Source of the DNA: a virus
Direction: 5' to 3' (one strand)
Length of the DNA stretch: 64,000 bases
Virus record (IMG/VR): IMGVR_UViG_3300022837_000010
Span: 3,030-67,029 of that record
Below are positions 1 through 64,000 of the stretch, piece after piece. Position 1 is the first letter of the stretch. Each line of letters begins with the position of its first letter. The position numbers and the translations under genes are program-made. The notes below the pieces were generated by a model, which saw nothing but the letters and a program-made list of their open reading frames with translations, was not told the DNA's origin and ran no database searches.

Positions 1-31
1 GATAGTTTGAATTTTGTACAAACAATAACTT

Positions 32-661
32 ATGAATATATCTAATTACTATTGGTATTTTAAATCAGCTATACCTCCAAAAATCTGTGATGACATTATA
101 AAATATGGATTAACACAAGCAGAAACTATGGCAAGAACAGGTGGCTACGGTGATAAAGAATTAACTAAAGATCAAGTTAGAGATATGAAAAGAAAAAGAA
201 ACTCTGATTTAGTTTGGTTAAATGATACTTGGATTTATAAAGAACTACATCCTTATATCCACAAAGCTAATAAAGCTGCCGGTTGGAATTTTGAATGGGA
301 TAGATCTGAATCTTGTCAGTTTACAAAATATAAACTCAATCAATATTATGATTGGCATTGTGATTCTTGGGATAAAGTATATGACAAAGAAGGTCCAGAG
401 AATGGTAAAATTCGAAAGCTATCTATGACTTGTCAGTTAACAGATGGTTCAGAATATGAAGGTGGAGAACTAGAATTTGATTTTAGAAACTATGATCCTC
501 ACATGAGAGAAGAAGCTAAACATTTGAGACAAGCAAAAGAAATATTGCCTAAAGGAAGTATTATTGTCTTTCCATCATTTGTATGGCATAGGGTTAAACC
601 AGTAACAAAAGGAACTAGATATTCACTGGTGATGTGGAACCTTGGATATCCATTTAGATAA
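32..661 (+). CDS. 2OG-Fe(II) oxygenase, prolyl-4-hydroxylase-like
   Basis: WHCD...RKLS...YEGGEL...FPSFVWHRVKPVTKGTRYSLVMW: HxD...H triad and RxS 2OG-binding motif. Confidence 0.9.
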   Translation: MNISNYYWYFKSAIPPKICDDIIKYGLTQAETMARTGGYGDKELTKDQVRDMKRKRNSDLVWLNDTWIYKELHPYIHKANKAAGWNFEWDRSESCQFTKYKLNQYYDWHCDSWDKVYDKEGPENGKIRKLSMTCQLTDGSEYEGGELEFDFRNYDPHMREEAKHLRQAKEILPKGSIIVFPSFVWHRVKPVTKGTRYSLVMWNLGYPFR

Positions 662-662
662 T

Positions 663-1304
663 ATGTTTATAAATAATTACTTTAACACAACGATTTGGTC
701 AGAACAAAAACCAGAGTTTTTAAAATCTTTAACTAAAGCAACTAACAAATATATTAAAGCTGCTAGAAATTTTCCAGAAGCTAAAAAACATATTAAAGAA
801 TTTGGAGACTTTGGAAGAAGTTATCATTCAACACCACTAACAGTTGACAATGATTTTAGAGACTTTAGAGATTACATTGGTCAAAAATCTTGGGAATATT
901 TAGATCATCAAGGTTTTGATATGCAACAATATCAAACTATGTTTAGTGAACTATGGGTACAAGAGTTTGCAAAAAAGGGAGGAGGACATCATTCGGCTCA
1001 CGTTCATTGGAATCAACATGTATCAGGATTTTATTTTTTAAAAGCAGGTGAGAAAACATCAATGCCAATATTTCACGAGCCACGTACTGGAGCAAGATCT
1101 ACAAAATTAAAAATGAAAACTAATTTAAAAGAAATTCTTAATGGTAATGAACTAGTTCACTTTAGACCACAACCTGGAACGTTAATTATATTTCCAGGTT
1201 ATTTAGAACATGAATTTTCAGTAGATTTTGGAATAGAACCTTTTAGATTTATACATTGGAATATTCAAGCTGTTCCGAAAGAAATGGCTAAAGATGTCGT
1301 TTAA
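663..1304 (+). CDS. 2OG-Fe(II) oxygenase-like protein (TIGR02466-like)
   Basis: HSAHVH...VSGFYF...PGTLIIFPGYLEH; start moved to ATG 663 to match paralog at 62421. Confidence 0.8.
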   Translation: MFINNYFNTTIWSEQKPEFLKSLTKATNKYIKAARNFPEAKKHIKEFGDFGRSYHSTPLTVDNDFRDFRDYIGQKSWEYLDHQGFDMQQYQTMFSELWVQEFAKKGGGHHSAHVHWNQHVSGFYFLKAGEKTSMPIFHEPRTGARSTKLKMKTNLKEILNGNELVHFRPQPGTLIIFPGYLEHEFSVDFGIEPFRFIHWNIQAVPKEMAKDVV

Positions 1305-1917
1305 AAAAAATAAATACGTAATTATAAAACAAGCAATAGATAAAGATTTAGCTTTATTCTTATATAATTATTTTCATATGAAAAGACAAGTATTAGATAC
1401 CTGTCGTAATGCTAGATTTATATCACCTTATGAAACATTACTTGGTTATTATGAAGGAGCAGACGAACAAATTCCACATACTTACTCAAGTTACTCTGAT
1501 ATAGCTATGGAGACTTTAATGTTGAAGTGTCAACCTATTATGGAAAAGACTACAGGATTAAAACTATATCCATCTTATACTTATGCAAGAATTTATAAAA
1601 AAGGTGATCAATTAAAAAGACATAAAGATAGATTCAGTTGTGAAATATCTACTACTATGAATTTGGGTGGTGATGATTGGACTATTTATTTAGAGCCATC
1701 AGGAGAAGTTGGTAAAAAAGGTATTAAAGTAAATTTAAAACCAGGAGATATGTTAGTCTATTCTGGTTGTGAACTAGAGCATTGGCGAGAAAAGTTTAAA
1801 GGTAAAGACTGTGCTCAAGTATTTCTTCATTATAACAACAGAAAAACTCCAGGGTCTAAAGATAATATGTTTGATAAGCGTCCACATTTAGGTCTTCCAA
1901 GTTGGTTTAAACGATGA
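1294..1917 (+). CDS. 2OG-Fe(II) oxygenase
   Basis: YARIY..GDQLKRHKDRFSCEIS...PGDMLVYSGCELEHWRE...QVFLHY. Confidence 0.85.
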   Translation: MSFKKNKYVIIKQAIDKDLALFLYNYFHMKRQVLDTCRNARFISPYETLLGYYEGADEQIPHTYSSYSDIAMETLMLKCQPIMEKTTGLKLYPSYTYARIYKKGDQLKRHKDRFSCEISTTMNLGGDDWTIYLEPSGEVGKKGIKVNLKPGDMLVYSGCELEHWREKFKGKDCAQVFLHYNNRKTPGSKDNMFDKRPHLGLPSWFKR

Positions 1918-1931
1918 TATAACCCTATGAT

Positions 1932-1963
1932 GAAGGCAGTACTCCACCATACCTACTGCCTTC
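1932..1963 (+). promoter_or_regulatory. Conserved leader hairpin upstream of tail genes
   Basis: GAAGGCAGTA/TACTGCCTTC 10-bp stem, loop CTCCACCATACC; near-identical copy at 63681..63712. Confidence 0.6.
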
Positions 1964-1982
1964 TTTATAAGGATTTTATTTT

Positions 1983-2429
1983 ATGCTAGGATTTGGATCA
2001 TTTGCAGAATTACCATGGGCTACTTCAGGACCTGATACAGGTGTTTTAGTTACTGCTACTGGTAATACATTAAACATTACTATTGGTAGTATAGGAATTA
2101 TAGCAACTGCTGTAGTTGAAGATCCGGACCCAAATAGACTAACTTTAGGGTTAGGTACTTTAACTGTTACAGGTAATGCTAGTTATACCTTACTTAAAAA
2201 TGAACTATCTTTAGGGATAGGAACTATAGTAGTGACTGCTGGAGCAACAGTAAATCCAACTAATAACACATTGACCTTGGCAACAGGAAATGTTACTATA
2301 TCAGGTAAAGCATTAGTAAATCCTGACGGAAGTGCTTTAGTTTTAAACACTAATGAGCCAGGAATTATTACGTGGAACGATATAATACCAGGAGCAACAA
2401 TGGTTTGGACACCAATTAAACCTTATTAA
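1983..2429 (+). CDS. Putative tail/virion structural protein
   Basis: Thr/Gly/Val-rich beta-repeat composition; position in tail module. Confidence 0.55.
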   Translation: MLGFGSFAELPWATSGPDTGVLVTATGNTLNITIGSIGIIATAVVEDPDPNRLTLGLGTLTVTGNASYTLLKNELSLGIGTIVVTAGATVNPTNNTLTLATGNVTISGKALVNPDGSALVLNTNEPGIITWNDIIPGATMVWTPIKPY

Positions 2430-2435
2430 AAAATT

Positions 2436-3191
2436 ATGGCATCATCCTACTCATCCGATCTATCATTAGAACTTATCACAACCGGCGAAAAAGCAGGTTT
2501 GTGGGGAACAATTACTAATACTAATTTACAAATTTTACAACAAGCAGCATCCGGTTATGTCGCAGTACCTATGACAAGTGGTTCAGATGTTACTTTAAGT
2601 TTAGCGGATGGATCAGATACTGCTAACGGTAAAAATCTATATTTAAAATTAACAGGTACAATGACTGCAAGTATTAGTTTAATTATACCAGCGGCTACAA
2701 CAGGTGGTACAGCAACAAGAACTTATATTATTGAAGATACAACAGACAGAACAACTGCTAACAACTATACTATAAATATTAAAACAGCAGGATCATCTAC
2801 TCCTGTACCTTTACCCGAAGGTGCAAATATAATTGTTAGATCTGATGGAACAGATACAGTTCTTGCTTTTATTAAACCAGGAATTAAAAATATTACCGCT
2901 GCAACTATAACAGCTTATACTTCAGTTAACGGTGATCAAGTTGTGGTAGACACACAAGCAAATCCAGTTACTATTACTTTACCTGCAACTCCTAGTATTA
3001 CTAATGAAGTAACAATTATGGATGGTTCAGCTACAAATGGTTTTGCAACTAATAATGTAACTGTTGATAGAAATGGTTCTAATATAAACGGCGCGGCTAC
3101 AAACTATGTATTAAATGTAAACAACCAATGTGTAACATTTATATATGCTAACGCCACTAAAGGTTGGTTATTAAAATCAACTAATCAATAG
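2436..3191 (+). CDS. Tail fibre/tail-associated protein
   Basis: N-terminal LELITTGEKAGLWGTITNTN; C-terminal VDTQANPVTITLPATPS...NVTVDRNGSNING block also present in fibres at 56-60 kb. Confidence 0.65.
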   Translation: MASSYSSDLSLELITTGEKAGLWGTITNTNLQILQQAASGYVAVPMTSGSDVTLSLADGSDTANGKNLYLKLTGTMTASISLIIPAATTGGTATRTYIIEDTTDRTTANNYTINIKTAGSSTPVPLPEGANIIVRSDGTDTVLAFIKPGIKNITAATITAYTSVNGDQVVVDTQANPVTITLPATPSITNEVTIMDGSATNGFATNNVTVDRNGSNINGAATNYVLNVNNQCVTFIYANATKGWLLKSTNQ

Positions 3192-3200
3192 GAGCCATAG

Positions 3201-5126
3201 ATGCTCACTGAAATTAAATTTGCACCCGGAGTAGATAAACAAGATACAAGTGTTGGGGCCCAAGGTCGTTGGGTAGATTCCGATAATGTAAGATGGAGAT
3301 ATGGACTTCCTGAAAAAGTAGGAGGTTGGCAATCATTACTCACAGAATCTTTAGTAGGGGTAACTAGAAAAATGCATGCCTTTGTAGATAACGATGGCAA
3401 TAGATATGTGGCTTTAGGAACAGATAAGTTTTTAATTATTTATTTTGAAGGACAATTTTTTGATGTCACTCCATTAAAAACAACTCTTGCAGCTGCAACA
3501 TTTTCAACAACTTCCGGCTCTCCTATTTGTACTTTTACAACAGGATCAAATCATGGACTATCAATAGGTGATATTGTTTTATTAGATGCAGTTACTGTAC
3601 CTGTAGGTACAGGTTATGTAGACGCTGATTTTGAAGATAAACTATTTCAAGTAATTACAGTTCCAAGTCTTACAACTTTTACCATCAACCAATCTTCTAA
3701 CGCAACAGCAACAGTTGCTACCGGTGGAAGTGTGGGAGTAACTCCTTATGAAACTGTTGGTCCTGCTGCACAAACTTACGGTTATGGTTGGGGTGTTGGA
3801 ACATGGGGTGGTGTTGCTTGGGGTGAAGCAGTGTTGGCATCTAGTATAACACTAGAACCGGGACTTTGGTCTTTAAGTAATTTTGGTGAAGTACTTGTTG
3901 CAACGATTGCTAATGGAAAAACATTTACTTGGAATTCAGGAGACGCGGCGCGATTAACAGTAAGAGCTTCAACAGCAACTTCAGGGTTTGTAACAACTAA
4001 TAACCCAACAGCGACTAGGGATACTTTAATTTCTCCAACTACACGTCACTTAATTCACTTTGGAACAGAAACAACTATCGGCGATCCGACTACACAAGAT
4101 GATATGTTTATTAGATTTTCAGTTAACGAACAAATAAATGTTTATGATGTATTAGCAACTAACACAGCCGGTACTTTTAGATTACAAGATGGTACTAAAA
4201 TTGTGGGAGCTATTAAAGCTAAAGAAAATATTTTAGTGTGGACCGATAATGCTTTGTACACAATGAAATTTGTTGGAGCACCTTTTACATTTGGTTTTGA
4301 ACAGGTGGGCACGAACTGCGGATTGATTGGTAAGAATGCAGCAATTGAAATTGATGGGGTGGCTTATTGGATGTCTAGTAATGGTTTCTTTTCTTTTGAT
4401 GGTACGGTTAATACTTTACCTTGTTCAGTGGAAGATTATGTTTATGATGACTTTGATACAACTAAAGGTCAACAAGTAAATGCAGGAATCAATAACTTGC
4501 ATACGGAAGTAACTTGGTGGTATCCATCACTAGGATCAGAATTTAATAATAGATATGTAGTATTTAACTATGGACAAAATAATGCTCAAGTACCTATGGG
4601 TAATTGGTATACAGGAGTTAATACTAATTCTATAAGAACAACTTGGATTGATTCATTAGTATACCCTCAACCTTATGCAACTGCATATAATAGTTCTAAT
4701 ACTGGAAGTTTTCCAGTTATCATAGGTGAGACTGGTTTAGGACAAAGTGTATTCTTCGAACAAGAAGTAGGAACAGATCAAGTAAACCCAGATGGTACTA
4801 CAACTACCTTAACTTCTTTTGTACAATCTTTTGACTTCTCTTTACAAGCACAACAAAGTGAGGTATTTCTAGCTATGAGAAGATTTTTACCTAACTTTAA
4901 AAATTTAGTAGGAAGTAGTAATGTAACTATATCTGTTTCTGATTATCCTGCTGACAATGCAACAGCTACAACTTTAAGTCCTTTTGTAATTACTTCAAGT
5001 ACCACTAAAGTAGATACTAGAGCTAGAGGAAGATATGCAAATATTAAAGTAGAGAATATAGGTAGTGGTCAATCATGGAGATTTGGAACATTCCAAGTAG
5101 ATCTTCAACCAGATGGGAGAAGGTAA
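3201..5126 (+). CDS. Tail nozzle / tail tubular protein B-like (beta-propeller)
   Basis: 641 aa, WVDSDNVRWRYGLPEKVGGW start, NCGLIG motif, ends QPDGRR; precedes internal virion genes. Confidence 0.7.
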   Translation: MLTEIKFAPGVDKQDTSVGAQGRWVDSDNVRWRYGLPEKVGGWQSLLTESLVGVTRKMHAFVDNDGNRYVALGTDKFLIIYFEGQFFDVTPLKTTLAAATFSTTSGSPICTFTTGSNHGLSIGDIVLLDAVTVPVGTGYVDADFEDKLFQVITVPSLTTFTINQSSNATATVATGGSVGVTPYETVGPAAQTYGYGWGVGTWGGVAWGEAVLASSITLEPGLWSLSNFGEVLVATIANGKTFTWNSGDAARLTVRASTATSGFVTTNNPTATRDTLISPTTRHLIHFGTETTIGDPTTQDDMFIRFSVNEQINVYDVLATNTAGTFRLQDGTKIVGAIKAKENILVWTDNALYTMKFVGAPFTFGFEQVGTNCGLIGKNAAIEIDGVAYWMSSNGFFSFDGTVNTLPCSVEDYVYDDFDTTKGQQVNAGINNLHTEVTWWYPSLGSEFNNRYVVFNYGQNNAQVPMGNWYTGVNTNSIRTTWIDSLVYPQPYATAYNSSNTGSFPVIIGETGLGQSVFFEQEVGTDQVNPDGTTTTLTSFVQSFDFSLQAQQSEVFLAMRRFLPNFKNLVGSSNVTISVSDYPADNATATTLSPFVITSSTTKVDTRARGRYANIKVENIGSGQSWRFGTFQVDLQPDGRR

Positions 5127-6262
5127 TGCCTGTAGAAAATATAATTAATAGTTTAATAACACCTAAAAATATACGTAGTGGGGTAAATCTTTTACAAAAT
5201 AATAAAGGAATTATAGATACATTAACAGGAATACCTATAGGTCCTGCGTCAGGTAGGGCTTATGTTAGAAATCTTTCTGGTTCAACAACTCCTATAGATG
5301 AAAGTTTTTTTAATAACTCTCAATTAGGGGAAATTAAAAATCGAACCGCATCGGCGATGGCTGATAAAAGTATGAAATATAATGTGGACAATCAAAGTAT
5401 TCCAGTGAGAAAACCTTATGATAATTTTAACACAAGAAATAATGTGGTAGACTATACTTTAAGTACTCCCATCTCTATGTCTGGAATTTTTTCTAACCCA
5501 ATTACAGATATTGATGCAACCATGGGTAAATTTACATATAATCAAAACCAAGATGGTACTGTATCTGCAATAGATAAACATGATTTTGATAGTTTTGGTG
5601 GAGGAGATGAAGCAACATATGGTGGAAAAATGGATATGTCTGGGCAACCTTATTCTACTGAAAAAGGATTACCTTTTTTAGAACCACAGTTATATGAAGG
5701 AATAACATATCAAGGAGAAGAAATTGTACCTGATACATATGAGACACAGACGGATACTTCATATGAAAATAGAGATGATGTTTTGAAGAGAGCGACCGAT
5801 AATTTTAAAGCAGGTTTAATATCTTCTTCCAAACTTGCTAGAATTGTAGGGGGTCAAGAAGGTTTGACAGGAGATGATGTAAATCAACCCTATTATAAAG
5901 ATATCAATTTTATGAGAGATGACTGGACTAGATCTGGAATACCAATGAATATAAATCTAGGAAGAATATCTCAATTAGATAAATTAAGATCAAACAGAAG
6001 TTTTTCTAATTATATATATAATAATCAAAATATTCCTTCTCAAATTAGAAAAAATGCAAGACCTTTCGCAGATATAAATACTACACCAATACACCAAATG
6101 CCCCAAGGATCACCTTCACAAATAAATACAGGTGGAGGTAGAGATTCTAGTCAAGGAAATACTCAAACAGGTTTTGGGAGAAGTGGAATGGGTAGAGATC
6201 CCAATGATAGAATGGCTATGGGTGGGCTTATAGATTTATATAGAAATGGAGGGTTTATCTAA
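5126..6262 (+). CDS. Putative internal virion (cargo) protein
   Basis: ATG overlaps nozzle stop (TAATG); C-terminal MAMGGLI and YRNGGFI motifs. Confidence 0.55.
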   Translation: MPVENIINSLITPKNIRSGVNLLQNNKGIIDTLTGIPIGPASGRAYVRNLSGSTTPIDESFFNNSQLGEIKNRTASAMADKSMKYNVDNQSIPVRKPYDNFNTRNNVVDYTLSTPISMSGIFSNPITDIDATMGKFTYNQNQDGTVSAIDKHDFDSFGGGDEATYGGKMDMSGQPYSTEKGLPFLEPQLYEGITYQGEEIVPDTYETQTDTSYENRDDVLKRATDNFKAGLISSSKLARIVGGQEGLTGDDVNQPYYKDINFMRDDWTRSGIPMNINLGRISQLDKLRSNRSFSNYIYNNQNIPSQIRKNARPFADINTTPIHQMPQGSPSQINTGGGRDSSQGNTQTGFGRSGMGRDPNDRMAMGGLIDLYRNGGFI

Positions 6263-6426
6263 TGACAAAAATTGTAGTAAGATTACCTGAACCTAAAAAA
6301 GAATATACGGAAGATAATCAAAGACAAATTAATAGAGCGTTGTCCACAGTAGTTGAACAATTAAACTCTACATTTTTAACACAGTTAAAAGAAAACTCGG
6401 AAAGGTTTACGTGGTTTAATGGCTAA
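6262..6426 (+). CDS. Small hypothetical virion protein (54 aa, not in ORF track)
   Basis: MTKIVVRLPEPKKEYTEDNQRQINRAL...FTWFNG; overlaps both neighbours. Confidence 0.7.
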   Translation: MTKIVVRLPEPKKEYTEDNQRQINRALSTVVEQLNSTFLTQLKENSERFTWFNG

Positions 6427-6745
6427 TATATATAAAAAAGTAAATACAGATTTAATAACTGCTACTGAACAAGATGTTTATACAGTTCCAAATAACGCAA
6501 GATCCTTAATTAAATCAATTCATATTTATAATGAGGGTGCAGGTTCTGCAGTAGTAACTATTAAAATTACATCAGGGGGTGTGGATTATTTCTATGATAA
6601 ACAAACTATAGCCGCAGATGCTCAACATGAATTTATTGTTAATATACTAATTTTAGAAGAAGATGATATATTGAAAATGCTATCAGATATCACAGGACCA
6701 GACATAACAATTAGCATATTAGAAACCAGTAGAGAGGATAGATAA
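6419..6745 (+). CDS. Small beta-rich virion protein
   Basis: DVYTVP...IKSIHIYN...LILEEDDIL; similar style to 55718..56065. Confidence 0.6.
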   Translation: MANIYKKVNTDLITATEQDVYTVPNNARSLIKSIHIYNEGAGSAVVTIKITSGGVDYFYDKQTIAADAQHEFIVNILILEEDDILKMLSDITGPDITISILETSREDR

Positions 6746-6990
6746 TGTTTGTAGAACAAGAAGCAAGTGTAAGATATGAGACAATCGACGGTAAAAAGGT
6801 CCCGGTTATCACACCAAGAGTAGAGATAACTTTAAAGAATTTAGAGACAGGTCAAGAGTATAACTCTGACGCCGAAGCGATGAGCGATGTACAAAATGTA
6901 AGTACATCTACTAAACCAGAACATATATCTAGAAGTGTACATATAGTAGTAGAAGGCCTTGATTTAGGTGCTAATACTAATTTATTCTAG
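6745..6990 (+). CDS. Hypothetical protein
   Basis: 81-aa ORF, TAATG coupling, RBS GAGG. Confidence 0.7.
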   Translation: MFVEQEASVRYETIDGKKVPVITPRVEITLKNLETGQEYNSDAEAMSDVQNVSTSTKPEHISRSVHIVVEGLDLGANTNLF

Positions 6991-7085
6991 ATTGACTAAA
7001 GGTGAAAAGTCTAGTAAATTGGTATACAATAGCATATATACAAGTCTTGCAAACTTGCTTTTCAACAAATAAACTATAAAAAATT

Positions 7086-8588
7086 ATGGGATTCTTAAGT
7101 AAAATATTTAAACCAGTTTCAAAGGTACTAGATAAAATAATACCTAATGAAATTAAACCTGCTTTACCTTATCTAGCAGCGTTTGCTCCTATGTTGGCAC
7201 CTGGAATAATGGGTAGCTCAATGTTATCAAGAGGTTTAATGTCAGGTGGTTTAAATATTGGAGCTCAATTAGCACAAGAAGGCAATGAAGGTGAGGTCAA
7301 TGCATTATCTGCTTTAATGGCAAGTGGTATTGGAGCTTTAAGTGCACCGGGATCAACAGGTGGGAGAACTCTTCCGGATGGAAGTGGAGGAAGTTATTCG
7401 CAAGTTATGGGTGGAGATAAATTAGCTAGTGTTGGAACCCCTAGTGCAGGTGAATACTTAAGAGGTGTGTCTGATACAGGTAGTTTTGCAGATAAAGGTT
7501 TAGAATTTTTAGGTGAAGGTGCAGATAAATTATCTGCTTTAAATGCAGCAGGTGCTGCAGACCCATTTAGTACAGCTGGTTTAAAAGCAGCAGCACTTCC
7601 CTTTTCACAAGCTACAGGAGATTTAGCCTACGCAGATGCTCAAAGAGCTTTAAGAGATTATGAAGATTCACAAAACGCAGATTCGGGATACGCTGAAGGT
7701 GATCAAAATAGAGGACTTGCTGTTAGAAGAGCTATGGAAAGAGGTGGCCATGAAGAACAAACTATTCAAGATATGTTAGAGTCATTAGGTTATGAAGATC
7801 CAGATCCACAACCTTTAGCTTATGGTGGAAGAGTTAATGCAATGGGTGGTGGTATTATGTCTAATCAAAGAATGAATTTTAGAGGTGGTGGAATGAGTTA
7901 TATGCCAACAGAATCTCGTATGATGGGTAACCCTGCAGTTATGGAAACAATACAAGCCGGTGATGATATGAGAGAATTTAGAATTATGAATCCAAACATG
8001 GAAGATGTTGCAGACTATAGTATAGAGTTTAAAGAAGAAGTTAAAGAACCAGATTTTGGTGGTATAAAAGAAGCTATTGAAAATGTAGATATAAAAGAAA
8101 AAGAAGAAAATTTAGAGGATATAAAAGATTTAATGGCATATGAACCGGGAGAAGCTACAACAGGAGATTTATATGATATGAAAAATCCTGATTACGATGG
8201 TATTAATCCAAAAGTTATTAGGGAATTTATAGAAGAGGGAATTCCATTGGGATATACTTCTCCTGAAGAATACTTTGATGATTTTTATGGAATAGGAAGT
8301 TTAAAAAAAGATAAACCTCAAAAAAAAATGATGGCTAAAGAGGGTGGTATAATGAATGGTTACAATATGGGTGGAAGTGTGTTACCTCAAGATATGGAAA
8401 TGGATTACAGAGGTGGAGGATTTATTCCTATGGGCTCTAAAGAGAGAGCAGATGATGTCCCCGCAAGAGTAAGTAAAAATGAATTTGTAATGACTGCAGA
8501 TGCAGTGAGAGCCGCGGGCGGCGGAAGTGTAAACCAAGGAGCAAAACGAATGTATGAATTAATGAATAACCTAGAGGCAAGAATATAA
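7086..8588 (+). CDS. Internal virion/ejection protein
   Basis: Gly/Ala/Met-rich amphipathic N-terminus; six x-x-GG motifs; C-terminal DDVPARVSKNEFVMTADAV domain. Confidence 0.6.
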   Translation: MGFLSKIFKPVSKVLDKIIPNEIKPALPYLAAFAPMLAPGIMGSSMLSRGLMSGGLNIGAQLAQEGNEGEVNALSALMASGIGALSAPGSTGGRTLPDGSGGSYSQVMGGDKLASVGTPSAGEYLRGVSDTGSFADKGLEFLGEGADKLSALNAAGAADPFSTAGLKAAALPFSQATGDLAYADAQRALRDYEDSQNADSGYAEGDQNRGLAVRRAMERGGHEEQTIQDMLESLGYEDPDPQPLAYGGRVNAMGGGIMSNQRMNFRGGGMSYMPTESRMMGNPAVMETIQAGDDMREFRIMNPNMEDVADYSIEFKEEVKEPDFGGIKEAIENVDIKEKEENLEDIKDLMAYEPGEATTGDLYDMKNPDYDGINPKVIREFIEEGIPLGYTSPEEYFDDFYGIGSLKKDKPQKKMMAKEGGIMNGYNMGGSVLPQDMEMDYRGGGFIPMGSKERADDVPARVSKNEFVMTADAVRAAGGGSVNQGAKRMYELMNNLEARI

Positions 8589-9385
8589 TGGCATCAGAAT
8601 TTGACACCATATCGACACAGATAACTAAACCTTCTCCGGTAATAGAAGGTTCATTAAGTAATTTTTTACCATTTATTGACATGCTTTCCAAAGGAGCGGT
8701 CGACTCTTCTTTTTCAGGTATCAATACAGCTAACTACGATCCAAAAGTTGCAGCACAAAATGCACTACAGACAGGTGCCGTATCAGCTGCAGGTGGTTTA
8801 GGAAGTTTAACAGGTACTGGAGCAGGTACAGGTCAAGGTTCAATTCAATCTTACATGTCGCCTTATCAACAACAGGTAATGGATGCATCACTATCTGAAT
8901 TTGATAGAAACGCAGCTGTACAACAAACAGGTTTAAGAGACCAGGCTATTCAATCGGGAGCTTATGGTGGTGGTAGAGAAGGTATTATGCAAGCTGAAAC
9001 AATGAGAGGCAACAACATGGGTAGAGCACAACTTCAAGCAGGAATGTTAAATGATGCATTTATGCAAGCTCAACAAGCAAGAGGATTAGATTTACAAGCA
9101 CAACAAGGTTTAGGACAATATCAACAAGCAATGGGTCAATCGCAACAAGGGTACCAGCAAGCTATTTTAGATGCTAATCAAATTGCAGCGAGAGAAAAAG
9201 AGTTTGCACCATTCACACAATTAGGTTTAGTTGGTCAACAACTGGCTCAAATACAACCAGGAGCCTTCCCTACTCAAACAGTAGGTTACGCACCACCAGC
9301 AGCACCGGCTAGTCCGATGTCACAGTTTCTAGGAGCGGGAGCAGGTGGAGCAGGTATTATGGGTAAACTAGGACTATTCGGATAA
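8588..9385 (+). CDS. Internal virion / DNA ejection (pilot-like) protein
   Basis: Gln/Ala/Gly-rich, YMSPYQQQV...GAYGGGR; hydrophobic Gly-rich C-terminus. Confidence 0.65.
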   Translation: MASEFDTISTQITKPSPVIEGSLSNFLPFIDMLSKGAVDSSFSGINTANYDPKVAAQNALQTGAVSAAGGLGSLTGTGAGTGQGSIQSYMSPYQQQVMDASLSEFDRNAAVQQTGLRDQAIQSGAYGGGREGIMQAETMRGNNMGRAQLQAGMLNDAFMQAQQARGLDLQAQQGLGQYQQAMGQSQQGYQQAILDANQIAAREKEFAPFTQLGLVGQQLAQIQPGAFPTQTVGYAPPAAPASPMSQFLGAGAGGAGIMGKLGLFG

Positions 9386-10596
9386 TGAGTAAAATTTTAA
9401 GACGACCAATGTTTAGAGGGGGTGGTAAAGTTTCTAGTTATGGAAATGGTATTACTTCACCATTAGTACCCGGTTATGCCGGTGGTGGAAGTATTAATAC
9501 ACCAAGAAGAGGTTTAGTATCTTTAGCAGGAGGCTACGCAGGAATGGGACAACCTCTTTATAATAATCCACAATTATTTTCAATAGATGATGTATTAGCA
9601 CAAACAGGTCAAGCCATGACAGGTCAAGCCATTATGAATTATGCTAATAAAAATAATATGTCTATGAAACCAAATGTAGGAGATGAATTTAAAATAAATG
9701 AAATGACTACTTTCTATCCAGATGGAGATACAAAAGTTGAAATAGGAGAAGGAGAAAATATTCAAGAAATAGATTTTAAAGATATAGAAAAATATACCGG
9801 AGAAAAACCTGAAGTTATAAAACCATATCCAGGATCAGACGATACTCAAGGAACGTTACCTGAACTATTAGAAAAAGTAACTATGACTGATAAAAAAGAT
9901 TCATTAGGTAATGAAATTTATACAGGGAACCAAGGAGATCTTACTTCAAAAATAGATACTTCTTTAGCTAATGGTGTTTTAGAAAAACAAAATAAAGTTT
10001 CAGATGATTCAGAATTAACTTTAGAAGAAATTAAAGACTCATTGGGTGGAGGTAAGGCATTTGGCAGAGATGCAACGGATATGTTATTGAGATTTTCTGG
10101 AGCAGAAGGTGATACTGTAGCAGAGAAATTTAAAAACTATGCTGCACTAGAGTCTAAAGCAGGTCCTAGTAGAACTGAAACAATTGATCAAGCAGCAGCT
10201 ACGTTTATGCTTAAAGATAAATTACAAACTAAAAGAGATAAAGCTAAAGTTGATATGATGAGAGCAGATGTAGATTATAAAATTTCTGCTGGAAAAGAAT
10301 TAAATATATCCGAAAGTATTTTTGAAGCTACTAAAAATGGACAAACAACAGATAAAAAATTAGCAATAGGGATTCAAAGAGCAACTTCTCCAACAACTGG
10401 AAAAAGATATAACTTTTTTGGTACTTTAAAAGCAGAAGATTTAAAGGAAGTATTGTCTTCAGGACAACTAAAAGCAGGGGATACTTTAATTGTAAAACAA
10501 ACTATTAAAGATGAAGATTCAGGAATAGACAAAGTAATTAAAAAAATTATAGAAATACAACCAAACGGTTCCGGATTAGAAATTTTTAACCTTTAG
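9385..10596 (+). CDS. Internal virion protein
   Basis: MSKILRRPMFRGGG start; lies between ejection genes. Confidence 0.55.
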   Translation: MSKILRRPMFRGGGKVSSYGNGITSPLVPGYAGGGSINTPRRGLVSLAGGYAGMGQPLYNNPQLFSIDDVLAQTGQAMTGQAIMNYANKNNMSMKPNVGDEFKINEMTTFYPDGDTKVEIGEGENIQEIDFKDIEKYTGEKPEVIKPYPGSDDTQGTLPELLEKVTMTDKKDSLGNEIYTGNQGDLTSKIDTSLANGVLEKQNKVSDDSELTLEEIKDSLGGGKAFGRDATDMLLRFSGAEGDTVAEKFKNYAALESKAGPSRTETIDQAAATFMLKDKLQTKRDKAKVDMMRADVDYKISAGKELNISESIFEATKNGQTTDKKLAIGIQRATSPTTGKRYNFFGTLKAEDLKEVLSSGQLKAGDTLIVKQTIKDEDSGIDKVIKKIIEIQPNGSGLEIFNL

Positions 10597-10604
10597 GAGA
10601 ATAA

Positions 10605-13600
10605 ATGGCTGATTATAGCGATAACGTTAACGCATTATTTCCTGGTCTTAATTCTACAACTACTAGTTCAAAAAAGAATACTGCTCAATTATTTGGAAAA
10701 GAAGTAGGGGTTAGTAGTTTAGGTTCATTTTTTGCAGGTATAGGCTCTGGTCTTTTTAAAATACCAGAAGGATTTGTGTCGCTAGGTGCTAACTTAATAG
10801 ACCTAGGTGCAGATACAAACACGGCTCAAGAAGTAGAAGAATTTTTTGCTAAAATAAATCCATTTGATGAGTATGCTGAAGCAACTGCTGCAGGTAGAAT
10901 TAGTGAAATACTTACAAACATTGCGGTGCCTGTTGGTATAGCTGGTAGTGTTGCTAGTAAATTAAGCAAGGGAGCATTGGCTGCTAAAAAATCTGGAAAT
11001 TATTTTAAAGTATTAGATGATGATGGAGTTCCTGTTTTAGAAGCTTTAAAAAAAGGACAAAAAATAAAATCAGTAGATAGACTAGCAAAGTTAAATAGAA
11101 AAGGACAAGCTGCTCAATTAGGTATTACAGGTTTAGCATCAGGTGCTGCCGAAGCTGCCTTTGTAGATGATCCAGAAGATGTAGGAACATTTGGAGATTT
11201 GTTTGGTGGAGGACCAACTGAACTAGAAAGAGGGAATGATTATGATCCTGAAAGAGAATTATATAATAGATTAAAATTAGGAATAGAAGGAGCAGCATTT
11301 ACAGGAATTATAAGTACAGCTGGAAAAGGAGTTAAACAATTAGCAGATGCTACCAAAGCAGGTAGGGTTGCACAAACTAAAACAGGTAGAGCATTGGATT
11401 GGTTTTCCGAAAAGTTAAGACCACGTAGTGCAAAAAATAAACAATATTTTGAAAACGAAATGAGCTACAAAGGAAAATTAGGAGGAGATCAAAATTTTGT
11501 AGAGAATCTTGCTTTTCAATTAGATGATCAATTAGATTCAGTTATGCCCACCTTAAATAGATGGTTTGGAGATAGAGGAACTGTAGCTAAAACAAAATTA
11601 CTTCAACAAGCTAAAAAAACAATTCTATCTAATTTAGATCCTGAAAATATAAAATTTGGTACAATAGATAGACGTAATTTAAAAACTGGTGAGTTTATGA
11701 AAGACAAAGAAAAATTTGATCTTTTAAAAGAAAGATTTATAAAACAAGGTATGTCTCCTAAAGAAGCAACAGCCAAAGCATTAAAAGAAGCTCCTAATGA
11801 ACAACAATTAAAAGTTCTTATGCCTGCAATTAATATTAGAGAAGCTAAAATATTAGATGATATGTTAAGATCCACTTCAAAAGAATTTGGTAAAGATTTA
11901 GATCCTAAATTATTAAGTCAAAAAAATCCTGCTAACTTTAAAAGAGATATAAAAAAAGCAGACATATTAAGTAAGCAAGAAAGACAAGGAGTTATTGGAA
12001 CTTTAAATGACATGAGACAAACATGGGGTGATCTACTTGCTATCGAAGGAAGGTCTTTAGATACTTCTAAAGGTGTAAAAATTAAAGGAGGTAAACCAGT
12101 TCCAACAGGTAAATCTACTTTTGATAGGTGGAAAGAAATAATGCCTAAAATGATTACTGATCGTTTAGATACAGGATATTTAGTATTTAAAAATAATTCT
12201 CTTCGACTGGCTGATAATGTAGCTCCCGCTAAAGAATTAATGAAAAAAGAAGAAACAAGTATTAAAAAAATTGCTGAAGGTTTAGGTGTTAAAATAGGTA
12301 ACAGTGAGGCTAAAAAAATTGTTAATGATATTGTTGCAACTGCGAGACTAGATAAAAAAATTCCTTTATTAGAAAAAGGTAGTGTGTTATTTAAAATTCC
12401 AAATTATTTTGTAGATAAATCTTTTGCATCCTACGCGGCTAAATTTCCTAACAAACAATTAATTCAATTAACAGATGAAACTCAAGCAGTTGCTAATAGA
12501 TTATTAGGTAAAGATGAAAGTGTTATGTCTGTTATATTAAATGGAAGTAGTATGTTGTCTACGGTAGTTAGAAGAGATGATTTTTATAGAACTTTATTAA
12601 ATAATTCTAATGATATTAAAGTAGCCAGAGGTGCAAGAATAGAAGAATTAGTAAAACAAGGAATGTCTAGAGAAGAAGCATCCGCTAAAGCTCCTATCCA
12701 AACTTTTTTTGATACTGAAGAAGAATTAATAAAAGCAACCGGTGCAAAAGCTGGAGACTACAGAAAAATTGCAACAGTATCTGCAAGAGGAGAAGAAGGT
12801 TTAGAACAAATTAATCCACTCGTGGATAGAAATAAAACAAGAACTTTATTAAAAGGAGAAATAGATCCCAAGACAGGAGAAAATATTTGGGCAGAAGAAG
12901 CTAATCAAGTTTTAAGAAAACCTAGTTTCAAAGAAATGTACGATCAATACACTTCAGGAGTTGGAGTAAATCCAGGAGAAACATTTGAAGCTTATCAAAA
13001 AAGGGCTAACAAAGAATTTTTAGTAGATGTTGCTAGCATTAATCCTCTAACAGGTAAGTGGACTTTAAACGGTAATGCTGATGCATTATATAATGTAAAC
13101 AAAAATTTAATTACACCGGATAGTGGTTTGGCTGCGCAGATATATAAAAATTTAATTTTATATCCAAAAGCAACTTCTCAAATGGCAAAAACAGTACTGG
13201 GTCCATTTACTCATATGCGTAATTTTTTAAGTGCTGGAGCTTTTGCAACTGCTAATGGTATTATTCCTTTTCTAGGAGCTAAAGGTGCGGCAAGAGATGC
13301 CTTAAGAGCCATACAATTAGGTCCAAGAAGTAAAGAAGGAAACGCATTGTATAAAGAATTATTGGAAAGAGGAGTAGTAAACTCTCAAGCTCAACTATCT
13401 GATTTAAAAGAACTATTAAAAGATATAGATTTTGGTGGAACATTTGGTTCAATTAAAGCATTTAATAAATTAGCTAAAGTATTATCTAGAAGTAAAAAAT
13501 TTGCACAAGATGCCTACACAGCTGAAGATGATTTTTGGAAAATATTTTCTTATCTAAAAGAAAAAGATAGATTATTTAATGCTTATTCAAAAGCATTTGA

Positions 13601-15146
13601 TGGTTCTTCTATTGGTAAAGGTGGCACGTTTGTAAACATGGCGGGTAAAACTGTAAGACTTAATAAAGATACTGTTGCTGAAGAAGCTGCTGAAATTGTT
13701 AGAAATAATATTCCAAACTATGCTTATGTTTCTGATTTTGTAAAAGGTTTACGTCAATATCCTATCGGTAATTTTGTATCTTTCCCTGCGGAAATTTTAA
13801 GAACAGGAACTAATATTGTTCAAAGAGGATTAGATGAAATATTTTATACAGTTAAACTATCTAATGGGGAAACTGTTAAACCATTAAGAGCAATTGGTTT
13901 ACAAAGATTAATTGGTATGGGAGTAACAACAAGCGCAGTTCCATATGCAGCGGTGGCCGCAGGTCAAGCACTGTATGATGTTAGCGAAGATGAATTAAAA
14001 GCAATGAGAAGATATGTAGCTAGTTGGTCTAAAAATTCTACACTAATTCCCTTAAGAGGAGAAGATGGTAAACTTAAATATATAGATTTTTCACACATGA
14101 ACGCTTATGACACTTTAACAAGACCTATTCAAACGGTAATCAATGCAGTGCAATTAGGCGAACAAGATAAAAACGGAATTATGGATGACTTTATGAAAGG
14201 TTTATTTACTTCAACTAAAGAATTAGCGGAGCCTTTTATTTCGGAATCAATTTGGACGCAAGCTTTAGCAGATGTTTTTGTAAGAGGTGGTAAAACAAGA
14301 GATGGTTTTAGAGTGTATAATGAAAATGATACAAAAGGAAATCAATTATATAATAGTTTAGCTCATTTAGGTAAGTCTCAACTTCCTCTTAACTGGAAAC
14401 AATTAGAAAGATTAAATTTATCTATGAAACCAAAAGATAGTAGTGGAAGATTTGATGAAAGGGGTAGAGATTTTGAATTAGGAAATGAAGTAGCAGGTAT
14501 GATTGGTGCAAGAGCTATTGAAATAGAACCGGAAAAAGCTATAACATATAAAATAGCAGATTATGCTAGAGGCACAAGAAATTCTAAATCTTTATTTACT
14601 AGAGAAGTTTTAAAAGGAGGTATTAAAACTCCAGAACAAATATATGAAGCTTATTTAAATGCTAATAAAGCTTTATTTAAAGTTCAAAAAAATATGGCTG
14701 ATGATATGAGTGCAGCTAGATTATTGGGAATGACTGAAGATGAAATGGAAACAGAAGTTTTAGATAGAATAGGTGGTGTAAACTATGAAACTTTAACTGA
14801 AAATATTTTTAGACCTTTAAATATTACTACAAATACTATTAATTCTTTTCAAGAAATAGCCGATGCATTAGGAATTTCTAATCCATTAGATTCAGTAATA
14901 GATTCATTAAGTGAATTACAAGAATTATTGAGTGAGTATTCTTTAACTAATAAAGATTTACCACAATTAAAAAACCCTTTTAATACACCTCCTCTTCCTA
15001 ATTTGGTAAACAATATAAAAGCTCCTTTCCAACAGTTAGGATTTTTAGGAGAAAATCAAACTAGTGTTGGTAGTACAGGTGTATTACCTTCTTTTGATAA
15101 GTTACCTACTAACGAAAAATATAAAACTTTATTCCCTAGAGGCTAA
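10605..15146 (+). CDS. Large internal virion (ejectosome) protein
   Basis: 1513 aa, helical/charged, last of the internal-protein block; PNY..V...GNFVSFPAEI segment typical of such proteins. Confidence 0.65.
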   Translation: MADYSDNVNALFPGLNSTTTSSKKNTAQLFGKEVGVSSLGSFFAGIGSGLFKIPEGFVSLGANLIDLGADTNTAQEVEEFFAKINPFDEYAEATAAGRISEILTNIAVPVGIAGSVASKLSKGALAAKKSGNYFKVLDDDGVPVLEALKKGQKIKSVDRLAKLNRKGQAAQLGITGLASGAAEAAFVDDPEDVGTFGDLFGGGPTELERGNDYDPERELYNRLKLGIEGAAFTGIISTAGKGVKQLADATKAGRVAQTKTGRALDWFSEKLRPRSAKNKQYFENEMSYKGKLGGDQNFVENLAFQLDDQLDSVMPTLNRWFGDRGTVAKTKLLQQAKKTILSNLDPENIKFGTIDRRNLKTGEFMKDKEKFDLLKERFIKQGMSPKEATAKALKEAPNEQQLKVLMPAINIREAKILDDMLRSTSKEFGKDLDPKLLSQKNPANFKRDIKKADILSKQERQGVIGTLNDMRQTWGDLLAIEGRSLDTSKGVKIKGGKPVPTGKSTFDRWKEIMPKMITDRLDTGYLVFKNNSLRLADNVAPAKELMKKEETSIKKIAEGLGVKIGNSEAKKIVNDIVATARLDKKIPLLEKGSVLFKIPNYFVDKSFASYAAKFPNKQLIQLTDETQAVANRLLGKDESVMSVILNGSSMLSTVVRRDDFYRTLLNNSNDIKVARGARIEELVKQGMSREEASAKAPIQTFFDTEEELIKATGAKAGDYRKIATVSARGEEGLEQINPLVDRNKTRTLLKGEIDPKTGENIWAEEANQVLRKPSFKEMYDQYTSGVGVNPGETFEAYQKRANKEFLVDVASINPLTGKWTLNGNADALYNVNKNLITPDSGLAAQIYKNLILYPKATSQMAKTVLGPFTHMRNFLSAGAFATANGIIPFLGAKGAARDALRAIQLGPRSKEGNALYKELLERGVVNSQAQLSDLKELLKDIDFGGTFGSIKAFNKLAKVLSRSKKFAQDAYTAEDDFWKIFSYLKEKDRLFNAYSKAFDGSSIGKGGTFVNMAGKTVRLNKDTVAEEAAEIVRNNIPNYAYVSDFVKGLRQYPIGNFVSFPAEILRTGTNIVQRGLDEIFYTVKLSNGETVKPLRAIGLQRLIGMGVTTSAVPYAAVAAGQALYDVSEDELKAMRRYVASWSKNSTLIPLRGEDGKLKYIDFSHMNAYDTLTRPIQTVINAVQLGEQDKNGIMDDFMKGLFTSTKELAEPFISESIWTQALADVFVRGGKTRDGFRVYNENDTKGNQLYNSLAHLGKSQLPLNWKQLERLNLSMKPKDSSGRFDERGRDFELGNEVAGMIGARAIEIEPEKAITYKIADYARGTRNSKSLFTREVLKGGIKTPEQIYEAYLNANKALFKVQKNMADDMSAARLLGMTEDEMETEVLDRIGGVNYETLTENIFRPLNITTNTINSFQEIADALGISNPLDSVIDSLSELQELLSEYSLTNKDLPQLKNPFNTPPLPNLVNNIKAPFQQLGFLGENQTSVGSTGVLPSFDKLPTNEKYKTLFPRG

Positions 15147-15150
15147 ACCT

Positions 15151-15366
15151 ATGGCTATTGAACCCAAAACAACCCGAGAACATATCTTATCCCTTTACGG
15201 ACACATGACTGGAATCAAAAAAGAAATTGTTAAGAACAAACAAGACCTTAAACATATTCACGAAGATGTCGAGAAAATGGGCGGTAAGATAGATAAGATC
15301 TATTGGGTTCTTTTAGTAGCTGCGGGAACAACTACACTCTTCGTGATAGACCTTTTGGTAAGATGA
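15151..15366 (+). CDS. Coiled-coil protein with C-terminal TM helix (possible holin/lysis accessory)
   Basis: KIDKIYWVLLVAAGTTTLFVI; near endolysin; start refined to ATG 15151. Confidence 0.5.
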   Translation: MAIEPKTTREHILSLYGHMTGIKKEIVKNKQDLKHIHEDVEKMGGKIDKIYWVLLVAAGTTTLFVIDLLVR

Positions 15367-15572
15367 AACTCATATTAATTATTGTATTATCAAGTACTTT
15401 ATACGAGTTAAAAGAAGTTGAAGTACCTAGTGGACAAACATGTGGTGATGTGTACAATAATGTCGTTGTGTATAAAGAAAATCCCCTTGCGTATCCAGGA
15501 AAAGGTCAAGTTTGGGTTAATGGATATTATAAAGGGAAAATTGTAGGAGGATATATTTGTGAAGCTATCTAA
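15363..15572 (+). CDS. Small secreted/membrane hypothetical protein
   Basis: MKLILIIVLSS signal-like start; ATGA overlap. Confidence 0.55.
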   Translation: MKLILIIVLSSTLYELKEVEVPSGQTCGDVYNNVVVYKENPLAYPGKGQVWVNGYYKGKIVGGYICEAI

Positions 15573-16050
15573 AAACTTTTATCTATCCGAGATGACTAAA
15601 TCGCAGACCGCGGAGCGTATGGGTTTAGATAATAATCCGTCTCAATATGAAACTGAAAATTTACGCCTGTTGTGTGAGAGAGTACTACAACCTATACGGG
15701 ACCATTTTGATTCTGTGGTTTCTATTTCTAGTGGATTTCGAAATGAAATTTTGAGCGAAAAAATCGGTAGTAGTAGAAAATCCCAGCACTGTTTAGGCCA
15801 GGCGGCCGATTTTGAAATATTTGGTATAGAAAATAATAAGGTCAGTGATTGGATCAAAGAGAACCTTATGTTTGACCAATTAATTTTAGAATACTATATT
15901 CCAGGACAACCTAACTCTGGGTGGGTCCATGTTTCTTACAATTCTGACATAAATATGAACAGAAAAGAATATTTAATGGCTGTTAAAAAAGACGGTAAAA
16001 CAGAATATAAACAAATACTTGGTTTATCTACAGATCGTTACGCAAAATAA
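15559..16050 (+). CDS. Endolysin, peptidase M15 family
   Basis: ISSGFR...SQHCLGQAADF...WVHVSY zinc-peptidase motifs. Confidence 0.9.
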   Translation: MKLSKNFYLSEMTKSQTAERMGLDNNPSQYETENLRLLCERVLQPIRDHFDSVVSISSGFRNEILSEKIGSSRKSQHCLGQAADFEIFGIENNKVSDWIKENLMFDQLILEYYIPGQPNSGWVHVSYNSDINMNRKEYLMAVKKDGKTEYKQILGLSTDRYAK

Positions 16051-16058
16051 TTTTTAGT

Positions 16059-16154
16059 GTGGTAGTTGTTGGTTTAACGGTATATGAAAGACCAAGGACG
16101 AAGAAAACCGAACCAACTCTGGCATTGCTGCCAAGAACCTACCACTGTCCTTGG
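16059..16154 (-). ncRNA. Candidate pseudoknotted structured RNA
   Basis: Five complementary pairings including an 8-bp pseudoknot; GCAA tetraloop on the minus strand; intergenic between convergent genes. Confidence 0.55.
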
Positions 16155-16184
16155 AGTACTTTTCTTGTCCTATTCTGTAATATT

Positions 16185-16415
16185 TTAATGCCATGTAATG
16201 GGTTCCTCGTCTCCATCTAAAATTTTATTAGTCTTAACCATAAATTTTATTTCACCACTTTTTAATGAATCTTCACCAAAATCTTCAACTTTATCTCTTA
16301 TGGCTTGGTTGATTTCTAATATATCATGAAAAGATAATTGTACTATAAATTGTTTTTTCATTTGAGTAACCCATTTATTAGATTTTTTAGTTTTTTTAGT
16401 TTTTTTAGTTTTCAT
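16185..16415 (-). CDS. Hypothetical protein
   Basis: ATG overlaps helicase stop; KTKKTKKTKK from a 9-bp tandem repeat. Confidence 0.6.
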   Translation of the reverse strand: MKTKKTKKTKKSNKWVTQMKKQFIVQLSFHDILEINQAIRDKVEDFGEDSLKSGEIKFMVKTNKILDGDEEPITWH

Positions 16416-17848
16416 TAGATCCATTCTCTCCAATCTTCATCCATAATAGTATTAGCAATATCCATTTTTTTCCGTAGAGCTTTTACTATCTTTTCATCCA
16501 CAGTTTTTGGTGCTATAAGGTCAATATATGTTACTGATTTATTCTGACCTATTCTATGTGCTCTATCTTCTGATTGTAATCTTTTTTCTAAATCATAACC
16601 GTTAGAGTAATAAACCACAGTATTAGCTGCAGTTAACGTAATACCATAACCCGCGGTTTGTGGATTACCTATAAAGAACCTAACTTTAGAATCTGGATCT
16701 TGAAACTTTGTAATAGCTTCTTGTCTGTCCGCAGATTTAACAGCACCATAGTATTGAACTACAGAATCATCACCATATTCTTCTTTGATAGTTTTAACTA
16801 AATCTTCAATATCATAGATATAATTAGCCCATATAATAACCTTACCTTCTACCTCTTCAAGTAAAGCTAATAGTTCTTTCATTCTATTATTTTTAATTTT
16901 AGTTGTAGTGCCATCATCATTCTTTAAATGACCACAAGTAATTTGATGTAATCTCATCATTTGTGTAAGAACATGAGGTGCGGTAGCCATTTTGCCTTTT
17001 AGTAGAGCGAGGGCCGCGGATTTCATGGTAGCGTAGGCCTTACTTTGTTCTTCAGTAAGTTCTATTTCACGTCTAGTATATATTTTAGGAGGTAAATCTA
17101 AACAATCTTCTTTCAACACCCTATACGAAAACTTTTTTATAGTATCTGAAAGTTCATCTAATCTTTGATAACTAGAAATAAGTTGTACTCTACGTCCACC
17201 AAAATTTCTTTCAACCATATGAGCATATCTATTTCTAAACGCATAAAAAGAACTGAAACCTAATAAAAATTCATTTAAAAAATTACATTGAGTATATAAG
17301 TCAAGAGGACTTTTTGTCACAGGTGAACCTGTAAGTATTCTTCTATATTCAGCCTGCTTTCCAAGTTGTAAGATAGATTTAGTACGTTTAGCAGTAGGAT
17401 TTTTAATAGTAGTAGACTCATCTACAGCAAGCATTGTTTTATGACAACTCATAAATTTACCTGCAAAATCTAAACCTTTTTTAGTACTTAACGCTTCAAC
17501 ATTCATAATTAGGATGTGTAGATCATGTCCTGTTTCAAATAATGATTGATACTCTTTATCCTTTGTTTTTGAAGTTGAAGCAGTCCATAGTACCATTGTA
17601 GGGTGTATGTGACTAACTAAATGTGTAGGTATTTCTTGAGAAAACCAATTGTTATATACACCCTTTGGTGCTATAATAAGTGCGCCATTAATTCTGCCTT
17701 TATCATAAAGCATAGCCATATTATCAACTAATACTTTAGATTTTCCAGTTCCCATTTCCATGAAATAACCATACTCTGTTTTATCCCACGATTTTTCTAA
17801 CGCAGTAATTTGATGTGCGTAAGGTTTTGTTTTAAATTTATAATTCAT
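16415..17848 (-). CDS. SNF2-family (SF2) helicase
   Basis: EMGTGKS, VDES, LTGSP, GYGITLT, QSEDRAHRIGQ. Confidence 0.95.
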   Translation of the reverse strand: MNYKFKTKPYAHQITALEKSWDKTEYGYFMEMGTGKSKVLVDNMAMLYDKGRINGALIIAPKGVYNNWFSQEIPTHLVSHIHPTMVLWTASTSKTKDKEYQSLFETGHDLHILIMNVEALSTKKGLDFAGKFMSCHKTMLAVDESTTIKNPTAKRTKSILQLGKQAEYRRILTGSPVTKSPLDLYTQCNFLNEFLLGFSSFYAFRNRYAHMVERNFGGRRVQLISSYQRLDELSDTIKKFSYRVLKEDCLDLPPKIYTRREIELTEEQSKAYATMKSAALALLKGKMATAPHVLTQMMRLHQITCGHLKNDDGTTTKIKNNRMKELLALLEEVEGKVIIWANYIYDIEDLVKTIKEEYGDDSVVQYYGAVKSADRQEAITKFQDPDSKVRFFIGNPQTAGYGITLTAANTVVYYSNGYDLEKRLQSEDRAHRIGQNKSVTYIDLIAPKTVDEKIVKALRKKMDIANTIMDEDWREWI

Positions 17849-17868
17849 AATTTATTTCTTCTTTCTAG

Positions 17869-17905
17869 TTGACAAGTATATAAATCAATGTATAACAGCT
17901 GTCAA
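17869..17905. promoter_or_regulatory. Overlapping divergent sigma70 promoters
   Basis: Plus: TTGACA-16-TATAAC; minus: TTGACA-17-TATATA; between helicase and replication operon. Confidence 0.7.
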
Positions 17906-17930
17906 GACAAAAGAAATTAGAATTATTAGA

Positions 17931-18332
17931 ATGAAAAATAAAATATTTGAATTATATAAACCAGATTCTTTAAGAGAATTTTTAGACTTTTATAAAAATA
18001 ATCCAGAAGAGAAATTTGTTTATGTTGCACAACAACCTCAAGCAAATATAAATATATCAAGTGCATCTGATTTTGGTTATCTAATTATTTGTTTACCTAA
18101 CACTGGACCAGAGTCTCAAGCAATTTATTCTACTTCTCCGTTTGTGAGAAAAATGAAAAAGAATTTACAAAATTTTAGACAACAAGATTATTTATTAGCT
18201 ATTGGAGATCCTATAATAATTGGTATTTGCAATATTGCTATAAGTGATGTAACCAATGGAAAGTTTAATGTATTAAAATGGGATAGAAGAGAGTATAGAT
18301 ACTACCCATTAGAATTAGACTTTTATAACTAG
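17931..18332 (+). CDS. Hypothetical protein
   Basis: 133-aa ORF, first gene of the replication operon. Confidence 0.75.
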   Translation: MKNKIFELYKPDSLREFLDFYKNNPEEKFVYVAQQPQANINISSASDFGYLIICLPNTGPESQAIYSTSPFVRKMKKNLQNFRQQDYLLAIGDPIIIGICNIAISDVTNGKFNVLKWDRREYRYYPLELDFYN

Positions 18333-18346
18333 AAAGAAGAAATAAT

Positions 18347-18727
18347 ATGAGCCATAAAGTAAAACCTGAAGATAAGTTAAAAAAAGAAAATAAGTTAAAA
18401 AAAGAAATAAGAGACCTAAAAAAAGAGGCCAAACCTTTTCTTGCTTATAAAAGATTAATCTTAACTGCTGCTAAATCAGAATATGACCCCAAAGATGTTG
18501 TAGAGGGTATAAAGTTTGCAGCAAAGCAAATTGAGAAAAAGAATTGGCTAATGGCTGATAAGGTGGGAGGAACTTCTGGCGATTTAATGGTTAGAGATGT
18601 GTGCCCAAAATGTGAAATAAATTTAGTGGGAAAAGATCTTCAACCAAGAGAGTTTACACTTCCTTGCTTAATTAAAGGCTGCTCATTTAATGAAAAACCC
18701 AATCAACTGAAGGAGAAAACAATATGA
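18347..18727 (+). CDS. Hypothetical protein with C-terminal Cys motifs
   Basis: CPKC...CLIKGC. Confidence 0.65.
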   Translation: MSHKVKPEDKLKKENKLKKEIRDLKKEAKPFLAYKRLILTAAKSEYDPKDVVEGIKFAAKQIEKKNWLMADKVGGTSGDLMVRDVCPKCEINLVGKDLQPREFTLPCLIKGCSFNEKPNQLKEKTI

Positions 18728-19287
18728 GTAATGAAATAACAAATATGATGTTAAAAGATTCTAAAGATCTTTTAGATGATGTAGAAATAAATGACATAGC
18801 ATCTGAATGTGTAAAGCTAAAACAAAAAGAAGATGAAATAGCTTCACTTGAAGAGCAGTTAAAATTAAAAAAAGCAGAGGCAGATGATATTGGTTCTAGA
18901 GTAATTCCAGAACTATTAGCTGAACAAGGTTTAAGTGAAATTAAACTTGCAGATGGATCTAAAGTTTCTGTTAAAAAAGAATTTAGAGCAACCGTCCCTA
19001 AAGATGATGTGAGGAGACAAGGTTGTTTACAATGGCTTCGTGACCAGGGTTTAGGAGATATTATTAAAAATAATGTTTTTGTAAGCTTTGGCAGTGGAGA
19101 AGACACCAAGGCGGAGCAGTTGCTCAACCTTGCAGCAGAAAATGGTTTTAATCCACAACAGGTATCTGATGTGCATTGGGCTACACTTTCTGCTCTATAT
19201 CAGGAGCGTGTTCAGTCCGGGCTGGACATGCCTTCTGAAAACTTTAGTCTTTGGATTAAAGCTAAAACTAAAATAACTCGGAAATAA
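18724..19287 (+). CDS. Conserved phage replication-module protein
   Basis: Coiled coil then LADGSKVSV...WLRDQGLGDIIKN...VHWATL; upstream of SSB-like gene. Confidence 0.7.
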   Translation: MSNEITNMMLKDSKDLLDDVEINDIASECVKLKQKEDEIASLEEQLKLKKAEADDIGSRVIPELLAEQGLSEIKLADGSKVSVKKEFRATVPKDDVRRQGCLQWLRDQGLGDIIKNNVFVSFGSGEDTKAEQLLNLAAENGFNPQQVSDVHWATLSALYQERVQSGLDMPSENFSLWIKAKTKITRK

Positions 19288-19307
19288 CCAATAAAGGATA
19301 AAAAATA

Positions 19308-20078
19308 ATGAGCAAAGAAGTAATAAGCAAAGAAGCAGGATCAGTAGCCTTATTTGGCAATGATCTGGAACAAGGTTTTGAAAATGTAACGCAGGAAGAT
19401 ACTTCGTTACCTTATGTTAGAATCTTGGGACAGTTGTCCGCTGAAGTAAATGAAAGTGATGGTAAATACATAGAAGGTGCCAAACCTGGTATGATTTATA
19501 ATAATATTACCAATGAAATATTTGATGGTAAAAAAGGAATTAAAGTAGTTTCTTGTTATTATAAAAGAGATTTTCCAGAAAAATCGGATAGAGGAGACGG
19601 ACTACCTATGACTATAGCAGTTCATTTACCTAATAGTCCAATTATTCAAACTGGTAAAAGAGAAGGTTCTAAAATTAGATTACCTAACGGTAACTATTTA
19701 GAAGAAACCGCTTATTACTATGTTTTAATGGATACTAAAACAAGTGGAATGACACCTGCATTAATTACTATGAAATCTTCACAACTAGGGGTCAGTAAAA
19801 AATGGCTTGCTATGATGAAGTTAATACAAATTAGTAATGGTAAAGGTGGGTTTGCAAGACCTCCTATGCAAGGGGTTGTGTATAATCTGGCTTCAACACT
19901 ACAGAAGAATGATAAAGGTTCTTGGTATGGTTGGTCTGTTACACAGGATAGAATTATGGGACAAGAGGATCAACCTCTGTACCTAATGGCTAAAGAACTT
20001 CACGCAAGTGTAGCTAAAGGCGATGTGCAAACAAAAGCAGATGAAGAAGAGAAACCTAAAGATAGTACTCCGTACTAA
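19308..20078 (+). CDS. Putative ssDNA-binding/recombination protein
   Basis: LPYVRILG...YIEGAKPG...NDKGSWYGW; acidic tail ending PY; strong RBS and downstream hairpin. Confidence 0.55.
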   Translation: MSKEVISKEAGSVALFGNDLEQGFENVTQEDTSLPYVRILGQLSAEVNESDGKYIEGAKPGMIYNNITNEIFDGKKGIKVVSCYYKRDFPEKSDRGDGLPMTIAVHLPNSPIIQTGKREGSKIRLPNGNYLEETAYYYVLMDTKTSGMTPALITMKSSQLGVSKKWLAMMKLIQISNGKGGFARPPMQGVVYNLASTLQKNDKGSWYGWSVTQDRIMGQEDQPLYLMAKELHASVAKGDVQTKADEEEKPKDSTPY

Positions 20079-20087
20079 ATTTAAATT

Positions 20088-20110
20088 AAGGGGATCGCAA
20101 GATCCCCTTT
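20088..20110 (+). terminator. Hairpin terminator/attenuator
   Basis: AAGGGGATC-GCAA-GATCCCCTT. Confidence 0.7.
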
Positions 20111-20133
20111 ACAAAGAATGAAGAAAGTTATAT

Positions 20134-21654
20134 ATGGATAAGTTCAAACAAATTTTTAGCGGATTAACAATAGCATATGGACAATATCAACCCGGTGACA
20201 GAGGAGAGAATGGTACTAAACAAAAAGGTAAAGCCTTTATTGTTCGTAAACCCGTTACCGACGATCTCTGGACCAATCATCTTGAAGGAAAAGGACCAGC
20301 CCTTGGGATTATCCCTATCACAGAAAATAATGATTGCAGGTGGGGTTGCATTGATATTGACGAATATGACCTTGATCACGTTAGCCTCATTAAAAGTATT
20401 CGGAGTCTTAAACTCCCTGTAATAGTCTGCCGATCTAAATCAGGTGGAGCACACGTCTTTTTATTTACCAAAGAAAATATTCCTGCATCATTGATGCAGT
20501 CAAAATTAAAACAAATGGCACTCGTACTGGGTTACGAGGGTTCAGAAATATTTCCAAAACAAACAGAAATTTTAGTGGAACGTGGTGACACTGGAAACTT
20601 TTTAAACTTACCTTACCACAATCAAATGAAAGGACTACGTTATGCTATCAACGATACTGGCGCCGGTTGTACACTTGAGGAATTTTATCAGCTCTATGAT
20701 GTTTACGCTCGCACGAGGAAAGAAGTTGAAGAAATTAAAACGGAAGAAACGAAAATAGAAGAAGCGTTTCCAGGAGGACCCCCTTGCTTAAATAAATTGG
20801 CAGCGATAGGTTTTGGTGAGGGGTCTAGAAATAATGCATTATTTAATGTAGCAGTTTATTATAAACAATCTAATCCAGATACTTGGGAAGATGAAATTGT
20901 AAAAGCTAATTCTAAATACATGGAACCCCCTTTAAGTAATAATGAAGTTCAACAATTAATTAAATCAGTTAATAGAAAAGGTTATGACAAGTACAGATGT
21001 AAAGATGCACCTATTAATTCTGTGTGTCAAGCAGGTTTATGTAGAACAAAAAGATTTGGTGTAGGTTTTGGTGAAGAAGAAATGCCGGTACTTGGAAGCT
21101 TAACTAAATACACATCAACACCACCACAATGGTTTTTAAATGTGGATAAGACTAGAGTGGAATTAAAAACAGAACAATTATATAGCCCACCTTTATTTGC
21201 CCTGGCATGTTTGGACCAAGCTAATTTAATAGTTCCAGTTCCTAAACCTAAAGATTGGAAGCAACATTTTTTAAAACCAATGATGACTAATTTACAAGAA
21301 GTAGAACCTTTAGCTTCTTTAAATCCAATGAATGAAATTACAGGGTTGTTGCAAGATTGGACTACTAATAGACAGAGTGCAAGAACTATGGATGATATTT
21401 TTAATAAACTTCCTTTTACAGAAGATGGTTTTACTTATTTTAGAATGGAAGATTTTTATGCATTCTTAAAAAAGAATAACTGGGATATGGATAAAGTTAA
21501 AACAGGAAACTTAATTAAAAGATTGGATGATATTTTTATTGAGGAAACCAGACTACGTGTAAAACAACAACAACCTAGGGTTGTTAAGATTAAAACCATG
21601 AAGAAATTAGAAGCATCAGTTTCTAAAGTAGAATACCAACAGGATGATTTTTAA
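20134..21654 (+). CDS. AEP-type primase with PriCT-like domain
   Basis: IDID, SKSGGAH, NLPY motifs; EGSRNNALF...PPLSNNEV. Confidence 0.85.
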   Translation: MDKFKQIFSGLTIAYGQYQPGDRGENGTKQKGKAFIVRKPVTDDLWTNHLEGKGPALGIIPITENNDCRWGCIDIDEYDLDHVSLIKSIRSLKLPVIVCRSKSGGAHVFLFTKENIPASLMQSKLKQMALVLGYEGSEIFPKQTEILVERGDTGNFLNLPYHNQMKGLRYAINDTGAGCTLEEFYQLYDVYARTRKEVEEIKTEETKIEEAFPGGPPCLNKLAAIGFGEGSRNNALFNVAVYYKQSNPDTWEDEIVKANSKYMEPPLSNNEVQQLIKSVNRKGYDKYRCKDAPINSVCQAGLCRTKRFGVGFGEEEMPVLGSLTKYTSTPPQWFLNVDKTRVELKTEQLYSPPLFALACLDQANLIVPVPKPKDWKQHFLKPMMTNLQEVEPLASLNPMNEITGLLQDWTTNRQSARTMDDIFNKLPFTEDGFTYFRMEDFYAFLKKNNWDMDKVKTGNLIKRLDDIFIEETRLRVKQQQPRVVKIKTMKKLEASVSKVEYQQDDF

Positions 21655-21730
21655 TGAGGGAAAGAGAATTTTATATGGATTTAATAACTATAACATTTTG
21701 GACTGCTTTATATATTTGGAGTACATTTTT

Positions 21731-21949
21731 ATGAAATACGGATTAACTGAAAAACAATTAAAACTATTTAATTTTATTAAAGAGTATATCAATGAAAATA
21801 ATATACCACCCTCTTATGATGAGATGACGGCAGCATTAGGTTTAGTCTCTAAATGTGGTATAGCAACAAAAATAGTACAACTACAAGAAAGAGGATGGAT
21901 AACAAAGCTACCAGGTAAAAGTAGAAGCATACAAATAATAAAAATATGA
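21731..21949 (+). CDS. LexA N-terminal-like winged-HTH regulator (no peptidase domain)
   Basis: LTEKQLKLFNFI...PPSYDEM...LGLVSK...LQERGWI...GKSRSI. Confidence 0.85.
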   Translation: MKYGLTEKQLKLFNFIKEYINENNIPPSYDEMTAALGLVSKCGIATKIVQLQERGWITKLPGKSRSIQIIKI

Positions 21950-23454
21950 AAACAATAATATTAGGACCACCAGGAACAGGGAAGACAACAACATTATTAG
22001 ATTTAGTTGATGAATTTATACAACAAGGAATTAGACCTAAACAAATAGGTTACTTTTCTTTTACTAAAAAAGCTGCAACAGAAGCTGCAACAAGGGCCGC
22101 TGAAAAGTTTGGTTTAGATATAGATAATGATTTATCAAATTTTAGAACTCTACACTCATTAGCTTTTAGAAATTTAGGTATGACTAAAGAGAGAATGATG
22201 AAGATAGAGGACTATAAGGAATTTGGTCAGAAATGTGGCATTCCTATTAAGACGGCTAGGTACTCTATAGAAGATGGTACCTTTAATTCGGATAATGAAT
22301 ATCTTACAATAATAAATACAGCTAGAGTTAAGAGAGTTGACTTAATGGAATACTACGATTCAAGACAAAATATATTAGATATAGAGAGAAGTACTTTATT
22401 TTTATTAGCAGAAGAGTTGGAAAGATTTAAAAAAGAAAAGAACTTAAAAGATTTTACAGATCTATTAGAAGACTTTATAAAAAAAGATATACCTAGTAGT
22501 TTTGAAGTATTGTTTATAGATGAAGCACAAGATCTATCTTTATTACAATGGGAAATGGTTAGACATCTTTGGAAATATGCAAAGAAAACTTATATAGCAG
22601 GTGATGATGATCAAGCAATATTTAAATGGGCCGGAGCGGATGTAGATCACTTCATAGCGTTAAAAGAAGAAGTAAATAATATTGAAGTATTACAACAGTC
22701 CTATCGTATTCCAGGTGGACCTATTCATGAATTATCTCAAAAAATAATAAACAAAGTACAAAATAGATTTGAGAAAGAATATAAGCCTAGAGATGAAATA
22801 GGATTATTAAAAAGATATTCTGATATAACACAGGTAGATATGAGTAAAGGTAATTGGTTAGTATTATCTTCTGCAAACTATTTTCTAGATGATGCCAAAG
22901 ATTTATGTGAAATACAAGGATGGTATTATCAATATAAAGGAATTAATTCTGTACCTTTAAAACTATTACTTGCGTTAAATAATTGGGAATCATGGCGTAA
23001 AGGAGAGTTTTTAAATCATTTAGAGATTAAAAATATTTATCAGTATTTAGGGTCTAATGTAAGTGTTGGGTATCAAAAGGGTAAAACTTTGCATTCGGAC
23101 GCGAAGTATACATTAAAAGAATGTCAAGAGCAACATGGATTAACAATATCTGAAGTATGGTATAAATCATTTAATGGTTTAGATCCTATGACGGAAACTT
23201 ATATTCGTAATATGAGGGCGAATGGTGAGATGATTAATAAAAATCCTCGTATAACAATGTCAACTATACACGCAGCGAAAGGAGGAGAAGCCGACAACGT
23301 TTTACTATTACAGGACCTTACAGGTGCAGCACTAGAAACTTTTAGTTATGATCCAGATGAATTACATAGATTATTTTACACTGGCGCAACGAGAGCGAAG
23401 CGTGAATTGCATTTACTAGATCCTAAAAACTTTGATCGGGCTTATATAATTTAA
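21946..23454 (+). CDS. UvrD/Rep-family SF1 helicase
   Basis: GPPGTGKTT, IDEAQD, GDDDQAI, QSYR, STIHAAKGGEAD, YTGATRAK. Confidence 0.95.
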   Translation: MKTIILGPPGTGKTTTLLDLVDEFIQQGIRPKQIGYFSFTKKAATEAATRAAEKFGLDIDNDLSNFRTLHSLAFRNLGMTKERMMKIEDYKEFGQKCGIPIKTARYSIEDGTFNSDNEYLTIINTARVKRVDLMEYYDSRQNILDIERSTLFLLAEELERFKKEKNLKDFTDLLEDFIKKDIPSSFEVLFIDEAQDLSLLQWEMVRHLWKYAKKTYIAGDDDQAIFKWAGADVDHFIALKEEVNNIEVLQQSYRIPGGPIHELSQKIINKVQNRFEKEYKPRDEIGLLKRYSDITQVDMSKGNWLVLSSANYFLDDAKDLCEIQGWYYQYKGINSVPLKLLLALNNWESWRKGEFLNHLEIKNIYQYLGSNVSVGYQKGKTLHSDAKYTLKECQEQHGLTISEVWYKSFNGLDPMTETYIRNMRANGEMINKNPRITMSTIHAAKGGEADNVLLLQDLTGAALETFSYDPDELHRLFYTGATRAKRELHLLDPKNFDRAYII

Positions 23455-23542
23455 CTATGGAAGATGAACCAGATTATATTGAAGATTTAGTTTTGATAAC
23501 TTTTTTTTCAATTTTAGCATACATAATAACAAAAGGATTAAT

Positions 23543-23740
23543 ATGAACTGTTGGCACTGTAACACTAAATTAATATGGGGTGGTGACCATGATGTAGAAG
23601 AAGAAAATGATACTTATAGTATAGTGACAAATTTATCTTGTCCAGAGTGTCATAGTTTTGTTGAAGTATATTACCCAAGTGAAGCAACATTAAAAGACTA
23701 TAAACAACATGAAAAGAAAAGGAAAAAAAATGAAAAGTGA
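23543..23740 (+). CDS. Small zinc-ribbon protein
   Basis: CWHC...CPEC. Confidence 0.75.
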   Translation: MNCWHCNTKLIWGGDHDVEEENDTYSIVTNLSCPECHSFVEVYYPSEATLKDYKQHEKKRKKNEK

Positions 23741-24002
23741 ATATAAAAAGTTAAAAGAAAAAGGAATTGTTAATGATAAAGTTAAACTTGGGGATTTAGA
23801 TCCTTTGTTAAAACAAGTAGGTGGAAATCATTATATGTATTTTGCTATACAACCTGCAGAATTTATTAATGAAAATAAGTTGCTTTTTGCAGAAGGCAAC
23901 GCTATAAAGTATATATGTAGGCACTCCGAGAAGGGTGGCATACAAGATATAGATAAAGCAATACATTATCTAGAAATGGTGAAAGAGAGAGATTACACAT
24001 GA
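23709..24002 (+). CDS. DUF3310-like protein
   Basis: QVGGNHY...IQP.EFI...EGNAIKYICR...KGGIQDIDKAIHYLE. Confidence 0.85.
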   Translation: MKRKGKKMKSEYKKLKEKGIVNDKVKLGDLDPLLKQVGGNHYMYFAIQPAEFINENKLLFAEGNAIKYICRHSEKGGIQDIDKAIHYLEMVKERDYT

Positions 24003-25861
24003 GAAATACACAAATGCCGTTATTTGCACCCGAGACGGAATGGGTTGCACCTGATGAACTAAAAGATTTATCGGGATACAAAGAAGTTGCTATAGATTTA
24101 GAAACCTGTGATCCTCATTTAATGACCCTTGGGTCAGGTAATGTTACTGGAAAAGGACACATTGCTGGCGTTGCGGTGGCCGTAGATGGGTGGAAAGGTT
24201 ATTATCCGATTGGACACGAGGGTGGTGGTAATATGGATAGAAAACTCGTATTACAATGGGTTCAGGATTTAGTTAATCAAGAGAAAACTACCTTTATATT
24301 TCACAATGCAATGTATGATGTTTGTTGGCTTCGATCTGCAGGTATTAAAATTAGAGGACACATTGTTGACACAATGATTGCGGCTTCTTTAATTGATGAG
24401 AATAGAATGTCTTATACACTAAATACTTTAGCTAAATTTTATGTTGGTATTGGTAAAGATGAAAAAGTATTACAAGAAGCAGCTAAAAGTTATTCAGTAA
24501 ACGCTAAAGCAGAAATGTATAAACTTCCTGCAATGTATGTAGGTGAATATGCTGAACGAGACGCTGAAGCAACTTTAAAGTTATGGCAACGATTGAATGT
24601 AGAACTTCATAACCAAGAATTGATGGACGTTTTTAATTTAGAAACTAAATTATTTCCTTGTCTAGTTGATATGAGATTCAAAGGTGTAAGAGTTGATCTT
24701 GAACATGCGGCTAATTTAAAGAAAAATTTAATAGTAAGAGAGAACAAAATACTTAATAAAATCAAGGAGTTAACAGGTATTAATGTAGAAATACACGCAG
24801 CAAGAAGTATCGCTACAGCTTTTGATAAATTAAAACTTCCTTATGATAGAACTGAAAAAAGTAATGAACCTAGTTTTACTAAAAACTTTTTACAGAATCA
24901 TCCCCATGAATTAGCAAGATCTATTGCAGATGCTAGAGAGATTAATAAAGCACATACAACTTTTATTGATTCGATTACCAAGCATGCTCATAATGGTAGA
25001 ATTCATGCAGACATAAATCAAATAAGATCAGATCAAGGTGGAACAGTTACAGGTAGATTCTCTATGAGTAATCCTAACCTACAACAGATTCCGGCAAGAC
25101 ATCCGGAACTTGGACCAATGATTAGATCTATTTTTATTCCGGAAGAAAAAACTAGTTGGGGATCATTTGACTACTCACAACAAGAACCTAGAATTTTAGT
25201 ACACTATGCAAAACTTCAAAACTTGGAAGGTGTTGATGAAATTGTTAATGCATACAATGAAGGTGATGCGGATTTCCACCAGGTAGTAGCGGATATGGCA
25301 GGTATTGAACGTAAGCAAGCCAAAACTATTAACCTTGGATTGATGTATGGAATGGGAAAAAATAAATTAATGTCGGAACTGGGTTTACAAAAAGAATCAG
25401 CTGAAAAATTGATTAGACAATATCACACTAAAGCTCCTTTTGTTAAGAAGCTTATGAATAATGTAACTAGAAAAGCAAATGATTATGGTAAAATTAGAAC
25501 TCTAGGTGGACGTGCATGTCATTTTGACCTATGGCAACCTACACAGTTTGGTATTTTTAAACCATTACCTCTTGAGATGGCTAGAAAAGAATATGATGAA
25601 CCTTTAAAACGTGCATTTACTTACAAAGCTTTGAACAAATTAATTCAAGGTAGTGCAGCAGATATGACAAAGAAATCTATGGTAGCTTTATATGAAGCAG
25701 GAATCATACCTCATATTCAAATTCATGATGAAGTAGATATATCTGTAGAATCTGATGCTCAAGCAGAAAAAATTATTGAGATTATGGAATCTGCTGTAGA
25801 ATTGAAAGTTCCTAACAAAGTTGACTATGAATCTGGCGCTAATTGGGGCGAAATAAAATAA
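23999..25861 (+). CDS. polA: DNA polymerase family A with 3'-5' exonuclease
   Basis: DLET, FHNAMYD, TGRFS..PNLQQIP, DYSQQE, RKQAKTINLGLMYG, IQGSAAD, IHDE. Confidence 0.97.
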   Translation: MRNTQMPLFAPETEWVAPDELKDLSGYKEVAIDLETCDPHLMTLGSGNVTGKGHIAGVAVAVDGWKGYYPIGHEGGGNMDRKLVLQWVQDLVNQEKTTFIFHNAMYDVCWLRSAGIKIRGHIVDTMIAASLIDENRMSYTLNTLAKFYVGIGKDEKVLQEAAKSYSVNAKAEMYKLPAMYVGEYAERDAEATLKLWQRLNVELHNQELMDVFNLETKLFPCLVDMRFKGVRVDLEHAANLKKNLIVRENKILNKIKELTGINVEIHAARSIATAFDKLKLPYDRTEKSNEPSFTKNFLQNHPHELARSIADAREINKAHTTFIDSITKHAHNGRIHADINQIRSDQGGTVTGRFSMSNPNLQQIPARHPELGPMIRSIFIPEEKTSWGSFDYSQQEPRILVHYAKLQNLEGVDEIVNAYNEGDADFHQVVADMAGIERKQAKTINLGLMYGMGKNKLMSELGLQKESAEKLIRQYHTKAPFVKKLMNNVTRKANDYGKIRTLGGRACHFDLWQPTQFGIFKPLPLEMARKEYDEPLKRAFTYKALNKLIQGSAADMTKKSMVALYEAGIIPHIQIHDEVDISVESDAQAEKIIEIMESAVELKVPNKVDYESGANWGEIK

Positions 25862-25875
25862 AATAATTCTTTCAT

Positions 25876-26037
25876 ATGGGAAAGATCTTTGATAAAATAC
25901 GATACTTCATCATAGATACATTGATGCAGTTGTGCTTATTATTGTTATTTGTCACGACTTTTATAACTATATACATAATAACTGGATGCCTAATTATTAG
26001 GGATAAACTCTATGGATTTAAAGAAAAACAAAAATGA
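25876..26037 (+). CDS. Small membrane protein (53 aa, not in track)
   Basis: MGKIFDKIRYFIIDTLMQLCLLLLFVTTFITIYIITGCLII... Confidence 0.5.
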   Translation: MGKIFDKIRYFIIDTLMQLCLLLLFVTTFITIYIITGCLIIRDKLYGFKEKQK

Positions 26038-26170
26038 ATGTAAAAAATGCGGTCATGAATGTCATTGCCTGGATGACCTCCACACAGATGTGTACGGTAT
26101 ATGTCCTTGTGATACTTGTAAGTGTGATGACCCTAAAAATTCTGGAGAGGAATGTTTGTCATGTCAATAA
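26012..26170 (+). CDS. Cys/His-rich metallothionein-like peptide (52 aa, not in track)
   Basis: MDLKKNKNECKKCGHECHCLDDLHTDVYGICPCDTCKCDDPKNSGEECLSCQ: 10 Cys, 3 His. Confidence 0.7.
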   Translation: MDLKKNKNECKKCGHECHCLDDLHTDVYGICPCDTCKCDDPKNSGEECLSCQ

Positions 26171-26184
26171 AGGAGAGCGCCAGG

Positions 26185-26271
26185 ATGGATTACAGATTTA
26201 CAGCATTATTAGTTGTGTTGATGGTGGCACTGGCTCTATTAGGTGGACCGGCAGAGTATAATACACCGTGA
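26185..26271 (+). CDS. Tiny membrane peptide (28 aa)
   Basis: RBS AAGGAG; MDYRFTALLVVLMVALALLGGPAEYNTP. Confidence 0.55.
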   Translation: MDYRFTALLVVLMVALALLGGPAEYNTP

Positions 26272-26480
26272 AATTTACTTTAGTAATATTTCTGTGTTCT
26301 TTTATAGATAGTCAATGTTTACCCCCCGCAGAAATTAAACAACCTTATAATTCTTGGAAAGAATGTACACTTGCTGCATATGAATTATCTAAAGAAATAA
26401 TACTTGCACAAGAAGAGAAGTTTGTTAATAAAAATAAATTATCCACTAAATTTACATGTACAGAGGTGAATGAGACTTAA
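26268..26480 (+). CDS. Small secreted Cys-containing protein
   Basis: MKFTLVIFLCS...C...YNSWKEC...FTC. Confidence 0.65.
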   Translation: MKFTLVIFLCSFIDSQCLPPAEIKQPYNSWKECTLAAYELSKEIILAQEEKFVNKNKLSTKFTCTEVNET

Positions 26481-26565
26481 ATGATTGATAGATTCTGTTA
26501 TAATTTTTTTGCTAAAATGGATGATATTTGTGAGTGGATCGCGGATCGTTTTAAAAGGAAAAAAA

Positions 26566-26754
26566 ATGACAAGAAAAACTAACACAATATTAATAGGATT
26601 ACTAGGTACAATTTTAATGGGATTGGCTTCGTGGGTAGTGATCACACTCGTAGAAGTTCAAGTTTTAGTGATGATGATCCAGCAAGAACTGATGGACCTT
26701 GACAAAGTCATTGGAAGAATATATTCTCATATGGATCGATTATCACAGAGATGA
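26566..26754 (+). CDS. Small membrane/coiled-coil protein
   Basis: RBS AAGGA; ILIGLLGTILMGLASWVVITL TM helix. Confidence 0.6.
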   Translation: MTRKTNTILIGLLGTILMGLASWVVITLVEVQVLVMMIQQELMDLDKVIGRIYSHMDRLSQR

Positions 26755-26969
26755 AAAAGAAAACATTTAAATTTAGTACAGAAGTTGTTAAAGGACAATG
26801 TCCTACATGCAAGGAACATACAAAGTTAATATGTATTGAAAAAACTTATTTTAGATGCATTGATTGCGGTTCGGATTTAGAACAAAAAGTTAATGGTAAA
26901 ATTAGTTACATCCCTATAATTAATAGTTCTCCTAAAGGAGATTATTATCTTCATGATTGGGAAGACTAA
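26751..26969 (+). CDS. Zinc-ribbon protein
   Basis: CPTC...CIDC. Confidence 0.7.
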   Translation: MKKKTFKFSTEVVKGQCPTCKEHTKLICIEKTYFRCIDCGSDLEQKVNGKISYIPIINSSPKGDYYLHDWED

Positions 26970-27106
26970 TGGCTAAACAAAATTTCTCTCATTTTATACC
27001 ACGTGATAGACCTACTAAAAGAGGTCCTGGTCAACATAAAAAATCTCAATCAAAACACGAACGTCGTCAAAAATCTCAAAAACGTTATTTAGGTCAAGGT
27101 CGGTAG
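26969..27106 (+). CDS. Small basic peptide (45 aa, not in track)
   Basis: MAKQNFSHFIPRDRPTKRGPGQHKKSQSKHERRQKSQKRYLGQGR; TAATG coupling, RBS AAGGAG nearby. Confidence 0.65.
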   Translation: MAKQNFSHFIPRDRPTKRGPGQHKKSQSKHERRQKSQKRYLGQGR

Positions 27107-27200
27107 TTTAGAAAGATTCTAATCTTGCTTACCGTGGCAAAAAGCCACGGCAAACAAAAGGTGTGAGAAGAGATCCCTAATATATATTAAAATTATTTAT

Positions 27201-27236
27201 TTGACAAGCACTTTTATATTGATATAACTTCCCATA
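27201..27236 (+). promoter_or_regulatory. sigma70 promoter of accessory operon
   Basis: TTGACA-16-TATAAC followed by TCCCATA; hairpin CCGTGGC/GCCACGG upstream at ~27132. Confidence 0.65.
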
Positions 27237-27274
27237 TATAAAATAGATTAATTAAAAGAAAGGAAGATAAAAAC

Positions 27275-27451
27275 ATGGCGAATCCACTTAAGTTTAAATC
27301 AGTTAGTGTTCCAATAGATACTTACAAAAAGCTACATTTTTTAGCTGCTAATAAGGTTACCGACGCACACCTTACTATAAGTAAAACAATTGAAATATTA
27401 GCTACCGAACGAACTAAAAAGCTAGGATATAAAAATGGCTCAAGAAAATAG
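27275..27451 (+). CDS. Ribbon-helix-helix-like DNA-binding protein (58 aa, not in track)
   Basis: FKSVSVPIDTYKKLHFLA...LTISKTIEIL; RBS AAGGA. Confidence 0.6.
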   Translation: MANPLKFKSVSVPIDTYKKLHFLAANKVTDAHLTISKTIEILATERTKKLGYKNGSRK

Positions 27452-27596
27452 TTATCGTAAAGTTATCTGTAGTGAGTGTAAAGGCAATGGTTATGTAAGA
27501 TCTCTATTTGAGGAAGGTAGAGAGGAACTTATAAGCGATTGCAAACACTGCAACAATCAAGGTGAAATAACAATAAAGGAGAGAATCAATGACTGA
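27435..27596 (+). CDS. DnaJ-type zinc-finger peptide (53 aa, not in track)
   Basis: CSECKGNG...CKHCNNQG. Confidence 0.7.
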   Translation: MAQENSYRKVICSECKGNGYVRSLFEEGREELISDCKHCNNQGEITIKERIND

Positions 27597-28014
27597 ATTA
27601 AAAGAAGAACACTTCGAAGTAATAGATGCTAATAGGGCAAAGGACCATGAGAAGAAAAACTATAAACCATTAAGTTATGATTTATTTATTGAGGAAAGTT
27701 TAATTGAAGGCCAGGGTTTATTTTCATCTATAGACATACCTAAAGGAACTGATCTAGGGGTTTCTCATATTGAACTTGAGAAAGATAAGATGTCTCCTAA
27801 AGAATTAATCAGAACTCCACTTGGAGGATTTATTAATCATGAGCCAACTGTTAAAGAATTACAAAATGATAAGTTGGTTGAAATCTCTGGTCCTAATTGT
27901 GAGAAGATTAAACAACGTCCTGATGGCGCTAAAACCGAATGGAATTTAGTTACACTTAAAGATATTAAAATGGGGGATGAACTTACTTTAGAGTATAGTT
28001 TTTATAAATTATAA
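27589..28014 (+). CDS. SET-domain protein (putative lysine methyltransferase)
   Basis: S.IEGQGLFS..DIPKG, GFINH...PNC, KDIKMGDELTLEY. Confidence 0.85.
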   Translation: MTELKEEHFEVIDANRAKDHEKKNYKPLSYDLFIEESLIEGQGLFSSIDIPKGTDLGVSHIELEKDKMSPKELIRTPLGGFINHEPTVKELQNDKLVEISGPNCEKIKQRPDGAKTEWNLVTLKDIKMGDELTLEYSFYKL

Positions 28015-28179
28015 ATGACAGATGATCGCGGACCGTTGGATCTTGAACGACAGATAGAAGAATTATCTATAAGATTAAAATATGTAGAAAAAGATAATTG
28101 GACTCTTTCTAAAGAAATAGATCGACTAAATGAGTATGTACAAATAATGGAGTTAGAACAAAAAAGAAAGGAGAAATAA
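28015..28179 (+). CDS. Small coiled-coil protein (54 aa)
   Basis: MTDDRGPLDLERQIEELSIRLK... Confidence 0.6.
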   Translation: MTDDRGPLDLERQIEELSIRLKYVEKDNWTLSKEIDRLNEYVQIMELEQKRKEK

Positions 28180-28181
28180 AA

Positions 28182-28871
28182 ATGAGTGATTATAGAGTAA
28201 GAATATCAATAAGAAATGAGAGATTATTATCAGCTATTGAGGGGGCAGGCTATCCTTCTGCACGACAATGTTCAATTGTTAATGGTTATCCTTCAATTAA
28301 AATAGGACAATTAGTTAGTGGTTCGAGGAAACCTTTAGATACTAAAACAGGTAAGCCCACTAAATTTTGTAAAGAAGTTTTAAAAATCCTAGGTAAAAAT
28401 ATAGAGGATTGTTTTACGGAAAGACAACTTAAAGGATTTAAAAAAAGTAGTTATCAAATTAAAGTAGATGAAAAAGAACTTAAACAATTAGTTAGCTACC
28501 ATAAAAATGAAGGGGATACTCTTCTTGAAGCTGATTTAGATAGAAAGATTACACAAGTTTTATCTATTCGACTAACTCCTAGAGAAGAAAAAGTAATCAG
28601 AATGCATTATGGGTTAGGGATAGACAAACCACATGATATAATTGAGATAGCCGATTATTTTGGTGTAACTAGATCAAGATTGGATCAAATACTAAAAAAA
28701 GCTATTATAAAATTACAACATCCTGTTACGAAAGGTCTTTTATTGAGTACTGGATTCTATGACAAATTTACTAAAGTAGATGTAGATCCATCAGAGATGG
28801 GTGAGGCAGAAGAATATTTACAGCGAGAAAGAATAATAACAACACAAAAAAGGCTACACAATGAAATATAA
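28182..28871 (+). CDS. Protein with sigma70 region-4 HTH
   Basis: LTPREEKVIRMHYGL...EIADYFGVTRSRLDQILKKAIIKLQHP, RpoD region-4-like. Confidence 0.8.
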   Translation: MSDYRVRISIRNERLLSAIEGAGYPSARQCSIVNGYPSIKIGQLVSGSRKPLDTKTGKPTKFCKEVLKILGKNIEDCFTERQLKGFKKSSYQIKVDEKELKQLVSYHKNEGDTLLEADLDRKITQVLSIRLTPREEKVIRMHYGLGIDKPHDIIEIADYFGVTRSRLDQILKKAIIKLQHPVTKGLLLSTGFYDKFTKVDVDPSEMGEAEEYLQRERIITTQKRLHNEI

Positions 28872-29226
28872 TAAACTAATTGAGTTTTGCGAAGAACATA
28901 ATTTAAGAGAATCAGATGTTATTGATTGTGTTAAAAAATACATTAAGACAGGTACAAGAACACAGTTTTTATTAGATAGATTTGATCTTTATGCAAAAGA
29001 AAGGATTAAACAAAAACAAACAGACTTTCATCATGTTTGGGGTTCAAAAATTGAGGCAGCTAGACAAGTTGTTAAGTCTAATACTTATGAAATTATTTAT
29101 AAAAAATATGCAATAAATAATAAAAGTAATTGCGTATTTTTATTAAACAAACTTATTGCAGATAATAGACAAGATGAAAGATTATTACAGGCTTTTAAAA
29201 ATAATGGAGAAAAGGAGATAATATGA
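28861..29226 (+). CDS. Hypothetical protein
   Basis: 121-aa ORF in operon. Confidence 0.65.
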   Translation: MKYNKLIEFCEEHNLRESDVIDCVKKYIKTGTRTQFLLDRFDLYAKERIKQKQTDFHHVWGSKIEAARQVVKSNTYEIIYKKYAINNKSNCVFLLNKLIADNRQDERLLQAFKNNGEKEII

Positions 29227-29921
29227 AACACAATAATTGTTACGTCTATCCAAGAACAATTCGAGAAGCAATTAACGGCGAACGTCATTATGTTGCGGGT
29301 CAAGAAAAGTTACCAAGTGTTACAACTATATTGTCTGGAACTCAAGATCCAGATAAAGCCTCTGGTTTGCTGGCTTGGAGAAATAAGATAGGAGAGGCCA
29401 ATGCTGTGAAAATAGTTGATGAGGCGGCTGCCAGGGGCACTGCTATGCATAAAATACTAGAACGTTATGTTGATGAGTCTGGTTATTTAGATATGACTAA
29501 AGTGGGCCTTAATGCACATAATATGGCTATTAGAATTATAGAACAAGGTCTATGTAATATTTCAGAATATTATGGAATAGAATGTACTTTACACTACCCT
29601 GGGTTGTATGCCGGACAGACTGATATGGTTGGAGTACATAAGGGCCAAGATGCAATTATAGATTTTAAACAAACTAATAAGCCGAAGAAAGAAGAGTGGA
29701 TAACAGATTATAAATTGCAGTTAGTGGCATATGCACTTGCACATAATTATATGCACAAAACTTCCATACAAAAAGGTGTGATTATGATGTGTTCTAAAGA
29801 TAATTATTACCAGGAATTTATTATAGAGGGTGAAGAGTTTAAAAAATACACATACAAATGGTTAGGAAAAGTAAGTGATTACTATGCAAAACGAAAAGAA
29901 CTTGACAATCATGGCTCATGA
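29223..29921 (+). CDS. PD-(D/E)XK exonuclease (MGME1/Cas4-like)
   Basis: LPSVTTIL...RGTAMH...YAGQTD...IIDFKQT...QLVAYA. Confidence 0.88.
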   Translation: MKHNNCYVYPRTIREAINGERHYVAGQEKLPSVTTILSGTQDPDKASGLLAWRNKIGEANAVKIVDEAAARGTAMHKILERYVDESGYLDMTKVGLNAHNMAIRIIEQGLCNISEYYGIECTLHYPGLYAGQTDMVGVHKGQDAIIDFKQTNKPKKEEWITDYKLQLVAYALAHNYMHKTSIQKGVIMMCSKDNYYQEFIIEGEEFKKYTYKWLGKVSDYYAKRKELDNHGS

Positions 29922-29934
29922 TTTATAATGGCCT

Positions 29935-30558
29935 ATGATTTATAAAAGAATAGTTCCTTATTATGGATACTATAGAGATAAAATTACTGTATCCTTAAAA
30001 GAGGATCCTGTTGAATGGAAAAGACAATGGACTTTTTTTAATAAAGAAAGAAAAAAAGCGTTAGATTTTAAAAATAAAGATCATATAAATAAACTGCGAC
30101 GTGAAAGACGTAAAACACCCAAAGGTGCAAAACTGTTATTTGAAGAAAATAAAAGATACAGAAAAAAACACAGGAAAAAGTTAACTGAAAAATATTTAGA
30201 GAGAAGAAGAAATGATCCATCATTTAAAATTCTAACTATTTTAAGAGGGAGAATTAAAGATGTTTTAAAAGGACATAGTAAATCAGATTCTACGATTAAT
30301 ATATTAGGTTGTACAATAGAAGAACTATGGAAACATTTAGAATCTAAATTTAAAACCGGTATGACTAGAGAAAATCATGGTGAGTGGCACGTTGATCATA
30401 TCAAACCCTGCGCTTCATTTGATTTAACAGATCCAGGACAACAAGTGATATGTTTTCATTATAGTAATTTACAACCGTTATGGGCGATAGATAATATGAG
30501 GAAAGGAAAGAAGTATGAAAAACGAAAAGAACATGCAATTACAAATGAAAAAACTTAA
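29935..30558 (+). CDS. HNH-type putative homing endonuclease
   Basis: Basic N-terminus; WHVDHIKPC...FHYSNLQPLWAIDNMRKG. Confidence 0.8.
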   Translation: MIYKRIVPYYGYYRDKITVSLKEDPVEWKRQWTFFNKERKKALDFKNKDHINKLRRERRKTPKGAKLLFEENKRYRKKHRKKLTEKYLERRRNDPSFKILTILRGRIKDVLKGHSKSDSTINILGCTIEELWKHLESKFKTGMTRENHGEWHVDHIKPCASFDLTDPGQQVICFHYSNLQPLWAIDNMRKGKKYEKRKEHAITNEKT

Positions 30559-30673
30559 CAGTTTAGCAAATGCGCTTAACAAGGCAGAGAATAAAGACAT
30601 GAAATTAATTTGGACTAAACAATGGAACAGATTAGTAAAACAATATGCAACGGAGATTACAGATGACCAGTAA
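30515..30673 (+). CDS. Small hypothetical protein (52 aa)
   Basis: RBS AAGGA; KLNSLANALNKAENKDMKLIWTKQW. Confidence 0.55.
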   Translation: MKNEKNMQLQMKKLNSLANALNKAENKDMKLIWTKQWNRLVKQYATEITDDQ

Positions 30674-31082
30674 TAATTTAGATAAAGAAACACAAATTAT
30701 AAATGGTAAAGGCGCACAGCAAAAAGGAGATTGGTGTGAATTAGTTGCTGCAGCTCATTTTAGAAAAAATAATTATCATGTATTTTATAAGATGAGCGGA
30801 CCTATTGATTTAGTATTGGTTCACCAGGAAACGGGGGAGACCAGATATATTGATGTAAAATATAAAAATACTCGTAAGAATACAAAAAATATGGGTAAAA
30901 AAATAAATAGAACTGTGAAAAGTCCCTTAAAAAATTTTATAAAAATAGAAATTATTTATGTGGGAGACGATGGTATTCCAGAAGCCTCTTATTCCAAAGG
31001 AATTAAACAATGGCATAAGGAATTTGAGTTAGAAAGAGGTGCAAATGGTTATTATACCGGTAATATTAAAAAAAGGAGATAG
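30663..31082 (+). CDS. PD-(D/E)XK endonuclease
   Basis: KGDWCELVA...GPIDLV...YIDVK. Confidence 0.75.
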   Translation: MTSNNLDKETQIINGKGAQQKGDWCELVAAAHFRKNNYHVFYKMSGPIDLVLVHQETGETRYIDVKYKNTRKNTKNMGKKINRTVKSPLKNFIKIEIIYVGDDGIPEASYSKGIKQWHKEFELERGANGYYTGNIKKRR

Positions 31083-31316
31083 ATGATGAGAGTAAGAGAT
31101 CTGCAACAATACTTAAATAAATTTACATTGGGTCAAAAAGGTACTGCGGTATCGGATTGTCCTATATTTATTGAAACCAAAGACGGAAATTTGGAAGAGA
31201 TAAGAAAAATTGAGATCCAAGAAAATTTAATAATAGGTCACCACCAATCCGGTCGAATGGTTTTAAAAACCGGGGATGTTGGAAGAATTAAATCATTGAC
31301 CTTTAAACAGAGTTAA
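31083..31316 (+). CDS. Hypothetical protein
   Basis: RBS AAGGAG; 77 aa. Confidence 0.7.
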   Translation: MMRVRDLQQYLNKFTLGQKGTAVSDCPIFIETKDGNLEEIRKIEIQENLIIGHHQSGRMVLKTGDVGRIKSLTFKQS

Positions 31317-31349
31317 GAAGTTCTGCCAGAACATGGGGCTGAAGCGAGA

Positions 31350-31916
31350 GTGGAAGCCCCATTAAAAAACATAAAGGATAAAATGATAAAAGTACAAGTT
31401 ACGGATGAGTTAGAAGAATATGCAAAAAAAATTACAGCTTCAAAAAATTTTGGGATGAGAGCCGCCGGTTTTAATGGTAATACACAAAAGCAAACCACGG
31501 GCATCATGGGAGAATTAGCGGTTTATAAATTATTAGATAAACCTTTCCCAACTTACGAAGAATTTAGTTTTGGAGATATAGAAATTAACGGTAAACAAGT
31601 AGATATAAAAACTAGAAGGTCCTCTAATTCTTATATGAGACCCGGTTGGCCCCATAATCTTGTTAAACATCAACTAACACATCTAGTAGAGGTTGTATTA
31701 TTTCTTAACTATAACGCCGGTCAGCGAACCATGGAGATTGATGGTTGGTTAACTAAAGAAGCTATTATAAAAAATTTAGACTTATGGTCTAAAGCTAAAG
31801 GACAATCTTCAATCCGAGATGATGGGACGCGCCTAAAGATGTTAACGAACAATATTGAAGTTCCAACGGAAGCGGTTAACAAACTAAATAGCGTTGAGGA
31901 ACTACAAAATATCTAA
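31350..31916 (+). CDS. Restriction-endonuclease-like PD-(D/E)XK protein
   Basis: GIMGELAV...GDIEING.QVDIKT. Confidence 0.6.
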   Translation: MEAPLKNIKDKMIKVQVTDELEEYAKKITASKNFGMRAAGFNGNTQKQTTGIMGELAVYKLLDKPFPTYEEFSFGDIEINGKQVDIKTRRSSNSYMRPGWPHNLVKHQLTHLVEVVLFLNYNAGQRTMEIDGWLTKEAIIKNLDLWSKAKGQSSIRDDGTRLKMLTNNIEVPTEAVNKLNSVEELQNI

Positions 31917-31927
31917 TATACAATTAG

Positions 31928-32253
31928 TGTGACTAATTTATCACAGAGTGTGATAAAATTGTCACAAATAGTTAATCTCGGACAGCGGATCAAATATTAT
32001 GGACTATTGACCGCGGACCGTGGATCGTTTTACGCCAAAAAACGGCAATTGTTCCACTATAAGAGAAATGTTGGGGGCATTGTTTTTTTTTTCTATCGTG
32101 AATTAGTAGGTGGCACAGTGGCACAAAGGCTAAATTTAGCTTATTAGTGTTGGTACTGTTGACGAATAGGTGTGCCATTGGTCTGTTTTATGGTGGCACA
32201 TCATGGCACACTTGACAGTATACTTGAATAGTAGACGATTTAGTGGTGGCACA
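31928..32253. repeat. Palindromes plus TGGCACA iteron-like cluster (candidate origin)
   Basis: TGTGA-N8-TCACA at 31928 and 31949; TGGCACA at 32111, 32119, 32171 (inverted), 32194, 32204, 32247. Confidence 0.6.
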
Positions 32254-32428
32254 GTACTAAAAGAGGGGTAAGGGTATGCAAATAGTGCATAGATAGTAAA
32301 GTAATATATGGAATTAGTGTTGATTATATTGACTTTTTGCTGTTTTGAGAAACCCAATAGCCAAAAAATAATTTTATTTTCAAAAAAAAAATAATTGCTC
32401 CAAAATCTCCCTTATAGTATAAGTAGAT

Positions 32429-32749
32429 ATGCCAAAAAAAAGAGTTAAAAATAGAAAAACTATTCCTTTGAATACAAAATCTCTGGGCGATGATATATCT
32501 GCCTATCCATTTGTGGAGATTCAATGGTTAGACATCGAGGGTGATGCGGGGTGGAGTAGTACAAAAGATTTAAAAAAAGAAAAATTACCCATCTGTGTTT
32601 CTAAAGGTTATCTATTAAGTCAAAGCAAAGGTATTACTAGAATATTTACTGATTATATTTTAAATAAAGATAAACCTACATTTGACACTATAGGTAATAC
32701 TTGTATAATTCCGACAGCAGTTATACAATCAATTAAAAAATTACATTAA
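32429..32749 (+). CDS. Conserved phage hypothetical protein (possible Sm/SH3-like fold)
   Basis: VEIQWLD...AGW...CVSKGYL...IIPTAVIQSI. Confidence 0.7.
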   Translation: MPKKRVKNRKTIPLNTKSLGDDISAYPFVEIQWLDIEGDAGWSSTKDLKKEKLPICVSKGYLLSQSKGITRIFTDYILNKDKPTFDTIGNTCIIPTAVIQSIKKLH

Positions 32750-32859
32750 TGAATTACTTAATTAAAATAAAAGACATAGCAGAAAACTTTTGCATCGAGC
32801 ATCCATTAATGGTTGCTTTTGGTGTAGGATTTATTCTAGGTGGTTTAATTATTTCATGA
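32749..32859 (+). CDS. Small membrane peptide (36 aa)
   Basis: HPLMVAFGVGFILGGLII; coupled start/stop. Confidence 0.55.
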   Translation: MNYLIKIKDIAENFCIEHPLMVAFGVGFILGGLIIS

Positions 32860-33005
32860 CAAAAAAAACTGGACTATATGCAAACATCCATGCCAAGCGT
32901 GCTAGGATTGCAGCAGGCTCTAATGAAAAAATGAGAAAACCTGGAGCTAAAGGTGCACCAACTGCTAAACAATTTAAAAAAGCGGCAAAGACTGCTAAAG
33001 CGTAA
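32856..33005 (+). CDS. Small Lys/Ala-rich basic protein (49 aa)
   Basis: MTKKTGLYANIHAKRARI...MRKPGAKGAPTAKQFKKAAKTAKA. Confidence 0.75.
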   Translation: MTKKTGLYANIHAKRARIAAGSNEKMRKPGAKGAPTAKQFKKAAKTAKA

Positions 33006-33169
33006 TGCCATTCAAATCAGATAAACAAAGAAAATATCTATATGCTAAAAAACCTAATGTTGCAGAAAAATTTTCAAAAGATTCAAAAAGAAAAGGTGGA
33101 TCTATTAAAAAGAAAACTCACAAAATGCCCGACGGTACAATAATGAAAGGGGCAAAACATCCGAAATGA
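33005..33169 (+). CDS. Small Lys-rich basic protein (54 aa, not in track)
   Basis: MPFKSDKQRKYLYAKKP...RKGGSIKKKTHKMPDGTIMKGAKHPK. Confidence 0.7.
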   Translation: MPFKSDKQRKYLYAKKPNVAEKFSKDSKRKGGSIKKKTHKMPDGTIMKGAKHPK

Positions 33170-33321
33170 CAAAAAATCCAACACTAACGAAGAATATGCT
33201 AAATGTTAAATGGAACGAAATACCTCCGGTTAAAGGCCCAGATTCACAAGGAATTAAAACAGCTATCGAAAAACCAAGAAAATATAAGACAATTCTTACA
33301 GTTTCAAAACCGAAGACTTAA
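33166..33321 (+). CDS. Small basic protein (51 aa, not in track)
   Basis: MTKNPTL...IPPVKGPDSQGIK...; ATGA overlap. Confidence 0.6.
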   Translation: MTKNPTLTKNMLNVKWNEIPPVKGPDSQGIKTAIEKPRKYKTILTVSKPKT

Positions 33322-33878
33322 TTTAATTTCTTTATATTTTTGTATTTTACAGTTTCCTCTGATTGTTCTTCTACTTCTGTTTCTTCTATAGTATTTTCTT
33401 CTATAACTGTTTCTTGAATTACATCTACTGCAGTACCATCTATAATATCTTTATGATCTTTTAGAATATCTTTCATTCTTTCTTCTAATTCTTGTTCTGT
33501 TAGTTTATCTATACTGCCTGTTAAAATTAATTTTTGGTCTACATATAGACCTCCAGCCTTGCCTCTTGCTACCTCTGCATTTACTGCGGCACTCCAGGCC
33601 CCTTTTGCCAGCGCTTGGTCTCTAATCTTGGCTAGCTCGCTCACATGCCTATTAAAATCAATACCATACTTCTCTTGAACTTCTGCTCGCAACTCCCCTA
33701 TATATCTTACAACCAATGGTGAGTATTTAGGATTTCGTAGCTCGCTTGCGGCTTGACGGGGTCTAGTCTTATAACCTGCTTCCTTTGCACATTCTGCAGG
33801 AGACATACGCCCTTCATTATAAACTAGCAATTCTGCGAATTTAATTTGTCTTTCAGTTAATTTAGCCGGTACACCCAT
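33318..33878 (-). CDS. terS: Terminase small subunit
   Basis: LTERQIKFA...CAKEAGYK...ASEL HTH; AAVNAEVARGKAGGLY. Confidence 0.8.
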   Translation of the reverse strand: MGVPAKLTERQIKFAELLVYNEGRMSPAECAKEAGYKTRPRQAASELRNPKYSPLVVRYIGELRAEVQEKYGIDFNRHVSELAKIRDQALAKGAWSAAVNAEVARGKAGGLYVDQKLILTGSIDKLTEQELEERMKDILKDHKDIIDGTAVDVIQETVIEENTIEETEVEEQSEETVKYKNIKKLN

Positions 33879-33914
33879 GCTTGACTTATATCGTACATTG
33901 GCGTATAAATCAAG

Positions 33915-33997
33915 TCACATTAGTAATATTGAATTAGGGGGTGGCTTACTAACTACCTTACATCACGTAATTGGTACGGATACTGACCCCCTTTTTT
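33915..33997 (+). ncRNA. Candidate small RNA
   Basis: TTGACT-17-TATAAA (33881..33909); AGGGGGT/ACCCCCT closing stem plus T6 tract; no ORF. Confidence 0.4.
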
Positions 33998-34235
33998 ATT
34001 CTAAATGTTGATCCCACGCATCTTTTATTTCTTTTTTTAAATTGTAAAGTGCACTTGGATTTTCATCATTAACTAGTTTAATTAAAATATCATCTATCCA
34101 ATTTTCATAATCATCACCTAACCAATACTGCACCATATCTTTATTAACTGCTCGCTCGCTTGCTCGCTTGCTCGCTCTCTCACCTTCTCTATATCTCTCT
34201 GCACTTGCGCCCGTGTTCCAATGTTTTATTGTCAT
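33996..34235 (-). CDS. Hypothetical early protein
   Basis: RBS AAGGA; contains GAGC repeat translated as ERASKRASERA. Confidence 0.65.
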   Translation of the reverse strand: MTIKHWNTGASAERYREGERASKRASERAVNKDMVQYWLGDDYENWIDDILIKLVNDENPSALYNLKKEIKDAWDQHLE

Positions 34236-34248
34236 GTTATCCTTTCTT

Positions 34249-34446
34249 TTAGATTTCATTTAGATCGGCAAAGTCATAATACCAATCACCTTCTTGATTA
34301 TCATTTTTATGTATATCTAATTTACCATCACTGTGCATTTGTTCAGCTACCTTAACAGCGTCCTTCTCATTTTTTGCCATAACATCTGCATAGTACCAAT
34401 GATCTTGTGTCATTCTTACTGTGTAGGGTTTAAGTTTATTTTTCAT
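34249..34446 (-). CDS. Hypothetical early protein
   Basis: RBS GAGGAG; YYADVMAKNEKDAVKVA. Confidence 0.7.
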   Translation of the reverse strand: MKNKLKPYTVRMTQDHWYYADVMAKNEKDAVKVAEQMHSDGKLDIHKNDNQEGDWYYDFADLNEI

Positions 34447-34447
34447 A

Positions 34448-34612
34448 TTACTTCTCCTCTATTATTTTAATTATTTCTTTAAATTCCAAATTAATATCTT
34501 CCATATTATTATCCCAATCATAATCAGCATTAATTTTACAAATTTCTAATACTTGATTTAATTTTTTTTCTAAATTATCAATTTGTTTTATATTTTCTAG
34601 CCCTTCGTTCAT
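34448..34612 (-). CDS. Hypothetical early protein (54 aa, not in track)
   Basis: AGAAAGGATAATATG; MNEGLENIKQIDNLEKKL... Confidence 0.6.
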   Translation of the reverse strand: MNEGLENIKQIDNLEKKLNQVLEICKINADYDWDNNMEDINLEFKEIIKIIEEK

Positions 34613-34613
34613 A

Positions 34614-34787
34614 TTATCCTTTCTGCTCGCTCGCTTGTTGGTTTATTAATTTTAATTTAAGTTTGTATAATTTACCTAAATACATTTTATCTTTTATTGG
34701 ATATTCATAAGAACACATATTAAATTGATCGTAATAACTTTCAATATCATCTATTTTTTTATCTAATTGTTTTATTGTTAATGACAC
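34614..34787 (-). CDS. Hypothetical early protein (57 aa, GTG start, not in track)
   Basis: AGAGAGGATAATGTG; MSLTIKQLDKKIDDIESYY... Confidence 0.55.
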   Translation of the reverse strand: MSLTIKQLDKKIDDIESYYDQFNMCSYEYPIKDKMYLGKLYKLKLKLINQQASEQKG

Positions 34788-34811
34788 ATTATCCTCTCTA
34801 TTTGTTGGTTA

Positions 34812-35078
34812 TTATAAGTTATCAAATGTTTTTTTAATATTTCTTAACTGCGCCTTAAGTTTTGCATTTTCTTTTGATATTCTTGTGATTATTTCATCAT
34901 CTGCTAGTTCATCTTTTAATTGACGTCTTATATAATGGGTAAAATGCATATCCCCATGTTTAATATCTTCTCCCTTACTTTCGGAATAGGTCTCATCCTC
35001 CAAAAATTCCGCAATATCGCAAGGCGTTTTTTTATTTGTGAAGTGTTTTTCTATTTCTATTATGTCTTTTAGTTTCAT
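34812..35078 (-). CDS. Hypothetical early protein
   Basis: AGAGAGGATAATATG; YSESKGEDIKHGDMH. Confidence 0.7.
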   Translation of the reverse strand: MKLKDIIEIEKHFTNKKTPCDIAEFLEDETYSESKGEDIKHGDMHFTHYIRRQLKDELADDEIITRISKENAKLKAQLRNIKKTFDNL

Positions 35079-35269
35079 ATTATCCTCTCTGCTTGCTCGC
35101 TCGCTCGCTCGCTTGTTAGTTTTTTTGCTCGCTCGCTCGCTTGTTAATTTTAGGGGATGAGCTACGCCAACGTGTGGCGACTTCTTTTACAACGCCTGCA
35201 GGCGTCAACTCGTTTTCCCCATTATTTAATTTAAGGTACAACTGATTTGAAACCTTAAATAAAATTCTT

Positions 35270-35947
35270 TTAGTGTATACCATACTCAATATTTTTAATT
35301 TCAGGCTTCCAACATGCGCGACAGCTCCCGCAATGTCCTAAATCAAGTTGTTTTTTATCTTTTTTTGTAAATTTTTTATATTTATTAATGCCGTGAATTT
35401 TACCCGTTTTATCAGTTCTATAAGCCCCGCAACTTTTTAAAGAAGGCTTGCTTGTCACTGTCGAAGTATTATTCCAGGAATCCGCGCCCACCTGGTCAAC
35501 CATAGGCATTGAAAAACGTACTACTAAATTTTTAGGCGCTTTAGATATATAAGGTTTTACCCAGGCTTCTCGAGTTGGTAACCAATGTAAAATATCAGGC
35601 GTTAATTTAGCAACTTTATATATTTTGGCCAGGTGTTTTAAACTTTGTAAATCCCCGCTATCATGCCACCTAAATATTTTTGTTTTTTTAGAATTAATTA
35701 ATAGGGCCATTGCTTCAACCCATTTAATATTTTTAATAGAATTTAAACGTCTATATTGAGCGTCCTGGACTATAGGAAAAACATAACAACCTTTTAAGGC
35801 ATAACAACCAAAACAAGTTGACCCTTTAATTTTACGTAATTTTTTACCCGTTTTACATTCTTTGGCGGGTATACCATAAGCCCACCCAGGCATTTTTGAA
35901 GGTTTTGCAAGCCCACCCACAAGGGCCCAGGCTTCTCTAGTATTCAT
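35270..35947 (-). CDS. GP88-like Fe-S (radical-SAM-like) protein
   Basis: SKMPG...C...CFGCYA...FRWHDSGD...CGSCRACW. Confidence 0.8.
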   Translation of the reverse strand: MNTREAWALVGGLAKPSKMPGWAYGIPAKECKTGKKLRKIKGSTCFGCYALKGCYVFPIVQDAQYRRLNSIKNIKWVEAMALLINSKKTKIFRWHDSGDLQSLKHLAKIYKVAKLTPDILHWLPTREAWVKPYISKAPKNLVVRFSMPMVDQVGADSWNNTSTVTSKPSLKSCGAYRTDKTGKIHGINKYKKFTKKDKKQLDLGHCGSCRACWKPEIKNIEYGIH

Positions 35948-35949
35948 AA

Positions 35950-36114
35950 TTAGTTCTCCATACAATCATCACAGTAACGGCCGTCTCTTTTACTTCTATT
36001 TTTATAAATGTAATTATTGCAACTTCTACAATTTACAAAAATATCGCCTTCTTTACTGTCATCTTTTTTGTTAGTTTTAATTTGTTTTTTTTCAATTCTT
36101 ATTTCTTTAAACAT
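35950..36114 (-). CDS. Small zinc-finger protein
   Basis: CRSC...YCDDC; promoter TTGACT-17-TATATA immediately upstream. Confidence 0.6.
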   Translation of the reverse strand: MFKEIRIEKKQIKTNKKDDSKEGDIFVNCRSCNNYIYKNRSKRDGRYCDDCMEN

Positions 36115-36119
36115 ATATC

Positions 36120-36212
36120 TTATATAATCCCATAATATCAATTAGTCAACCCCTTTTTTATTTTTATTTCTATTGACTTGTATTTAAATATATTGTTATA
36201 TTGTCCCATAAT
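36120..36212. promoter_or_regulatory. Divergent sigma70 promoters with TCCCATA motifs
   Basis: Minus: TTGACT-17-TATATA; plus: TTGACT-18-TATATT. Confidence 0.6.
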
Positions 36213-36236
36213 AACAATTAATAAAAAGGTGTAAAT

Positions 36237-36428
36237 ATGAAACTAAATAAACTAATACAAAAAATAAATAAAGAAATGGCACCCCCCGAAGGGTGGACGC
36301 CCGAAGCCAAAGAAGGCGCAAAAATTGCAGGGTCAATTGGCTTAAGTCTTGACGACCTGGACGACAGTGGAGATATGGCCGAAGAGTTAGAAAAAATTAT
36401 GAATCCAGATAGTGATTTATATAATTAA
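36237..36428 (+). CDS. Hypothetical acidic protein
   Basis: RBS AAGGTG; 63 aa. Confidence 0.65.
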   Translation: MKLNKLIQKINKEMAPPEGWTPEAKEGAKIAGSIGLSLDDLDDSGDMAEELEKIMNPDSDLYN

Positions 36429-36445
36429 CCAACCAATAGGATAAC

Positions 36446-36643
36446 ATGAAATATATAATAATAAATAAATGGCAACTAAAAGGTGTTAAACCTCAATACT
36501 ATTTAAGAGAAGTAATTGAAGACCTTGACACAGCTAACAAAAAATTAAAAGCTCATAGAATTATTGAAAGCGCCGAAGAGCATAGTTTTTACATCGTCCC
36601 GTTTGACGAAAGCGTTCTTTTATTAGATAAACAAGTTGCGTAA
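36446..36643 (+). CDS. Hypothetical protein
   Basis: RBS AGGA; 65 aa. Confidence 0.65.
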   Translation: MKYIIINKWQLKGVKPQYYLREVIEDLDTANKKLKAHRIIESAEEHSFYIVPFDESVLLLDKQVA

Positions 36644-36682
36644 ATTTGACTATTTTGGTTTTACTGTATATACAAGTGTACG

Positions 36683-37051
36683 GTGAAACCAGAACAAAAA
36701 TTATATCATTTATTCAAAAAAAACTGTCCTGAAATACTGATTACACGGCTTGAATTATATTCCGCGCCAGGTGTCAGTGATTTACTATTATATAATAAGC
36801 TCAACGGTTTTTCTTTATTAGAGCTTAAAATACAAACAGGCAATAAAATTAAATTTAGCCCACACCAGATACTATTCCACACCACCAGAAATAAACGTAA
36901 TTATATTCTAGTTCAAACCGCAAGCGGTTCACGGTCAATGGTAAAACTTTACAGCTCTAAAAGTATCCAGGCCCTGGCCCTCGACCCGCGCGACGCCACC
37001 CCGCTAGCCGTGAATGATTGGCAAAAAATAGAAAAAATTTTAATCAGTTAA
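36683..37051 (+). CDS. VRR-NUC / Holliday-junction-resolvase-like nuclease
   Basis: PGVSDLL...LLELK...FSPHQILF. Confidence 0.75.
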   Translation: MKPEQKLYHLFKKNCPEILITRLELYSAPGVSDLLLYNKLNGFSLLELKIQTGNKIKFSPHQILFHTTRNKRNYILVQTASGSRSMVKLYSSKSIQALALDPRDATPLAVNDWQKIEKILIS

Positions 37052-37060
37052 TCAAACCGA

Positions 37061-37214
37061 GGCCCGCGCTCAACCGCACCTGGACGCCCTCAACAGCCCT
37101 CAACAGCCCTCAACAGCACCCAACAGCACCCAACCACAACGGCCCGCGCTCCATGTTTCACGTGTCAATGTGGCATAACCGCGCACCGCTATATGTTGTG
37201 TCAATGTGGCATAA
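37061..37214. repeat. GC-rich repeat patch
   Basis: 10-bp tandem CAACAGC(C/A)C(T/C) x4.5 (37091..37135) bracketed by GGCCCGCGCTC (37061, 37141); GTGTCAATGTGGCATAA at 37162 and 37198. Confidence 0.9.
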
Positions 37215-37353
37215 TGACGCGCGATGATTTGTCGCAGGCTTGTGACCTTCGGGCCCACCCACCCATTTAAAAAATAAAAAACACGGCTCGCGCACAGGTT
37301 GTGCTTGTGACCTACGGGCCCACTCCCCCCCAAAAATGAAAAAAATTAAGATA

Positions 37354-37380
37354 AAAAAAGGGGGCTAAAAAGCCCCCTTT
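37354..37380 (-). terminator. Intrinsic terminator
   Basis: AAAGGGGGCT-AAA-AGCCCCCTTT-like stem with T-tract on minus strand, after gene 37388..37651. Confidence 0.75.
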
Positions 37381-37387
37381 AAATTGG

Positions 37388-37651
37388 TTATCGGATCTCG
37401 GGATCGTCCGAAATACGATTTTCTTGCGCCCAATAATCACGGTTGTCTTGTTTGTTAGCGTAATAAAAACCCTCTTGCTCTTCCGCAAGTTGCTCAAGCC
37501 ATATCCATAAAGGCATTGGCAGGCCGTCATTACCATCGATGAAATCTTTAGTTGCCCAAAAATTATCTCGATCTGATATTTTCTTTTTGATTTGAGCGAC
37601 CGTAAACTCTCCGTCGTTACCCTCAAAACAAACTTTTATTTTTTTAAACAT
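37388..37651 (-). CDS. Hypothetical early protein
   Basis: 87 aa; followed by terminator. Confidence 0.7.
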   Translation of the reverse strand: MFKKIKVCFEGNDGEFTVAQIKKKISDRDNFWATKDFIDGNDGLPMPLWIWLEQLAEEQEGFYYANKQDNRDYWAQENRISDDPEIR

Positions 37652-37813
37652 ATAAAAAGATTATTGCATAATTAAATTAATTTCAAACTACATGTAGTGG
37701 TGTGACACTATAACACGGCTTGTTACCTTTGGGCCCACCCTCCCCGTTCCATGTACCATTGCTTGTGGACTCTGGGCCCACCCTCCCTGTACAAAATTAA
37801 AAATAAAAAAGGC

Positions 37814-37849
37814 AAAGAAAAACCCCGCTTCAATTATCTTGAAGCGGGG
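37814..37849 (-). terminator. Intrinsic terminator
   Basis: CCCCGCTTCAA/TTGAAGCGGGG stem with TTTTTCTTT on minus strand. Confidence 0.85.
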
Positions 37850-37856
37850 TTTGTTG

Positions 37857-38024
37857 TTATTGTTTAGATATAATAGTTAATTTATTATATATAAGGTCGT
37901 ATCTTTCACTATCTAAACCTACGTCATTCTTATCTAGTTCTTTAGCCCCTAAAGAGCTGTCAGCATACCACTCTTCCAAAGTTTCTAATAAATTGTCAGC
38001 GTCTTTTTTTGTTATTTTTACCAT
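37857..38024 (-). CDS. Hypothetical early protein
   Basis: RBS AAGGA; MVKITKKDADNLLETLEEWY. Confidence 0.65.
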   Translation of the reverse strand: MVKITKKDADNLLETLEEWYADSSLGAKELDKNDVGLDSERYDLIYNKLTIISKQ

Positions 38025-38040
38025 TTTTATATTCCTTTTA

Positions 38041-38361
38041 TTAAGATTGTAATTCTTCAAATGATTTAGGTGTAAACCATCTATCACGCTCAATACCTAG
38101 CCCCATGCTAACCCGCATTGACGCTAATTCATCTAGGCTAACATAACCTAATTCAGCGTCACCCACATCACATAAGCCAAATGCTATATTGGTGTTAGGG
38201 TCAAGCTCGGACAAGTACCACGTACCACGGCCCGTTGGATTGAATAATTTTACCACCGCTTTAAATTCTTTGTATTGCGGGTGCTCATCATTCCAATATT
38301 TTTTGTGGTGCTCATGATTTTTTACAAGTTTTTCTTTTTGTGCTTTTGTTAGTAGTTCCAT
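38041..38361 (-). CDS. DUF2958-family protein
   Basis: VVKLFNPTGRGTWYLSELD...FGLCD...ELGYVSLDEL...IERDRWF. Confidence 0.85.
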   Translation of the reverse strand: MELLTKAQKEKLVKNHEHHKKYWNDEHPQYKEFKAVVKLFNPTGRGTWYLSELDPNTNIAFGLCDVGDAELGYVSLDELASMRVSMGLGIERDRWFTPKSFEELQS

Positions 38362-38362
38362 A

Positions 38363-38548
38363 TTATATCTCCTCACTAGGTTGTTTTAATTTGTAGCCTA
38401 GGGCTTTGATACAATCAATCACACCAGGTAACAAAGTTTTATTTCCGCTAATGTTAGCAAAAATTTTAGCTTTATCACAAACGGGATAAACATATTCATT
38501 ACCCCAATTTGATTTTCTTTTTACTATTATTGTTTTTTCATCTGTCAT
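38363..38548 (-). CDS. Hypothetical early protein (paralog of 39198..39371)
   Basis: KSNWGNEYVYPVCDKAKIFANISGNKTLL...IKALGY. Confidence 0.75.
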   Translation of the reverse strand: MTDEKTIIVKRKSNWGNEYVYPVCDKAKIFANISGNKTLLPGVIDCIKALGYKLKQPSEEI

Positions 38549-38735
38549 ACATAGACAATATATAGTTCACCATGTAATTCAATATATATATTATATTATC
38601 CCATACGCAATATGTCGCACCACTGCTTGTGAACTTTGGGCCCACCCTCCTATAACATGCTTGTGACCTCTGGGCCCACCCTCCTATAAAAAAAATAAAA
38701 TGTAGTTTAGAATTATTCTAATGTAGATTTTAGGT

Positions 38736-38771
38736 AAAGAAAAACCCCGCTCCAAGTATCTCGGAGCGGGG
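38736..38771 (-). terminator. Intrinsic terminator (paralog of 37814)
   Basis: CCCCGCTCCAA/TCGGAGCGGGG, compensatory change versus 37814, same AAAGAAAAA flank. Confidence 0.85.
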
Positions 38772-38779
38772 TGAGTTGG

Positions 38780-38998
38780 TTAGCTGATTACTTTCCAAGT
38801 CACAGAACTTTCAAAATTATTATAAGGAACAAACCCTTCTGTTTTATTTTGAAATACTACTTCATCTCTTATGAAGGCTTTTAATTGGTCAGCGCCTTCC
38901 TCTTGGTCTTTAAAAGCCTTACCCGTATCATCAGCGTATTGGTGGTCAGCTTCTATTTTTTTCTTATCGATTGTGAATGTTAAAGTTTCGTTACTCAT
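38780..38998 (-). CDS. Hypothetical early protein
   Basis: RBS AAGGAG; 72 aa. Confidence 0.7.
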   Translation of the reverse strand: MSNETLTFTIDKKKIEADHQYADDTGKAFKDQEEGADQLKAFIRDEVVFQNKTEGFVPYNNFESSVTWKVIS

Positions 38999-39201
38999 TA
39001 TTTTTGCTCCTTGTTTAGTTTTTCTATTTCAGTAAATGCCATTTGTGTAGCGTCTCCAAATGTCATTTGATTATTCAAACCGATTGAATTTATTTTACCA
39101 TTAGATTTATTTTCTAATAATAAAAGCCATCTTCTCGACCCGATGTCATCGCTGTAGGTAGTTTCACAACTGAACCAATAACCTTGATAACTATTCTTCA
39201 T
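38998..39201 (-). CDS. Hypothetical early protein
   Basis: RBS GGAGG; 67 aa. Confidence 0.7.
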   Translation of the reverse strand: MKNSYQGYWFSCETTYSDDIGSRRWLLLLENKSNGKINSIGLNNQMTFGDATQMAFTEIEKLNKEQK

Positions 39202-39371
39202 ATTGCCTCCGATTTAGTTACTAGAGAATACCCTAGTTTTTTTATTAATTTAATATCATCAGCAAGCAAAGTCTTTTGACCTGTCAACGCTGTTAATATT
39301 TGCGACTTACTACACTTGGGGTAGATACGCTCTACCCCAAATACATTTTTCTTCTCTACGATTAGTTGCAT
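39198..39371 (-). CDS. Hypothetical early protein (57 aa, not in track; paralog of 38363..38548)
   Basis: MQLIVEKKNVFGVERIYPKCSKSQILTALTGQKTLL...IKKLGY. Confidence 0.75.
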   Translation of the reverse strand: MQLIVEKKNVFGVERIYPKCSKSQILTALTGQKTLLADDIKLIKKLGYSLVTKSEAI

Positions 39372-39580
39372 TATTTCTCTTCCCTTTTTTCTAGTTCAAC
39401 TCTGTAATCAAAATCTTTTGAAGCAAGTTCAACTATTCTTGATTGTAGTTCTTTATATTCATCACGAGGCATTAGGTCACTTAAAGAACTAACAGTGCAG
39501 TCCTTCCATCTCTTAACCCATTGGTCTTCAGTGTTAACCACCTCCTTACCAAACATATTATAAGTATTAATTGTTTTCAT
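39371..39580 (-). CDS. Hypothetical early protein
   Basis: RBS AAGGA; MKTINTYNMFGKEV... Confidence 0.65.
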   Translation of the reverse strand: MKTINTYNMFGKEVVNTEDQWVKRWKDCTVSSLSDLMPRDEYKELQSRIVELASKDFDYRVELEKREEK

Positions 39581-40014
39581 TTTTATATTTCCTTTTTTTA
39601 TTTTCATATCACTTACTGTACCAGTTAACTTGTAGTACTAAAGAACATTCGTATAATATCCCAAGCGATGCGACAACTTTGACCAGTGTGATATCTTTAC
39701 TACACTCCGAAAACGCATACCCACATCTTGTGTCGATGCGACATCTTCGCTACTAGATGTAGTGGTGCGACAATATGTCGCAGTCAGCTCGTGCCCTACG
39801 GGCCCACCCTCCGCACACACACACAAACAAAGTCGAGGGGTCCCTAGACCTTTGAGTGTAACTATGATATAAACACCCCCTACACCCCTTTTCGTGGGGT
39901 CTAGCAAATTATTTAGTCTATATAGTTGGTTTTAGACAAAGACATGCTATAAAATACAAACGAAAAAAAAAACTAATAAAAACAGAGTCTGAAAAAATTC
40001 TGCAAAAAATTTAT

Positions 40015-41478
40015 ATGGATGAAGAGAAGTTAAATAGATTACCCCCGGACGTTAAGAAACAATTCTTAAAGTATGCAATAAAACTATCTGAAAAAAAACA
40101 GAAGACTAAAGTCCACGATGACTTCTTAACTTTTGTAAAACATGTCTGGCCTGAATTTATAGAAGGTAAACATCACAAAGAAATTGCAAAAAAATTTAAT
40201 GATATTGCAAATGGCAAAATAAAAAGACTCATTATTAATATGCCACCTAGACACACAAAATCGGAATTTGCATCTTTTCTATTACCTGCCTGGATGGTGG
40301 GACGAAGACCTAATTTAAAAATTATACAATCCACGCACACCACTGAACTTGCAATAAGATTTGGTCGTAAGGCAAAGACTCTTATGGACTCTCCAGAATA
40401 TAAACAAGTATTCGAGACAAGACTCCGAGAGGACAGTCAAGCCGCGGGCAAATGGGAGACGGCACAAGGTGGAGAATATTATGCAGCGGGTGTCGGATCA
40501 GCGATCACGGGTCGTGGAGCGGACTTATTGATTATTGATGATCCTCACTCGGAGCAAGATGCGTTGAACATGTCATCCATGGAACGTGCTTATGAATGGT
40601 ATACATCCGGACCACGTCAAAGACTTCAACCAGGTGGAACTATTGTAGTCGTTATGACTAGATGGAATATGAAAGATCTAACAGGGATGTTATTAAAACA
40701 TCAAAAAGAATTAAAATCAGATAAATGGGAACTTATAGAATTTCCTGCAATCCTTCCATCAGGTAAATCAGTTTGGCCAGAGTATTGGAAGTTAGAAGAA
40801 TTAGAAGGAGTTAAGGCCAGTTTAAGTGTTGGTAAGTGGAACGCGCAATGGATGCAAAACCCAACTTCTGAAGAAGGCTCTTTAATCAAAAGGGAATGGT
40901 GGCGGAAATGGGACCGGGATTATATTCCAAAACTACAACATGTCATACAATCTTATGATACTGCTTTTCTTAAAAAAGAATCTGCCGATTACTCTGCAAT
41001 CACTACTTGGGGTGTATTTCAAGAAAATCCTGACTCTGCTCCTAATTTAATTTTATTGGACGCCGTCAAGGAACGACTCGAATTTCCAGAACTTCGTAAA
41101 AAAGCCAAGGAACAATATGACTATTGGAAACCTGAAACAGTTATCATCGAGGCTAAAGCAAGTGGACTACCCTTAACTTATGAGTTGCGTAAGATGGGGA
41201 TACCTGTTATAAACTTCACTCCTAGTAAAGGTAATGATAAACATGCTAGGGTAAACGCCTGTTCACCTCTATTTGAGTCTGGACAAATTTGGGCGCCAGA
41301 TGAAAAATTCGCTGATGAGGTGATTGAAGAATGTGCATCATTTCCTTATGGAGATCATGATGATTTGGTGGATAGCACAACACAAGCGGTAATGCGATTT
41401 CGTCAAGGTGGTTTTATTGGTCACCCTGAAGATGAAAAAGACGAAGTTTCAATGCCACATAACAGGACTTATTATTAA
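40015..41478 (+). CDS. terL: Terminase large subunit
   Basis: MPPRHTKS Walker A variant, IIDDP, VMTRW, SYDTAF, HDDLVDS. Confidence 0.95.
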   Translation: MDEEKLNRLPPDVKKQFLKYAIKLSEKKQKTKVHDDFLTFVKHVWPEFIEGKHHKEIAKKFNDIANGKIKRLIINMPPRHTKSEFASFLLPAWMVGRRPNLKIIQSTHTTELAIRFGRKAKTLMDSPEYKQVFETRLREDSQAAGKWETAQGGEYYAAGVGSAITGRGADLLIIDDPHSEQDALNMSSMERAYEWYTSGPRQRLQPGGTIVVVMTRWNMKDLTGMLLKHQKELKSDKWELIEFPAILPSGKSVWPEYWKLEELEGVKASLSVGKWNAQWMQNPTSEEGSLIKREWWRKWDRDYIPKLQHVIQSYDTAFLKKESADYSAITTWGVFQENPDSAPNLILLDAVKERLEFPELRKKAKEQYDYWKPETVIIEAKASGLPLTYELRKMGIPVINFTPSKGNDKHARVNACSPLFESGQIWAPDEKFADEVIEECASFPYGDHDDLVDSTTQAVMRFRQGGFIGHPEDEKDEVSMPHNRTYY

Positions 41479-41480
41479 CT

Positions 41481-42803
41481 ATGCCAGCATTAGCAATACC
41501 TATCCTAATACCTTTTGCAGAAGCAGCAGGAATAACTATTAATGCAGTAGCATCTGCAGCAGGATTAGATTTACTCTCAAAAAAAGTTGAAGAATACATA
41601 GAAGACAATCCAGAACAATCTCAAAAAATTTTCGCAATGATTATGCCCGAACAAGGTCTGGCTAATATTCTTAAAAATAAATCATCTGAAGGTGATGAAG
41701 AAGTTAGTGAAGAAGAACTTGGGGAAATAGAAACACCAAAATTAACTGGTAAAGAAAAAGGTAAAGCAATGGCAGATACTGCCAATAGTGAAACAGGAAA
41801 TTATTCTGATCCAAATGCAAGTGATGGTTACGCAAGTAAAAGAGGACGAATGATTAAAAAAGCTGAAGACTTGGGTTTGGCAAATCCGGACCTAAAAGAT
41901 AATTACAAACCATCAGGTTATACAGGTTGGAAAAAGTTTGCAAATAAATATAAAAAGAAATACGCGGACGGCGGAATTGCATCTATGATGCAACCTAAAA
42001 GAGCAGGATATGCTATGGGAGGAATGCTTTCTAATCTTATAACAAGTAGTCCACAAATTCTTTCACAAGTAAATTCAAATTCACAAAACAATTCTAATTG
42101 GTGGGATACATTAGATGCACAAGGTATGAATGTTTATAACTCTATGAAACGAGGTGGACATGATGATGTAACTATTCAAGGTCAATTAGCAATGTTGGGT
42201 TACTATGATCCTAATACTACACCACCGGATTCAACACCAGATATACCTGTAGTATCTCCTCGTAATATTATTAATAATGGAGGCAATGACAAGGGTGGAA
42301 TTACTGCAGCTAGACCAGGTTTAGGATACAAAGGACCAGGATCAACAGTAAGTGGAAATTTTAATATAGAAGACATTGGTGAAGGAACAGTTGATAGTGA
42401 TGATTTAAGTTTTGGTCTTTCACTTAAAGAAGGAATTTTTGGTTTACAAAGAATGCTTGGAAATATACCAACTCCATTAAATTTAGCTTTAAAAGCAGCA
42501 AATAAATTTAAAAATTATAGAGCAGATAAAAAAGCTGAAGCACAAGTTGCTCAAGCCGCAGCAGAAGAAGCCGCAGCAGCAAATAGAGCAGAAGCAAATA
42601 GGATTTCAAACAGATTAGCAAATGAATATTCAGCTCAACAACAAAGAGATGGTAGAGATTTTTCTGTAAGTGGTCCAGATACATCGGCCAACCCAACAGG
42701 TAAAAGTAATCAAGCTAGTTCCGAAAGAGGTTACTCATTACATGGAAAAAAAGGTGGATTTGTACCAACTGGTCTAGCTACAATGTTTAGGAGAAAAAGA
42801 TAA
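41481..42803 (+). CDS. Putative internal virion (cargo) protein
   Basis: Low complexity; YADGGIA, YAMGGML, KKGGFV motifs; ends GLATMFRRKR. Confidence 0.55.
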   Translation: MPALAIPILIPFAEAAGITINAVASAAGLDLLSKKVEEYIEDNPEQSQKIFAMIMPEQGLANILKNKSSEGDEEVSEEELGEIETPKLTGKEKGKAMADTANSETGNYSDPNASDGYASKRGRMIKKAEDLGLANPDLKDNYKPSGYTGWKKFANKYKKKYADGGIASMMQPKRAGYAMGGMLSNLITSSPQILSQVNSNSQNNSNWWDTLDAQGMNVYNSMKRGGHDDVTIQGQLAMLGYYDPNTTPPDSTPDIPVVSPRNIINNGGNDKGGITAARPGLGYKGPGSTVSGNFNIEDIGEGTVDSDDLSFGLSLKEGIFGLQRMLGNIPTPLNLALKAANKFKNYRADKKAEAQVAQAAAEEAAAANRAEANRISNRLANEYSAQQQRDGRDFSVSGPDTSANPTGKSNQASSERGYSLHGKKGGFVPTGLATMFRRKR

Positions 42804-43036
42804 TGGATATTAAATACAACGAAATCATAGGTGCATTTGTAAATACGGCAAATGATGAAAAAGTAACCCAAGCTGAACTATTGGAATGGGCTGCTGAAAA
42901 CCCAATGCCTTTAGATGAACCTAAAAAACAAGATCCTCAAATGCTCAATGAAGTAATTGAAAGTTTGACAGTTAAACAAACACCTGATAGTACTTCTGTC
43001 GAAGAAGGTGTTAAATCAATAACAGAGAAGGTATAG
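42803..43036 (+). CDS. Hypothetical protein
   Basis: TAATG coupling; 77 aa. Confidence 0.65.
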   Translation: MDIKYNEIIGAFVNTANDEKVTQAELLEWAAENPMPLDEPKKQDPQMLNEVIESLTVKQTPDSTSVEEGVKSITEKV

Positions 43037-43044
43037 AATAGCTC

Positions 43045-45555
43045 ATGGCTACAATAGATAAATCATTACCCAATACAAAAACAGAAATTGAAATTCCTGG
43101 TGAAGAAGTAATTGTTGAAGAGCAACAAGAGATTATTGAAAGACAACAGGCCGGAGAACCTGAAATTGAAATGAATGATGATGGTGGAGCAACCGTTAAT
43201 TTTGATCCATCACAAGTTAATCCAGAAGGTGGCGAAGACCACTTTGAAAATTTAGCAGACTTTTTAGAAGACAACGTTTTAGATCCATTGGCATCCGAGT
43301 TAATGGAAAAGTATACTAATTATAAACAATCAAGACAAGAATGGGCAGACAGTTATAGAGAAGGTTTAAATCTTTTAGGATTTAAATACGTAACTAAAAC
43401 AGAACCCTTTAGAGGAGCAAGTTCAGTAACTCACCCAGTTCTTGCAGAAGCCGTTACACAATTTCAAGCACAAGCTTATAAAGAACTGTTGCCCGCGGAT
43501 GGTCCAGTTAGAACTCAAATCATGGGAGATGCGAGTGTTGCTAAAGAAGAACAATCAAAACGTGTTAAAGATTTTATGAATTATCAAATCATGGATCAGA
43601 TGAAAGAGTATGAACCTGAATTTGATCAAATGTTATTCTATTTACCATTGTCGGGTTCAACGTTTAAAAAAGTTTATTATGATGATTTATTAGGTAGAGC
43701 AGTATCTAAATTTATTCCTGCTGAAGATTTAGTAGTACCTTATTCTGCTACTTCATTAGAAGATGCGGAAGCTGTAATTCATGTTATTCGTATGTCACCC
43801 AATGATTTACGAAAACAACAAATTAATGGTTTCTATAAAGACATTGATTTAGGAGAACCTCCTGTACAAGAAGATAAATTAAAACAAAAAGAATTAGAAT
43901 TAGAAGGCATTCAACAAAACGGCCAAGAAGACATGTATACAATTTTAGAAATGCATGTTGATGTAGATTTGGAAGGACACGAAGATGTAGATCCTGAAGA
44001 TGGTGAGCCCACTGGAATTAAATTACCTTATATAATTACAATTGATGAAGCAAACTCAAAAGTTTTATCTATAAGAAGAAACTACGGCGAACAAGATCCT
44101 TTAAAAAAGAAAAAAGATTATTTTGTACACTTTAAATTTTTACCTGGTTTAGGTTTTTATGGTTTAGGATTAATTCACATGATTGGTGGTTTGTCACGTA
44201 CAGCAACAGTTGCTTTAAGACAATTATTAGATGCCGGAACTTTAGCTAACTTACCTGCTGGTTTTAAAACTAGAGGTGTTAGAATGAGAGATGATGCACA
44301 ACCTTTACAACCTGGAGAATTTAGAGATGTAGATGTACCAGGTGGAAATATTAAAGATCAGTTCATGCAACTCCCTTTTAAAGGACCAGACCAAACTTTA
44401 CTTCAATTAATGGGAGTAGTAGTTTCAGGAGCACAACGATTCGCGAGCATCGCAGATGCACAAGTAGGCGATATGAATCAAGCCGCGGCTGTTGGTACAA
44501 CGGTTGCGTTATTGGAGCGTGGATCTAGAGTTATGTCAGCTATTCATAAAAGATTATATGTAGGTTTAAAAAATGAATTTAGATTATTAGCGGGAGTATT
44601 TAAAAGTTACTTACCTGCAGAATATCCTTATGACGTACCCGGTGCATCGAGAAATGTTAAAGTAGCAGACTTTGATGACAAGGTAGATATCTTACCTGTT
44701 GCTGATCCTAATATTTTTTCTCAAACACAAAGAATTTCGATGGCACAAACTCAATTACAATTAGCGCAATCTAATCCTAAACTACATAATTTATATCAAG
44801 CTTATAGATCTATGTATGATGCAATTGGTGTAAAAAATGTAAATGCAATTTTACCTCCTCCTGAAACACCTACACCAATGGATCCAAGTTTAGAACATAT
44901 TTTATCAATTAGTGGTAAACCTTTTCAAGCGTATCCAGGTCAAGACCACAAAGCACATATTGATGCTCACTTAAGTTTCATGTCAATCTCTATGGTACAA
45001 AATAATCCAATGGCTATGATGGCTTTACAGAAAAATATATTAGAACATATTAGTTTAATGGCTCAAGAACAAATTCAATTAGAATATGTTGAAGAAATGA
45101 AAGAATTACAAATGATCCAACAACAATTAGGACCCATGATGCAAAATCCACAAATGATGCAGCAAAATCCACAAGCAATGCAAGCTTCACAAAGGGTTCA
45201 ACAACTAACTTCTATGATGGAATCTAGAAAAGCAGTTCTAATCGCGGAAATGACAATGGACTATGCTAAAGAAGAAGACAAAATTAGTAGCGAAGTAGGT
45301 GGTGATCCATTACTTAAACTAAAATCAAGAGAATTAGACATAAAAGCTAAAAATGATCAAGAACAAGCTATGAATAGAGAATCAAGACTTGATTTAGACA
45401 CAATGAAAGCTATGATGAATGACCAACAACACGATGAAAAGCTAGAACAGAACGAAGATTTAGCTGAATTACGTGCGGGGGTTTCACTTACTAAACAAAC
45501 AATGTCAAATCAAAGTAAAAGACAAGATTTTGGTAGGAATTTTAAGAAAAATTAA
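43045..45555 (+). CDS. Portal protein
   Basis: 836 aa near TerL; HPVLAEAVTQFQA, LSGSTFKKVYYD, GFYGLG; Gln/Met-rich barrel-like C-terminus (P22-like). Confidence 0.9.
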   Translation: MATIDKSLPNTKTEIEIPGEEVIVEEQQEIIERQQAGEPEIEMNDDGGATVNFDPSQVNPEGGEDHFENLADFLEDNVLDPLASELMEKYTNYKQSRQEWADSYREGLNLLGFKYVTKTEPFRGASSVTHPVLAEAVTQFQAQAYKELLPADGPVRTQIMGDASVAKEEQSKRVKDFMNYQIMDQMKEYEPEFDQMLFYLPLSGSTFKKVYYDDLLGRAVSKFIPAEDLVVPYSATSLEDAEAVIHVIRMSPNDLRKQQINGFYKDIDLGEPPVQEDKLKQKELELEGIQQNGQEDMYTILEMHVDVDLEGHEDVDPEDGEPTGIKLPYIITIDEANSKVLSIRRNYGEQDPLKKKKDYFVHFKFLPGLGFYGLGLIHMIGGLSRTATVALRQLLDAGTLANLPAGFKTRGVRMRDDAQPLQPGEFRDVDVPGGNIKDQFMQLPFKGPDQTLLQLMGVVVSGAQRFASIADAQVGDMNQAAAVGTTVALLERGSRVMSAIHKRLYVGLKNEFRLLAGVFKSYLPAEYPYDVPGASRNVKVADFDDKVDILPVADPNIFSQTQRISMAQTQLQLAQSNPKLHNLYQAYRSMYDAIGVKNVNAILPPPETPTPMDPSLEHILSISGKPFQAYPGQDHKAHIDAHLSFMSISMVQNNPMAMMALQKNILEHISLMAQEQIQLEYVEEMKELQMIQQQLGPMMQNPQMMQQNPQAMQASQRVQQLTSMMESRKAVLIAEMTMDYAKEEDKISSEVGGDPLLKLKSRELDIKAKNDQEQAMNRESRLDLDTMKAMMNDQQHDEKLEQNEDLAELRAGVSLTKQTMSNQSKRQDFGRNFKKN

Positions 45556-45581
45556 GTATAATAATCTAAAAGGAGATAAAT

Positions 45582-45785
45582 ATGGATAAAGATTGGCAAA
45601 GAGGCTCTAAATTTATGAATGACGACGTCAAGATTGAAAAAGAACTTGGTTGTGGTCATGATGGTTATCAAACAGGCGGTAAAACTATTGAAATGACTAG
45701 TGATACTGAATCACAGACTGTGACTGTTAAAGGAACTAAAAGAATGAGAGCTGACAAGAAACCTGTAAAAGCTACCTGGTATTAA
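45582..45785 (+). CDS. Small hypothetical protein
   Basis: RBS AAGGAG; contains YQTGG. Confidence 0.7.
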   Translation: MDKDWQRGSKFMNDDVKIEKELGCGHDGYQTGGKTIEMTSDTESQTVTVKGTKRMRADKKPVKATWY

Positions 45786-45786
45786 T

Positions 45787-46164
45787 ATGTGGTTATCGGC
45801 AATTAAATTAGCCGTTTCTGCAGGAAGTCACATTTACAAAAATAAGCAACAGACAAAAATGCTTATGTCAGATGCTGCTATGAAACATGCTCAAAAAATG
45901 AGTACTGGAGAATTAGAGTATTCAGGAAAATTACTAGAAGCTAGACAATCAGACTGGAAAGACGAATTTATTTTGGTTTTACTTTCAATCCCTATAGTAA
46001 TGTTAGGCTATTCTGTATGGTCAGATAATCCTGTACATATGGAGAAAATGGAGTTATTCTTTTTTCACTTTGGAAATTTACCTTTTTGGTATCAAACAAT
46101 TTTTGTAGGAGTTATTGCATCCGTCTATGGACTTAAAGCAACAGATCTTATAAAAAGAAAATAA
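45787..46164 (+). CDS. Holin-like membrane protein
   Basis: SDWKDEFILVLLSIPIV...LPFWYQTIFVGVIASVYG: two TM helices. Confidence 0.6.
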   Translation: MWLSAIKLAVSAGSHIYKNKQQTKMLMSDAAMKHAQKMSTGELEYSGKLLEARQSDWKDEFILVLLSIPIVMLGYSVWSDNPVHMEKMELFFFHFGNLPFWYQTIFVGVIASVYGLKATDLIKRK

Positions 46165-46323
46165 TAATGGAAAAACTAAAATCATTTATTAGTTGGCCAA
46201 TAGAAATTGGTAGAACTATATTTACTAAACTTGTAGATAAAATCTTTGGTAAAAGATGTTTGTGTCCTGATGACATGATGAGAAAACATCAACCCATGAG
46301 ATGTAAACTATGTGGTAAAATTA

Positions 46324-46566
46324 ATGCCTAAAACTGCCGCATGGCAAAGAAAAGAAGGCAAAGCTAAATCAGGTGGATTGAATGCTAAAGGTAGAGCAAG
46401 TTATACAAAAGGTACTTTAAAAGCACCTAGCAAAGTAGTAGGCAATAAAAGAAGAGCTTCGTTTTGTGCAAGAATGGGTGGAATGAAAAAAAAACTTACT
46501 TCTGCTAAAACAGCAAGAGATCCTAATTCAAGAATTAATAAATCATTAAGAGCGTGGAACTGTTAA
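46324..46566 (+). CDS. Small basic phage protein (DUF6321-like)
   Basis: GGLNAKGRASY...LKAP...RRASFCARM...DPNSRINKSLRAWNC. Confidence 0.7.
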   Translation: MPKTAAWQRKEGKAKSGGLNAKGRASYTKGTLKAPSKVVGNKRRASFCARMGGMKKKLTSAKTARDPNSRINKSLRAWNC

Positions 46567-46742
46567 TGAGAGATACTAAAGCTATTGAAGCTTTTTTAAA
46601 AGAAAATTACAAAAAGATAAAACAGATGAGTTTATTTAGATACTTGAAAAAAGAAGTAGAAACAGGGGCTAGCGGAACTCAAAATTATGTGATAAAAAAA
46701 GGACCCAATAAAGATAAAATAGCAAAAAAATAGGAGAAGAGA

Positions 46743-46982
46743 ATGGACGAAATAGTAATAGTAAGCAAAACACAAAAAGCGTTACAACAAAGACTACAAG
46801 ATATAGGCGATGTTCTTTTAGCTGGAGGGGTTGACACAATGGAAAAATACCGCTATCTAGTAGGACAAGCACACGGAATACAATTAACATTACAGGATAT
46901 CTCTAACCTGCTAAATCCAAAGGAGCAAAAAAATGAGCAAGGAAACGTTATCGACATTAAAAAAGGAAGCGCCGAAGATTAA
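46743..46982 (+). CDS. Hypothetical head-module protein
   Basis: GGVDTMEKYRYLVGQAHG; upstream of GroES. Confidence 0.75.
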   Translation: MDEIVIVSKTQKALQQRLQDIGDVLLAGGVDTMEKYRYLVGQAHGIQLTLQDISNLLNPKEQKNEQGNVIDIKKGSAED

Positions 46983-47406
46983 ATTCGGTCTTCAAGACAA
47001 ATACGAAGAAGAGAATAAAAATTTAGCCCCAGAACAGGAACCCTTAACTCCAGAAAATATTGGAAGTGAAACGGTTGATGAGTTACCAACTCCATCTGGA
47101 TATAGACTTTTAGTTTTACCTTTCACCCCAAAAAATAAATCAGCGGGTGGAATTATATTTTCTCAAGAATCATTAGACAAAGCAAGAATAGCTACAACCT
47201 GTGGTTATGTTCTAAAGATGGGAGATTTAGCATACAAGGATAAAGATAAGTTTGGAGAGCCTTGGTGTAAAAAAGGAGATTGGGTTATTTTTGCTCGCTA
47301 TGCGGGTTCGAGATTACCAATTGAAGGTGGTGAAGTGAGAATACTTAACGATGATGAAGTTTTGGGAACTGTTAAAGATCCTGAATCTGTTCTTCATTTA
47401 ATTTAA
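46933..47406 (+). CDS. groES: Co-chaperonin GroES (Cpn10)
   Basis: PSGYRLLV...KSAGGII...G.VLKMG...KKGDWVIFARYAG...ILNDDEVLG. Confidence 0.9.
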   Translation: MSKETLSTLKKEAPKIKFGLQDKYEEENKNLAPEQEPLTPENIGSETVDELPTPSGYRLLVLPFTPKNKSAGGIIFSQESLDKARIATTCGYVLKMGDLAYKDKDKFGEPWCKKGDWVIFARYAGSRLPIEGGEVRILNDDEVLGTVKDPESVLHLI

Positions 47407-47422
47407 CAACATAGGAAAAACT

Positions 47423-48379
47423 ATGCCAGAAGATATAAGAGCATCAGAAGAGTTAATTGACGTAGGCGAAACAGTCGGCGCAGATATTAATTTTGATGAA
47501 AAAGGCGATGCGGTAAAACAAGAAGAAATAAAAGAAGACATTGAAGTTGAAGAGATAATTGAAGAAACTAAAACTGAACCTCTTGAAACTAAAAAAGAAG
47601 AAAAAGATGAGTTAAAAGATTACAGTGAAGGCGTTCAAAAACGTATTGCTAAACTAACTCGTAAAATGAGAGAAGCGGAAAGACAGAGAGAAGAAGCTGT
47701 TACATATGCTCAATCAGTTACACAGCAAAAAAATCAAGCAGAAAATAGATTGTCTAAATTAGATAAATCTTATGTTTCTGAATTTGAAAGCAGAGTTACA
47801 ACTAGTTTAGCAGCAGCTAAATTAGCTTTAAGAAATGCTATTGAATCTCAAAACGTAGATGCACAAATTGCAGCACAAGAACAGTTAGCTAATCTATCTG
47901 TAGAAAATGCTAGATTAAGATCTATGAAAGTTGTTGAAATAGACGAGCCTAGACAAAAAGAAGTTAGGGTTAATCCTCAACAACGACCTACTACACCACA
48001 ATCAGACCCTAGGGCTGAAGAATGGGCTAGTAAGAATGGTTGGTTTGGAAATGACACTGCTATGACTTATACAGCTTTTGATATACATAAAAAGCTTGTA
48101 GAAGAAGAAGGATATGACCCAAAATCTGATGAATATTATGAGGAAGTTGATACAAGAATAAGAGTTGAATTCCCCCATAAATTTGATAAGATAATAAGTA
48201 ATACTACAGAAAGAGCAAAACCTGCTCAATCCGTAGCTTCAGCATCACGTTCGGCTCAATCAGGACGCAGCAAAAAAACTGTGAAACTCTCGCCATCACA
48301 GGTAGCAATAGCTAAAAGATTAGGCGTGCCATTAGAAGACTATGCGAAACAATTAAACAATATCACGGAAGGACAATAA
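47423..48379 (+). CDS. Capsid scaffolding protein
   Basis: Acidic coiled coil; VQKRIAKLT; C-terminal VKLSPSQVAIAKRLGVPLEDYAK. Confidence 0.75.
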   Translation: MPEDIRASEELIDVGETVGADINFDEKGDAVKQEEIKEDIEVEEIIEETKTEPLETKKEEKDELKDYSEGVQKRIAKLTRKMREAERQREEAVTYAQSVTQQKNQAENRLSKLDKSYVSEFESRVTTSLAAAKLALRNAIESQNVDAQIAAQEQLANLSVENARLRSMKVVEIDEPRQKEVRVNPQQRPTTPQSDPRAEEWASKNGWFGNDTAMTYTAFDIHKKLVEEEGYDPKSDEYYEEVDTRIRVEFPHKFDKIISNTTERAKPAQSVASASRSAQSGRSKKTVKLSPSQVAIAKRLGVPLEDYAKQLNNITEGQ

Positions 48380-48383
48380 GCAT

Positions 48384-48851
48384 ATGGACAATGAAACAAT
48401 AAAAACTTCTCGTGCGAGTCAAACAAGAACAAAGGTCGAAGCACCTAAAACTTGGACTCCACCCAACTCACTTGATGCACCACCTGCGCCCGAAGGGTTC
48501 AGACATAGATGGATTAGAGTAGAAATTCTTGGTCAAGACGATACTAAAAATTTATCGGCTAGGTTAAGAGAAGGATGGGAGTTAGTGAGAGCTGACGAAT
48601 ATCCAGATTCTGCATACCCAACTATGGATCAAAAATCAGGAAAATATTCCGGTGTCATAGGTGTAGGAGGCCTTGTGCTAGCAAGGATACCCGAAGGAAT
48701 CGCAAAATCTCGAGAACAGTATTTTCAAAAACTTACTAAAGAACGAGACGAAGCAGTAAACAACGATTTGCTTAAGGAACAGCACCCAAGTATGCCAATC
48801 AATCAAGAGAGGCAGACTCGTGTAACTTTTGGTGGTTCAAAGAAAAGCTAA
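48384..48851 (+). CDS. Conserved head-module protein
   Basis: WTPPNSLDAPPAPEGFRHRWIR...LREGWELV; between scaffold and capsid genes. Confidence 0.7.
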   Translation: MDNETIKTSRASQTRTKVEAPKTWTPPNSLDAPPAPEGFRHRWIRVEILGQDDTKNLSARLREGWELVRADEYPDSAYPTMDQKSGKYSGVIGVGGLVLARIPEGIAKSREQYFQKLTKERDEAVNNDLLKEQHPSMPINQERQTRVTFGGSKKS

Positions 48852-48939
48852 TTTTTTAGTAATTCCTACCCAACAAAATAAATTAACTAGTATGAAGTCC
48901 ATGTGGACTTTGTACATACATTAAAAGGAAACAAATACT

Positions 48940-49587
48940 ATGGCAAATGCAAGTACAGTAGGATTTGGACTTAAGGCGATCAATACAGTTGGACAAACTC
49001 CAGCTACTTCTGGTCAAGCGGAGTACAAAATCCAAACGGCACCAGGCGTAGCATCTAATAAAGGTGATCCAATGTCTACACAAGATGCAGGCAATCAGGG
49101 TTATCAACAAGATGCTGGCTTTACACTAACAGATGATGGCGGAGCAGGAGCAGCAGCATGGGCAAATAATGCCGATGCACTTCTAACCGGCGTGTTCAAC
49201 GGAGCATTCTTTGTAGACGCTTCGGGAAAACCAACTTTCAGCAATAACATTGTTGCAGGTCAAACTACATCTGTTGATTATAACACTGGAACAAATGAAA
49301 TTTCAGCGTTTATAATGAACAACCCGTTCCAACAATATGTAATAAAAGCGGATGCAGCTGTTGCACAAACCTTAATCGGTGGTGCTAGCAACTTCAACAC
49401 TTTAAACTACACAGCTACAGACAATAAAAGTGGGCAATCAATTGCTAAACTTAATATTGCTTCTGCGGCAGCAACTGGAATGTTTAAATTAATTGGTTAC
49501 GCTAACGATCTAGAGAACAAAGATTTCACTGTTGCAGGTGGAAATGTTGTTGTTGCGATTGCTGGTGGAGCTGGTTTATACGCATAA
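48940..49587 (+). CDS. Minor capsid/decoration protein
   Basis: Ala/Gly-rich, immediately upstream of MCP; leader hairpin 48890..48915. Confidence 0.6.
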   Translation: MANASTVGFGLKAINTVGQTPATSGQAEYKIQTAPGVASNKGDPMSTQDAGNQGYQQDAGFTLTDDGGAGAAAWANNADALLTGVFNGAFFVDASGKPTFSNNIVAGQTTSVDYNTGTNEISAFIMNNPFQQYVIKADAAVAQTLIGGASNFNTLNYTATDNKSGQSIAKLNIASAAATGMFKLIGYANDLENKDFTVAGGNVVVAIAGGAGLYA

Positions 49588-49613
49588 TCAATCTAAATAG
49601 GAGATAAGAAAAC

Positions 49614-50519
49614 ATGGCAATATCAAGAGCACAACTAGTTAAAGAACTAGAGCCAGGTCTAAATGCACTATTTGGACTTGAATACAAACAATACGCAGAT
49701 GAAACAAAAGAGATATTTGATACGGAATCTTCAGACAGAGCGTTTGAAGAAGAAGTGATGCTATCTGGTTTCGGAAATGCAGCAGTTAAACCTGAAGGCC
49801 AAGGCATTCAGTTTGACGACGCACAAGAAACTTTCACTGCAAGATACACTAACGAAACGATCGCGCTAGCGTTCGCAATCACTGAAGAAGCGATTGAGGA
49901 CAATTTGTATGACAGACTTGCGTCTAGATATACAAAAGCCCTAGCAAGATCTATGGCGTCTACTAAAAATGTAAAAGGTGCGGCAGTATTGAACAATGCG
50001 TTCACTGCAGCTTTTGCAGGTGGTGACGGAGTAGAACTTTGTTCTGCTGTTCACCCTACTTTAGCAGGAACTTTCTCTAATGAACCAGCAACAGCTGCGG
50101 ATTTAAATGAAACTTCTCTAGAACAAGCTATAATTGACATTTCTGCTTTCACAGATGAAAGAGGTTTGAAAATTGCTGCGAGAGGAATGAAAATGATCAT
50201 TCCACCTCAATTGCAATTCACAGCTGACAGATTGTTAAATACAGCAGGTAGAACAGGAACTGCAGATAATGATATCAATGCAATCAAAAACATGGGAATG
50301 ATAGCTGGCGGTTATACAGTAAATCATTACCTAACTGACACTGATGCGTGGTTCGTTAAAACTGATGTTCCAAATGGTCTAAAACACTTTAATAGATCGC
50401 CTATCAAAACTACTATGGAAGGTGACTTCGATACTGGTAATGTTAGATACAAAGCTAGAGAGAGATACGTTTTTGGTTTCTCTGACCCTAGAGGAATCTA
50501 CGGATCTCCAGGAGCATAG
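49614..50519 (+). CDS. Major capsid protein
   Basis: MAISRAQLVKELEPGLNALFGLEY...DFDTGNVRYKARERY; strongly biased codons; terminator follows. Confidence 0.9.
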   Translation: MAISRAQLVKELEPGLNALFGLEYKQYADETKEIFDTESSDRAFEEEVMLSGFGNAAVKPEGQGIQFDDAQETFTARYTNETIALAFAITEEAIEDNLYDRLASRYTKALARSMASTKNVKGAAVLNNAFTAAFAGGDGVELCSAVHPTLAGTFSNEPATAADLNETSLEQAIIDISAFTDERGLKIAARGMKMIIPPQLQFTADRLLNTAGRTGTADNDINAIKNMGMIAGGYTVNHYLTDTDAWFVKTDVPNGLKHFNRSPIKTTMEGDFDTGNVRYKARERYVFGFSDPRGIYGSPGA

Positions 50520-50530
50520 TAAATAATTTA

Positions 50531-50558
50531 AAGGGCCGCCTAAAAACGGCCCTTTTTT
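50531..50558 (+). terminator. Intrinsic terminator after MCP
   Basis: AAGGGCCG...CGGCCCTT then T-tract. Confidence 0.85.
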
Positions 50559-50572
50559 AACTATAATAAGGT

Positions 50573-50839
50573 GTGAAAATGAAAAAAACTTCCATAAATA
50601 TCTGGGCTTACAACCATCATGCAAAATTTAATATAGAGCATGTTGAAGATACTGCTGAATCTGTAGAAAAAGCGGTACTTGACAAGTTGGGAGAAAACAG
50701 TATAGTGTGGGAGAATCTCGGAAACAACTATAATAACGGGGTTAGTCGAATAACTTATGAGGAGGTTATAGATGATACAAGACCTATACAAACAAAAAAG
50801 GTCCTTGGAGTTGAAGTGGCAACAGGAGCATTTGGATAA
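50573..50839 (+). CDS. Hypothetical protein
   Basis: 88 aa, INIWAYNHHAKF. Confidence 0.65.
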   Translation: MKMKKTSINIWAYNHHAKFNIEHVEDTAESVEKAVLDKLGENSIVWENLGNNYNNGVSRITYEEVIDDTRPIQTKKVLGVEVATGAFG

Positions 50840-50981
50840 TAACAGATATACTCTTGACATGGTTAGGATAGATGACACGATTAAAAAGGTCATTACTAAC
50901 ATAAAGCTTGAAGAAGCTAGAATTGCTCACTTACAAAACAGAGTAGAAGACTCTGCTCCACAAGTTTCTGTAGCTACTTAA
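50772..50981 (+). CDS. Hypothetical protein
   Basis: RBS GAGGAGG; overlaps upstream ORF by 68 nt. Confidence 0.7.
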   Translation: MIQDLYKQKRSLELKWQQEHLDNNRYTLDMVRIDDTIKKVITNIKLEEARIAHLQNRVEDSAPQVSVAT

Positions 50982-51027
50982 GACATAAAGCTACATCGCT
51001 AAAATCGCACTTTTACTACAGGATCTC

Positions 51028-51137
51028 TTGCACTCTATTCAAAACTAGTGTATAAATTACATACTATACATATATTAATATTTTACATAGACGCGGTATA
51101 GTCGACGGCCTAGAGACTATGTAAAATCAACTAGGAG
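51028..51137 (+). promoter_or_regulatory. Promoter and structured 5' leader
   Basis: TTGCAC-17-TATAAA; TTTTACATAG/CTATGTAAAA stem 51081..51126; loop CCTAG complementary to the SD region CTAGG. Confidence 0.6.
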
Positions 51138-51144
51138 AATAATC

Positions 51145-51627
51145 ATGGCAACAACATCGTTTCAAGGGATCGTAAGATCATATGGCGGACAAGACAAATC
51201 ATCTGGAGCAACTCCAAGTGTATTACTTTTATCAGAAGTAATTTCATTCAATGCAGCAGCAACAGCTGTTTCTTTAACACCAGTTAGAATTGGTACAAGT
51301 GCTACAACAGGTTTAACTTTTGTTTTACCAGCAGGCGCTATACCCGTTTCATTTTCAGTAGTGGCAGCATCAGTAGGTGCAGGTTCTACAGTTGATATAG
51401 GAACTACAGCTGATGTAGATGGCTTCTTTAATGAAGTAGCTTCTATTACAAAAGGAACTCTTGCAGGTGCAGATGGCGCTTTAGTTATTCCAGCAGGTAT
51501 TCCAGCTAATGCTACAGTAGCGGCTTCAGTAGGCGCAACTGCAGGTACAGGAACTGTTACAGGTGTATTTACTTATACTGTCGTAGACAATGCTAAAGCA
51601 GGCGAAGGACAACCTGAATTAGTATAA
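51145..51627 (+). CDS. Virion structural (decoration-like) protein
   Basis: Ala/Thr/Gly-rich; LPAGAIP...VDIGT; own promoter and terminator. Confidence 0.65.
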   Translation: MATTSFQGIVRSYGGQDKSSGATPSVLLLSEVISFNAAATAVSLTPVRIGTSATTGLTFVLPAGAIPVSFSVVAASVGAGSTVDIGTTADVDGFFNEVASITKGTLAGADGALVIPAGIPANATVAASVGATAGTGTVTGVFTYTVVDNAKAGEGQPELV

Positions 51628-51642
51628 TAAATAATTAATTAG

Positions 51643-51663
51643 TGTGGGCTTCGGCCCACATTT
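51643..51663 (+). terminator. Hairpin terminator
   Basis: TGTGGGC-TTCG-GCCCACA. Confidence 0.75.
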
Positions 51664-51684
51664 AAAAATTTAAAGGAGAAAAAC

Positions 51685-51996
51685 ATGGGCGCATCATTTT
51701 CAAGTGATCAAACAACATTAAATTTAGCAGTAATAGGTACAGATACTTTATCAAGAGTAAATAGAGCTAGAATTACTTCTATCCAAGGATATGGAGTAGC
51801 AGCTTCTACTTTACTTTTATACGATGCAGTAAATGCAGGAGCAGCGGCAGCGGGAAATTTAGTAGCAACTTATAAATTCGGAACTGAAGGATTAGAAGTT
51901 TATGTTCCAGGTTCAGGTATTTTATTTAAAGATGGAATTGTTTACAATTTAGCCGGAGCAGGTGGAAGTGTTACTTTAACTATCACTGGCGCGTAG
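51685..51996 (+). CDS. Small virion structural protein
   Basis: RARITSIQ...VPGSGILFKDGI. Confidence 0.65.
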   Translation: MGASFSSDQTTLNLAVIGTDTLSRVNRARITSIQGYGVAASTLLLYDAVNAGAAAAGNLVATYKFGTEGLEVYVPGSGILFKDGIVYNLAGAGGSVTLTITGA

Positions 51997-52005
51997 GATT
52001 TATAA

Positions 52006-53106
52006 ATGGCGACTATAACTTATACAGTCACCGTTGCCACTGGCCAGAATGCTTTTGGTGCCGGTACCGATAAATTTTTCATTAATGGTGAGGTAAGTCC
52101 TGTTCTATATTTACAGGAAGGTAATACTTATATTTTTGATACTTCGGATTCTACAAATACTTCTAATCAACTTTTATTTTCATCAACTAAAGATGGAACA
52201 AATAATGCAGGTGCTAATTATACCAATGGTGTAACTATTACAGGAACTGCTGGAACAGCGGGTGCGAAGGCTACTATTATCGTCGCTCCAGTAAGAACAG
52301 TAGGCGCTCCGGTATTATTTTATTACTCTGCGACGACCGCGGGCATGGGTAACACAGCACAAACAGTTGAACCTACTTCTGAAACAAATCAATTTAATCC
52401 ACAAATAGATGATATTATAGAAGAAGCTTATGAAAGAACAGGTACTTTAGGAACTAGAACTGGTTATCAATTAAGATCAGCAAGACGTTCTCTTAATATT
52501 ATGTTTCAAGAATGGGGTAATAGAGGAGTTCATTTATGGAAAGTAAAACTTGCAAAAATACCTTTAATACAAGGACAGGCAGAATATAGTTATGCAGCAG
52601 ATACTGTAAATTTTCCAAATGATGTAAGTTCAGTATTAGAAGCTTTTTATAGAAATAATTCTACGCCAACAGCCCCCCAAGATATTTCATTAACTCAAAT
52701 TAGTAGATCTATTTATAATGCAACTCCTAATAAATTAACTCAAGGAACACCTTCACAATATTATGTAGATAGAAAAATAAAACCAAGTGTTTTTTTATAT
52801 GCAACACCTAATTCAACTGTATCCAGTACAACTACTCCAGCTAACTTTCAATTTTGTTTTTATTATTTAGCAAAGATTCAAGATGTAGGAGCTTACACAA
52901 ATACAGCAGATGTAGTAAATAGATTTTATCCATGCATGATGTCGGGTCTTGCATATTATTTAAGTCAAAAAGTTTCTCCAGAAAGATCTGCAGAACTTGA
53001 GAGAAGATATGAGAGTGAAATGTTAAGAGCATTAGATGCCGATAACCAAGGAACAGCTACATTTATTTCACCACAAACTTTTTACGGTGATGGGATACTA
53101 GGATAA
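52006..53106 (+). CDS. Head-tail adaptor with N-terminal beta extension
   Basis: IIEEAYER.G...ARRSLNIMFQEWGNRG..LW...GTPSQYY...GLAYYL. Confidence 0.7.
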   Translation: MATITYTVTVATGQNAFGAGTDKFFINGEVSPVLYLQEGNTYIFDTSDSTNTSNQLLFSSTKDGTNNAGANYTNGVTITGTAGTAGAKATIIVAPVRTVGAPVLFYYSATTAGMGNTAQTVEPTSETNQFNPQIDDIIEEAYERTGTLGTRTGYQLRSARRSLNIMFQEWGNRGVHLWKVKLAKIPLIQGQAEYSYAADTVNFPNDVSSVLEAFYRNNSTPTAPQDISLTQISRSIYNATPNKLTQGTPSQYYVDRKIKPSVFLYATPNSTVSSTTTPANFQFCFYYLAKIQDVGAYTNTADVVNRFYPCMMSGLAYYLSQKVSPERSAELERRYESEMLRALDADNQGTATFISPQTFYGDGILG

Positions 53107-53729
53107 TGGGAGTTTTTGCAAGAGGTAAACAAGCATTATCAATTTCAGATAGATCTGGATTAAGATTTCCATATACTGAAATGGTTAGAGAATGGAATGG
53201 GTCTTTAGTTCATTATTCAGAGTATGAAGCAAAGCAACCACAATTAACTCCAAGACCTGTTGGATCAGATCCACAGGCTTTACAAAATCCAAGAGTAGAA
53301 GGAGATGATACTCCACAATTAATTTTATTAGGTAATGATCCTTTCGAGGTTATTATTTATGGTGGTAATACTTATGTTAATGTTTATTCTAGAGATCATC
53401 AAAGATCAGCAGATTCTGTTGTAAGATTAAGAGGATTTCCTCAAGTTACAGGAGCAGGATCAGGTGGAGCTAGTACTCCTAATTTACAATCTTACGCTCC
53501 TATCCCTACAATATCTGGAGTAACTGATATAGATTCAGCAGCTGGTTTTACAATTCAATTAGGAAAAATAGATGCTGCCGGAGTTATTACAAATTCAACT
53601 ACTACAGATTCTTTAACAAATCCAATTAGTTATTTTTATTTTCAAAGTACTATCAATGCAACATCATCTGGTGTACAAGGTGGTGGATCAGGAAGTTCAG
53701 CAGGACCCGTAACATTAAAGGCATTATAA
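53106..53729 (+). CDS. Virion structural protein
   Basis: SISDRSGLRFPY..M..EWNG...EYEAKQPQL. Confidence 0.65.
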   Translation: MGVFARGKQALSISDRSGLRFPYTEMVREWNGSLVHYSEYEAKQPQLTPRPVGSDPQALQNPRVEGDDTPQLILLGNDPFEVIIYGGNTYVNVYSRDHQRSADSVVRLRGFPQVTGAGSGGASTPNLQSYAPIPTISGVTDIDSAAGFTIQLGKIDAAGVITNSTTTDSLTNPISYFYFQSTINATSSGVQGGGSGSSAGPVTLKAL

Positions 53730-53730
53730 T

Positions 53731-54411
53731 ATGGCATATAGTTTAAGCGATTTACAAACAGATATTAGAGGCTACACAGAAGTAGGAGATAATGTTTTTA
53801 CAGATGCAGTTTTAAAAAATATTATTATCAATGCAGAAAATACAATATCAAGAGCAATTGATACAGATCAAGATAGATTTTATGCAACATCAAGTTTAAT
53901 TATAGGTAATAGATATGTAACTATTCCAAGTGATTTAAGAGCTATAAGATATGTTCAATTAACAGATTCAAATGGAAGTCAGTTTTTTTTAGAACAAAGA
54001 GATACTTCTTTTATGGCAGAATTCTATGCAGAACCGGGAACAGCTGCTGTAGATATACCTAGATATTATGGTAATTGGGATGAAGAATTTTGGTTAGTGG
54101 CTCCTACACCTGATAAAACATACCAAATTACACTTTCTTATAATAAACAACCTACTAGTATTACTGTTGATACAGCGGGTACTTATATATCTAATAAATA
54201 CCAAGATTTGCTTTTATATGCGTGTTTAGTAAATGCATATGGGTACTTGAAAGGTCCACAGGATATGATACAATATTACAAAGGGCAATATACAGAAGCT
54301 CTTGAAACGTATGGAGTCGAACAAATTGGCTACAGACGCAGAGACGATTATCAAGATGGAGTTCTTCGTACTCAACTAAATTCAAAACCACCATCAAATA
54401 ATAATAATTAG
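53731..54411 (+). CDS. Tail adaptor / tubular protein A-like
   Basis: IRGYTE...IINAEN...PRYY...APTPD...LLYACL. Confidence 0.7.
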   Translation: MAYSLSDLQTDIRGYTEVGDNVFTDAVLKNIIINAENTISRAIDTDQDRFYATSSLIIGNRYVTIPSDLRAIRYVQLTDSNGSQFFLEQRDTSFMAEFYAEPGTAAVDIPRYYGNWDEEFWLVAPTPDKTYQITLSYNKQPTSITVDTAGTYISNKYQDLLLYACLVNAYGYLKGPQDMIQYYKGQYTEALETYGVEQIGYRRRDDYQDGVLRTQLNSKPPSNNNN

Positions 54412-54423
54412 GAGAAAATAAAC

Positions 54424-54858
54424 ATGGCAAATATAATACCTTTTTCATTTAGAGGAGCACTTTTTTCAGGACAACATGATTTAGCTTCAGGTGGAAATAC
54501 TTTTAAACTATCAATGTATACGGCTAACCCTTATACAACTTCAAGTACAGTTTATGTAGCAACTTATGAAGTAAGTACAGGTGGTAGTTCTAACTATTCT
54601 ATTAAAACTTTAGCAAACCAAGCAGTGGCAAGTACAACGGCCGTCGCTTCAGTAGACTTTGACAACGTAACTTGGACTTCAGCAACTTTCACTGCAGCTT
54701 TTGCTGCAATTTATAATAGTACAACAGTTGATGGATTAGCAAATAGACTAGTAGTAGTTTTAGATTTTGGTGGCGACAAAACGGCAACAAATGGTGATTT
54801 CACTATCGCGTTCCCCGATGCAGCAACACCGGCTAATGCTATCATAAGTATGGCTTAA
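54424..54858 (+). CDS. Tail structural protein
   Basis: FKLSMYT...VDFDNVTWT...LDFGGDKTATNGDFTIAFP. Confidence 0.7.
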   Translation: MANIIPFSFRGALFSGQHDLASGGNTFKLSMYTANPYTTSSTVYVATYEVSTGGSSNYSIKTLANQAVASTTAVASVDFDNVTWTSATFTAAFAAIYNSTTVDGLANRLVVVLDFGGDKTATNGDFTIAFPDAATPANAIISMA

Positions 54859-54868
54859 GGAAAAAATT

Positions 54869-55261
54869 ATGGCTTTAGTTATAGACAACAGAGTAAAAGA
54901 AACAAGTACAACAGGTGGAACTGGCACATTAAATTTAGCTGGAGCACAAGTTGGCTTTACTACTTTTGTAGCAGGAATAGGAGATACTAATACAACGTAT
55001 TATACTATTTTTGAACAAGGAACTGCGAACTATGAAATTGGAATAGGAACAGTTACAGACGCTGCTACAGATACTTTGGCTAGAACTACAGTATTAGATA
55101 ATTCTTTAGGTACTACCGCAAAAATTAATTTTGGAGCAGGGAATACATTAGATGTATTCTGTACGTTACCAGCAAGTAAGGCAATTTATTTAGATGCTGA
55201 CGGTATTCCCGTTGGTGCAGCGGGCGCAGGTTTTTCTGTTGCCATGTCGATCGCCCTTTAG
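54869..55261 (+). CDS. Tail fibre-associated protein
   Basis: NRVKETSTTGGTGTLNL...EIGIGT...VFCTLPA; ends AMSIAL. Confidence 0.7.
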   Translation: MALVIDNRVKETSTTGGTGTLNLAGAQVGFTTFVAGIGDTNTTYYTIFEQGTANYEIGIGTVTDAATDTLARTTVLDNSLGTTAKINFGAGNTLDVFCTLPASKAIYLDADGIPVGAAGAGFSVAMSIAL

Positions 55262-55263
55262 CC

Positions 55264-55701
55264 ATGATGAGAGAATTAATACAAAATTTAAAAGAAAAAA
55301 AATGTACAAATTGCAAAGATATGAAAGATTTAAATAAATTTTATTTTAGAATAAATAAAAAAACAAAAACAAAATACTATCAAGCTTCTTGTATGGACTG
55401 TCAAAATCTGTATGATTATAAAACAGACAAAAACCATAAACTTAAAAAAGCTTATGGTATTACGTTAGATGACTATAACAAATTATTATCTAAACAAAAA
55501 AATAAATGTTCTATTTGTAAAATTGATAATAATGGTAAATATAGAAACAAAACAAGAGCTTTTGCTGTAGATCACTGTCATAATACCAATAAAATTAGAG
55601 GTTTATTATGTAGTGATTGTAATGTTGCACTAGGTCTGTTAAAAGATAATACTAAATATTTAGAATCTGCTATTAAGTATTTAAACAAATTAAAAAACTA
55701 A
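55264..55701 (+). mobile_element. Endonuclease VII-type homing endonuclease
   Basis: CTNC..CMDC; YGITLDDY...CSIC...AVDHCH...IRGLLCSDCNVALG; AT-rich insert among tail genes. Confidence 0.85.
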
Positions 55702-55717
55702 AATATAAGGAAACAAT

Positions 55718-56065
55718 ATGGCACAAAATTTCGCATCAGCAACAGCTCAACTAGGAACAGGAACTACAGCATTGTATACTAATACAACTTCAAGTCCTAC
55801 TTCAGCAGACGCTATTATAGGTATTAGAATTGCTAACATTTTAGCAACTGCAATTACGATTTCAGTTTGGTTATCTCCAACAGGAGCAGGAACAGTTTAT
55901 ATTGCAAAAGATTTAAGTATACCCCCTAACAGTTCAGTAGAATTAGTTCAAGGTGGAGCAAAATTTGTATTAAATGATACAGATGTATTAAATGCAAATT
56001 CAAGTGATGCTACGTCTTCCGATGTAGTAGTAAGTGTAGTTAAAGCAATAAGTACAACAAGTTAG
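55718..56065 (+). CDS. Tail structural protein
   Basis: IIGIRIAN...IAKDLSIPPNSSVEL...KFVLNDTDVL. Confidence 0.7.
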   Translation: MAQNFASATAQLGTGTTALYTNTTSSPTSADAIIGIRIANILATAITISVWLSPTGAGTVYIAKDLSIPPNSSVELVQGGAKFVLNDTDVLNANSSDATSSDVVVSVVKAISTTS

Positions 56066-56075
56066 GTTTTTATAA

Positions 56076-56246
56076 ATGAGTTACTATAATGAAATATATA
56101 TAGGTAATAAACCAGGTGCAGAGCAAATTTATACTCATGCGGAAGTTATTGATAATAAAAATATAGTTATAGAATCTGCGGTTCTCGCTGGACCAGTCAC
56201 TTTCCCCAATGTAATCACAGTAACCGGAACGTTGGTAATTGTCTAA
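56076..56246 (+). CDS. Small tail protein (56 aa, not in track)
   Basis: YIGNKPG...SAVLAGPVTFPNVITVTGTLVIV; stop overlaps next ATG. Confidence 0.65.
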   Translation: MSYYNEIYIGNKPGAEQIYTHAEVIDNKNIVIESAVLAGPVTFPNVITVTGTLVIV

Positions 56247-57577
56247 TGAGCAAAATAGAAGTAAATGCAATTGAACCACAATGCGGAACTGATTTAACAG
56301 TTGGTGCAAGTGGTGATACTATTACTTTTCCAACTGGAACTACTGTTGTAAATAATGGTACGCAAACAGGATTCGGTAGAACAGGAACTGTAAATTGGGA
56401 TACAACTCCAAAAACTGCAACTTTTTCAGCAGTAAATGGTAATGGATATTTTGTTAATACAACAGCAGGAGTAATAACAGTTAATCTACCAGCAGGTGTC
56501 GCAGGTAATATTATATCAGTAGCCGATTATGCAGCAACTTGGCAAACTAATAATGTCACAGTTACTCCAAATGGAACAGATAAAATTGGTTCAATAAATC
56601 AAAGTGCAACTTTAAGTACAGAAGGACAATCAGTAACTTTAGTTTATGTAGATGCTACACAAGGTTGGATTAACACAATGGATTCAACTTCTAATGTTAG
56701 AGGAATACCTCCCTATATAGCAGCAACAGGTGGTACAATAACAACCGTTTGTACAGATTATAAAGTCCACACATTCACAGGTCCAGGAACATTTACAGTT
56801 ACAAATGCTGGAACTCCTTCAGGTTCAAATTCAATAGAATATTTAGTAATAGCGGGTGGAGCCGGTGGTGGCGGTGAAGAAGGTGGTGGTGGTGGAGCCG
56901 GTGGTTATAGAACTGCTAGTGGACTACCTGTTACAGCACAGGGCTATCCAATTGTGGTAGGTGGTGGTGGAGCGGGGATGACTTCTGCTTCCCCGGCAGC
57001 AAATGGGGTTGATTCAAGTGGATTTGCAATTACATCAACAGGTGGTGGATTTGGTGGAGGACAAACTGTTCCATATGTAGGTAGACCTGGTGGATCTGGT
57101 GGAGGAGGTCATGGTGATGGAGGTGGTTCTCCTCAAGTAGGTGGAACAGGTAATACTCCCCCCGTAAGTCCTTCTCAAGGTTTTGATGGTGGAGATGGTT
57201 CAGGAAGAACAGGAACAACAAATGAAGCTGGCGGTGGTGGTGGTGGAGCTGGAGCTATAGGTAGTAATGGTTCTCCTTCTCCTAATCCTGGAGGAACAGG
57301 TGGACCTGGTGGAGCAGGCGCAGTAAGTTCAATTAACGGAACACCAACAACTAGAGCTGGTGGTGGTGGTGGTGCAGCTGCAGCTTCGAGTGGAGTTATT
57401 GGAACAGGTGGATCAGGTGGTGGTGGAAATGGAACAAAAGATAATACAACAGCAGTAGCTGGAACAGTTAATACTGGAAGTGGCGGTGGTGGTGGTGGTG
57501 GAAACGGCGGAGCTCCTATAGCTTCTGGAGGTGCCGGCGGCTCTGGTATAGTAATAATAAGATACAAATTTCAATAA
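56246..57577 (+). CDS. Gly-rich tail fibre / receptor-binding paralog 1
   Basis: WDTTPKT...GYFVNT...ATGGT...YKVHTFTG...GGSGIVIIRYKFQ. Confidence 0.8.
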   Translation: MSKIEVNAIEPQCGTDLTVGASGDTITFPTGTTVVNNGTQTGFGRTGTVNWDTTPKTATFSAVNGNGYFVNTTAGVITVNLPAGVAGNIISVADYAATWQTNNVTVTPNGTDKIGSINQSATLSTEGQSVTLVYVDATQGWINTMDSTSNVRGIPPYIAATGGTITTVCTDYKVHTFTGPGTFTVTNAGTPSGSNSIEYLVIAGGAGGGGEEGGGGGAGGYRTASGLPVTAQGYPIVVGGGGAGMTSASPAANGVDSSGFAITSTGGGFGGGQTVPYVGRPGGSGGGGHGDGGGSPQVGGTGNTPPVSPSQGFDGGDGSGRTGTTNEAGGGGGGAGAIGSNGSPSPNPGGTGGPGGAGAVSSINGTPTTRAGGGGGAAAASSGVIGTGGSGGGGNGTKDNTTAVAGTVNTGSGGGGGGGNGGAPIASGGAGGSGIVIIRYKFQ

Positions 57578-57579
57578 TT

Positions 57580-58986
57580 ATGACAAGTATAATAAAAGTA
57601 AACAACGTACAAAACACAGCAGCAGGTAAAAATATTATCAAAGAAGTTGGTAATACAGTTACTATTGGTGCGAGTGGAGATACAGTTGCTTTAGCAGCCG
57701 GCGCTTCGCAATCCGGTTTTGGTCAAACATATTCAGCGGTTAGTTGGGATACAACTGCAAAAACAACTACTGTTACAGGTGTAGCAGGAGTAGGTTATTT
57801 TATAAATACATCAGGCGGTGCAGTAACAGCTAACTTACCAGCGGGTGTAGCTGGAGATGTTATAGCTTTTGCAGATTATACAAGAACTTTTCAAACAAAT
57901 AATTTAACAATAACACCTAATGGTTCAGAAAAAGTAGGTGGTGTAGCCGCTAATTTTGTAGCTCAAACTGAAGGTCAATCAATAACTTTAGTTTATGTAG
58001 ATGCAACAGAAGGTTGGATAAATACAGCTGAATCAACAGGACAAGCAGGATTATTACCAGCTTTTGTTACAGCAACAGGTGGAACAATAACTTGTTCAGG
58101 AGATTATAAAATTCATACATTTACAGGTCCGGGAACTTTTACAGTTTGTTCTGTAGGTAATCGTTTAGGATCAGAAACAGTAGATTATATGGTAATAGCT
58201 GGTGGTGGTGGTGGTGGACCTTCATCAAGTTCTAATGGTGGTGGTGGTGGTGGAGCTGGTGGTTATAGAGAATCTTCAGGAAGTGCATCAGGTTCATATA
58301 CCATTGGACTTCCTTCACAAAACTGTGCTGTATCAGCTTTAGCTGTTTCAGCTCAAGGCTATTCAATTATAGTAGGAGGCGGAGGTTCAATAAATACAAA
58401 TGGTGTAAATTCAGTTTTTAGTACAATAACAAGTACTGGTGGTGGTGCAGGTGGTAGTGGACCAGGAGATGCTGGAAATTCAGGAGGTTCTGGTGGTGGA
58501 CCTGGAAAAGCAAATCCTTTATCTGGCGGAGCAGGTAATACTCCTCCAGTTAGTCCCTCTCAAGGAAATAATGGTGGAAATAATCCGGGAAGTCCAAATG
58601 AATCAAGTCCACAAGTTGGAACAGGTGGTGGTGGAGCAGGTTCAGCAGCTGCAGGCGTTGTTAGTAATACTAGAGGTGGAGCTGGTGCTGTTGGTGCAAC
58701 TTCATCTATAACAGCTTCACCAGTTAAAAGAGCAGGCGGTGGTGGAGGTGGTGGAGCTGATCCAGGTGGTGGAGGTGGAATATTTCCTCTTTGTGTATCA
58801 GGAGCTCCTTCACTTCTTTGTAGAACTGCACAATATGGTTCAGGTAGTGGAGGTATAACTGCTGGTGGTCAAGGTGGTAGTGGAACAGCTAATACTGGTG
58901 GAGGAGCTGGTGGCGGTGGTAACAACGGAGATGATGGTGGAACTGGTGGTTCAGGAGTAGTTATTATAAGGTACAAATTTCAATAG
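57580..58986 (+). CDS. Gly-rich tail fibre paralog 2
   Basis: Same conserved blocks, variable Gly-rich core. Confidence 0.8.
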   Translation: MTSIIKVNNVQNTAAGKNIIKEVGNTVTIGASGDTVALAAGASQSGFGQTYSAVSWDTTAKTTTVTGVAGVGYFINTSGGAVTANLPAGVAGDVIAFADYTRTFQTNNLTITPNGSEKVGGVAANFVAQTEGQSITLVYVDATEGWINTAESTGQAGLLPAFVTATGGTITCSGDYKIHTFTGPGTFTVCSVGNRLGSETVDYMVIAGGGGGGPSSSSNGGGGGGAGGYRESSGSASGSYTIGLPSQNCAVSALAVSAQGYSIIVGGGGSINTNGVNSVFSTITSTGGGAGGSGPGDAGNSGGSGGGPGKANPLSGGAGNTPPVSPSQGNNGGNNPGSPNESSPQVGTGGGGAGSAAAGVVSNTRGGAGAVGATSSITASPVKRAGGGGGGGADPGGGGGIFPLCVSGAPSLLCRTAQYGSGSGGITAGGQGGSGTANTGGGAGGGGNNGDDGGTGGSGVVIIRYKFQ

Positions 58987-58995
58987 GAAAAAATT

Positions 58996-60339
58996 ATGAG
59001 TGAAATAAAAGTAAATAAATTAACCCCGCGAACCGCGTGTGGTACAACGACATTAGGGGACAGTGGTGATACATTCACAATTCCCGCAGGTGTAACAATC
59101 ACGAACAGTGGTACGGCGGCCGGGTTCGGCGCAACCGGTGCAGTGTCTTGGGATACAACTGCAAAGACTGGAGATTTTACAGCAGTAAGTGGTGTAGGTT
59201 ATTTTGTAAATACAACAAGTGGAGCAATTACAGTAACACTACCAGCGTCACCTAGTGCTGGAGATGTGGTTGCAGTTTCAGATTATGCAGGTACAGCAGA
59301 TTCAAATAATATTACAATTGGCAGAAACAGTTCAAACATTAACGGAGCAGCGGCAGATTTAACTATTGCACAAGAAAATTCAGCAGTAACTTTAGTATAT
59401 GTAGATGGAACACAAGGTTGGAAAGCAACAGATACATCTTCTTTAAGTGATATTGAATTAGAACCTGCGTATGTTACAGCAACAGGTGGAACACCAACAA
59501 CTAGTGGTGATTATAAAATTCATACATTTACAGGATCAGGAACTTTTACAGTTTCAGCAATAGGTAATCCATTAGGTTCAACAACAATTGAATATTTAGT
59601 AGTAGCTGGTGGTGGAGCAGGTGGAAGAGATCAAGCAGGTGGTGGTGGAGCAGGTGGTTTAAGAAATAATTTTCCAAGTCCTGCAACTGGAGGACTAGCA
59701 GTAACTGCAACAGGATATCCAGTAACAATAGGTGGAGGTGGACCAAGACCTGGTACTAATGGAACATCTGGTGAAAAAGGTTCATCAACAAGTTTTGTAG
59801 GTTCAACAACAATTACATCGGCTGGAGGTGGAGGTGGAAGTGGAAATGGTACTCCAGGAGTTTGTACTACAGGTGGATCTGGTGGTGGTGGAGATAGTAA
59901 TACAGCAGGTGGAGCAGGTAATACACCTCCAGTTAGTCCACCTCAAGGAACAAATGGTGGAACTAGTTCAGGTCCTAATGGAGCTGGTGGTGGAGGTGGG
60001 GCTTCAGTTGCTGGCGAATCTGTTCCCGGCGGTCCTGCTGCAGGAAATGGAGGAAATGGTACTGGTTTTCCAACTGCATTTGTAGGTACAAATGGTCAAC
60101 CTTCAGGTGGTTTACAATATTTTTCAGGTGGTGGTGGAGGTGCAGCTCACGCTGGAGGAAGTCACGGCACAGGTGGTTTAGGTGGTGGTGGTCAAGGTGG
60201 TGCAACATCACCTTCTCAACCCACAGGAGCTGGAACAGCCAATACTGGTGGTGCAGGTGGAGGTTGTGGTAATAATATCTTTACTTGTGGCTCTGGCGGT
60301 TCAGGAATTGTTATAATAAGATACAAATTCCAAAATTAA
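58996..60339 (+). CDS. Gly-rich tail fibre paralog 3
   Basis: Same conserved blocks. Confidence 0.8.
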   Translation: MSEIKVNKLTPRTACGTTTLGDSGDTFTIPAGVTITNSGTAAGFGATGAVSWDTTAKTGDFTAVSGVGYFVNTTSGAITVTLPASPSAGDVVAVSDYAGTADSNNITIGRNSSNINGAAADLTIAQENSAVTLVYVDGTQGWKATDTSSLSDIELEPAYVTATGGTPTTSGDYKIHTFTGSGTFTVSAIGNPLGSTTIEYLVVAGGGAGGRDQAGGGGAGGLRNNFPSPATGGLAVTATGYPVTIGGGGPRPGTNGTSGEKGSSTSFVGSTTITSAGGGGGSGNGTPGVCTTGGSGGGGDSNTAGGAGNTPPVSPPQGTNGGTSSGPNGAGGGGGASVAGESVPGGPAAGNGGNGTGFPTAFVGTNGQPSGGLQYFSGGGGGAAHAGGSHGTGGLGGGGQGGATSPSQPTGAGTANTGGAGGGCGNNIFTCGSGGSGIVIIRYKFQN

Positions 60340-60385
60340 TATGGTATTTACAACAAACAATAAATAAGATATAAGGAGAATAATT

Positions 60386-60835
60386 ATGGCACATTTTGCA
60401 AAACTAGGATCTAACAGTAAAGTTATTCAAGTATTAACTTTGAATAATGGTGATATGCTGAACGCGGACGGCGTTGAGGATGAATCTGTAGGTCAACAAT
60501 ATTTAGAAACTCACAACAACTGGCCAGCACAGATGTGGATTCAAACATCTTACAATACATCTGGTGGAACTCATAGAAATGGTGGAACACCTTTTAGAGG
60601 AAATTACGCAGGTATAGGTTATACTTGGGACGAAGATGATAATATCTTTTGGCCTAAAAAACCTCATGCATCTTGGGTAAAACATAATGCATCAGCTTCT
60701 TGGAAATCACCAATCGGTGATGCACCAGCATTAACAGAAGAACAGACTTCACAAAATGAAGCAGACACTCATATGTGGTCTTACAATTGGAATGAAACTA
60801 ATACAACTTGGGACTTGACAGACAGCAAAGCATAA
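60386..60835 (+). CDS. Conserved protein downstream of fibres (possible fibre chaperone)
   Basis: MAHFAKL...WIQTSYN...FRGNYAGIGYTWD...W..P. Confidence 0.7.
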   Translation: MAHFAKLGSNSKVIQVLTLNNGDMLNADGVEDESVGQQYLETHNNWPAQMWIQTSYNTSGGTHRNGGTPFRGNYAGIGYTWDEDDNIFWPKKPHASWVKHNASASWKSPIGDAPALTEEQTSQNEADTHMWSYNWNETNTTWDLTDSKA

Positions 60836-60853
60836 ATTAAAAATGGTGGTGGT

Positions 60854-61357
60854 ATGCAGAGACAAGTATTAACAGAACAGAGTTTATTTTACGGCGACAT
60901 TGATATGCCGAAAGGTTTTGAAATAGACCAAGAAAAACTTACCAACGATATTTTACAATCAACTTTTAACGCTAAAGAATTTCCATTCTCAAGAACTTGG
61001 GATATGTTAAACACATATATGAGAGACTTTATTGGTCTTGAACATGGTATCAATTTAGTTAACAAATCAACTTGGGGAAATATCTATAAACCCAATGAGA
61101 CAACAATTCCTTTATTAAATATTGATCCGGTGGATCTACGTAACTCTCCAGACTTTACTATGCTTTACGGCGTTAAAGTTAAAGATTGTTTTGTTAGAAT
61201 ACATTATGAAGATAACAGACGTAAAGGAAGAAGTTGGGATATAGAACTTAAAAATAATATGTTCATAATGTTTCCATCAACGAATATGTATTACATAACT
61301 AATAATCAGAAAGATAGTTTGAATTTTGTACAAACTATAACTTATGAATATATCTAA
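60854..61357 (+). CDS. Degenerate 2OG-Fe(II) oxygenase-like protein
   Basis: WGNIY...FIMFPS..Y.IT layout, but no HxD/H...H triad; its 3' end is also at window bases 1..45. Confidence 0.55.
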   Translation: MQRQVLTEQSLFYGDIDMPKGFEIDQEKLTNDILQSTFNAKEFPFSRTWDMLNTYMRDFIGLEHGINLVNKSTWGNIYKPNETTIPLLNIDPVDLRNSPDFTMLYGVKVKDCFVRIHYEDNRRKGRSWDIELKNNMFIMFPSTNMYYITNNQKDSLNFVQTITYEYI

Positions 61358-61973
61358 TTATTACTGGTATTTTAAATCAGCGATACCTCCAAAAATCTGT
61401 GATGACATTATAAAACATGGATTAACACAAGCAGAAACCATGGCACGAACAGGTGGATACGGTGATAAAGAATTAACTAAAGATCAAGTTAGAGATATGA
61501 AAAGAAAAAGAAACTCTGATTTAGTTTGGTTAAATGATACTTGGATTTTTAAAGAATTACATCCTTACATACATGAAGCTAATAAAAATGCAGGATGGAA
61601 TTTTGAATGGGATAGAAGTGAATCTTGTCAGTTTACAAAATATAAACTCCAGCAGTTTTACGATTGGCACCAGGACAGCTGGGATAAGCCTTATAAAAAA
61701 GAAGGTCCAGACAATGGTAAAGTTCGAAAGCTATCTATGACTTGTCAATTAACCGATGGTTCAGAATATGAAGGTGGAGAACTAGAATTTGATTTTAGAA
61801 ACTATGATCCGCATATGAGAGAAGAAGCTAAACATTTGAAACAAGCAAAAGAAATATTACCTAAAGGATCTATCATTGTGTTTCCATCATTTGTATGGCA
61901 CCGTGTAAAACCTGTAACTAAAGGAACGAGGTATTCATTGGTGATGTGGAACCTAGGATACCCATTTAAATAA
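61344..61973 (+). CDS. 2OG-Fe(II) oxygenase, prolyl-4-hydroxylase-like
   Basis: 13 aa differences from 32..661 by manual count. Confidence 0.9.
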   Translation: MNISNYYWYFKSAIPPKICDDIIKHGLTQAETMARTGGYGDKELTKDQVRDMKRKRNSDLVWLNDTWIFKELHPYIHEANKNAGWNFEWDRSESCQFTKYKLQQFYDWHQDSWDKPYKKEGPDNGKVRKLSMTCQLTDGSEYEGGELEFDFRNYDPHMREEAKHLKQAKEILPKGSIIVFPSFVWHRVKPVTKGTRYSLVMWNLGYPFK

Positions 61974-61974
61974 T

Positions 61975-62418
61975 ATGCCTTATAAAAATAAACAAGATAA
62001 AATAGATTATTTGGAAAAAAATAAAGATAAATTACGTGAAAAATCTAGACAATATTATTTAAATAATATTGAAAAATTTAAAGAAAAAGAAAGACATTAT
62101 AGAACTAATTCAAAAAGAATAGCCTATAGAATAAAATATAGAGAAGAAAACAAAGATAAGGCTAAAGACTATAAACTAAAAAAAACTTATGGAATATCTT
62201 TAAATGATTACAAAAAAATGTTAAAAAAACAAAATTACAAATGTGTACTTTGCAATGAGAAAAAGAAATTATATGTTGACCACGACCATAGTACAGGTGC
62301 TGTTAGAGAATTACTTTGCTCTACTTGCAACATAAAATTAGGTTTTTATGAAAAATCTAACAAAATAACATTTGAAATGTATATTAAAAAACACAAAAAA
62401 AGAAAGGATGTAAATTAA
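61975..62418 (+). mobile_element. Endonuclease VII-type homing endonuclease
   Basis: YGISLNDY...CVLC...VDHDH..GAVRELLCSTCN; absent from the left copy. Confidence 0.88.
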
Positions 62419-62420
62419 TA

Positions 62421-63053
62421 ATGTATATAAATAATTATTTCAACACAACTATCTGGTCAGAACAAAAACCAGAATTTGTAAAGTCATTAAACAAAGCATC
62501 TAATAAATATATCAAAGATGCAAGAACAAGAGAGAAAGCTTTTATTAAAGAGCACGGTGATTTTGGAAGATCGTATCACTCAACACCTCTAACTGCTGAT
62601 AATGATTTTTTAGATTTTAGAAATTATATTGGTCAAAAATCTTGGGAGTATTTAGATCATCAAGGTTTTGATATGCAGCAATACACAACTATGTTTAGTG
62701 AGATGTGGGTACAAGAGTTTGCAAAAAAGGGAGGTGGTAATCATTCAGCGCACGTCCATTGGAATCAACACGTATCAGGTTTTTACTTTTTAAAGTGTAG
62801 TGATAAAACATCTATGCCCGTTTTTCATGAACCGCGGACCGGGGCTAGATCTACTAAATTAAAAATGAAAGATCAAAAAGGTGTGTTAGCTGGATCAGAA
62901 TTGATTCACTTTAAACCTACACCTGGAACGTTAATTATATTTCCAGGATATTTAGAACACGAGTTTAGTGTAGACTTTGGAATAGAACCTTTTAGATTTA
63001 TACATTGGAATATCCAAGCAGTACCGAAAGAGATGGCTAAAGATGTCGTTTAA
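62421..63053 (+). CDS. 2OG-Fe(II) oxygenase-like (TIGR02466-like)
   Basis: Allele of 663..1304. Confidence 0.8.
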   Translation: MYINNYFNTTIWSEQKPEFVKSLNKASNKYIKDARTREKAFIKEHGDFGRSYHSTPLTADNDFLDFRNYIGQKSWEYLDHQGFDMQQYTTMFSEMWVQEFAKKGGGNHSAHVHWNQHVSGFYFLKCSDKTSMPVFHEPRTGARSTKLKMKDQKGVLAGSELIHFKPTPGTLIIFPGYLEHEFSVDFGIEPFRFIHWNIQAVPKEMAKDVV

Positions 63054-63666
63054 AAAAAATAAATACGTAATTATAAAACAAGCAATAGATAAAGATTTAG
63101 CTTTATTCTTGTACAATTACTTTCATATGAAAAGACAGGTGTTAGATACCTGTCGTAATGCTAGATTTATATCTCCTTATGAAACATTATTAGGTGAGTA
63201 TGAAGGAGCTGATAGTCAGATCCCACACACCTATTCAAACTATTCAGATATTGCTATGGAAACTTTAATGTTGAAGTGTCAACCTATTATGGAAAAGACT
63301 ACAGGATTAAAACTATATCCATCTTATACTTATGCAAGAATTTATAAAAAAGGTGATCAATTAAAAAGACATAAAGATAGATTCAGTTGTGAAATATCTA
63401 CTACTATGAATTTGGGTGGTGATGATTGGACTATTTATTTAGAGCCATCAGGAAAAGAAGGTATGAAAGGTATTAAGGTAGATTTAAAACCAGGAGATAT
63501 GTTGGTCTATTCTGGTTGTGAATTAGAACATTGGCGAGAAAAATTTAAAGGCAAAGACTGTGCTCAAGTATTTCTTCATTATAATAATAGAAAAACTCCA
63601 GGATCTAAAAATAACATGTTTGACAAACGCCCACATTTAGGTCTTCCATCTTGGTTTAAACGATGA
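63043..63666 (+). CDS. 2OG-Fe(II) oxygenase
   Basis: 8 aa differences from 1294..1917 by manual count. Confidence 0.85.
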   Translation: MSFKKNKYVIIKQAIDKDLALFLYNYFHMKRQVLDTCRNARFISPYETLLGEYEGADSQIPHTYSNYSDIAMETLMLKCQPIMEKTTGLKLYPSYTYARIYKKGDQLKRHKDRFSCEISTTMNLGGDDWTIYLEPSGKEGMKGIKVDLKPGDMLVYSGCELEHWREKFKGKDCAQVFLHYNNRKTPGSKNNMFDKRPHLGLPSWFKR

Positions 63667-63728
63667 TATACCCCTATGATGAAGGCAGTAATCCACCATA
63701 CCTACTGCCTTCTTTATAAGGATTTTAT

Positions 63729-63800
63729 ATGCTACAAAAATTAGGATTCCTACCAGGATTCAATAAACAAGTTACTTCTACCGGCGCTGAGTCTCAATAG
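63729..63800 (+). pseudogene. Truncated N-terminus of a nozzle homolog
   Basis: MLQKLGFLPGFNKQVTSTGAESQ* aligns to MLTEIKFAPGVDKQDTSVGAQG of 3201; TAG where Trp is expected. Confidence 0.6.
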
Positions 63801-63859
63801 ACTATACTTGTCTCTAAAATATTGATGTATTTTTTCAATAATTTAGATATAATCACCTT

Positions 63860-64000
63860 ATGGCACTTAAAAAAGTAACTTTTTCACCAGGTTTTAACAA
63901 GCAAAGCGTAGCATCCGCTCTTCCAGGACAATGGGTAGATGGTGACTTTGTGCGTTTTAGATATACGGCACCAGAAAAAATAGGTGGCTGGCAACAATTA
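63860..64000 (+). CDS. Nozzle homolog, 5' partial
   Basis: MALKKVTFSPGFNKQSVASALPGQWVDGDFVRFRYTAPEKIGGWQQL aligns to the 3201 N-terminus. Confidence 0.8.
   Translation, partial: MALKKVTFSPGFNKQSVASALPGQWVDGDFVRFRYTAPEKIGGWQQL

What the first reader, a model, noticed from the sequence alone, without database searches (positions are those of the whole stretch)
16059..16154. Pseudoknotted three-way-junction RNA between endolysin and a convergent operon
Seen: GTGGTAG(16059)/CTACCAC(16139), GTTGGTT(16068)/AACCAAC(16111), CGGT(16078)/ACCG(16107), hairpin TGGCA(16120)/TGCCA(16129), and an 8-bp loop-to-flank pseudoknot CCAAGGAC(16092)/GTCCTTGG(16147). On the minus strand the hairpin loop is a GCAA (GNRA) tetraloop. 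Five exact helices in 96 nt are unlikely by chance, and this is not a simple terminator. Inference: an undescribed phage ncRNA (ribozyme-like, nuclease-blocking 3' element, or pRNA-like multimerising RNA). I do not recognise a known family.
Basis: partly seen in the sequence, partly recalled or inferred. Interest (0 to 1): 0.75.

Follow-up and report, generated by a model that had tools for sequence, protein, structure and literature searches.

The report
New pseudoknotted RNA in ocean phages
The flagged stretch is one copy of a previously uncatalogued, strongly conserved, doubly pseudoknotted RNA of about 135 bases that many uncultivated marine phages carry next to their helicase genes; its job is unknown, so it is a candidate new class of functional RNA.

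Summary
Motif scans of viral and metagenome contigs plus two covariance models gave over 120 distinct copies. The RNA is read from the window's MINUS strand: 336 G-U cells against 39 A-C cells, and flanking genes run the same way.

The family fold has 36 pairs in 7 helices. These are 96.0% paired against 81.3% in shuffles and at most 55.8% when partners are slid; 26 pairs show changes on both sides.

Its two strands instead take part in two conserved pseudoknots, Px and PKA, so the element runs to about 16058-16193.

No match in Rfam 15. ARAGORN found no tRNA or tmRNA at the element. Nothing in deposited phage genomes or among 80 listed cellular-genome hits.

No peptide is conserved, yet a frame stays open through the RNA wherever a gene follows.

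Function is unknown. My best guess, at low confidence, is a cis-acting 3'-end processing or protection module of early-operon mRNA.

The parts
16058..16193 (-). Whole RNA domain (about 136 nt): the extent of the covariance-model match. It fills the gap between two convergent stop codons.
   Evidence: Model R1 gives 118.7 bits, E 2.8e-26. It is the only match in the window; the next best is 14.3 bits. R2 gives 112.9 bits.
16172..16178 (-). 5' box ACAGAAU, moderately conserved, just 5' of pseudoknot PKA.
   Evidence: Alignments.
16160..16171 (-). PKA 5' strand (AGGAC AAGAAAA). It pairs with 16095-16106 inside the P2 loop.
   Evidence: Window duplex -11.4 kcal/mol. Family cognate -15.55 against permuted -11.28, sd 0.30, 0 of 2000 permutations as low. 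All 9 modelled pairs change on both sides.
16147..16154 (-). Px 5' strand (CCAAGGAC; the family core is the last 5-6 nt). It pairs with 16131-16138 and forms an H-type pseudoknot with P1.
   Evidence: 5 of 6 pairs covary; 96% paired, G-C invariant in 100 of 100, G-U in 94 of 100. Window duplex -9.3 kcal/mol.
16146..16146 (-). L1: a single A between the Px 5' strand and P1.
   Evidence: One nucleotide in 92 of 100 members, and A in 70.
16139..16145 (-). P1 5' strand (GUGGUAG). It pairs with 16059-16065.
   Evidence: Seven pairs, 99.4% paired, 4 pairs with changes on both sides.
16131..16138 (-). Px 3' strand (GUUCUUGG), directly after the P1 5' strand.
16120..16133 (-). P3 hairpin. In this window it has a GCAA loop. 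The family supports 3 pairs, with variable loops and insertions.
   Evidence: Three of 3 pairs covary, 99.7% paired. Loop variety is visible.
16107..16117 (-). P2 5' strand (GUUGGUU) plus P2b (CGGU).
   Evidence: P2 is 100% paired and P2b 98.5%. P2 covaries when the scan does not fix it.
16095..16106 (-). PKA 3' strand in the P2 loop (pyrimidine-rich, with one bulged C).
16068..16081 (-). P2b 3' strand (ACCG), the UUA bulge (16075-16077) and the P2 3' strand (AACCAAC).
   Evidence: The bulge is UUA in 99 of 100 members, but it lay inside the scan patterns.
16059..16065 (-). P1 3' strand (CUACCAC). It is preceded by the 2-nt junction AA (16066-16067) and followed by an unpaired A (16058).
   Evidence: The junction is AA in 87 of 100 and the next nucleotide is A in 82 of 100.
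16054..16194 (-). A 46-codon open frame running through the whole RNA (a 'pass-through' frame). It is not a conserved peptide.
   Evidence: No Pfam or PHROG match. Across the family the open frame crosses the conserved blocks in 18 phase combinations.
16185..16433 (-). Upstream 82-aa ORF of unknown function. Its stop codon lies at the 5' edge of the RNA.
   Evidence: No Pfam or PHROG family.
16415..17848 (-). SNF2-family helicase, the first gene of this minus-strand gene string.
   Evidence: Pfam SNF2-rel_dom 1.8e-24 and Helicase_C 7.4e-14. PHROG 62 DNA helicase, 3.1e-119.
15559..16050 (+). Convergent M15 peptidase (endolysin). Its stop codon is 8 nt from the 3' end of the RNA.
   Evidence: Pfam Peptidase_M15_3, 6.4e-17.

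Best explanation
WHAT IT IS (shown; about 0.95).
The window carries one copy of a conserved RNA domain of about 135 nt, found in uncultivated marine phages related to pelagiphages. It is read from the minus strand as part of the SNF2-helicase operon transcript.

The fold is a three-way junction (P1, P3, P2/P2b) locked by two pseudoknots:
- Px: the 5-6 nt just 5' of P1 pair with the nucleotides just 3' of the P1 5' strand. The 7-bp P1 and Px therefore form a classical H-type pseudoknot, a quasi-continuous helix of 12-13 bp with a 1-nt loop. Px holds an invariant G-C next to a nearly invariant G-U.
- PKA: a purine-rich 5' tail pairs with the pyrimidine-rich 5' half of the P2 loop.

The RNA behaves as a self-contained cassette. 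It starts about 10-16 nt (or 25-31 nt) after the stop codon of the preceding gene and ends 8-27 nt before the next start codon, or at the operon end as here. It is present in only some relatives and sits in several genomic places.

HOW IT WORKS (inferred; about 0.35).
It acts in cis on the operon mRNA as a 3'-end-forming and protecting module for the preceding cistron. The Px/P1 stack, followed by an unpaired A and an A/U-rich single strand, looks like the pseudoknotted acceptor arm of plant-virus tRNA-like structures. It could direct host tRNA-end enzymes or endonucleases to cut beside it, leaving the upstream (mostly helicase) message capped by a compact, exonuclease-resistant knot.

Where a gene follows, ribosomes are kept able to read through the cassette, so that downstream translation stays coupled.
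For: Family and fold:
- Motif scans of viral contigs found 56, at least 118 and 60 stretches.
- Model R1 confirmed 93 matches in 97 sources at 79-123 bits.
- Model R2 confirmed 100 of 100 chosen sources.
- On those 100 distinct sequences the 36 pairs are 96.0% paired, against 81.3% (sd 0.4) in shuffles and at most 55.8% when partners are slid. 26 pairs and 607 cells change on both sides, against 152.7 cells in shuffles.

Strand:
- 336 G-U cells against 39 A-C cells.
- Flanking ORFs are co-directional with the RNA.

Pseudoknots:
- Px.
- PKA: an alignment-free permutation test gave 0 of 2000 permutations as low, and 9 of 9 pairs covary.

Cassette behaviour:
- Only 2 of 83 sources, which comprise the 80 endolysin-relative loci, two further HTVC027P stretches and one 023Pt_psg01 stretch, hold it.
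- In HTVC027P and 023Pt_psg01 the same gene pairs abut or overlap with no RNA between them.
- There is one copy per record in 4 of 5 long viral records.
- On the RNA tree the class of the upstream gene changes at least 7 times.

Link to the preceding gene:
- The upstream stop codon lies 10-16 nt before the PKA G in 61 of 96 cases and 25-31 nt before it in 30.
- The upstream gene is a UvrD-like helicase in 82 of 121 distinct contexts and an SNF2 helicase in 20.
- 20 of 121 copies, and the window's, have no convincing downstream gene, so control of a downstream gene cannot be the general role.

Geometry of the 3' end:
- P1 is always 7 bp.
- L1 is 1 nt in 92 of 100.
- The nucleotide after P1 is A in 82 of 100, followed by a G-poor A/U tract.

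The likeness to the TYMV tRNA-like acceptor pseudoknot is recalled knowledge, not a call.
Against: - No call shows cleavage, RNA ends or stability. The mechanism is inference from anatomy and position.
- No CCA follows P1. ARAGORN sees nothing tRNA-like at the element, and no Rfam tRNA-like family matches.
- A simple hairpin is enough to block 3' exonucleases, so the elaborate PKA and three-way junction are unexplained by this model.
- Conservation is concentrated in the helices P1 and P2 rather than in junctions. That could instead point to a sequence-specific protein partner.
- If ribosomes read through the RNA, the fold is repeatedly melted in the copies that lie between genes.
- Ascertainment: every scan demanded exact matches to 16-21 specified bases in P1 or P2, so only near-consensus members were sampled and the invariance of P2 is partly built in.
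- Alignment A5 was fitted to PKA, Px and P3 by the model, which favours those helices. P1 and P2 were not in that model.
- The shuffle control ignores relatedness among the sequences.
Confidence: 0.35

Rival explanations
1. Self-cleaving ribozyme of a new class. It would cut the operon transcript between cistrons, or trim its 3' end.
For: - The fold is compact, doubly pseudoknotted and of ribozyme-like size.
- Px holds an invariant G-C next to a nearly invariant G-U (94 of 100).
- The position is intercistronic or at the operon end in phage genomes. From recalled knowledge, several small ribozyme classes were found in such places.
- No known family matches.
Against: - Few unpaired nucleotides are strongly conserved, whereas ribozyme cores usually show invariant junction or loop bases.
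- The topology (PKA, Px, P1, P3, P2) does not fit HDV-like, twister, pistol, hatchet or hammerhead folds. That comparison is from memory; the Rfam models gave no hit.
- Nothing here shows cleavage.
Confidence: 0.15
2. Cis-regulatory sensor: a riboswitch or a protein-binding operator. On binding a ligand or a phage protein it would tune ribosome passage and so the coupled translation of the downstream gene, most often a DUF3310 protein.
For: - 69 of 121 contexts have a DUF3310 gene starting 8-27 nt after the RNA.
- A frame is open through the RNA in 95 of 98 copies outside the SNF2 setting that have a downstream ORF, against 7 of 20 in the SNF2, operon-end setting. This implies that ribosomes transit the fold.
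- PKA is a purine/pyrimidine helix close to the upstream stop codon.
- Pseudoknotted aptamers of this size are common among riboswitches (recalled).
Against: - 20 of 121 copies, plus the window's own, have no convincing downstream gene.
- Downstream genes differ: DUF3310, a sigma-factor-like protein, a PD-(D/E)XK exonuclease, DUF7220 and unknowns.
- No alternative, mutually exclusive pairing is conserved. The one in the window is not shared.
- Conserved bases lie mostly inside helices.
Confidence: 0.17
3. Trans-acting accessory RNA: a decoy, antidote or mimic used against a host defence or to take over a host factor. It would be released from the operon transcript by processing.
For: - Distribution among close relatives is patchy (2 of 83 sources).
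- Genomic sites are several and the RNA has relocated.
- There is a single copy per genome.
- It is limited to viral DNA. Of 80 listed cellular-genome pattern hits, none is a member (best full-length match 30.7 bits; a 51-nt partial 35 bits).
- Helix sequences are conserved beyond what pairing needs, as expected for a protein-recognised RNA.
- The open frame through it can be read as a secondary fix that keeps neighbouring genes coupled.
Against: - There is no room for a promoter or terminator of its own: the stop codon lies 10-31 nt upstream and the next start 8-27 nt downstream.
- No partner gene was identified.
- No similarity to known antitoxin RNAs, CRISPR repeats, tRNAs or Y-like RNAs in Rfam or ARAGORN.
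Confidence: 0.18
4. Small protein gene: the minus-strand ORF 16054-16194 (46 aa), or the reader's 23-aa frame, is the functional product, and the helices are incidental.
For: - An ORF spans the element in most copies. At least one frame is open in 31 of 41, against 11.8 expected from shuffles.
- In several loci the ORF overlaps both neighbours by ATGA, like a real phage gene.
Against: - Across 77 distinct sequences the open frame passes the four conserved nucleotide blocks in 18 different phase combinations, so no peptide sequence is conserved.
- Loop lengths differ by non-multiples of three.
- Relative to the upstream gene, the only open frame is +1 in 56 cases and -1 in 15; 22 have none.
- No Pfam or PHROG match even at E up to 1.
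- The antisense strand is also often open (21 of 41).
- Paired-column covariation with G-U tolerance is not expected of coding sequence.
Confidence: 0.02
5. DNA-level element (origin, recombination or packaging site, or a bidirectional terminator between convergent operons), or simply chance complementarity.
For: - It lies in the replication-gene neighbourhood.
- In this window it sits between convergent genes.
- Single-sequence fold energies are unremarkable.
Against: - Strand-asymmetric G-U tolerance, 336 against 39.
- Two covarying pseudoknots, which a DNA cruciform cannot form.
- No terminator-like hairpin with a T run.
- Most copies lie between co-directional genes, where termination would be harmful.
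- There is one copy per genome.
- More than 120 distinct copies rule out chance.
Confidence: 0.03

Closest known systems
tRNA-like structures at the 3' ends of plant-virus RNAs (TYMV type). Named from recalled knowledge.
   Same: An H-type pseudoknot builds a coaxial arm of about 12 bp that ends in an unpaired purine at the 3' edge of a viral message. Here the arm is a 7-bp P1 plus a 5-6-bp Px with a 1-nt loop.
   Different: No CCA follows. There are no T-loop, anticodon or D-arm features (ARAGORN) and no Rfam match. The host is a DNA phage. There are an extra three-way junction and a second pseudoknot. Most copies are internal to an operon.
Exoribonuclease-resistant RNAs (xrRNA) of flaviviruses. 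Named from recalled knowledge.
   Same: A three-way junction, plus pairing of a flanking strand into the junction region, plus a loop-to-flank pseudoknot, giving a compact knot of similar size.
   Different: The arrangement is mirrored: the loop pairs with the 5' flank, not the 3' flank. The threat in bacteria comes mainly from 3'-to-5' exonucleases. There is no sequence or Rfam similarity. Resistance was not tested.
Processing and stabiliser sites of phage early mRNAs (T7 RNase III sites, lambda sib). Named from recalled knowledge.
   Same: Structured elements placed exactly between cistrons or at operon ends of phage early transcripts, acting in cis on the fate of the upstream message. The placement matches.
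   Different: Those are simple irregular hairpins. This is a 7-helix double pseudoknot with conserved helix sequences.
phi29 packaging RNA (pRNA, Rfam RF00044).
   Same: A phage-encoded RNA of similar size with a three-way junction.
   Different: No Rfam match. Its neighbours are helicase and other replication genes, not the packaging motor. The long-range pairings here are satisfied within one molecule. Multimerisation was not tested.
Candidate structured RNAs mined from IMG/VR (Fremin et al. 2023, PMC10690425). I saw the search listing and passages found by term search.
   Same: Same data source and same kind of object. That paper reports more than ten thousand candidates, including pseudoknot leaders of gp32 genes.
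   Different: Its main text has no hit for 'helicase', 'DUF3310' or 'Pelagibacter'.

Membership tests
Any Rfam 15 family (4227 models, including known riboswitches, small ribozymes, pRNA and viral tRNA-like elements) | A covariance-model score at or above the family's gathering score, or at least a low E-value | tested here: not met
   Window 15500-16700 at E up to 10: 4 weak matches, none overlapping the element. 14 family loci at gathering score: 0 matches. 13 further loci at E up to 5: 0 matches.
tRNA / tmRNA | A cloverleaf, or a tRNA-like domain with a tag reading frame, detectable by ARAGORN | tested here: not met
   0 genes in the window. In 42 family loci there is only one tRNA-His, in L182, about 6.4 kb from the element.
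Viral tRNA-like structure (TYMV type) | A pseudoknot-built acceptor arm of about 12 bp | tested here: met
   P1 has 7 pairs (99.4% paired). Px has 5 robust pairs plus 1 weaker pair. L1 is 1 nt in 92 of 100.
Viral tRNA-like structure (TYMV type) | A 3'-terminal CCA and an anticodon or T-loop mimic | tested here: not met
   After P1 comes A (82 of 100) and then an A/U-rich tract, with no CCA. ARAGORN and Rfam are negative.
Intrinsic (Rho-independent) terminator | A G+C-rich hairpin immediately followed by a T run | tested here: not met
   0 terminator-like sites in 15400-16900. Most family copies lie between co-directional genes.
Small protein-coding gene | One conserved reading frame and a conserved peptide | tested here: not met
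   18 phase combinations across the conserved blocks. No Pfam or PHROG hit.
Riboswitch or 5' leader regulator | Consistently upstream of the gene it regulates, with an expression platform | tested here: inconclusive
   98 of 121 contexts lie outside the SNF2 setting and have a downstream ORF close by. 20 of 121 are SNF2 contexts with no convincing downstream gene, and the window's copy also has none. No conserved alternative pairing was found.
phi29-type pRNA | Encoded next to the packaging or terminal region; intermolecular loop-loop pairing | tested here: not met
   The neighbours are helicase and other replication genes. Loop-loop multimerisation itself was not tested.
Self-cleaving ribozyme | Site-specific self-scission | not testable with these tools
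   Only the absence of matches to known ribozyme models can be stated.
xrRNA-like nuclease-resistant knot | A three-way junction plus flank-to-junction and loop-to-flank pseudoknots | tested here: met
   P1/P3/P2 junction with Px and PKA, in a mirrored order relative to flaviviral xrRNA as I recall it.
xrRNA-like nuclease-resistant knot | Stalling of an exoribonuclease | not testable with these tools
   No RNA-end data could be obtained.

The most novel reading that the evidence does not exclude
This is the founding member of a new class of functional RNA in some of the ocean's most abundant phages. It would be a 7-helix double-pseudoknot cassette that is either catalytic or ligand- or protein-sensing. 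It is kept translatable without encoding any conserved peptide, so the same 135 nt would serve both as a folded RNA machine and as a sequence-free 'pass-through' reading frame that preserves translational coupling of its neighbours.
Probability: 0.3. Interest if true: 0.85.

Novelty: new variant of a known kind. Interest (0 to 1): 0.7.

Why it matters
Structured RNA families with this much covariation (26 pairs changing on both sides, two pseudoknots, more than 120 distinct copies) and no known relative are rare. In the past, families like this have repeatedly turned out to be riboswitches or ribozymes.

This family sits in the replication and early modules of uncultivated relatives of pelagiphages, which infect the most abundant marine bacteria. 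It could therefore bear on how these viruses time or protect early gene expression.

It also shows an unusual genetic arrangement. A reading frame is kept open across a folded RNA although no peptide is conserved. This matters for annotation, because gene callers will report these frames as hypothetical proteins. It also matters for understanding how RNA cassettes can be inserted between translationally coupled genes without breaking them.

The family is directly testable with standard RNA biochemistry.

Tried and rejected
Known families. Rfam was scanned three times with no match. ARAGORN was run on the window and on 42 loci and found nothing at the element. The promoter/terminator scan was unremarkable: 6 promoter-like sites against 6.8 expected, and 0 terminators.

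Cultured phages. blastn of the element and of two other members against 50,697 phage records gave nothing, or only 24-nt chance hits inside tail and SSB genes at E = 3. Searches matched only the flanking genes of HTVC027P-like phages.

Cellular genomes. About 270 chance matches are expected by my own arithmetic. Of the 80 loci listed, the model found only 4 weak hits, at most 35 bits, against 79-123 bits for true members. The unlisted hits were not examined.

Metagenome contigs. At least 119 stretches; 24 of the 80 listed are true members.

Readthrough or frameshift extension of the upstream protein: rejected. The zero frame is open in 2 of 96 cases, and the open frame is +1 in 56 and -1 in 15.

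Target-site duplication or precise-insertion analysis. My three-way alignment with 023Pt_psg01 and L039 was uninformative because the coordinates were poorly chosen. One search showed only that the endolysin/helicase junction varies in length among relatives.

Earlier notes of this scan. Three look-ups returned nothing relevant.

Literature. Searches for 'DUF3310' with 'RNA motif' gave 0 papers. 'pelagiphage' with 'noncoding RNA' gave 2 irrelevant papers. 'DUF3310' alone gave 22 papers, none on an RNA judging by the listing. Fremin et al. 2023 was read by term search only, and its supplements are closed.

Expression data. The look-up of sequencing runs listed 7 runs, 5 of them on record as RNA, each holding only 0.05-0.06 of the sampled words.

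Window-specific switch. In isolated duplex terms it gives -12.2 kcal/mol, against -11.4 plus -9.3 for PKA plus Px. It is not conserved, so I set it aside.
Full report
OBSERVATION

Taken alone, the sequence does not fold unusually well:
- + strand: MFE -25.7 kcal/mol, z = -0.38, and 68 of 200 shuffles fold as well.
- - strand: MFE -28.1 kcal/mol, z = -1.61, 11 of 200.

The case for a real structure rests entirely on related sequences.

SETTING

The window is part of a 67,029-base viral record rated complete. Its nearest deposited relatives are Pelagibacter phage HTVC027P and phage 023Pt_psg01.

The element fills the 134-nt gap between two convergent stop codons:
- an M15 peptidase, 15559-16050 on the + strand (Pfam 6.4e-17);
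- an 82-aa ORF of no known family, 16185-16433 on the - strand, which follows an SNF2 helicase at 16415-17848.

In 023Pt_psg01 the corresponding convergent genes overlap, and in HTVC027P a small + strand ORF overlaps the SNF2 helicase gene. Neither has a gap.

A FAMILY

Of 80 loci fetched through the endolysin, blastn found the element in two. In L063 it lies 2.2 kb away and in the opposite orientation relative to the endolysin.

Three motif scans of viral contigs followed:
- A 19-nt degenerate motif shared by the three copies found 56 stretches, giving 41 distinct sequences.
- A pattern fixing only P1 found 60 stretches.

Covariance model R1, built from the 41, had these results:
- one match in the window, at 118.7 bits, with the next best at 14.3 bits;
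- 54 of 58 newly fetched loci;
- 93 matches in 97 sources;
- 24 of 80 listed metagenome loci.

STRAND AND NESTED HELICES

RNAalifold on the first alignment predicted P1, P3, P2 and P2b (21 pairs), with broken cells at only one P3 pair, put down to alignment, and with many G-U pairs when the window's minus strand is read.

On the final 100 distinct sequences there are 3084 Watson-Crick cells, 336 G-U cells and 39 A-C cells. That is 96.0% paired on the minus-strand reading and 87.7% on the other strand. Flanking ORFs run in the same direction as the RNA.

Where the scan pattern left a helix free, it covaried:
- In P1, one pair is UA in 72 sequences, CG in 23 and UG in 5. Another is AU in 89 and GC in 11.
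- In P2, G-U intermediates are common, and two fully compensated variants occur, in L225 and L239.

PSEUDOKNOTS

The nucleotides just 5' of P1 pair with those just 3' of the P1 5' strand. I call this helix Px.
- On alignment A3, which was not fitted to Px, 5 of 6 pairs change on both sides and 91% of cells pair.
- On A5 it is 96% paired, with an invariant G-C and a G-U in 94 of 100.

Px and P1 form an H-type pseudoknot. Its connecting loop is a single nucleotide in 92 of 100 members.

A second long-range helix, PKA, joins a purine-rich 5' tail to the 5' half of the P2 loop.
- An alignment-free test on 77 distinct sequences gave cognate duplexes of -15.55 kcal/mol against -11.28 (sd 0.30) for permuted partners, with 0 of 2000 permutations as low.
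- After realignment with model R2, all 9 PKA pairs change on both sides.

The whole model has 36 pairs in 7 helices. It is 96.0% paired, against 81.3% in shuffles and 35-56% when partners are slid by 1-3 columns. 26 pairs and 607 cells change on both sides, against 152.7 cells expected.

In the window its two arms are the Px 5' strand and part of the PKA 3' strand. It appears because the word AGGAC occurs in both the tail and the linker.

NOT A PEPTIDE, YET KEPT OPEN

A minus-strand ORF of 46 codons spans the element, and similar ORFs exist in most copies.

However, in 77 distinct sequences the open frame crosses four conserved nucleotide blocks in 18 phase combinations. No peptide can therefore be conserved, and there is no Pfam or PHROG match.

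Openness itself looks selected:
- 31 of 41 sequences have an open frame, against 11.8 expected from shuffles, though the antisense strand also has 21 of 41.
- The split by context is stronger. The frame is open in 95 of 98 copies outside the SNF2 setting that have a downstream ORF. It is open in 7 of 20 copies in the SNF2, operon-end setting.

These counts are not phylogenetically independent. In several loci the frame overlaps both neighbours by ATGA.

I read this as selection for ribosome passage, which keeps the downstream gene coupled, and not for a product. Readthrough or frameshift extension of the upstream protein is not supported.

CONTEXT AND MOBILITY

Among 121 distinct contexts the upstream gene is:
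- a UvrD-like helicase in 82;
- an SNF2 helicase in 20;
- something else in 19.

The downstream gene is a DUF3310 protein in 69.

The upstream stop codon lies 10-16 nt before PKA in 61 of 96 cases and 25-31 nt before it in 30. The latter are subfamilies with an extra 5' hairpin.

Evidence for patchiness and relocation:
- Only 2 of 83 sources hold the RNA. These comprise the 80 endolysin-relative loci, two further HTVC027P stretches and one 023Pt_psg01 stretch.
- In HTVC027P the UvrD-like helicase and DUF3310 genes overlap with nothing between them.
- The window's own UvrD-DUF3310 region (21946-24002) holds a 65-aa zinc-ribbon-like ORF instead.
- There is one copy per record in 4 of 5 long viral records.
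- On a tree of the RNA the class of the upstream gene changes at least 7 times, against a mean of 35 for shuffled labels. The alignment is short, so the tree is weak.

The RNA thus behaves as a compact accessory cassette that has been placed at several sites. It mostly sits directly behind a helicase gene.

COMPARISON WITH WHAT IS KNOWN

Rfam 15 gave nothing over the element, and ARAGORN found no tRNA or tmRNA at it. Deposited phage genomes gave nothing. The 80 listed cellular-genome hits gave no member.

Literature searches found no description. A 2023 survey of IMG/VR reports more than ten thousand unnamed candidates.

MECHANISM

Shown: the fold, the strand, the family, the placement and the patchiness.

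Inferred: the function.

Three points argue for a role tied to the upstream message rather than to a downstream gene:
- the element always abuts the end of a preceding cistron;
- it is sometimes the last feature of an operon;
- it ends in a 12-13-bp pseudoknotted stack followed by an unpaired A and an A/U-rich strand.

I therefore favour, at about 0.35, a cis-acting 3'-end processing and protection module with a tRNA-like acceptor-arm mimic. The rivals remain open: a new ribozyme (0.15), a sensor tuning coupled translation (0.17) and a processed trans-acting accessory RNA (0.18).

LIMITS

- All scans required exact words in P1 or P2, so diversity is under-sampled and the invariance of P2 is partly built in.
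- A5 was fitted to PKA, Px and P3.
- The shuffle controls ignore phylogeny.

Noticed in passing
family loci, e.g. L107:1973-2118, L179:1154-1289, L145:2435-2574: Several subfamilies carry an extra small hairpin (P0) 5' of the ACAGAAU-type box. Its arms covary (ATAC/GTAT, ATGC/GCAT, TTACAC/GTGTAA). In these subfamilies the upstream stop codon lies 25-31 nt before PKA rather than 10-16 nt.
   Followed up: partly
L121:2212-2373 and L184:7555-7705: In these two members the P3 hairpin is expanded by an insertion of about 25-30 nt. P3 therefore tolerates large insertions, as peripheral arms of functional RNAs often do.
   Followed up: no
window 16051-16414 compared with L004-L083: The junction between the endolysin and the convergent SNF2-helicase operon is a length-variable hot spot among relatives. 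It ranges from near-overlap to more than 1.5 kb. L005 has a gap of the same size as the window's but with unrelated sequence and no RNA.
   Followed up: partly
window 21946-25861: Replication string on the + strand: UvrD-like helicase (502 aa), an 88-nt gap, a 65-aa ORF with two CxxC pairs (zinc-ribbon-like), a DUF3310-like ORF (97 aa), then DNA polymerase A. This is the site where most family members carry the RNA, but the window has none there.
   Followed up: partly
window 16185-16433 (-): The 82-aa ORF upstream of the RNA begins with a lysine/threonine-rich run encoded by a short tandem DNA repeat. It has no Pfam or PHROG family.
   Followed up: no
window 17931-19287 (+): Divergent from the helicase operon are ORFs matching Pam3 gp32-like (PF23992) and Pam3 gp33-like (DUF7307) families.
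   Followed up: no
L084, L091, L098, L099, L101, L104, L109 (element +/- 30 nt): In these loci the open frame through the RNA overlaps the upstream stop, and in most of them also the downstream start, by the 4-nt word ATGA, and the downstream gene has no Shine-Dalgarno-like purine run. The arrangement looks like obligatory termination-reinitiation through the RNA.
   Followed up: partly
L086, L117, L131 (30-60 nt 3' of the element): In the operon-end setting a shared word (AAAAUGUAGGAC) and a G+C-rich hairpin followed by a U run lie 30-55 nt downstream of the RNA. This may be the real terminator of that operon.
   Followed up: no

Follow-up and report, generated by a model that had tools for sequence, protein, structure and literature searches.

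A near-invariant 27-bp repeat marks the borders of swappable small gene modules upstream of terL in a subgroup of very abundant ocean phages

The 64,000-nucleotide stretch of DNA analysed here (the window) comes from an HTVC023P-type phage and contains, between a resolvase-like nuclease gene and the large terminase gene terL, several copies of a 27-bp direct repeat interspersed with small genes. This arrangement raises the question of what the repeat does and how it is related to the genes that it separates. In this pelagiphage group approximately 83% of the genes have no assigned function, and it is the terS-terL region that differs most between close relatives. The analysis described below revealed that the repeat marks the borders of swappable small gene modules upstream of terL in a subgroup of these very abundant ocean-type phages. 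The element has apparently not been described previously, since the published HTVC023P-type genome papers mention no repeat or motif of such a kind (nor the word "promoter"); the uses of the core word in the literature were, among the matches listed, primer-type or otherwise unrelated.

All seven co-oriented copies reported in the first-pass annotation were recovered, with 0-2 mismatches relative to the 26-mer given there, and all are on the plus strand: R1 (37238-37264; 53.3 bits), R2 (37303-37329; 40.2 bits, the most diverged copy), R3 (37718-37744; 48.5 bits), R4 (37761-37787; 50.1 bits), R5 (38625-38651; 45.1 bits), R6 (38659-38685; 47.6 bits, an exact match to the earlier 26-mer) and R7 (39787-39813; 46.6 bits), which is proximal to terL and carries the GCTCG variant typical of that position. 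The consensus word of the repeat is GCTYGTGNCCTNYGGGCCCACCCWCCC. A position-weight scan of both strands of the 64-kb window, using a matrix derived from relatives, recovered these seven sites at 40-53 bits and no others; neither strand gave a score between 12 and 40 bits, i.e. there are no decayed copies. Chance matches to the 26-mer were found in 0 of 100 dinucleotide-preserving shuffles. A search of the whole 67-kb record with the 13-nt core (up to 1 mismatch) gave 6 forward and 0 reverse matches, none of them outside the array. The spacing of the repeat pairs is irregular (28 to 96 bp) and without helical phasing. No other intergenic sequence of the region is as well conserved as the repeat: 10-27 loci could be aligned over the repeats, compared with 0-5 over the bodies of the modules, and the unforced positions of its logo are conserved at 0.78-0.99, with equal conservation of all copies, including the one proximal to terL. 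A G-quadruplex on its minus strand would have just three conserved G-runs.

The repeats delimit three modules on the minus strand of the window. The order proposed earlier for this strand (repeat, TGCGACA-type palindrome, promoter, small ORFs, terminator) was confirmed by the ORFs, terminators and promoter-like sites identified. Module 1 (37357-37651) contains an intrinsic terminator (37380-37357), an 87-aa ORF (37388-37651) and a promoter region (37652-37717). Module 2 (37820-38618) carries a terminator (37852-37820), three ORFs (37857-38024, 38041-38376 and 38363-38548), the second of which encodes a DUF2958 protein (E 9.7e-25), and a promoter-like site (38618-38590) followed by a TATGGGATAATAT box. 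Module 3 (38744-39786) comprises a terminator (38772-38744), four ORFs (38780-38998, 38998-39201, 39198-39371 and 39371-39607), and a control region that holds a TGGGATATTAT box (close to 39663) and a perfect 17-bp palindrome (39766-39782), which is one of the TGCGACA-type elements of the array. Terminator-like sites are over-represented in this part of the genome (13 in the scan of positions 33000-40200, with 4.0 expected). Two further claims of common descent also held: the paralogous terminators display 85% identity, with a double change from T-A to C-G in the stem, and the ORFs 38363-38548 and 39198-39371 encode products of 45% identity (E 6e-16). Upstream of R1 there is a GC-rich spacer (37052-37237) in which a 10-bp unit is repeated five times in tandem and a 17-mer with a TTGACA-like box occurs twice; the spacer terminates in TGTCGCA adjoining the repeat. 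In relatives, the same place is occupied by TGCGACA-N3-TGTCGCA palindromes and TTGACA boxes. The modules of the window phage are probably expressed early.

On the left the array is bordered by an ORF (36683-37051, plus strand) whose product is, as was first suggested, a resolvase-like nuclease, of the PD-(D/E)xK type. Residues E24, D33, E47 and K49 are invariant in 21 homologues, and some homologues at JGI are named Holliday junction resolvase. An AF2 model of this protein (pLDDT 86.8) gave weak Foldseek matches (best E 0.011), all of the restriction-endonuclease fold; Hjc and RecU-like chains were among them, at TM values of up to 0.56. A PDB sequence search with the nuclease profile returned a single chance-level match. 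The gene is on the plus strand in all 99 loci compared, and in 98 of them the first repeat lies 3' of it at a median distance of 48 bp; no repeat was found upstream of the gene in any of these 99 loci. In many relatives the first copy is placed 2-26 nt past the nuclease stop codon and faces the 3' end of the GP88 gene, and no promoter is present there. On the right the array is bordered by terL (40015-41478, plus strand; Terminase_6C, E 3.8e-10).

The repeat is present throughout the lineage. We detected 422 copies in 121 contigs selected by the motif, always co-oriented with terL and never in mixed orientation; reverse copies were found in 0 of the 121 motif-selected and 0 of 80 terL-selected loci. 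The copies are confined to the interval between the nuclease gene and terL, and in two full genomes the repeat is unique to this interval. However, just 13 of the 80 terL-selected relatives contain the core, and most of those lacking it carry only GCTTGNN heptad arrays, located around the GP88 gene. Among the 22 loci whose sequence extends 3 kb or more upstream of terL, 18 lacked the core, though the region is variable there too. The TerS-terL interval has a separate repeat family in each isolate lineage. The copies of any one genome belong to a common subtype, in which close relatives differ (e.g. locus L163, whose terL is 90% identical, differs in the left half of 3 of its 4 core copies), which fits co-evolution with a binder encoded by the same genome.

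The content of the modules is hypervariable among relatives, and modules may lie on either strand relative to the repeat: homologous genes were found in both orientations between co-oriented repeats (7 inverted matches). Several rearrangements end in the repeats. In locus L094 module 2 has been swapped precisely between R4 and R5, and a comparison of co-occurring strains, based on assembled contigs of four public runs, revealed contigs that diverge exactly at positions 37238 and 38650, as well as a variant, seen in assembled contigs of 3 runs, in which the R1-R2 pair is reduced to a single copy. Nevertheless, although some breakpoints coincide exactly with repeats, as had been predicted, homology breakpoints are enriched 2.11-fold at repeats and 2.15-fold at ordinary ORF borders (the latter defined by crude ORF calls), and many swaps involve one gene only and occur at gene junctions (e.g. 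39011/39206 and 39370/1). The view of the modules as exchangeable, independently expressed units stands as regards their self-contained promoter-ORF-terminator structure and hypervariable content, but the repeats do not appear to be privileged breakpoints.

Two known systems of gene shuffling were proposed as models for this array. The comparison with the PeSLs of T4-type phages is partly justified. In the published descriptions (PMC2839356, PMC4122927), PeSLs are short conserved intergenic repeats of a hyperplastic region that flank small ORFs without functional assignment, each with its own sigma-70-like promoter and terminator, and the replacements and indels that distinguish close relatives end in these regulatory sequences. 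The modules of the window are likewise small ORFs with their own promoter and terminator, placed between conserved repeats in a hyperplastic region; some of the replacements end in the repeats, although breakpoints are overall as enriched at ORF borders. On the other hand, a PeSL is itself the promoter and terminator stem-loop, whereas the 27-bp word is neither a promoter nor a stem-loop: it sits between terminator and promoter, shows much stronger conservation than the neighbouring promoters and terminators, and maintains a single genomic orientation whatever the direction of the genes. The comparison with integrons proved unsupported. In both systems a repeated element separates the gene cassettes of an array, but attC is an imperfect palindrome that folds as a single strand, whereas the repeat of the window is no such palindrome, does not fold and, unlike attC, is near-invariant. 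Integron cassettes are promoterless, have one orientation and depend on a common promoter, in contrast to the modules, which carry their own promoter-like sites and terminators and occur on either strand. Moreover, in place of the tyrosine recombinase IntI, which acts on attI and attC, the flanking enzyme is of the PD-(D/E)xK type. In agreement with the original observation, no tyrosine recombinase was detected in Pfam, PHROG and NCBIfam scans of the ORFs of the region and 40-odd other ORFs of the window.

The interpretation that we favour, tentatively and with slightly less than even confidence, is that the repeat is a putative recognition site for a phage protein, which punctuates autonomous accessory transcription units and serves secondarily as a PeSL-like homology patch. 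The 27-bp element would be a sequence-specific site in double-stranded DNA, most likely read by a phage-encoded protein, punctuating the accessory region from the resolvase-like gene to terL. It would be placed in non-transcribed gaps, between the terminator of one unit and the sigma-70-type promoter of the next, and the bound protein could act there as a boundary or control point, i.e. as an insulator or a part of early-gene control. The same element may double as a patch for homologous recombination, through which modules would be replaced, duplicated or deleted, because it is the only long identity in otherwise unrelated intergenic DNA. The specificity for phage DNA, the conservation, the position between units, the subtype pattern and the swaps that end in repeats all count for the recognition-site reading, and it is from such features that we infer protein binding and a boundary or regulatory effect of the repeat.

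The immediate surroundings of the repeat were examined with this reading in mind. In the window and ten mapped relatives the copies lie between transcription units, and each is next to a terminator, to a leftward -35 box, or to an A-tract with TTGAC that faces right. Among 363 unique contexts, a leftward TTGACA was present within 60 nt in 120 and a rightward TTGAC in 70. The gaps that hold the repeat also carry palindromic operator-like sites. Between the repeat and the -35 box there are 0 to about 40 nt, a variation which, together with the unphased spacing of the pairs, indicates that there is no fixed geometry with RNA polymerase. This lack of a fixed geometry speaks against a recognition site, as do several other observations: roughly one copy in two has no promoter-like box nearby, no promoter accompanies the first copy in many relatives, similar promoters occur without a repeat at 36134 and 36210, the region varies in most relatives without the core, breakpoints are no more enriched at repeats than at ORF borders, and the search for a binder revealed no conserved DNA-binding protein among the proteins scanned. 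A phyletic search across four full genomes likewise yielded no DNA-binding candidate, and LexA-domain and sigma region-4 proteins are missing from the relatives. The recognition-site model does not need the co-orientation of the copies with terL, which must therefore be explained by descent. Whatever its function, the near-invariant 27-bp word can be used (i) as a handle for finding and delimiting accessory modules, candidates for host takeover or anti-defence, in metagenomes, (ii) as bait for the protein that reads it, and (iii) as a testable case of gene shuffling by lytic marine phages.

The position of the array is also consistent with a packaging or genome-end signal, employed in terminase recognition, concatemer processing or ejection near a physical end of the genome; we consider this unlikely. 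The repeats are located directly upstream of terL, in strict co-orientation and, in two full genomes, nowhere else; the nuclease gene and terL enclose them. Moreover, heptad arrays are found at the same place in relatives, and the repeat family between TerS and terL differs from one isolate lineage to the next. Short repeat arrays adjoin the terminal repeat of T7, and the cosB R sites, pac boxes and T7 arrays are, like the repeats of the window, direct, polar and adjacent to terminase genes. In contrast to cosB and pac sites, however, the copies of the window extend over 2.6 kb with genes between them, and the one proximal to terL is no better conserved than the others. Furthermore, TerS does not co-vary with the repeat. 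The same repeat type accompanies TerS proteins that are 38-92% identical to that of the window (only 38% in L008, L097 and L021), the TerS of L163 is 91% identical, yet the left half of its repeat is different, and relatives without the repeat have TerS proteins of 44-62% identity. Accordingly, of the protein-binding alternative raised in the first-pass annotation, the binding site itself is the part that we retain, and TerS as the binder is disfavoured.

A distinctly less likely explanation is that the conserved PD-(D/E)xK nuclease encoded next to the array introduces nicks or breaks at the 27-bp element, stimulating recombination and the capture of modules, in an integrase-free analogue of an integron or by nicks in one strand. 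The nuclease gene adjoins the first copy in 98 of 99 loci, its fold is common to sequence-specific restriction enzymes and to Hjc/RecU, and every repeat site is on one strand; the hypervariability of the region, the 7 inverted matches between co-oriented repeats and the doublets, which resemble emptied slots, point in the same direction. Nonetheless, the homologues of the nuclease are more simply viewed as general junction resolvases, the gene is also present in relatives without the core, and, as described above, breakpoints are no denser at repeats than at ordinary gene borders. If the explanation were true, the interval between the resolvase gene and terL would be a landing pad in which modules are captured, inverted, duplicated and lost, and a functional analogue of the integron, free of integrase, would exist among the most abundant virus groups of the sea.

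We regard as very improbable a role of the repeats as a replication origin, in which they would be iteron-like sites for a phage initiator and the A-tract would serve as an unwinding element. Iterons flank initiator genes (e.g. P1 repA and P4 ori/crr), and in relatives of the window phage a gene, GP88, is similarly flanked by arrays of direct repeats that all point the same way. An A-rich tract lies 3' of the repeat in 106 of 363 contexts, short-period arrays adjoin many copies, two perfect DnaA-box-like 9-mers abut the repeat in one sub-lineage (L042, L044, L049), and the region is situated between divergent and convergent transcription. However, GP88 does not resemble a DNA-binding initiator: Pfam, PDB and NCBIfam searches did not assign it a function, and its look-alikes in the atlas belong to DUF7227 and DUF5131, which are not DNA-binding families, so that its role as an iteron-binding protein is unsupported. 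The copies are, in addition, scattered between genes rather than clustered, flank unrelated modules too, and the core is missing from most relatives. Another resemblance is that to the localized single-strand interruption sites of T5- and phiKMV-like phages, which have a long bipartite consensus and occur in few copies per genome on one strand; the sites of the window share these features, but are confined to one 2.6-kb region.

Still less probable, in our estimation, is that the repeat functions in rightward transcripts as a terminator, anti-terminator or processing site, or that a phage sigma factor or RNA polymerase uses it as a promoter. Its fixed orientation with respect to the long late operon, which runs rightward, the location of the first copy 2-50 nt past the nuclease stop codon, loop positions that often read as a UNCG-type tetraloop, and the sigma-70 region-4 protein encoded in the window genome could be so explained. 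Yet the seven copies fold no better than shuffled sequences (z from -0.78 to +1.29), changes in the 5' arm are not compensated by the 3' arm, which is invariant, no U-run follows the element, and nothing scored above the Rfam gathering thresholds (three sub-threshold sRNA matches lie around the terminator of module 1, none at the repeats). As for a promoter, a -10-like hexamer is present at the right distance in just 16 of 360 copies, on which basis a sigma-70 promoter with GTGACC as the -35-like box and a 17-bp spacer was rejected; sigma-32-like and sigma-54-like promoters were rejected on their misfitting spacings and -10 part in a by-eye comparison with the consensus sequences. The sigma-like gene is missing from repeat-bearing relatives, and no RNA polymerase gene was found in the ORFs scanned; an RNA polymerase is termed HTVC022P-specific in a published comparison with HTVC027P (PMC12753301).

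A scan of prokaryotic genomes (596 Gb) yielded 26 stretches, mostly single matches in GC-rich taxa or in short contigs of marine MAGs. The full motif was found in none of the Pelagibacter-titled records, which speaks against the full motif as a host regulatory or Chi-like site, and no arrays of the word were present in these genomes, which, together with the irregular spacing, speaks against mimicry of a CRISPR repeat.

Further sequence features lie on both sides of the array. The terL leader (39814-40014, plus strand) contains blocks that are conserved in relatives, namely GAGGGGTCCC (39835-39844), a C-rich block, a promoter-like block containing TTTTAGAC, and a TTCTGCAAAAA leader segment that lacks an obvious Shine-Dalgarno sequence. 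GP88 is flanked by arrays in all lineages, and in relatives the upstream array overlaps the -35 box of this gene. In the window, short-period GCTCGC/GCTTGC arrays, whose sequence is related to that of the repeat's left half, occur, on the plus strand only, at 34142-34197, 34625-34640 and 35083-35154 (within the span 34142-35154).

All seven copies of the GC-rich direct repeat reported in the first-pass annotation are present (R1–R7 at 37238, 37303, 37718, 37761, 38625, 38659 and 39787), all on the plus strand and with 0–2 mismatches to the 26-mer, a word for which none of 100 shuffled sequences gave a match. When the copies are aligned in register, the element measures 27 bp, with A-rich sequence following. 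With a weight matrix built from relatives, the seven sites scored 40–53 bits and the rest of the window, on both strands, never more than 12 bits; the 13-nt core (at most one mismatch) occurs in the 67,029-bp virus record six times forward and never in reverse, with no site outside the array. The minus-strand layout proposed earlier, in which a terminator precedes one or two repeats, then a TGCGACA-type element, a promoter-like stretch and 1–4 small ORFs, was recovered as well, the terminator scan placing minus-strand terminators at 37380–37357, 37852–37820 and 38772–38744 for modules 1–3 (37357–37651, 37820–38618 and 38744–39786). Also real are the paralogy of two terminators, whose stems differ by a compensated change, and that of ORFs in two cassettes (45% identity, E 6e-16). 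The R1–R2 spacer (37265–37302), with an A-tract, a mini hairpin with a minus-strand T-run and the usual left-flank word, looks like the leftover of an emptied module.

An exact-pattern scan of IMG/VR yielded at least 120 stretches. The locus set (n=124) consisted of 120 pattern-matched stretches, the window and three GenBank relatives; among these, counting the matches listed, 422 copies were found in 121 loci (1–7 per locus), a proportion that is not a prevalence, since the pattern itself selected the loci. None of the 124 loci carried copies in both orientations. Logo positions free of the search expression were 0.78–0.99 conserved, and the flanks were unconserved save for A-richness 3' of the element. 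In phage 023Pt_psg01 (59.8 kb) the core occurs five times, always forward and always within terS–terL. The resolvase-like nuclease gene (36683–37051, plus strand) is on the plus strand in all 99 loci having it; a repeat lies downstream of it in 98 of these (median 48 bp past its aligned end), the sole exception being HTVC027P, which has GCTTGNN heptad arrays there instead, and no copy was found upstream of it in the 99 loci. This gene and terL (40015–41478, plus strand) thus form the two borders of the array.

In a terL-selected sample the core was present, forward only, in 13 of 80 loci, and in 4 of the 22 with at least 3 kb upstream of terL. Most core-less loci of this sample, as HTVC027P, have the GP88-family gene (35270–35965 in the window) flanked on either side by GCTTGNN arrays in forward orientation only, the upstream array reaching into the gene's −35. 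A relative with a 90% identical terL (L163) has the same core with another left half in three of four core copies, and this variant was also seen at the R1 position in one contig from the window's habitat. Taken together, the low frequency of the core in terL-selected relatives, the GCTTGNN arrays of others and the L163 variant indicate that the full 27-bp word is an elaborated form, specific to a sub-lineage, of an array with a wider distribution. In HTVC023P neither the repeat nor the arrays are present, and the nuclease gene and GP88 are missing too; its terS–terL interval, where every gene is on the plus strand, instead holds a distinct set of 33-bp tandem repeats (three copies) together with related 58-bp-period copies (locus L009, 2087–2185 and 4536–4707). 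In the window, 38 of the 47 plus-strand GCTYG words fall within 32–40 kb and the 74 on the minus strand are spread across the genome; outside the minus-strand block GCTYG is nearly missing from the gene sense strand (9 in about 56 kb), its complement being common.

Among relatives the module bodies can hardly be aligned, in contrast to the repeats, terS, GP88, the nuclease gene and terL. Compared with L094, module 2 is replaced at about 37810–38621, with ends at the repeats; further ends in this comparison (38778/39016, 39376/39586), and those of the replacements relative to L067 (37802/38036, 39386/39593), coincide with terminators or start/stop codons within modules. Several strain variants appeared in contigs from four runs that sampled the same habitat type: a single copy replaced the R1–R2 pair in three runs, a 67-aa ORF was exchanged for 187 other letters (39011–39206), and divergence occurred at 39370/1 in all four runs and exactly at 37238 and 38650 in one. 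All locus pairs together provided 1200 internal homology end points. With a 30-bp margin, 209 were assigned to repeats (8.3% of the region, 2.11-fold enrichment), 534 to ORF borders away from repeats (20.7%, 2.15-fold, with crude ORF calls) and 457 elsewhere (0.54-fold). Thus, some replacements end at the repeats as proposed, but the enrichment does not exceed that at ORF borders; exchange makes use of the repeat to no greater extent than of other short sequences that are conserved.

Judging from the parts consulted of two reports (PMC2839356; PMC4122927), the closest described system is the promoter-early stem-loop (PeSL) cassette of T4-type phages, in which transcriptionally isolated ORF modules are likewise exchanged at conserved intergenic repeats; unlike PeSL, the window's repeat is neither promoter nor stem-loop and keeps a single genomic orientation. 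The suggested integron-like nature had to be abandoned, as the array shows none of the three integron features tested. A search of the text of two HTVC023P-type genome papers found no description of the element and nothing relevant to it, and the core word gave unrelated uses among the literature matches listed.

We tentatively favour, at somewhat short of even confidence, the view that the element is a site recognised by a phage-encoded protein, located in non-transcribed gaps between autonomous units. The bound protein might act as a boundary/insulator or in early-gene control, and the element would be used only secondarily as a recombination patch. The strongest objections come from the variable geometry, from copies that lie between convergent gene ends, and from the absence of the core in most relatives. 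A fixed promoter distance was rejected (the repeat ends 0 to about 40 nt upstream of −35), and pair spacings range over 28–96 bp. A tie to gene direction was also rejected: plus-strand modules lie between co-oriented repeats in L013 and partly in L100 and L008, and seven inverted matches place the same gene in opposite orientations between co-oriented repeats of different genomes. A host word was likewise dismissed, as genomes of 185,579 species gave 26 stretches, for the most part single matches in taxa of high GC content or in short contigs of marine MAGs, and none titled Pelagibacter.

For the strict co-orientation with terL, a polar DNA process (such as packaging, ejection or replication) or descent via homologous exchange is the better explanation. 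A genome-end or packaging signal is retained as an unlikely reading in spite of the TerS comparison, by which the element is probably not a TerS site: the same repeat type accompanies TerS proteins 38–92% identical to that of the window. One TerS is 91% identical, yet the left half of the repeat differs; repeat-less relatives have intermediate TerS similarity. Nuclease-targeted exchange at the repeat is less probable again. The resolvase-like nuclease at the array flank was confirmed: E24, D33, E47 and K49 are invariant, some homologues carry the JGI name Holliday junction resolvase, and a confident structure model (pLDDT 86.8) gave weak (none with E ≤0.001) Foldseek matches consistent with a restriction-endonuclease fold (TM up to 0.56), including EcoRV, PvuII, Hjc and a RecU-like chain. 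Together these features fit a general junction resolvase, and sequence-specific cutting would be compatible with them. Origin iterons seem improbable to a slightly greater degree. Least credible is an RNA-level element or promoter: the seven copies do not fold better than shuffles (z −0.78 to +1.29), the 3' half is invariant and the 5' half varies without compensation, no Rfam family matches, and a TAnnnT hexamer stands where a 17-bp spacer needs it in just 16 of 360 copies.

Many leftward promoters are clear TTGACA-N17-TATGGGATATTAT, and promoters of this type also occur without the repeat. The TATGGGATATTAT box, 17 nt past TTGACA, is very conserved in many loci (38605, 39663, 36134 and 36210 in the window, minus strand); an ATG within about 10 nt of it in several relatives suggests that the mRNAs may be leaderless or near-leaderless. 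In one sub-lineage (L042, L044, L049; minus-strand reading), two tandem perfect DnaA-box-type 9-mers between the repeat and the −10 of the leftward promoter suggest possible binding of host DnaA. Before terL, a conserved A/T-rich leader with TTCTGCAAAAA (39990–40014 and relatives) has no visible Shine-Dalgarno sequence; further upstream are a conserved GAGGGGTCCC block, a C-rich block and a promoter-like block with TTTTAGAC.

The window's terL shares about 75% DNA identity with Pelagibacter phage HTVC027P and phage 023Pt_psg01, and its gene content agrees with that group. The window exceeds one genome unit (about 61.3–61.8 kb), bases 1–1450 matching 61313–63200; these overlapping ends are only 83–94% identical, and two strain variants seem to have been joined in the assembly. 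Nearly every gene is on the plus strand, where terL is followed by structural and then replication genes; a block at 33318–39607 departs from this and runs on the minus strand, with, in reading order, the three modules first and terS last. The small modules may be early genes: according to passages of PMC12753301, HTVC027P gp33 and gp34, located between terS and terL, reach their peak in early to middle infection, and gp33 is the homologue of the window's GP88-family gene. The same source names RNA polymerase as HTVC022P-specific when compared with HTVC027P, and none of the scanned window proteins proved to be an RNA polymerase. The word "promoter" had no match in the text of the transcriptome paper, whose supplementary files may hold gene-level expression classes.

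A 229-aa protein (28182–28871, plus strand) has a sigma-70 region-4 domain (Pfam E 3e-8), with the C-terminal end of RpoD and the MzaA sigma factor as best NCBIfam matches; homologues are absent from three full relatives and from 123 related loci, which makes this an accessory gene of the phage. A LexA DNA-binding-domain protein (21644–21949, plus strand; E 4.5e-15) has no match in the three full relatives or the related loci, and a SET-domain protein (27589–28014, plus strand; E 3.6e-5) has matches in two related loci. Fibre or spike proteins are the probable products of three tandem paralogous genes (56246–60339, plus strand; 443, 468 and 447 aa), which have conserved ends and glycine-rich repeats of the GGTGGTGG type.
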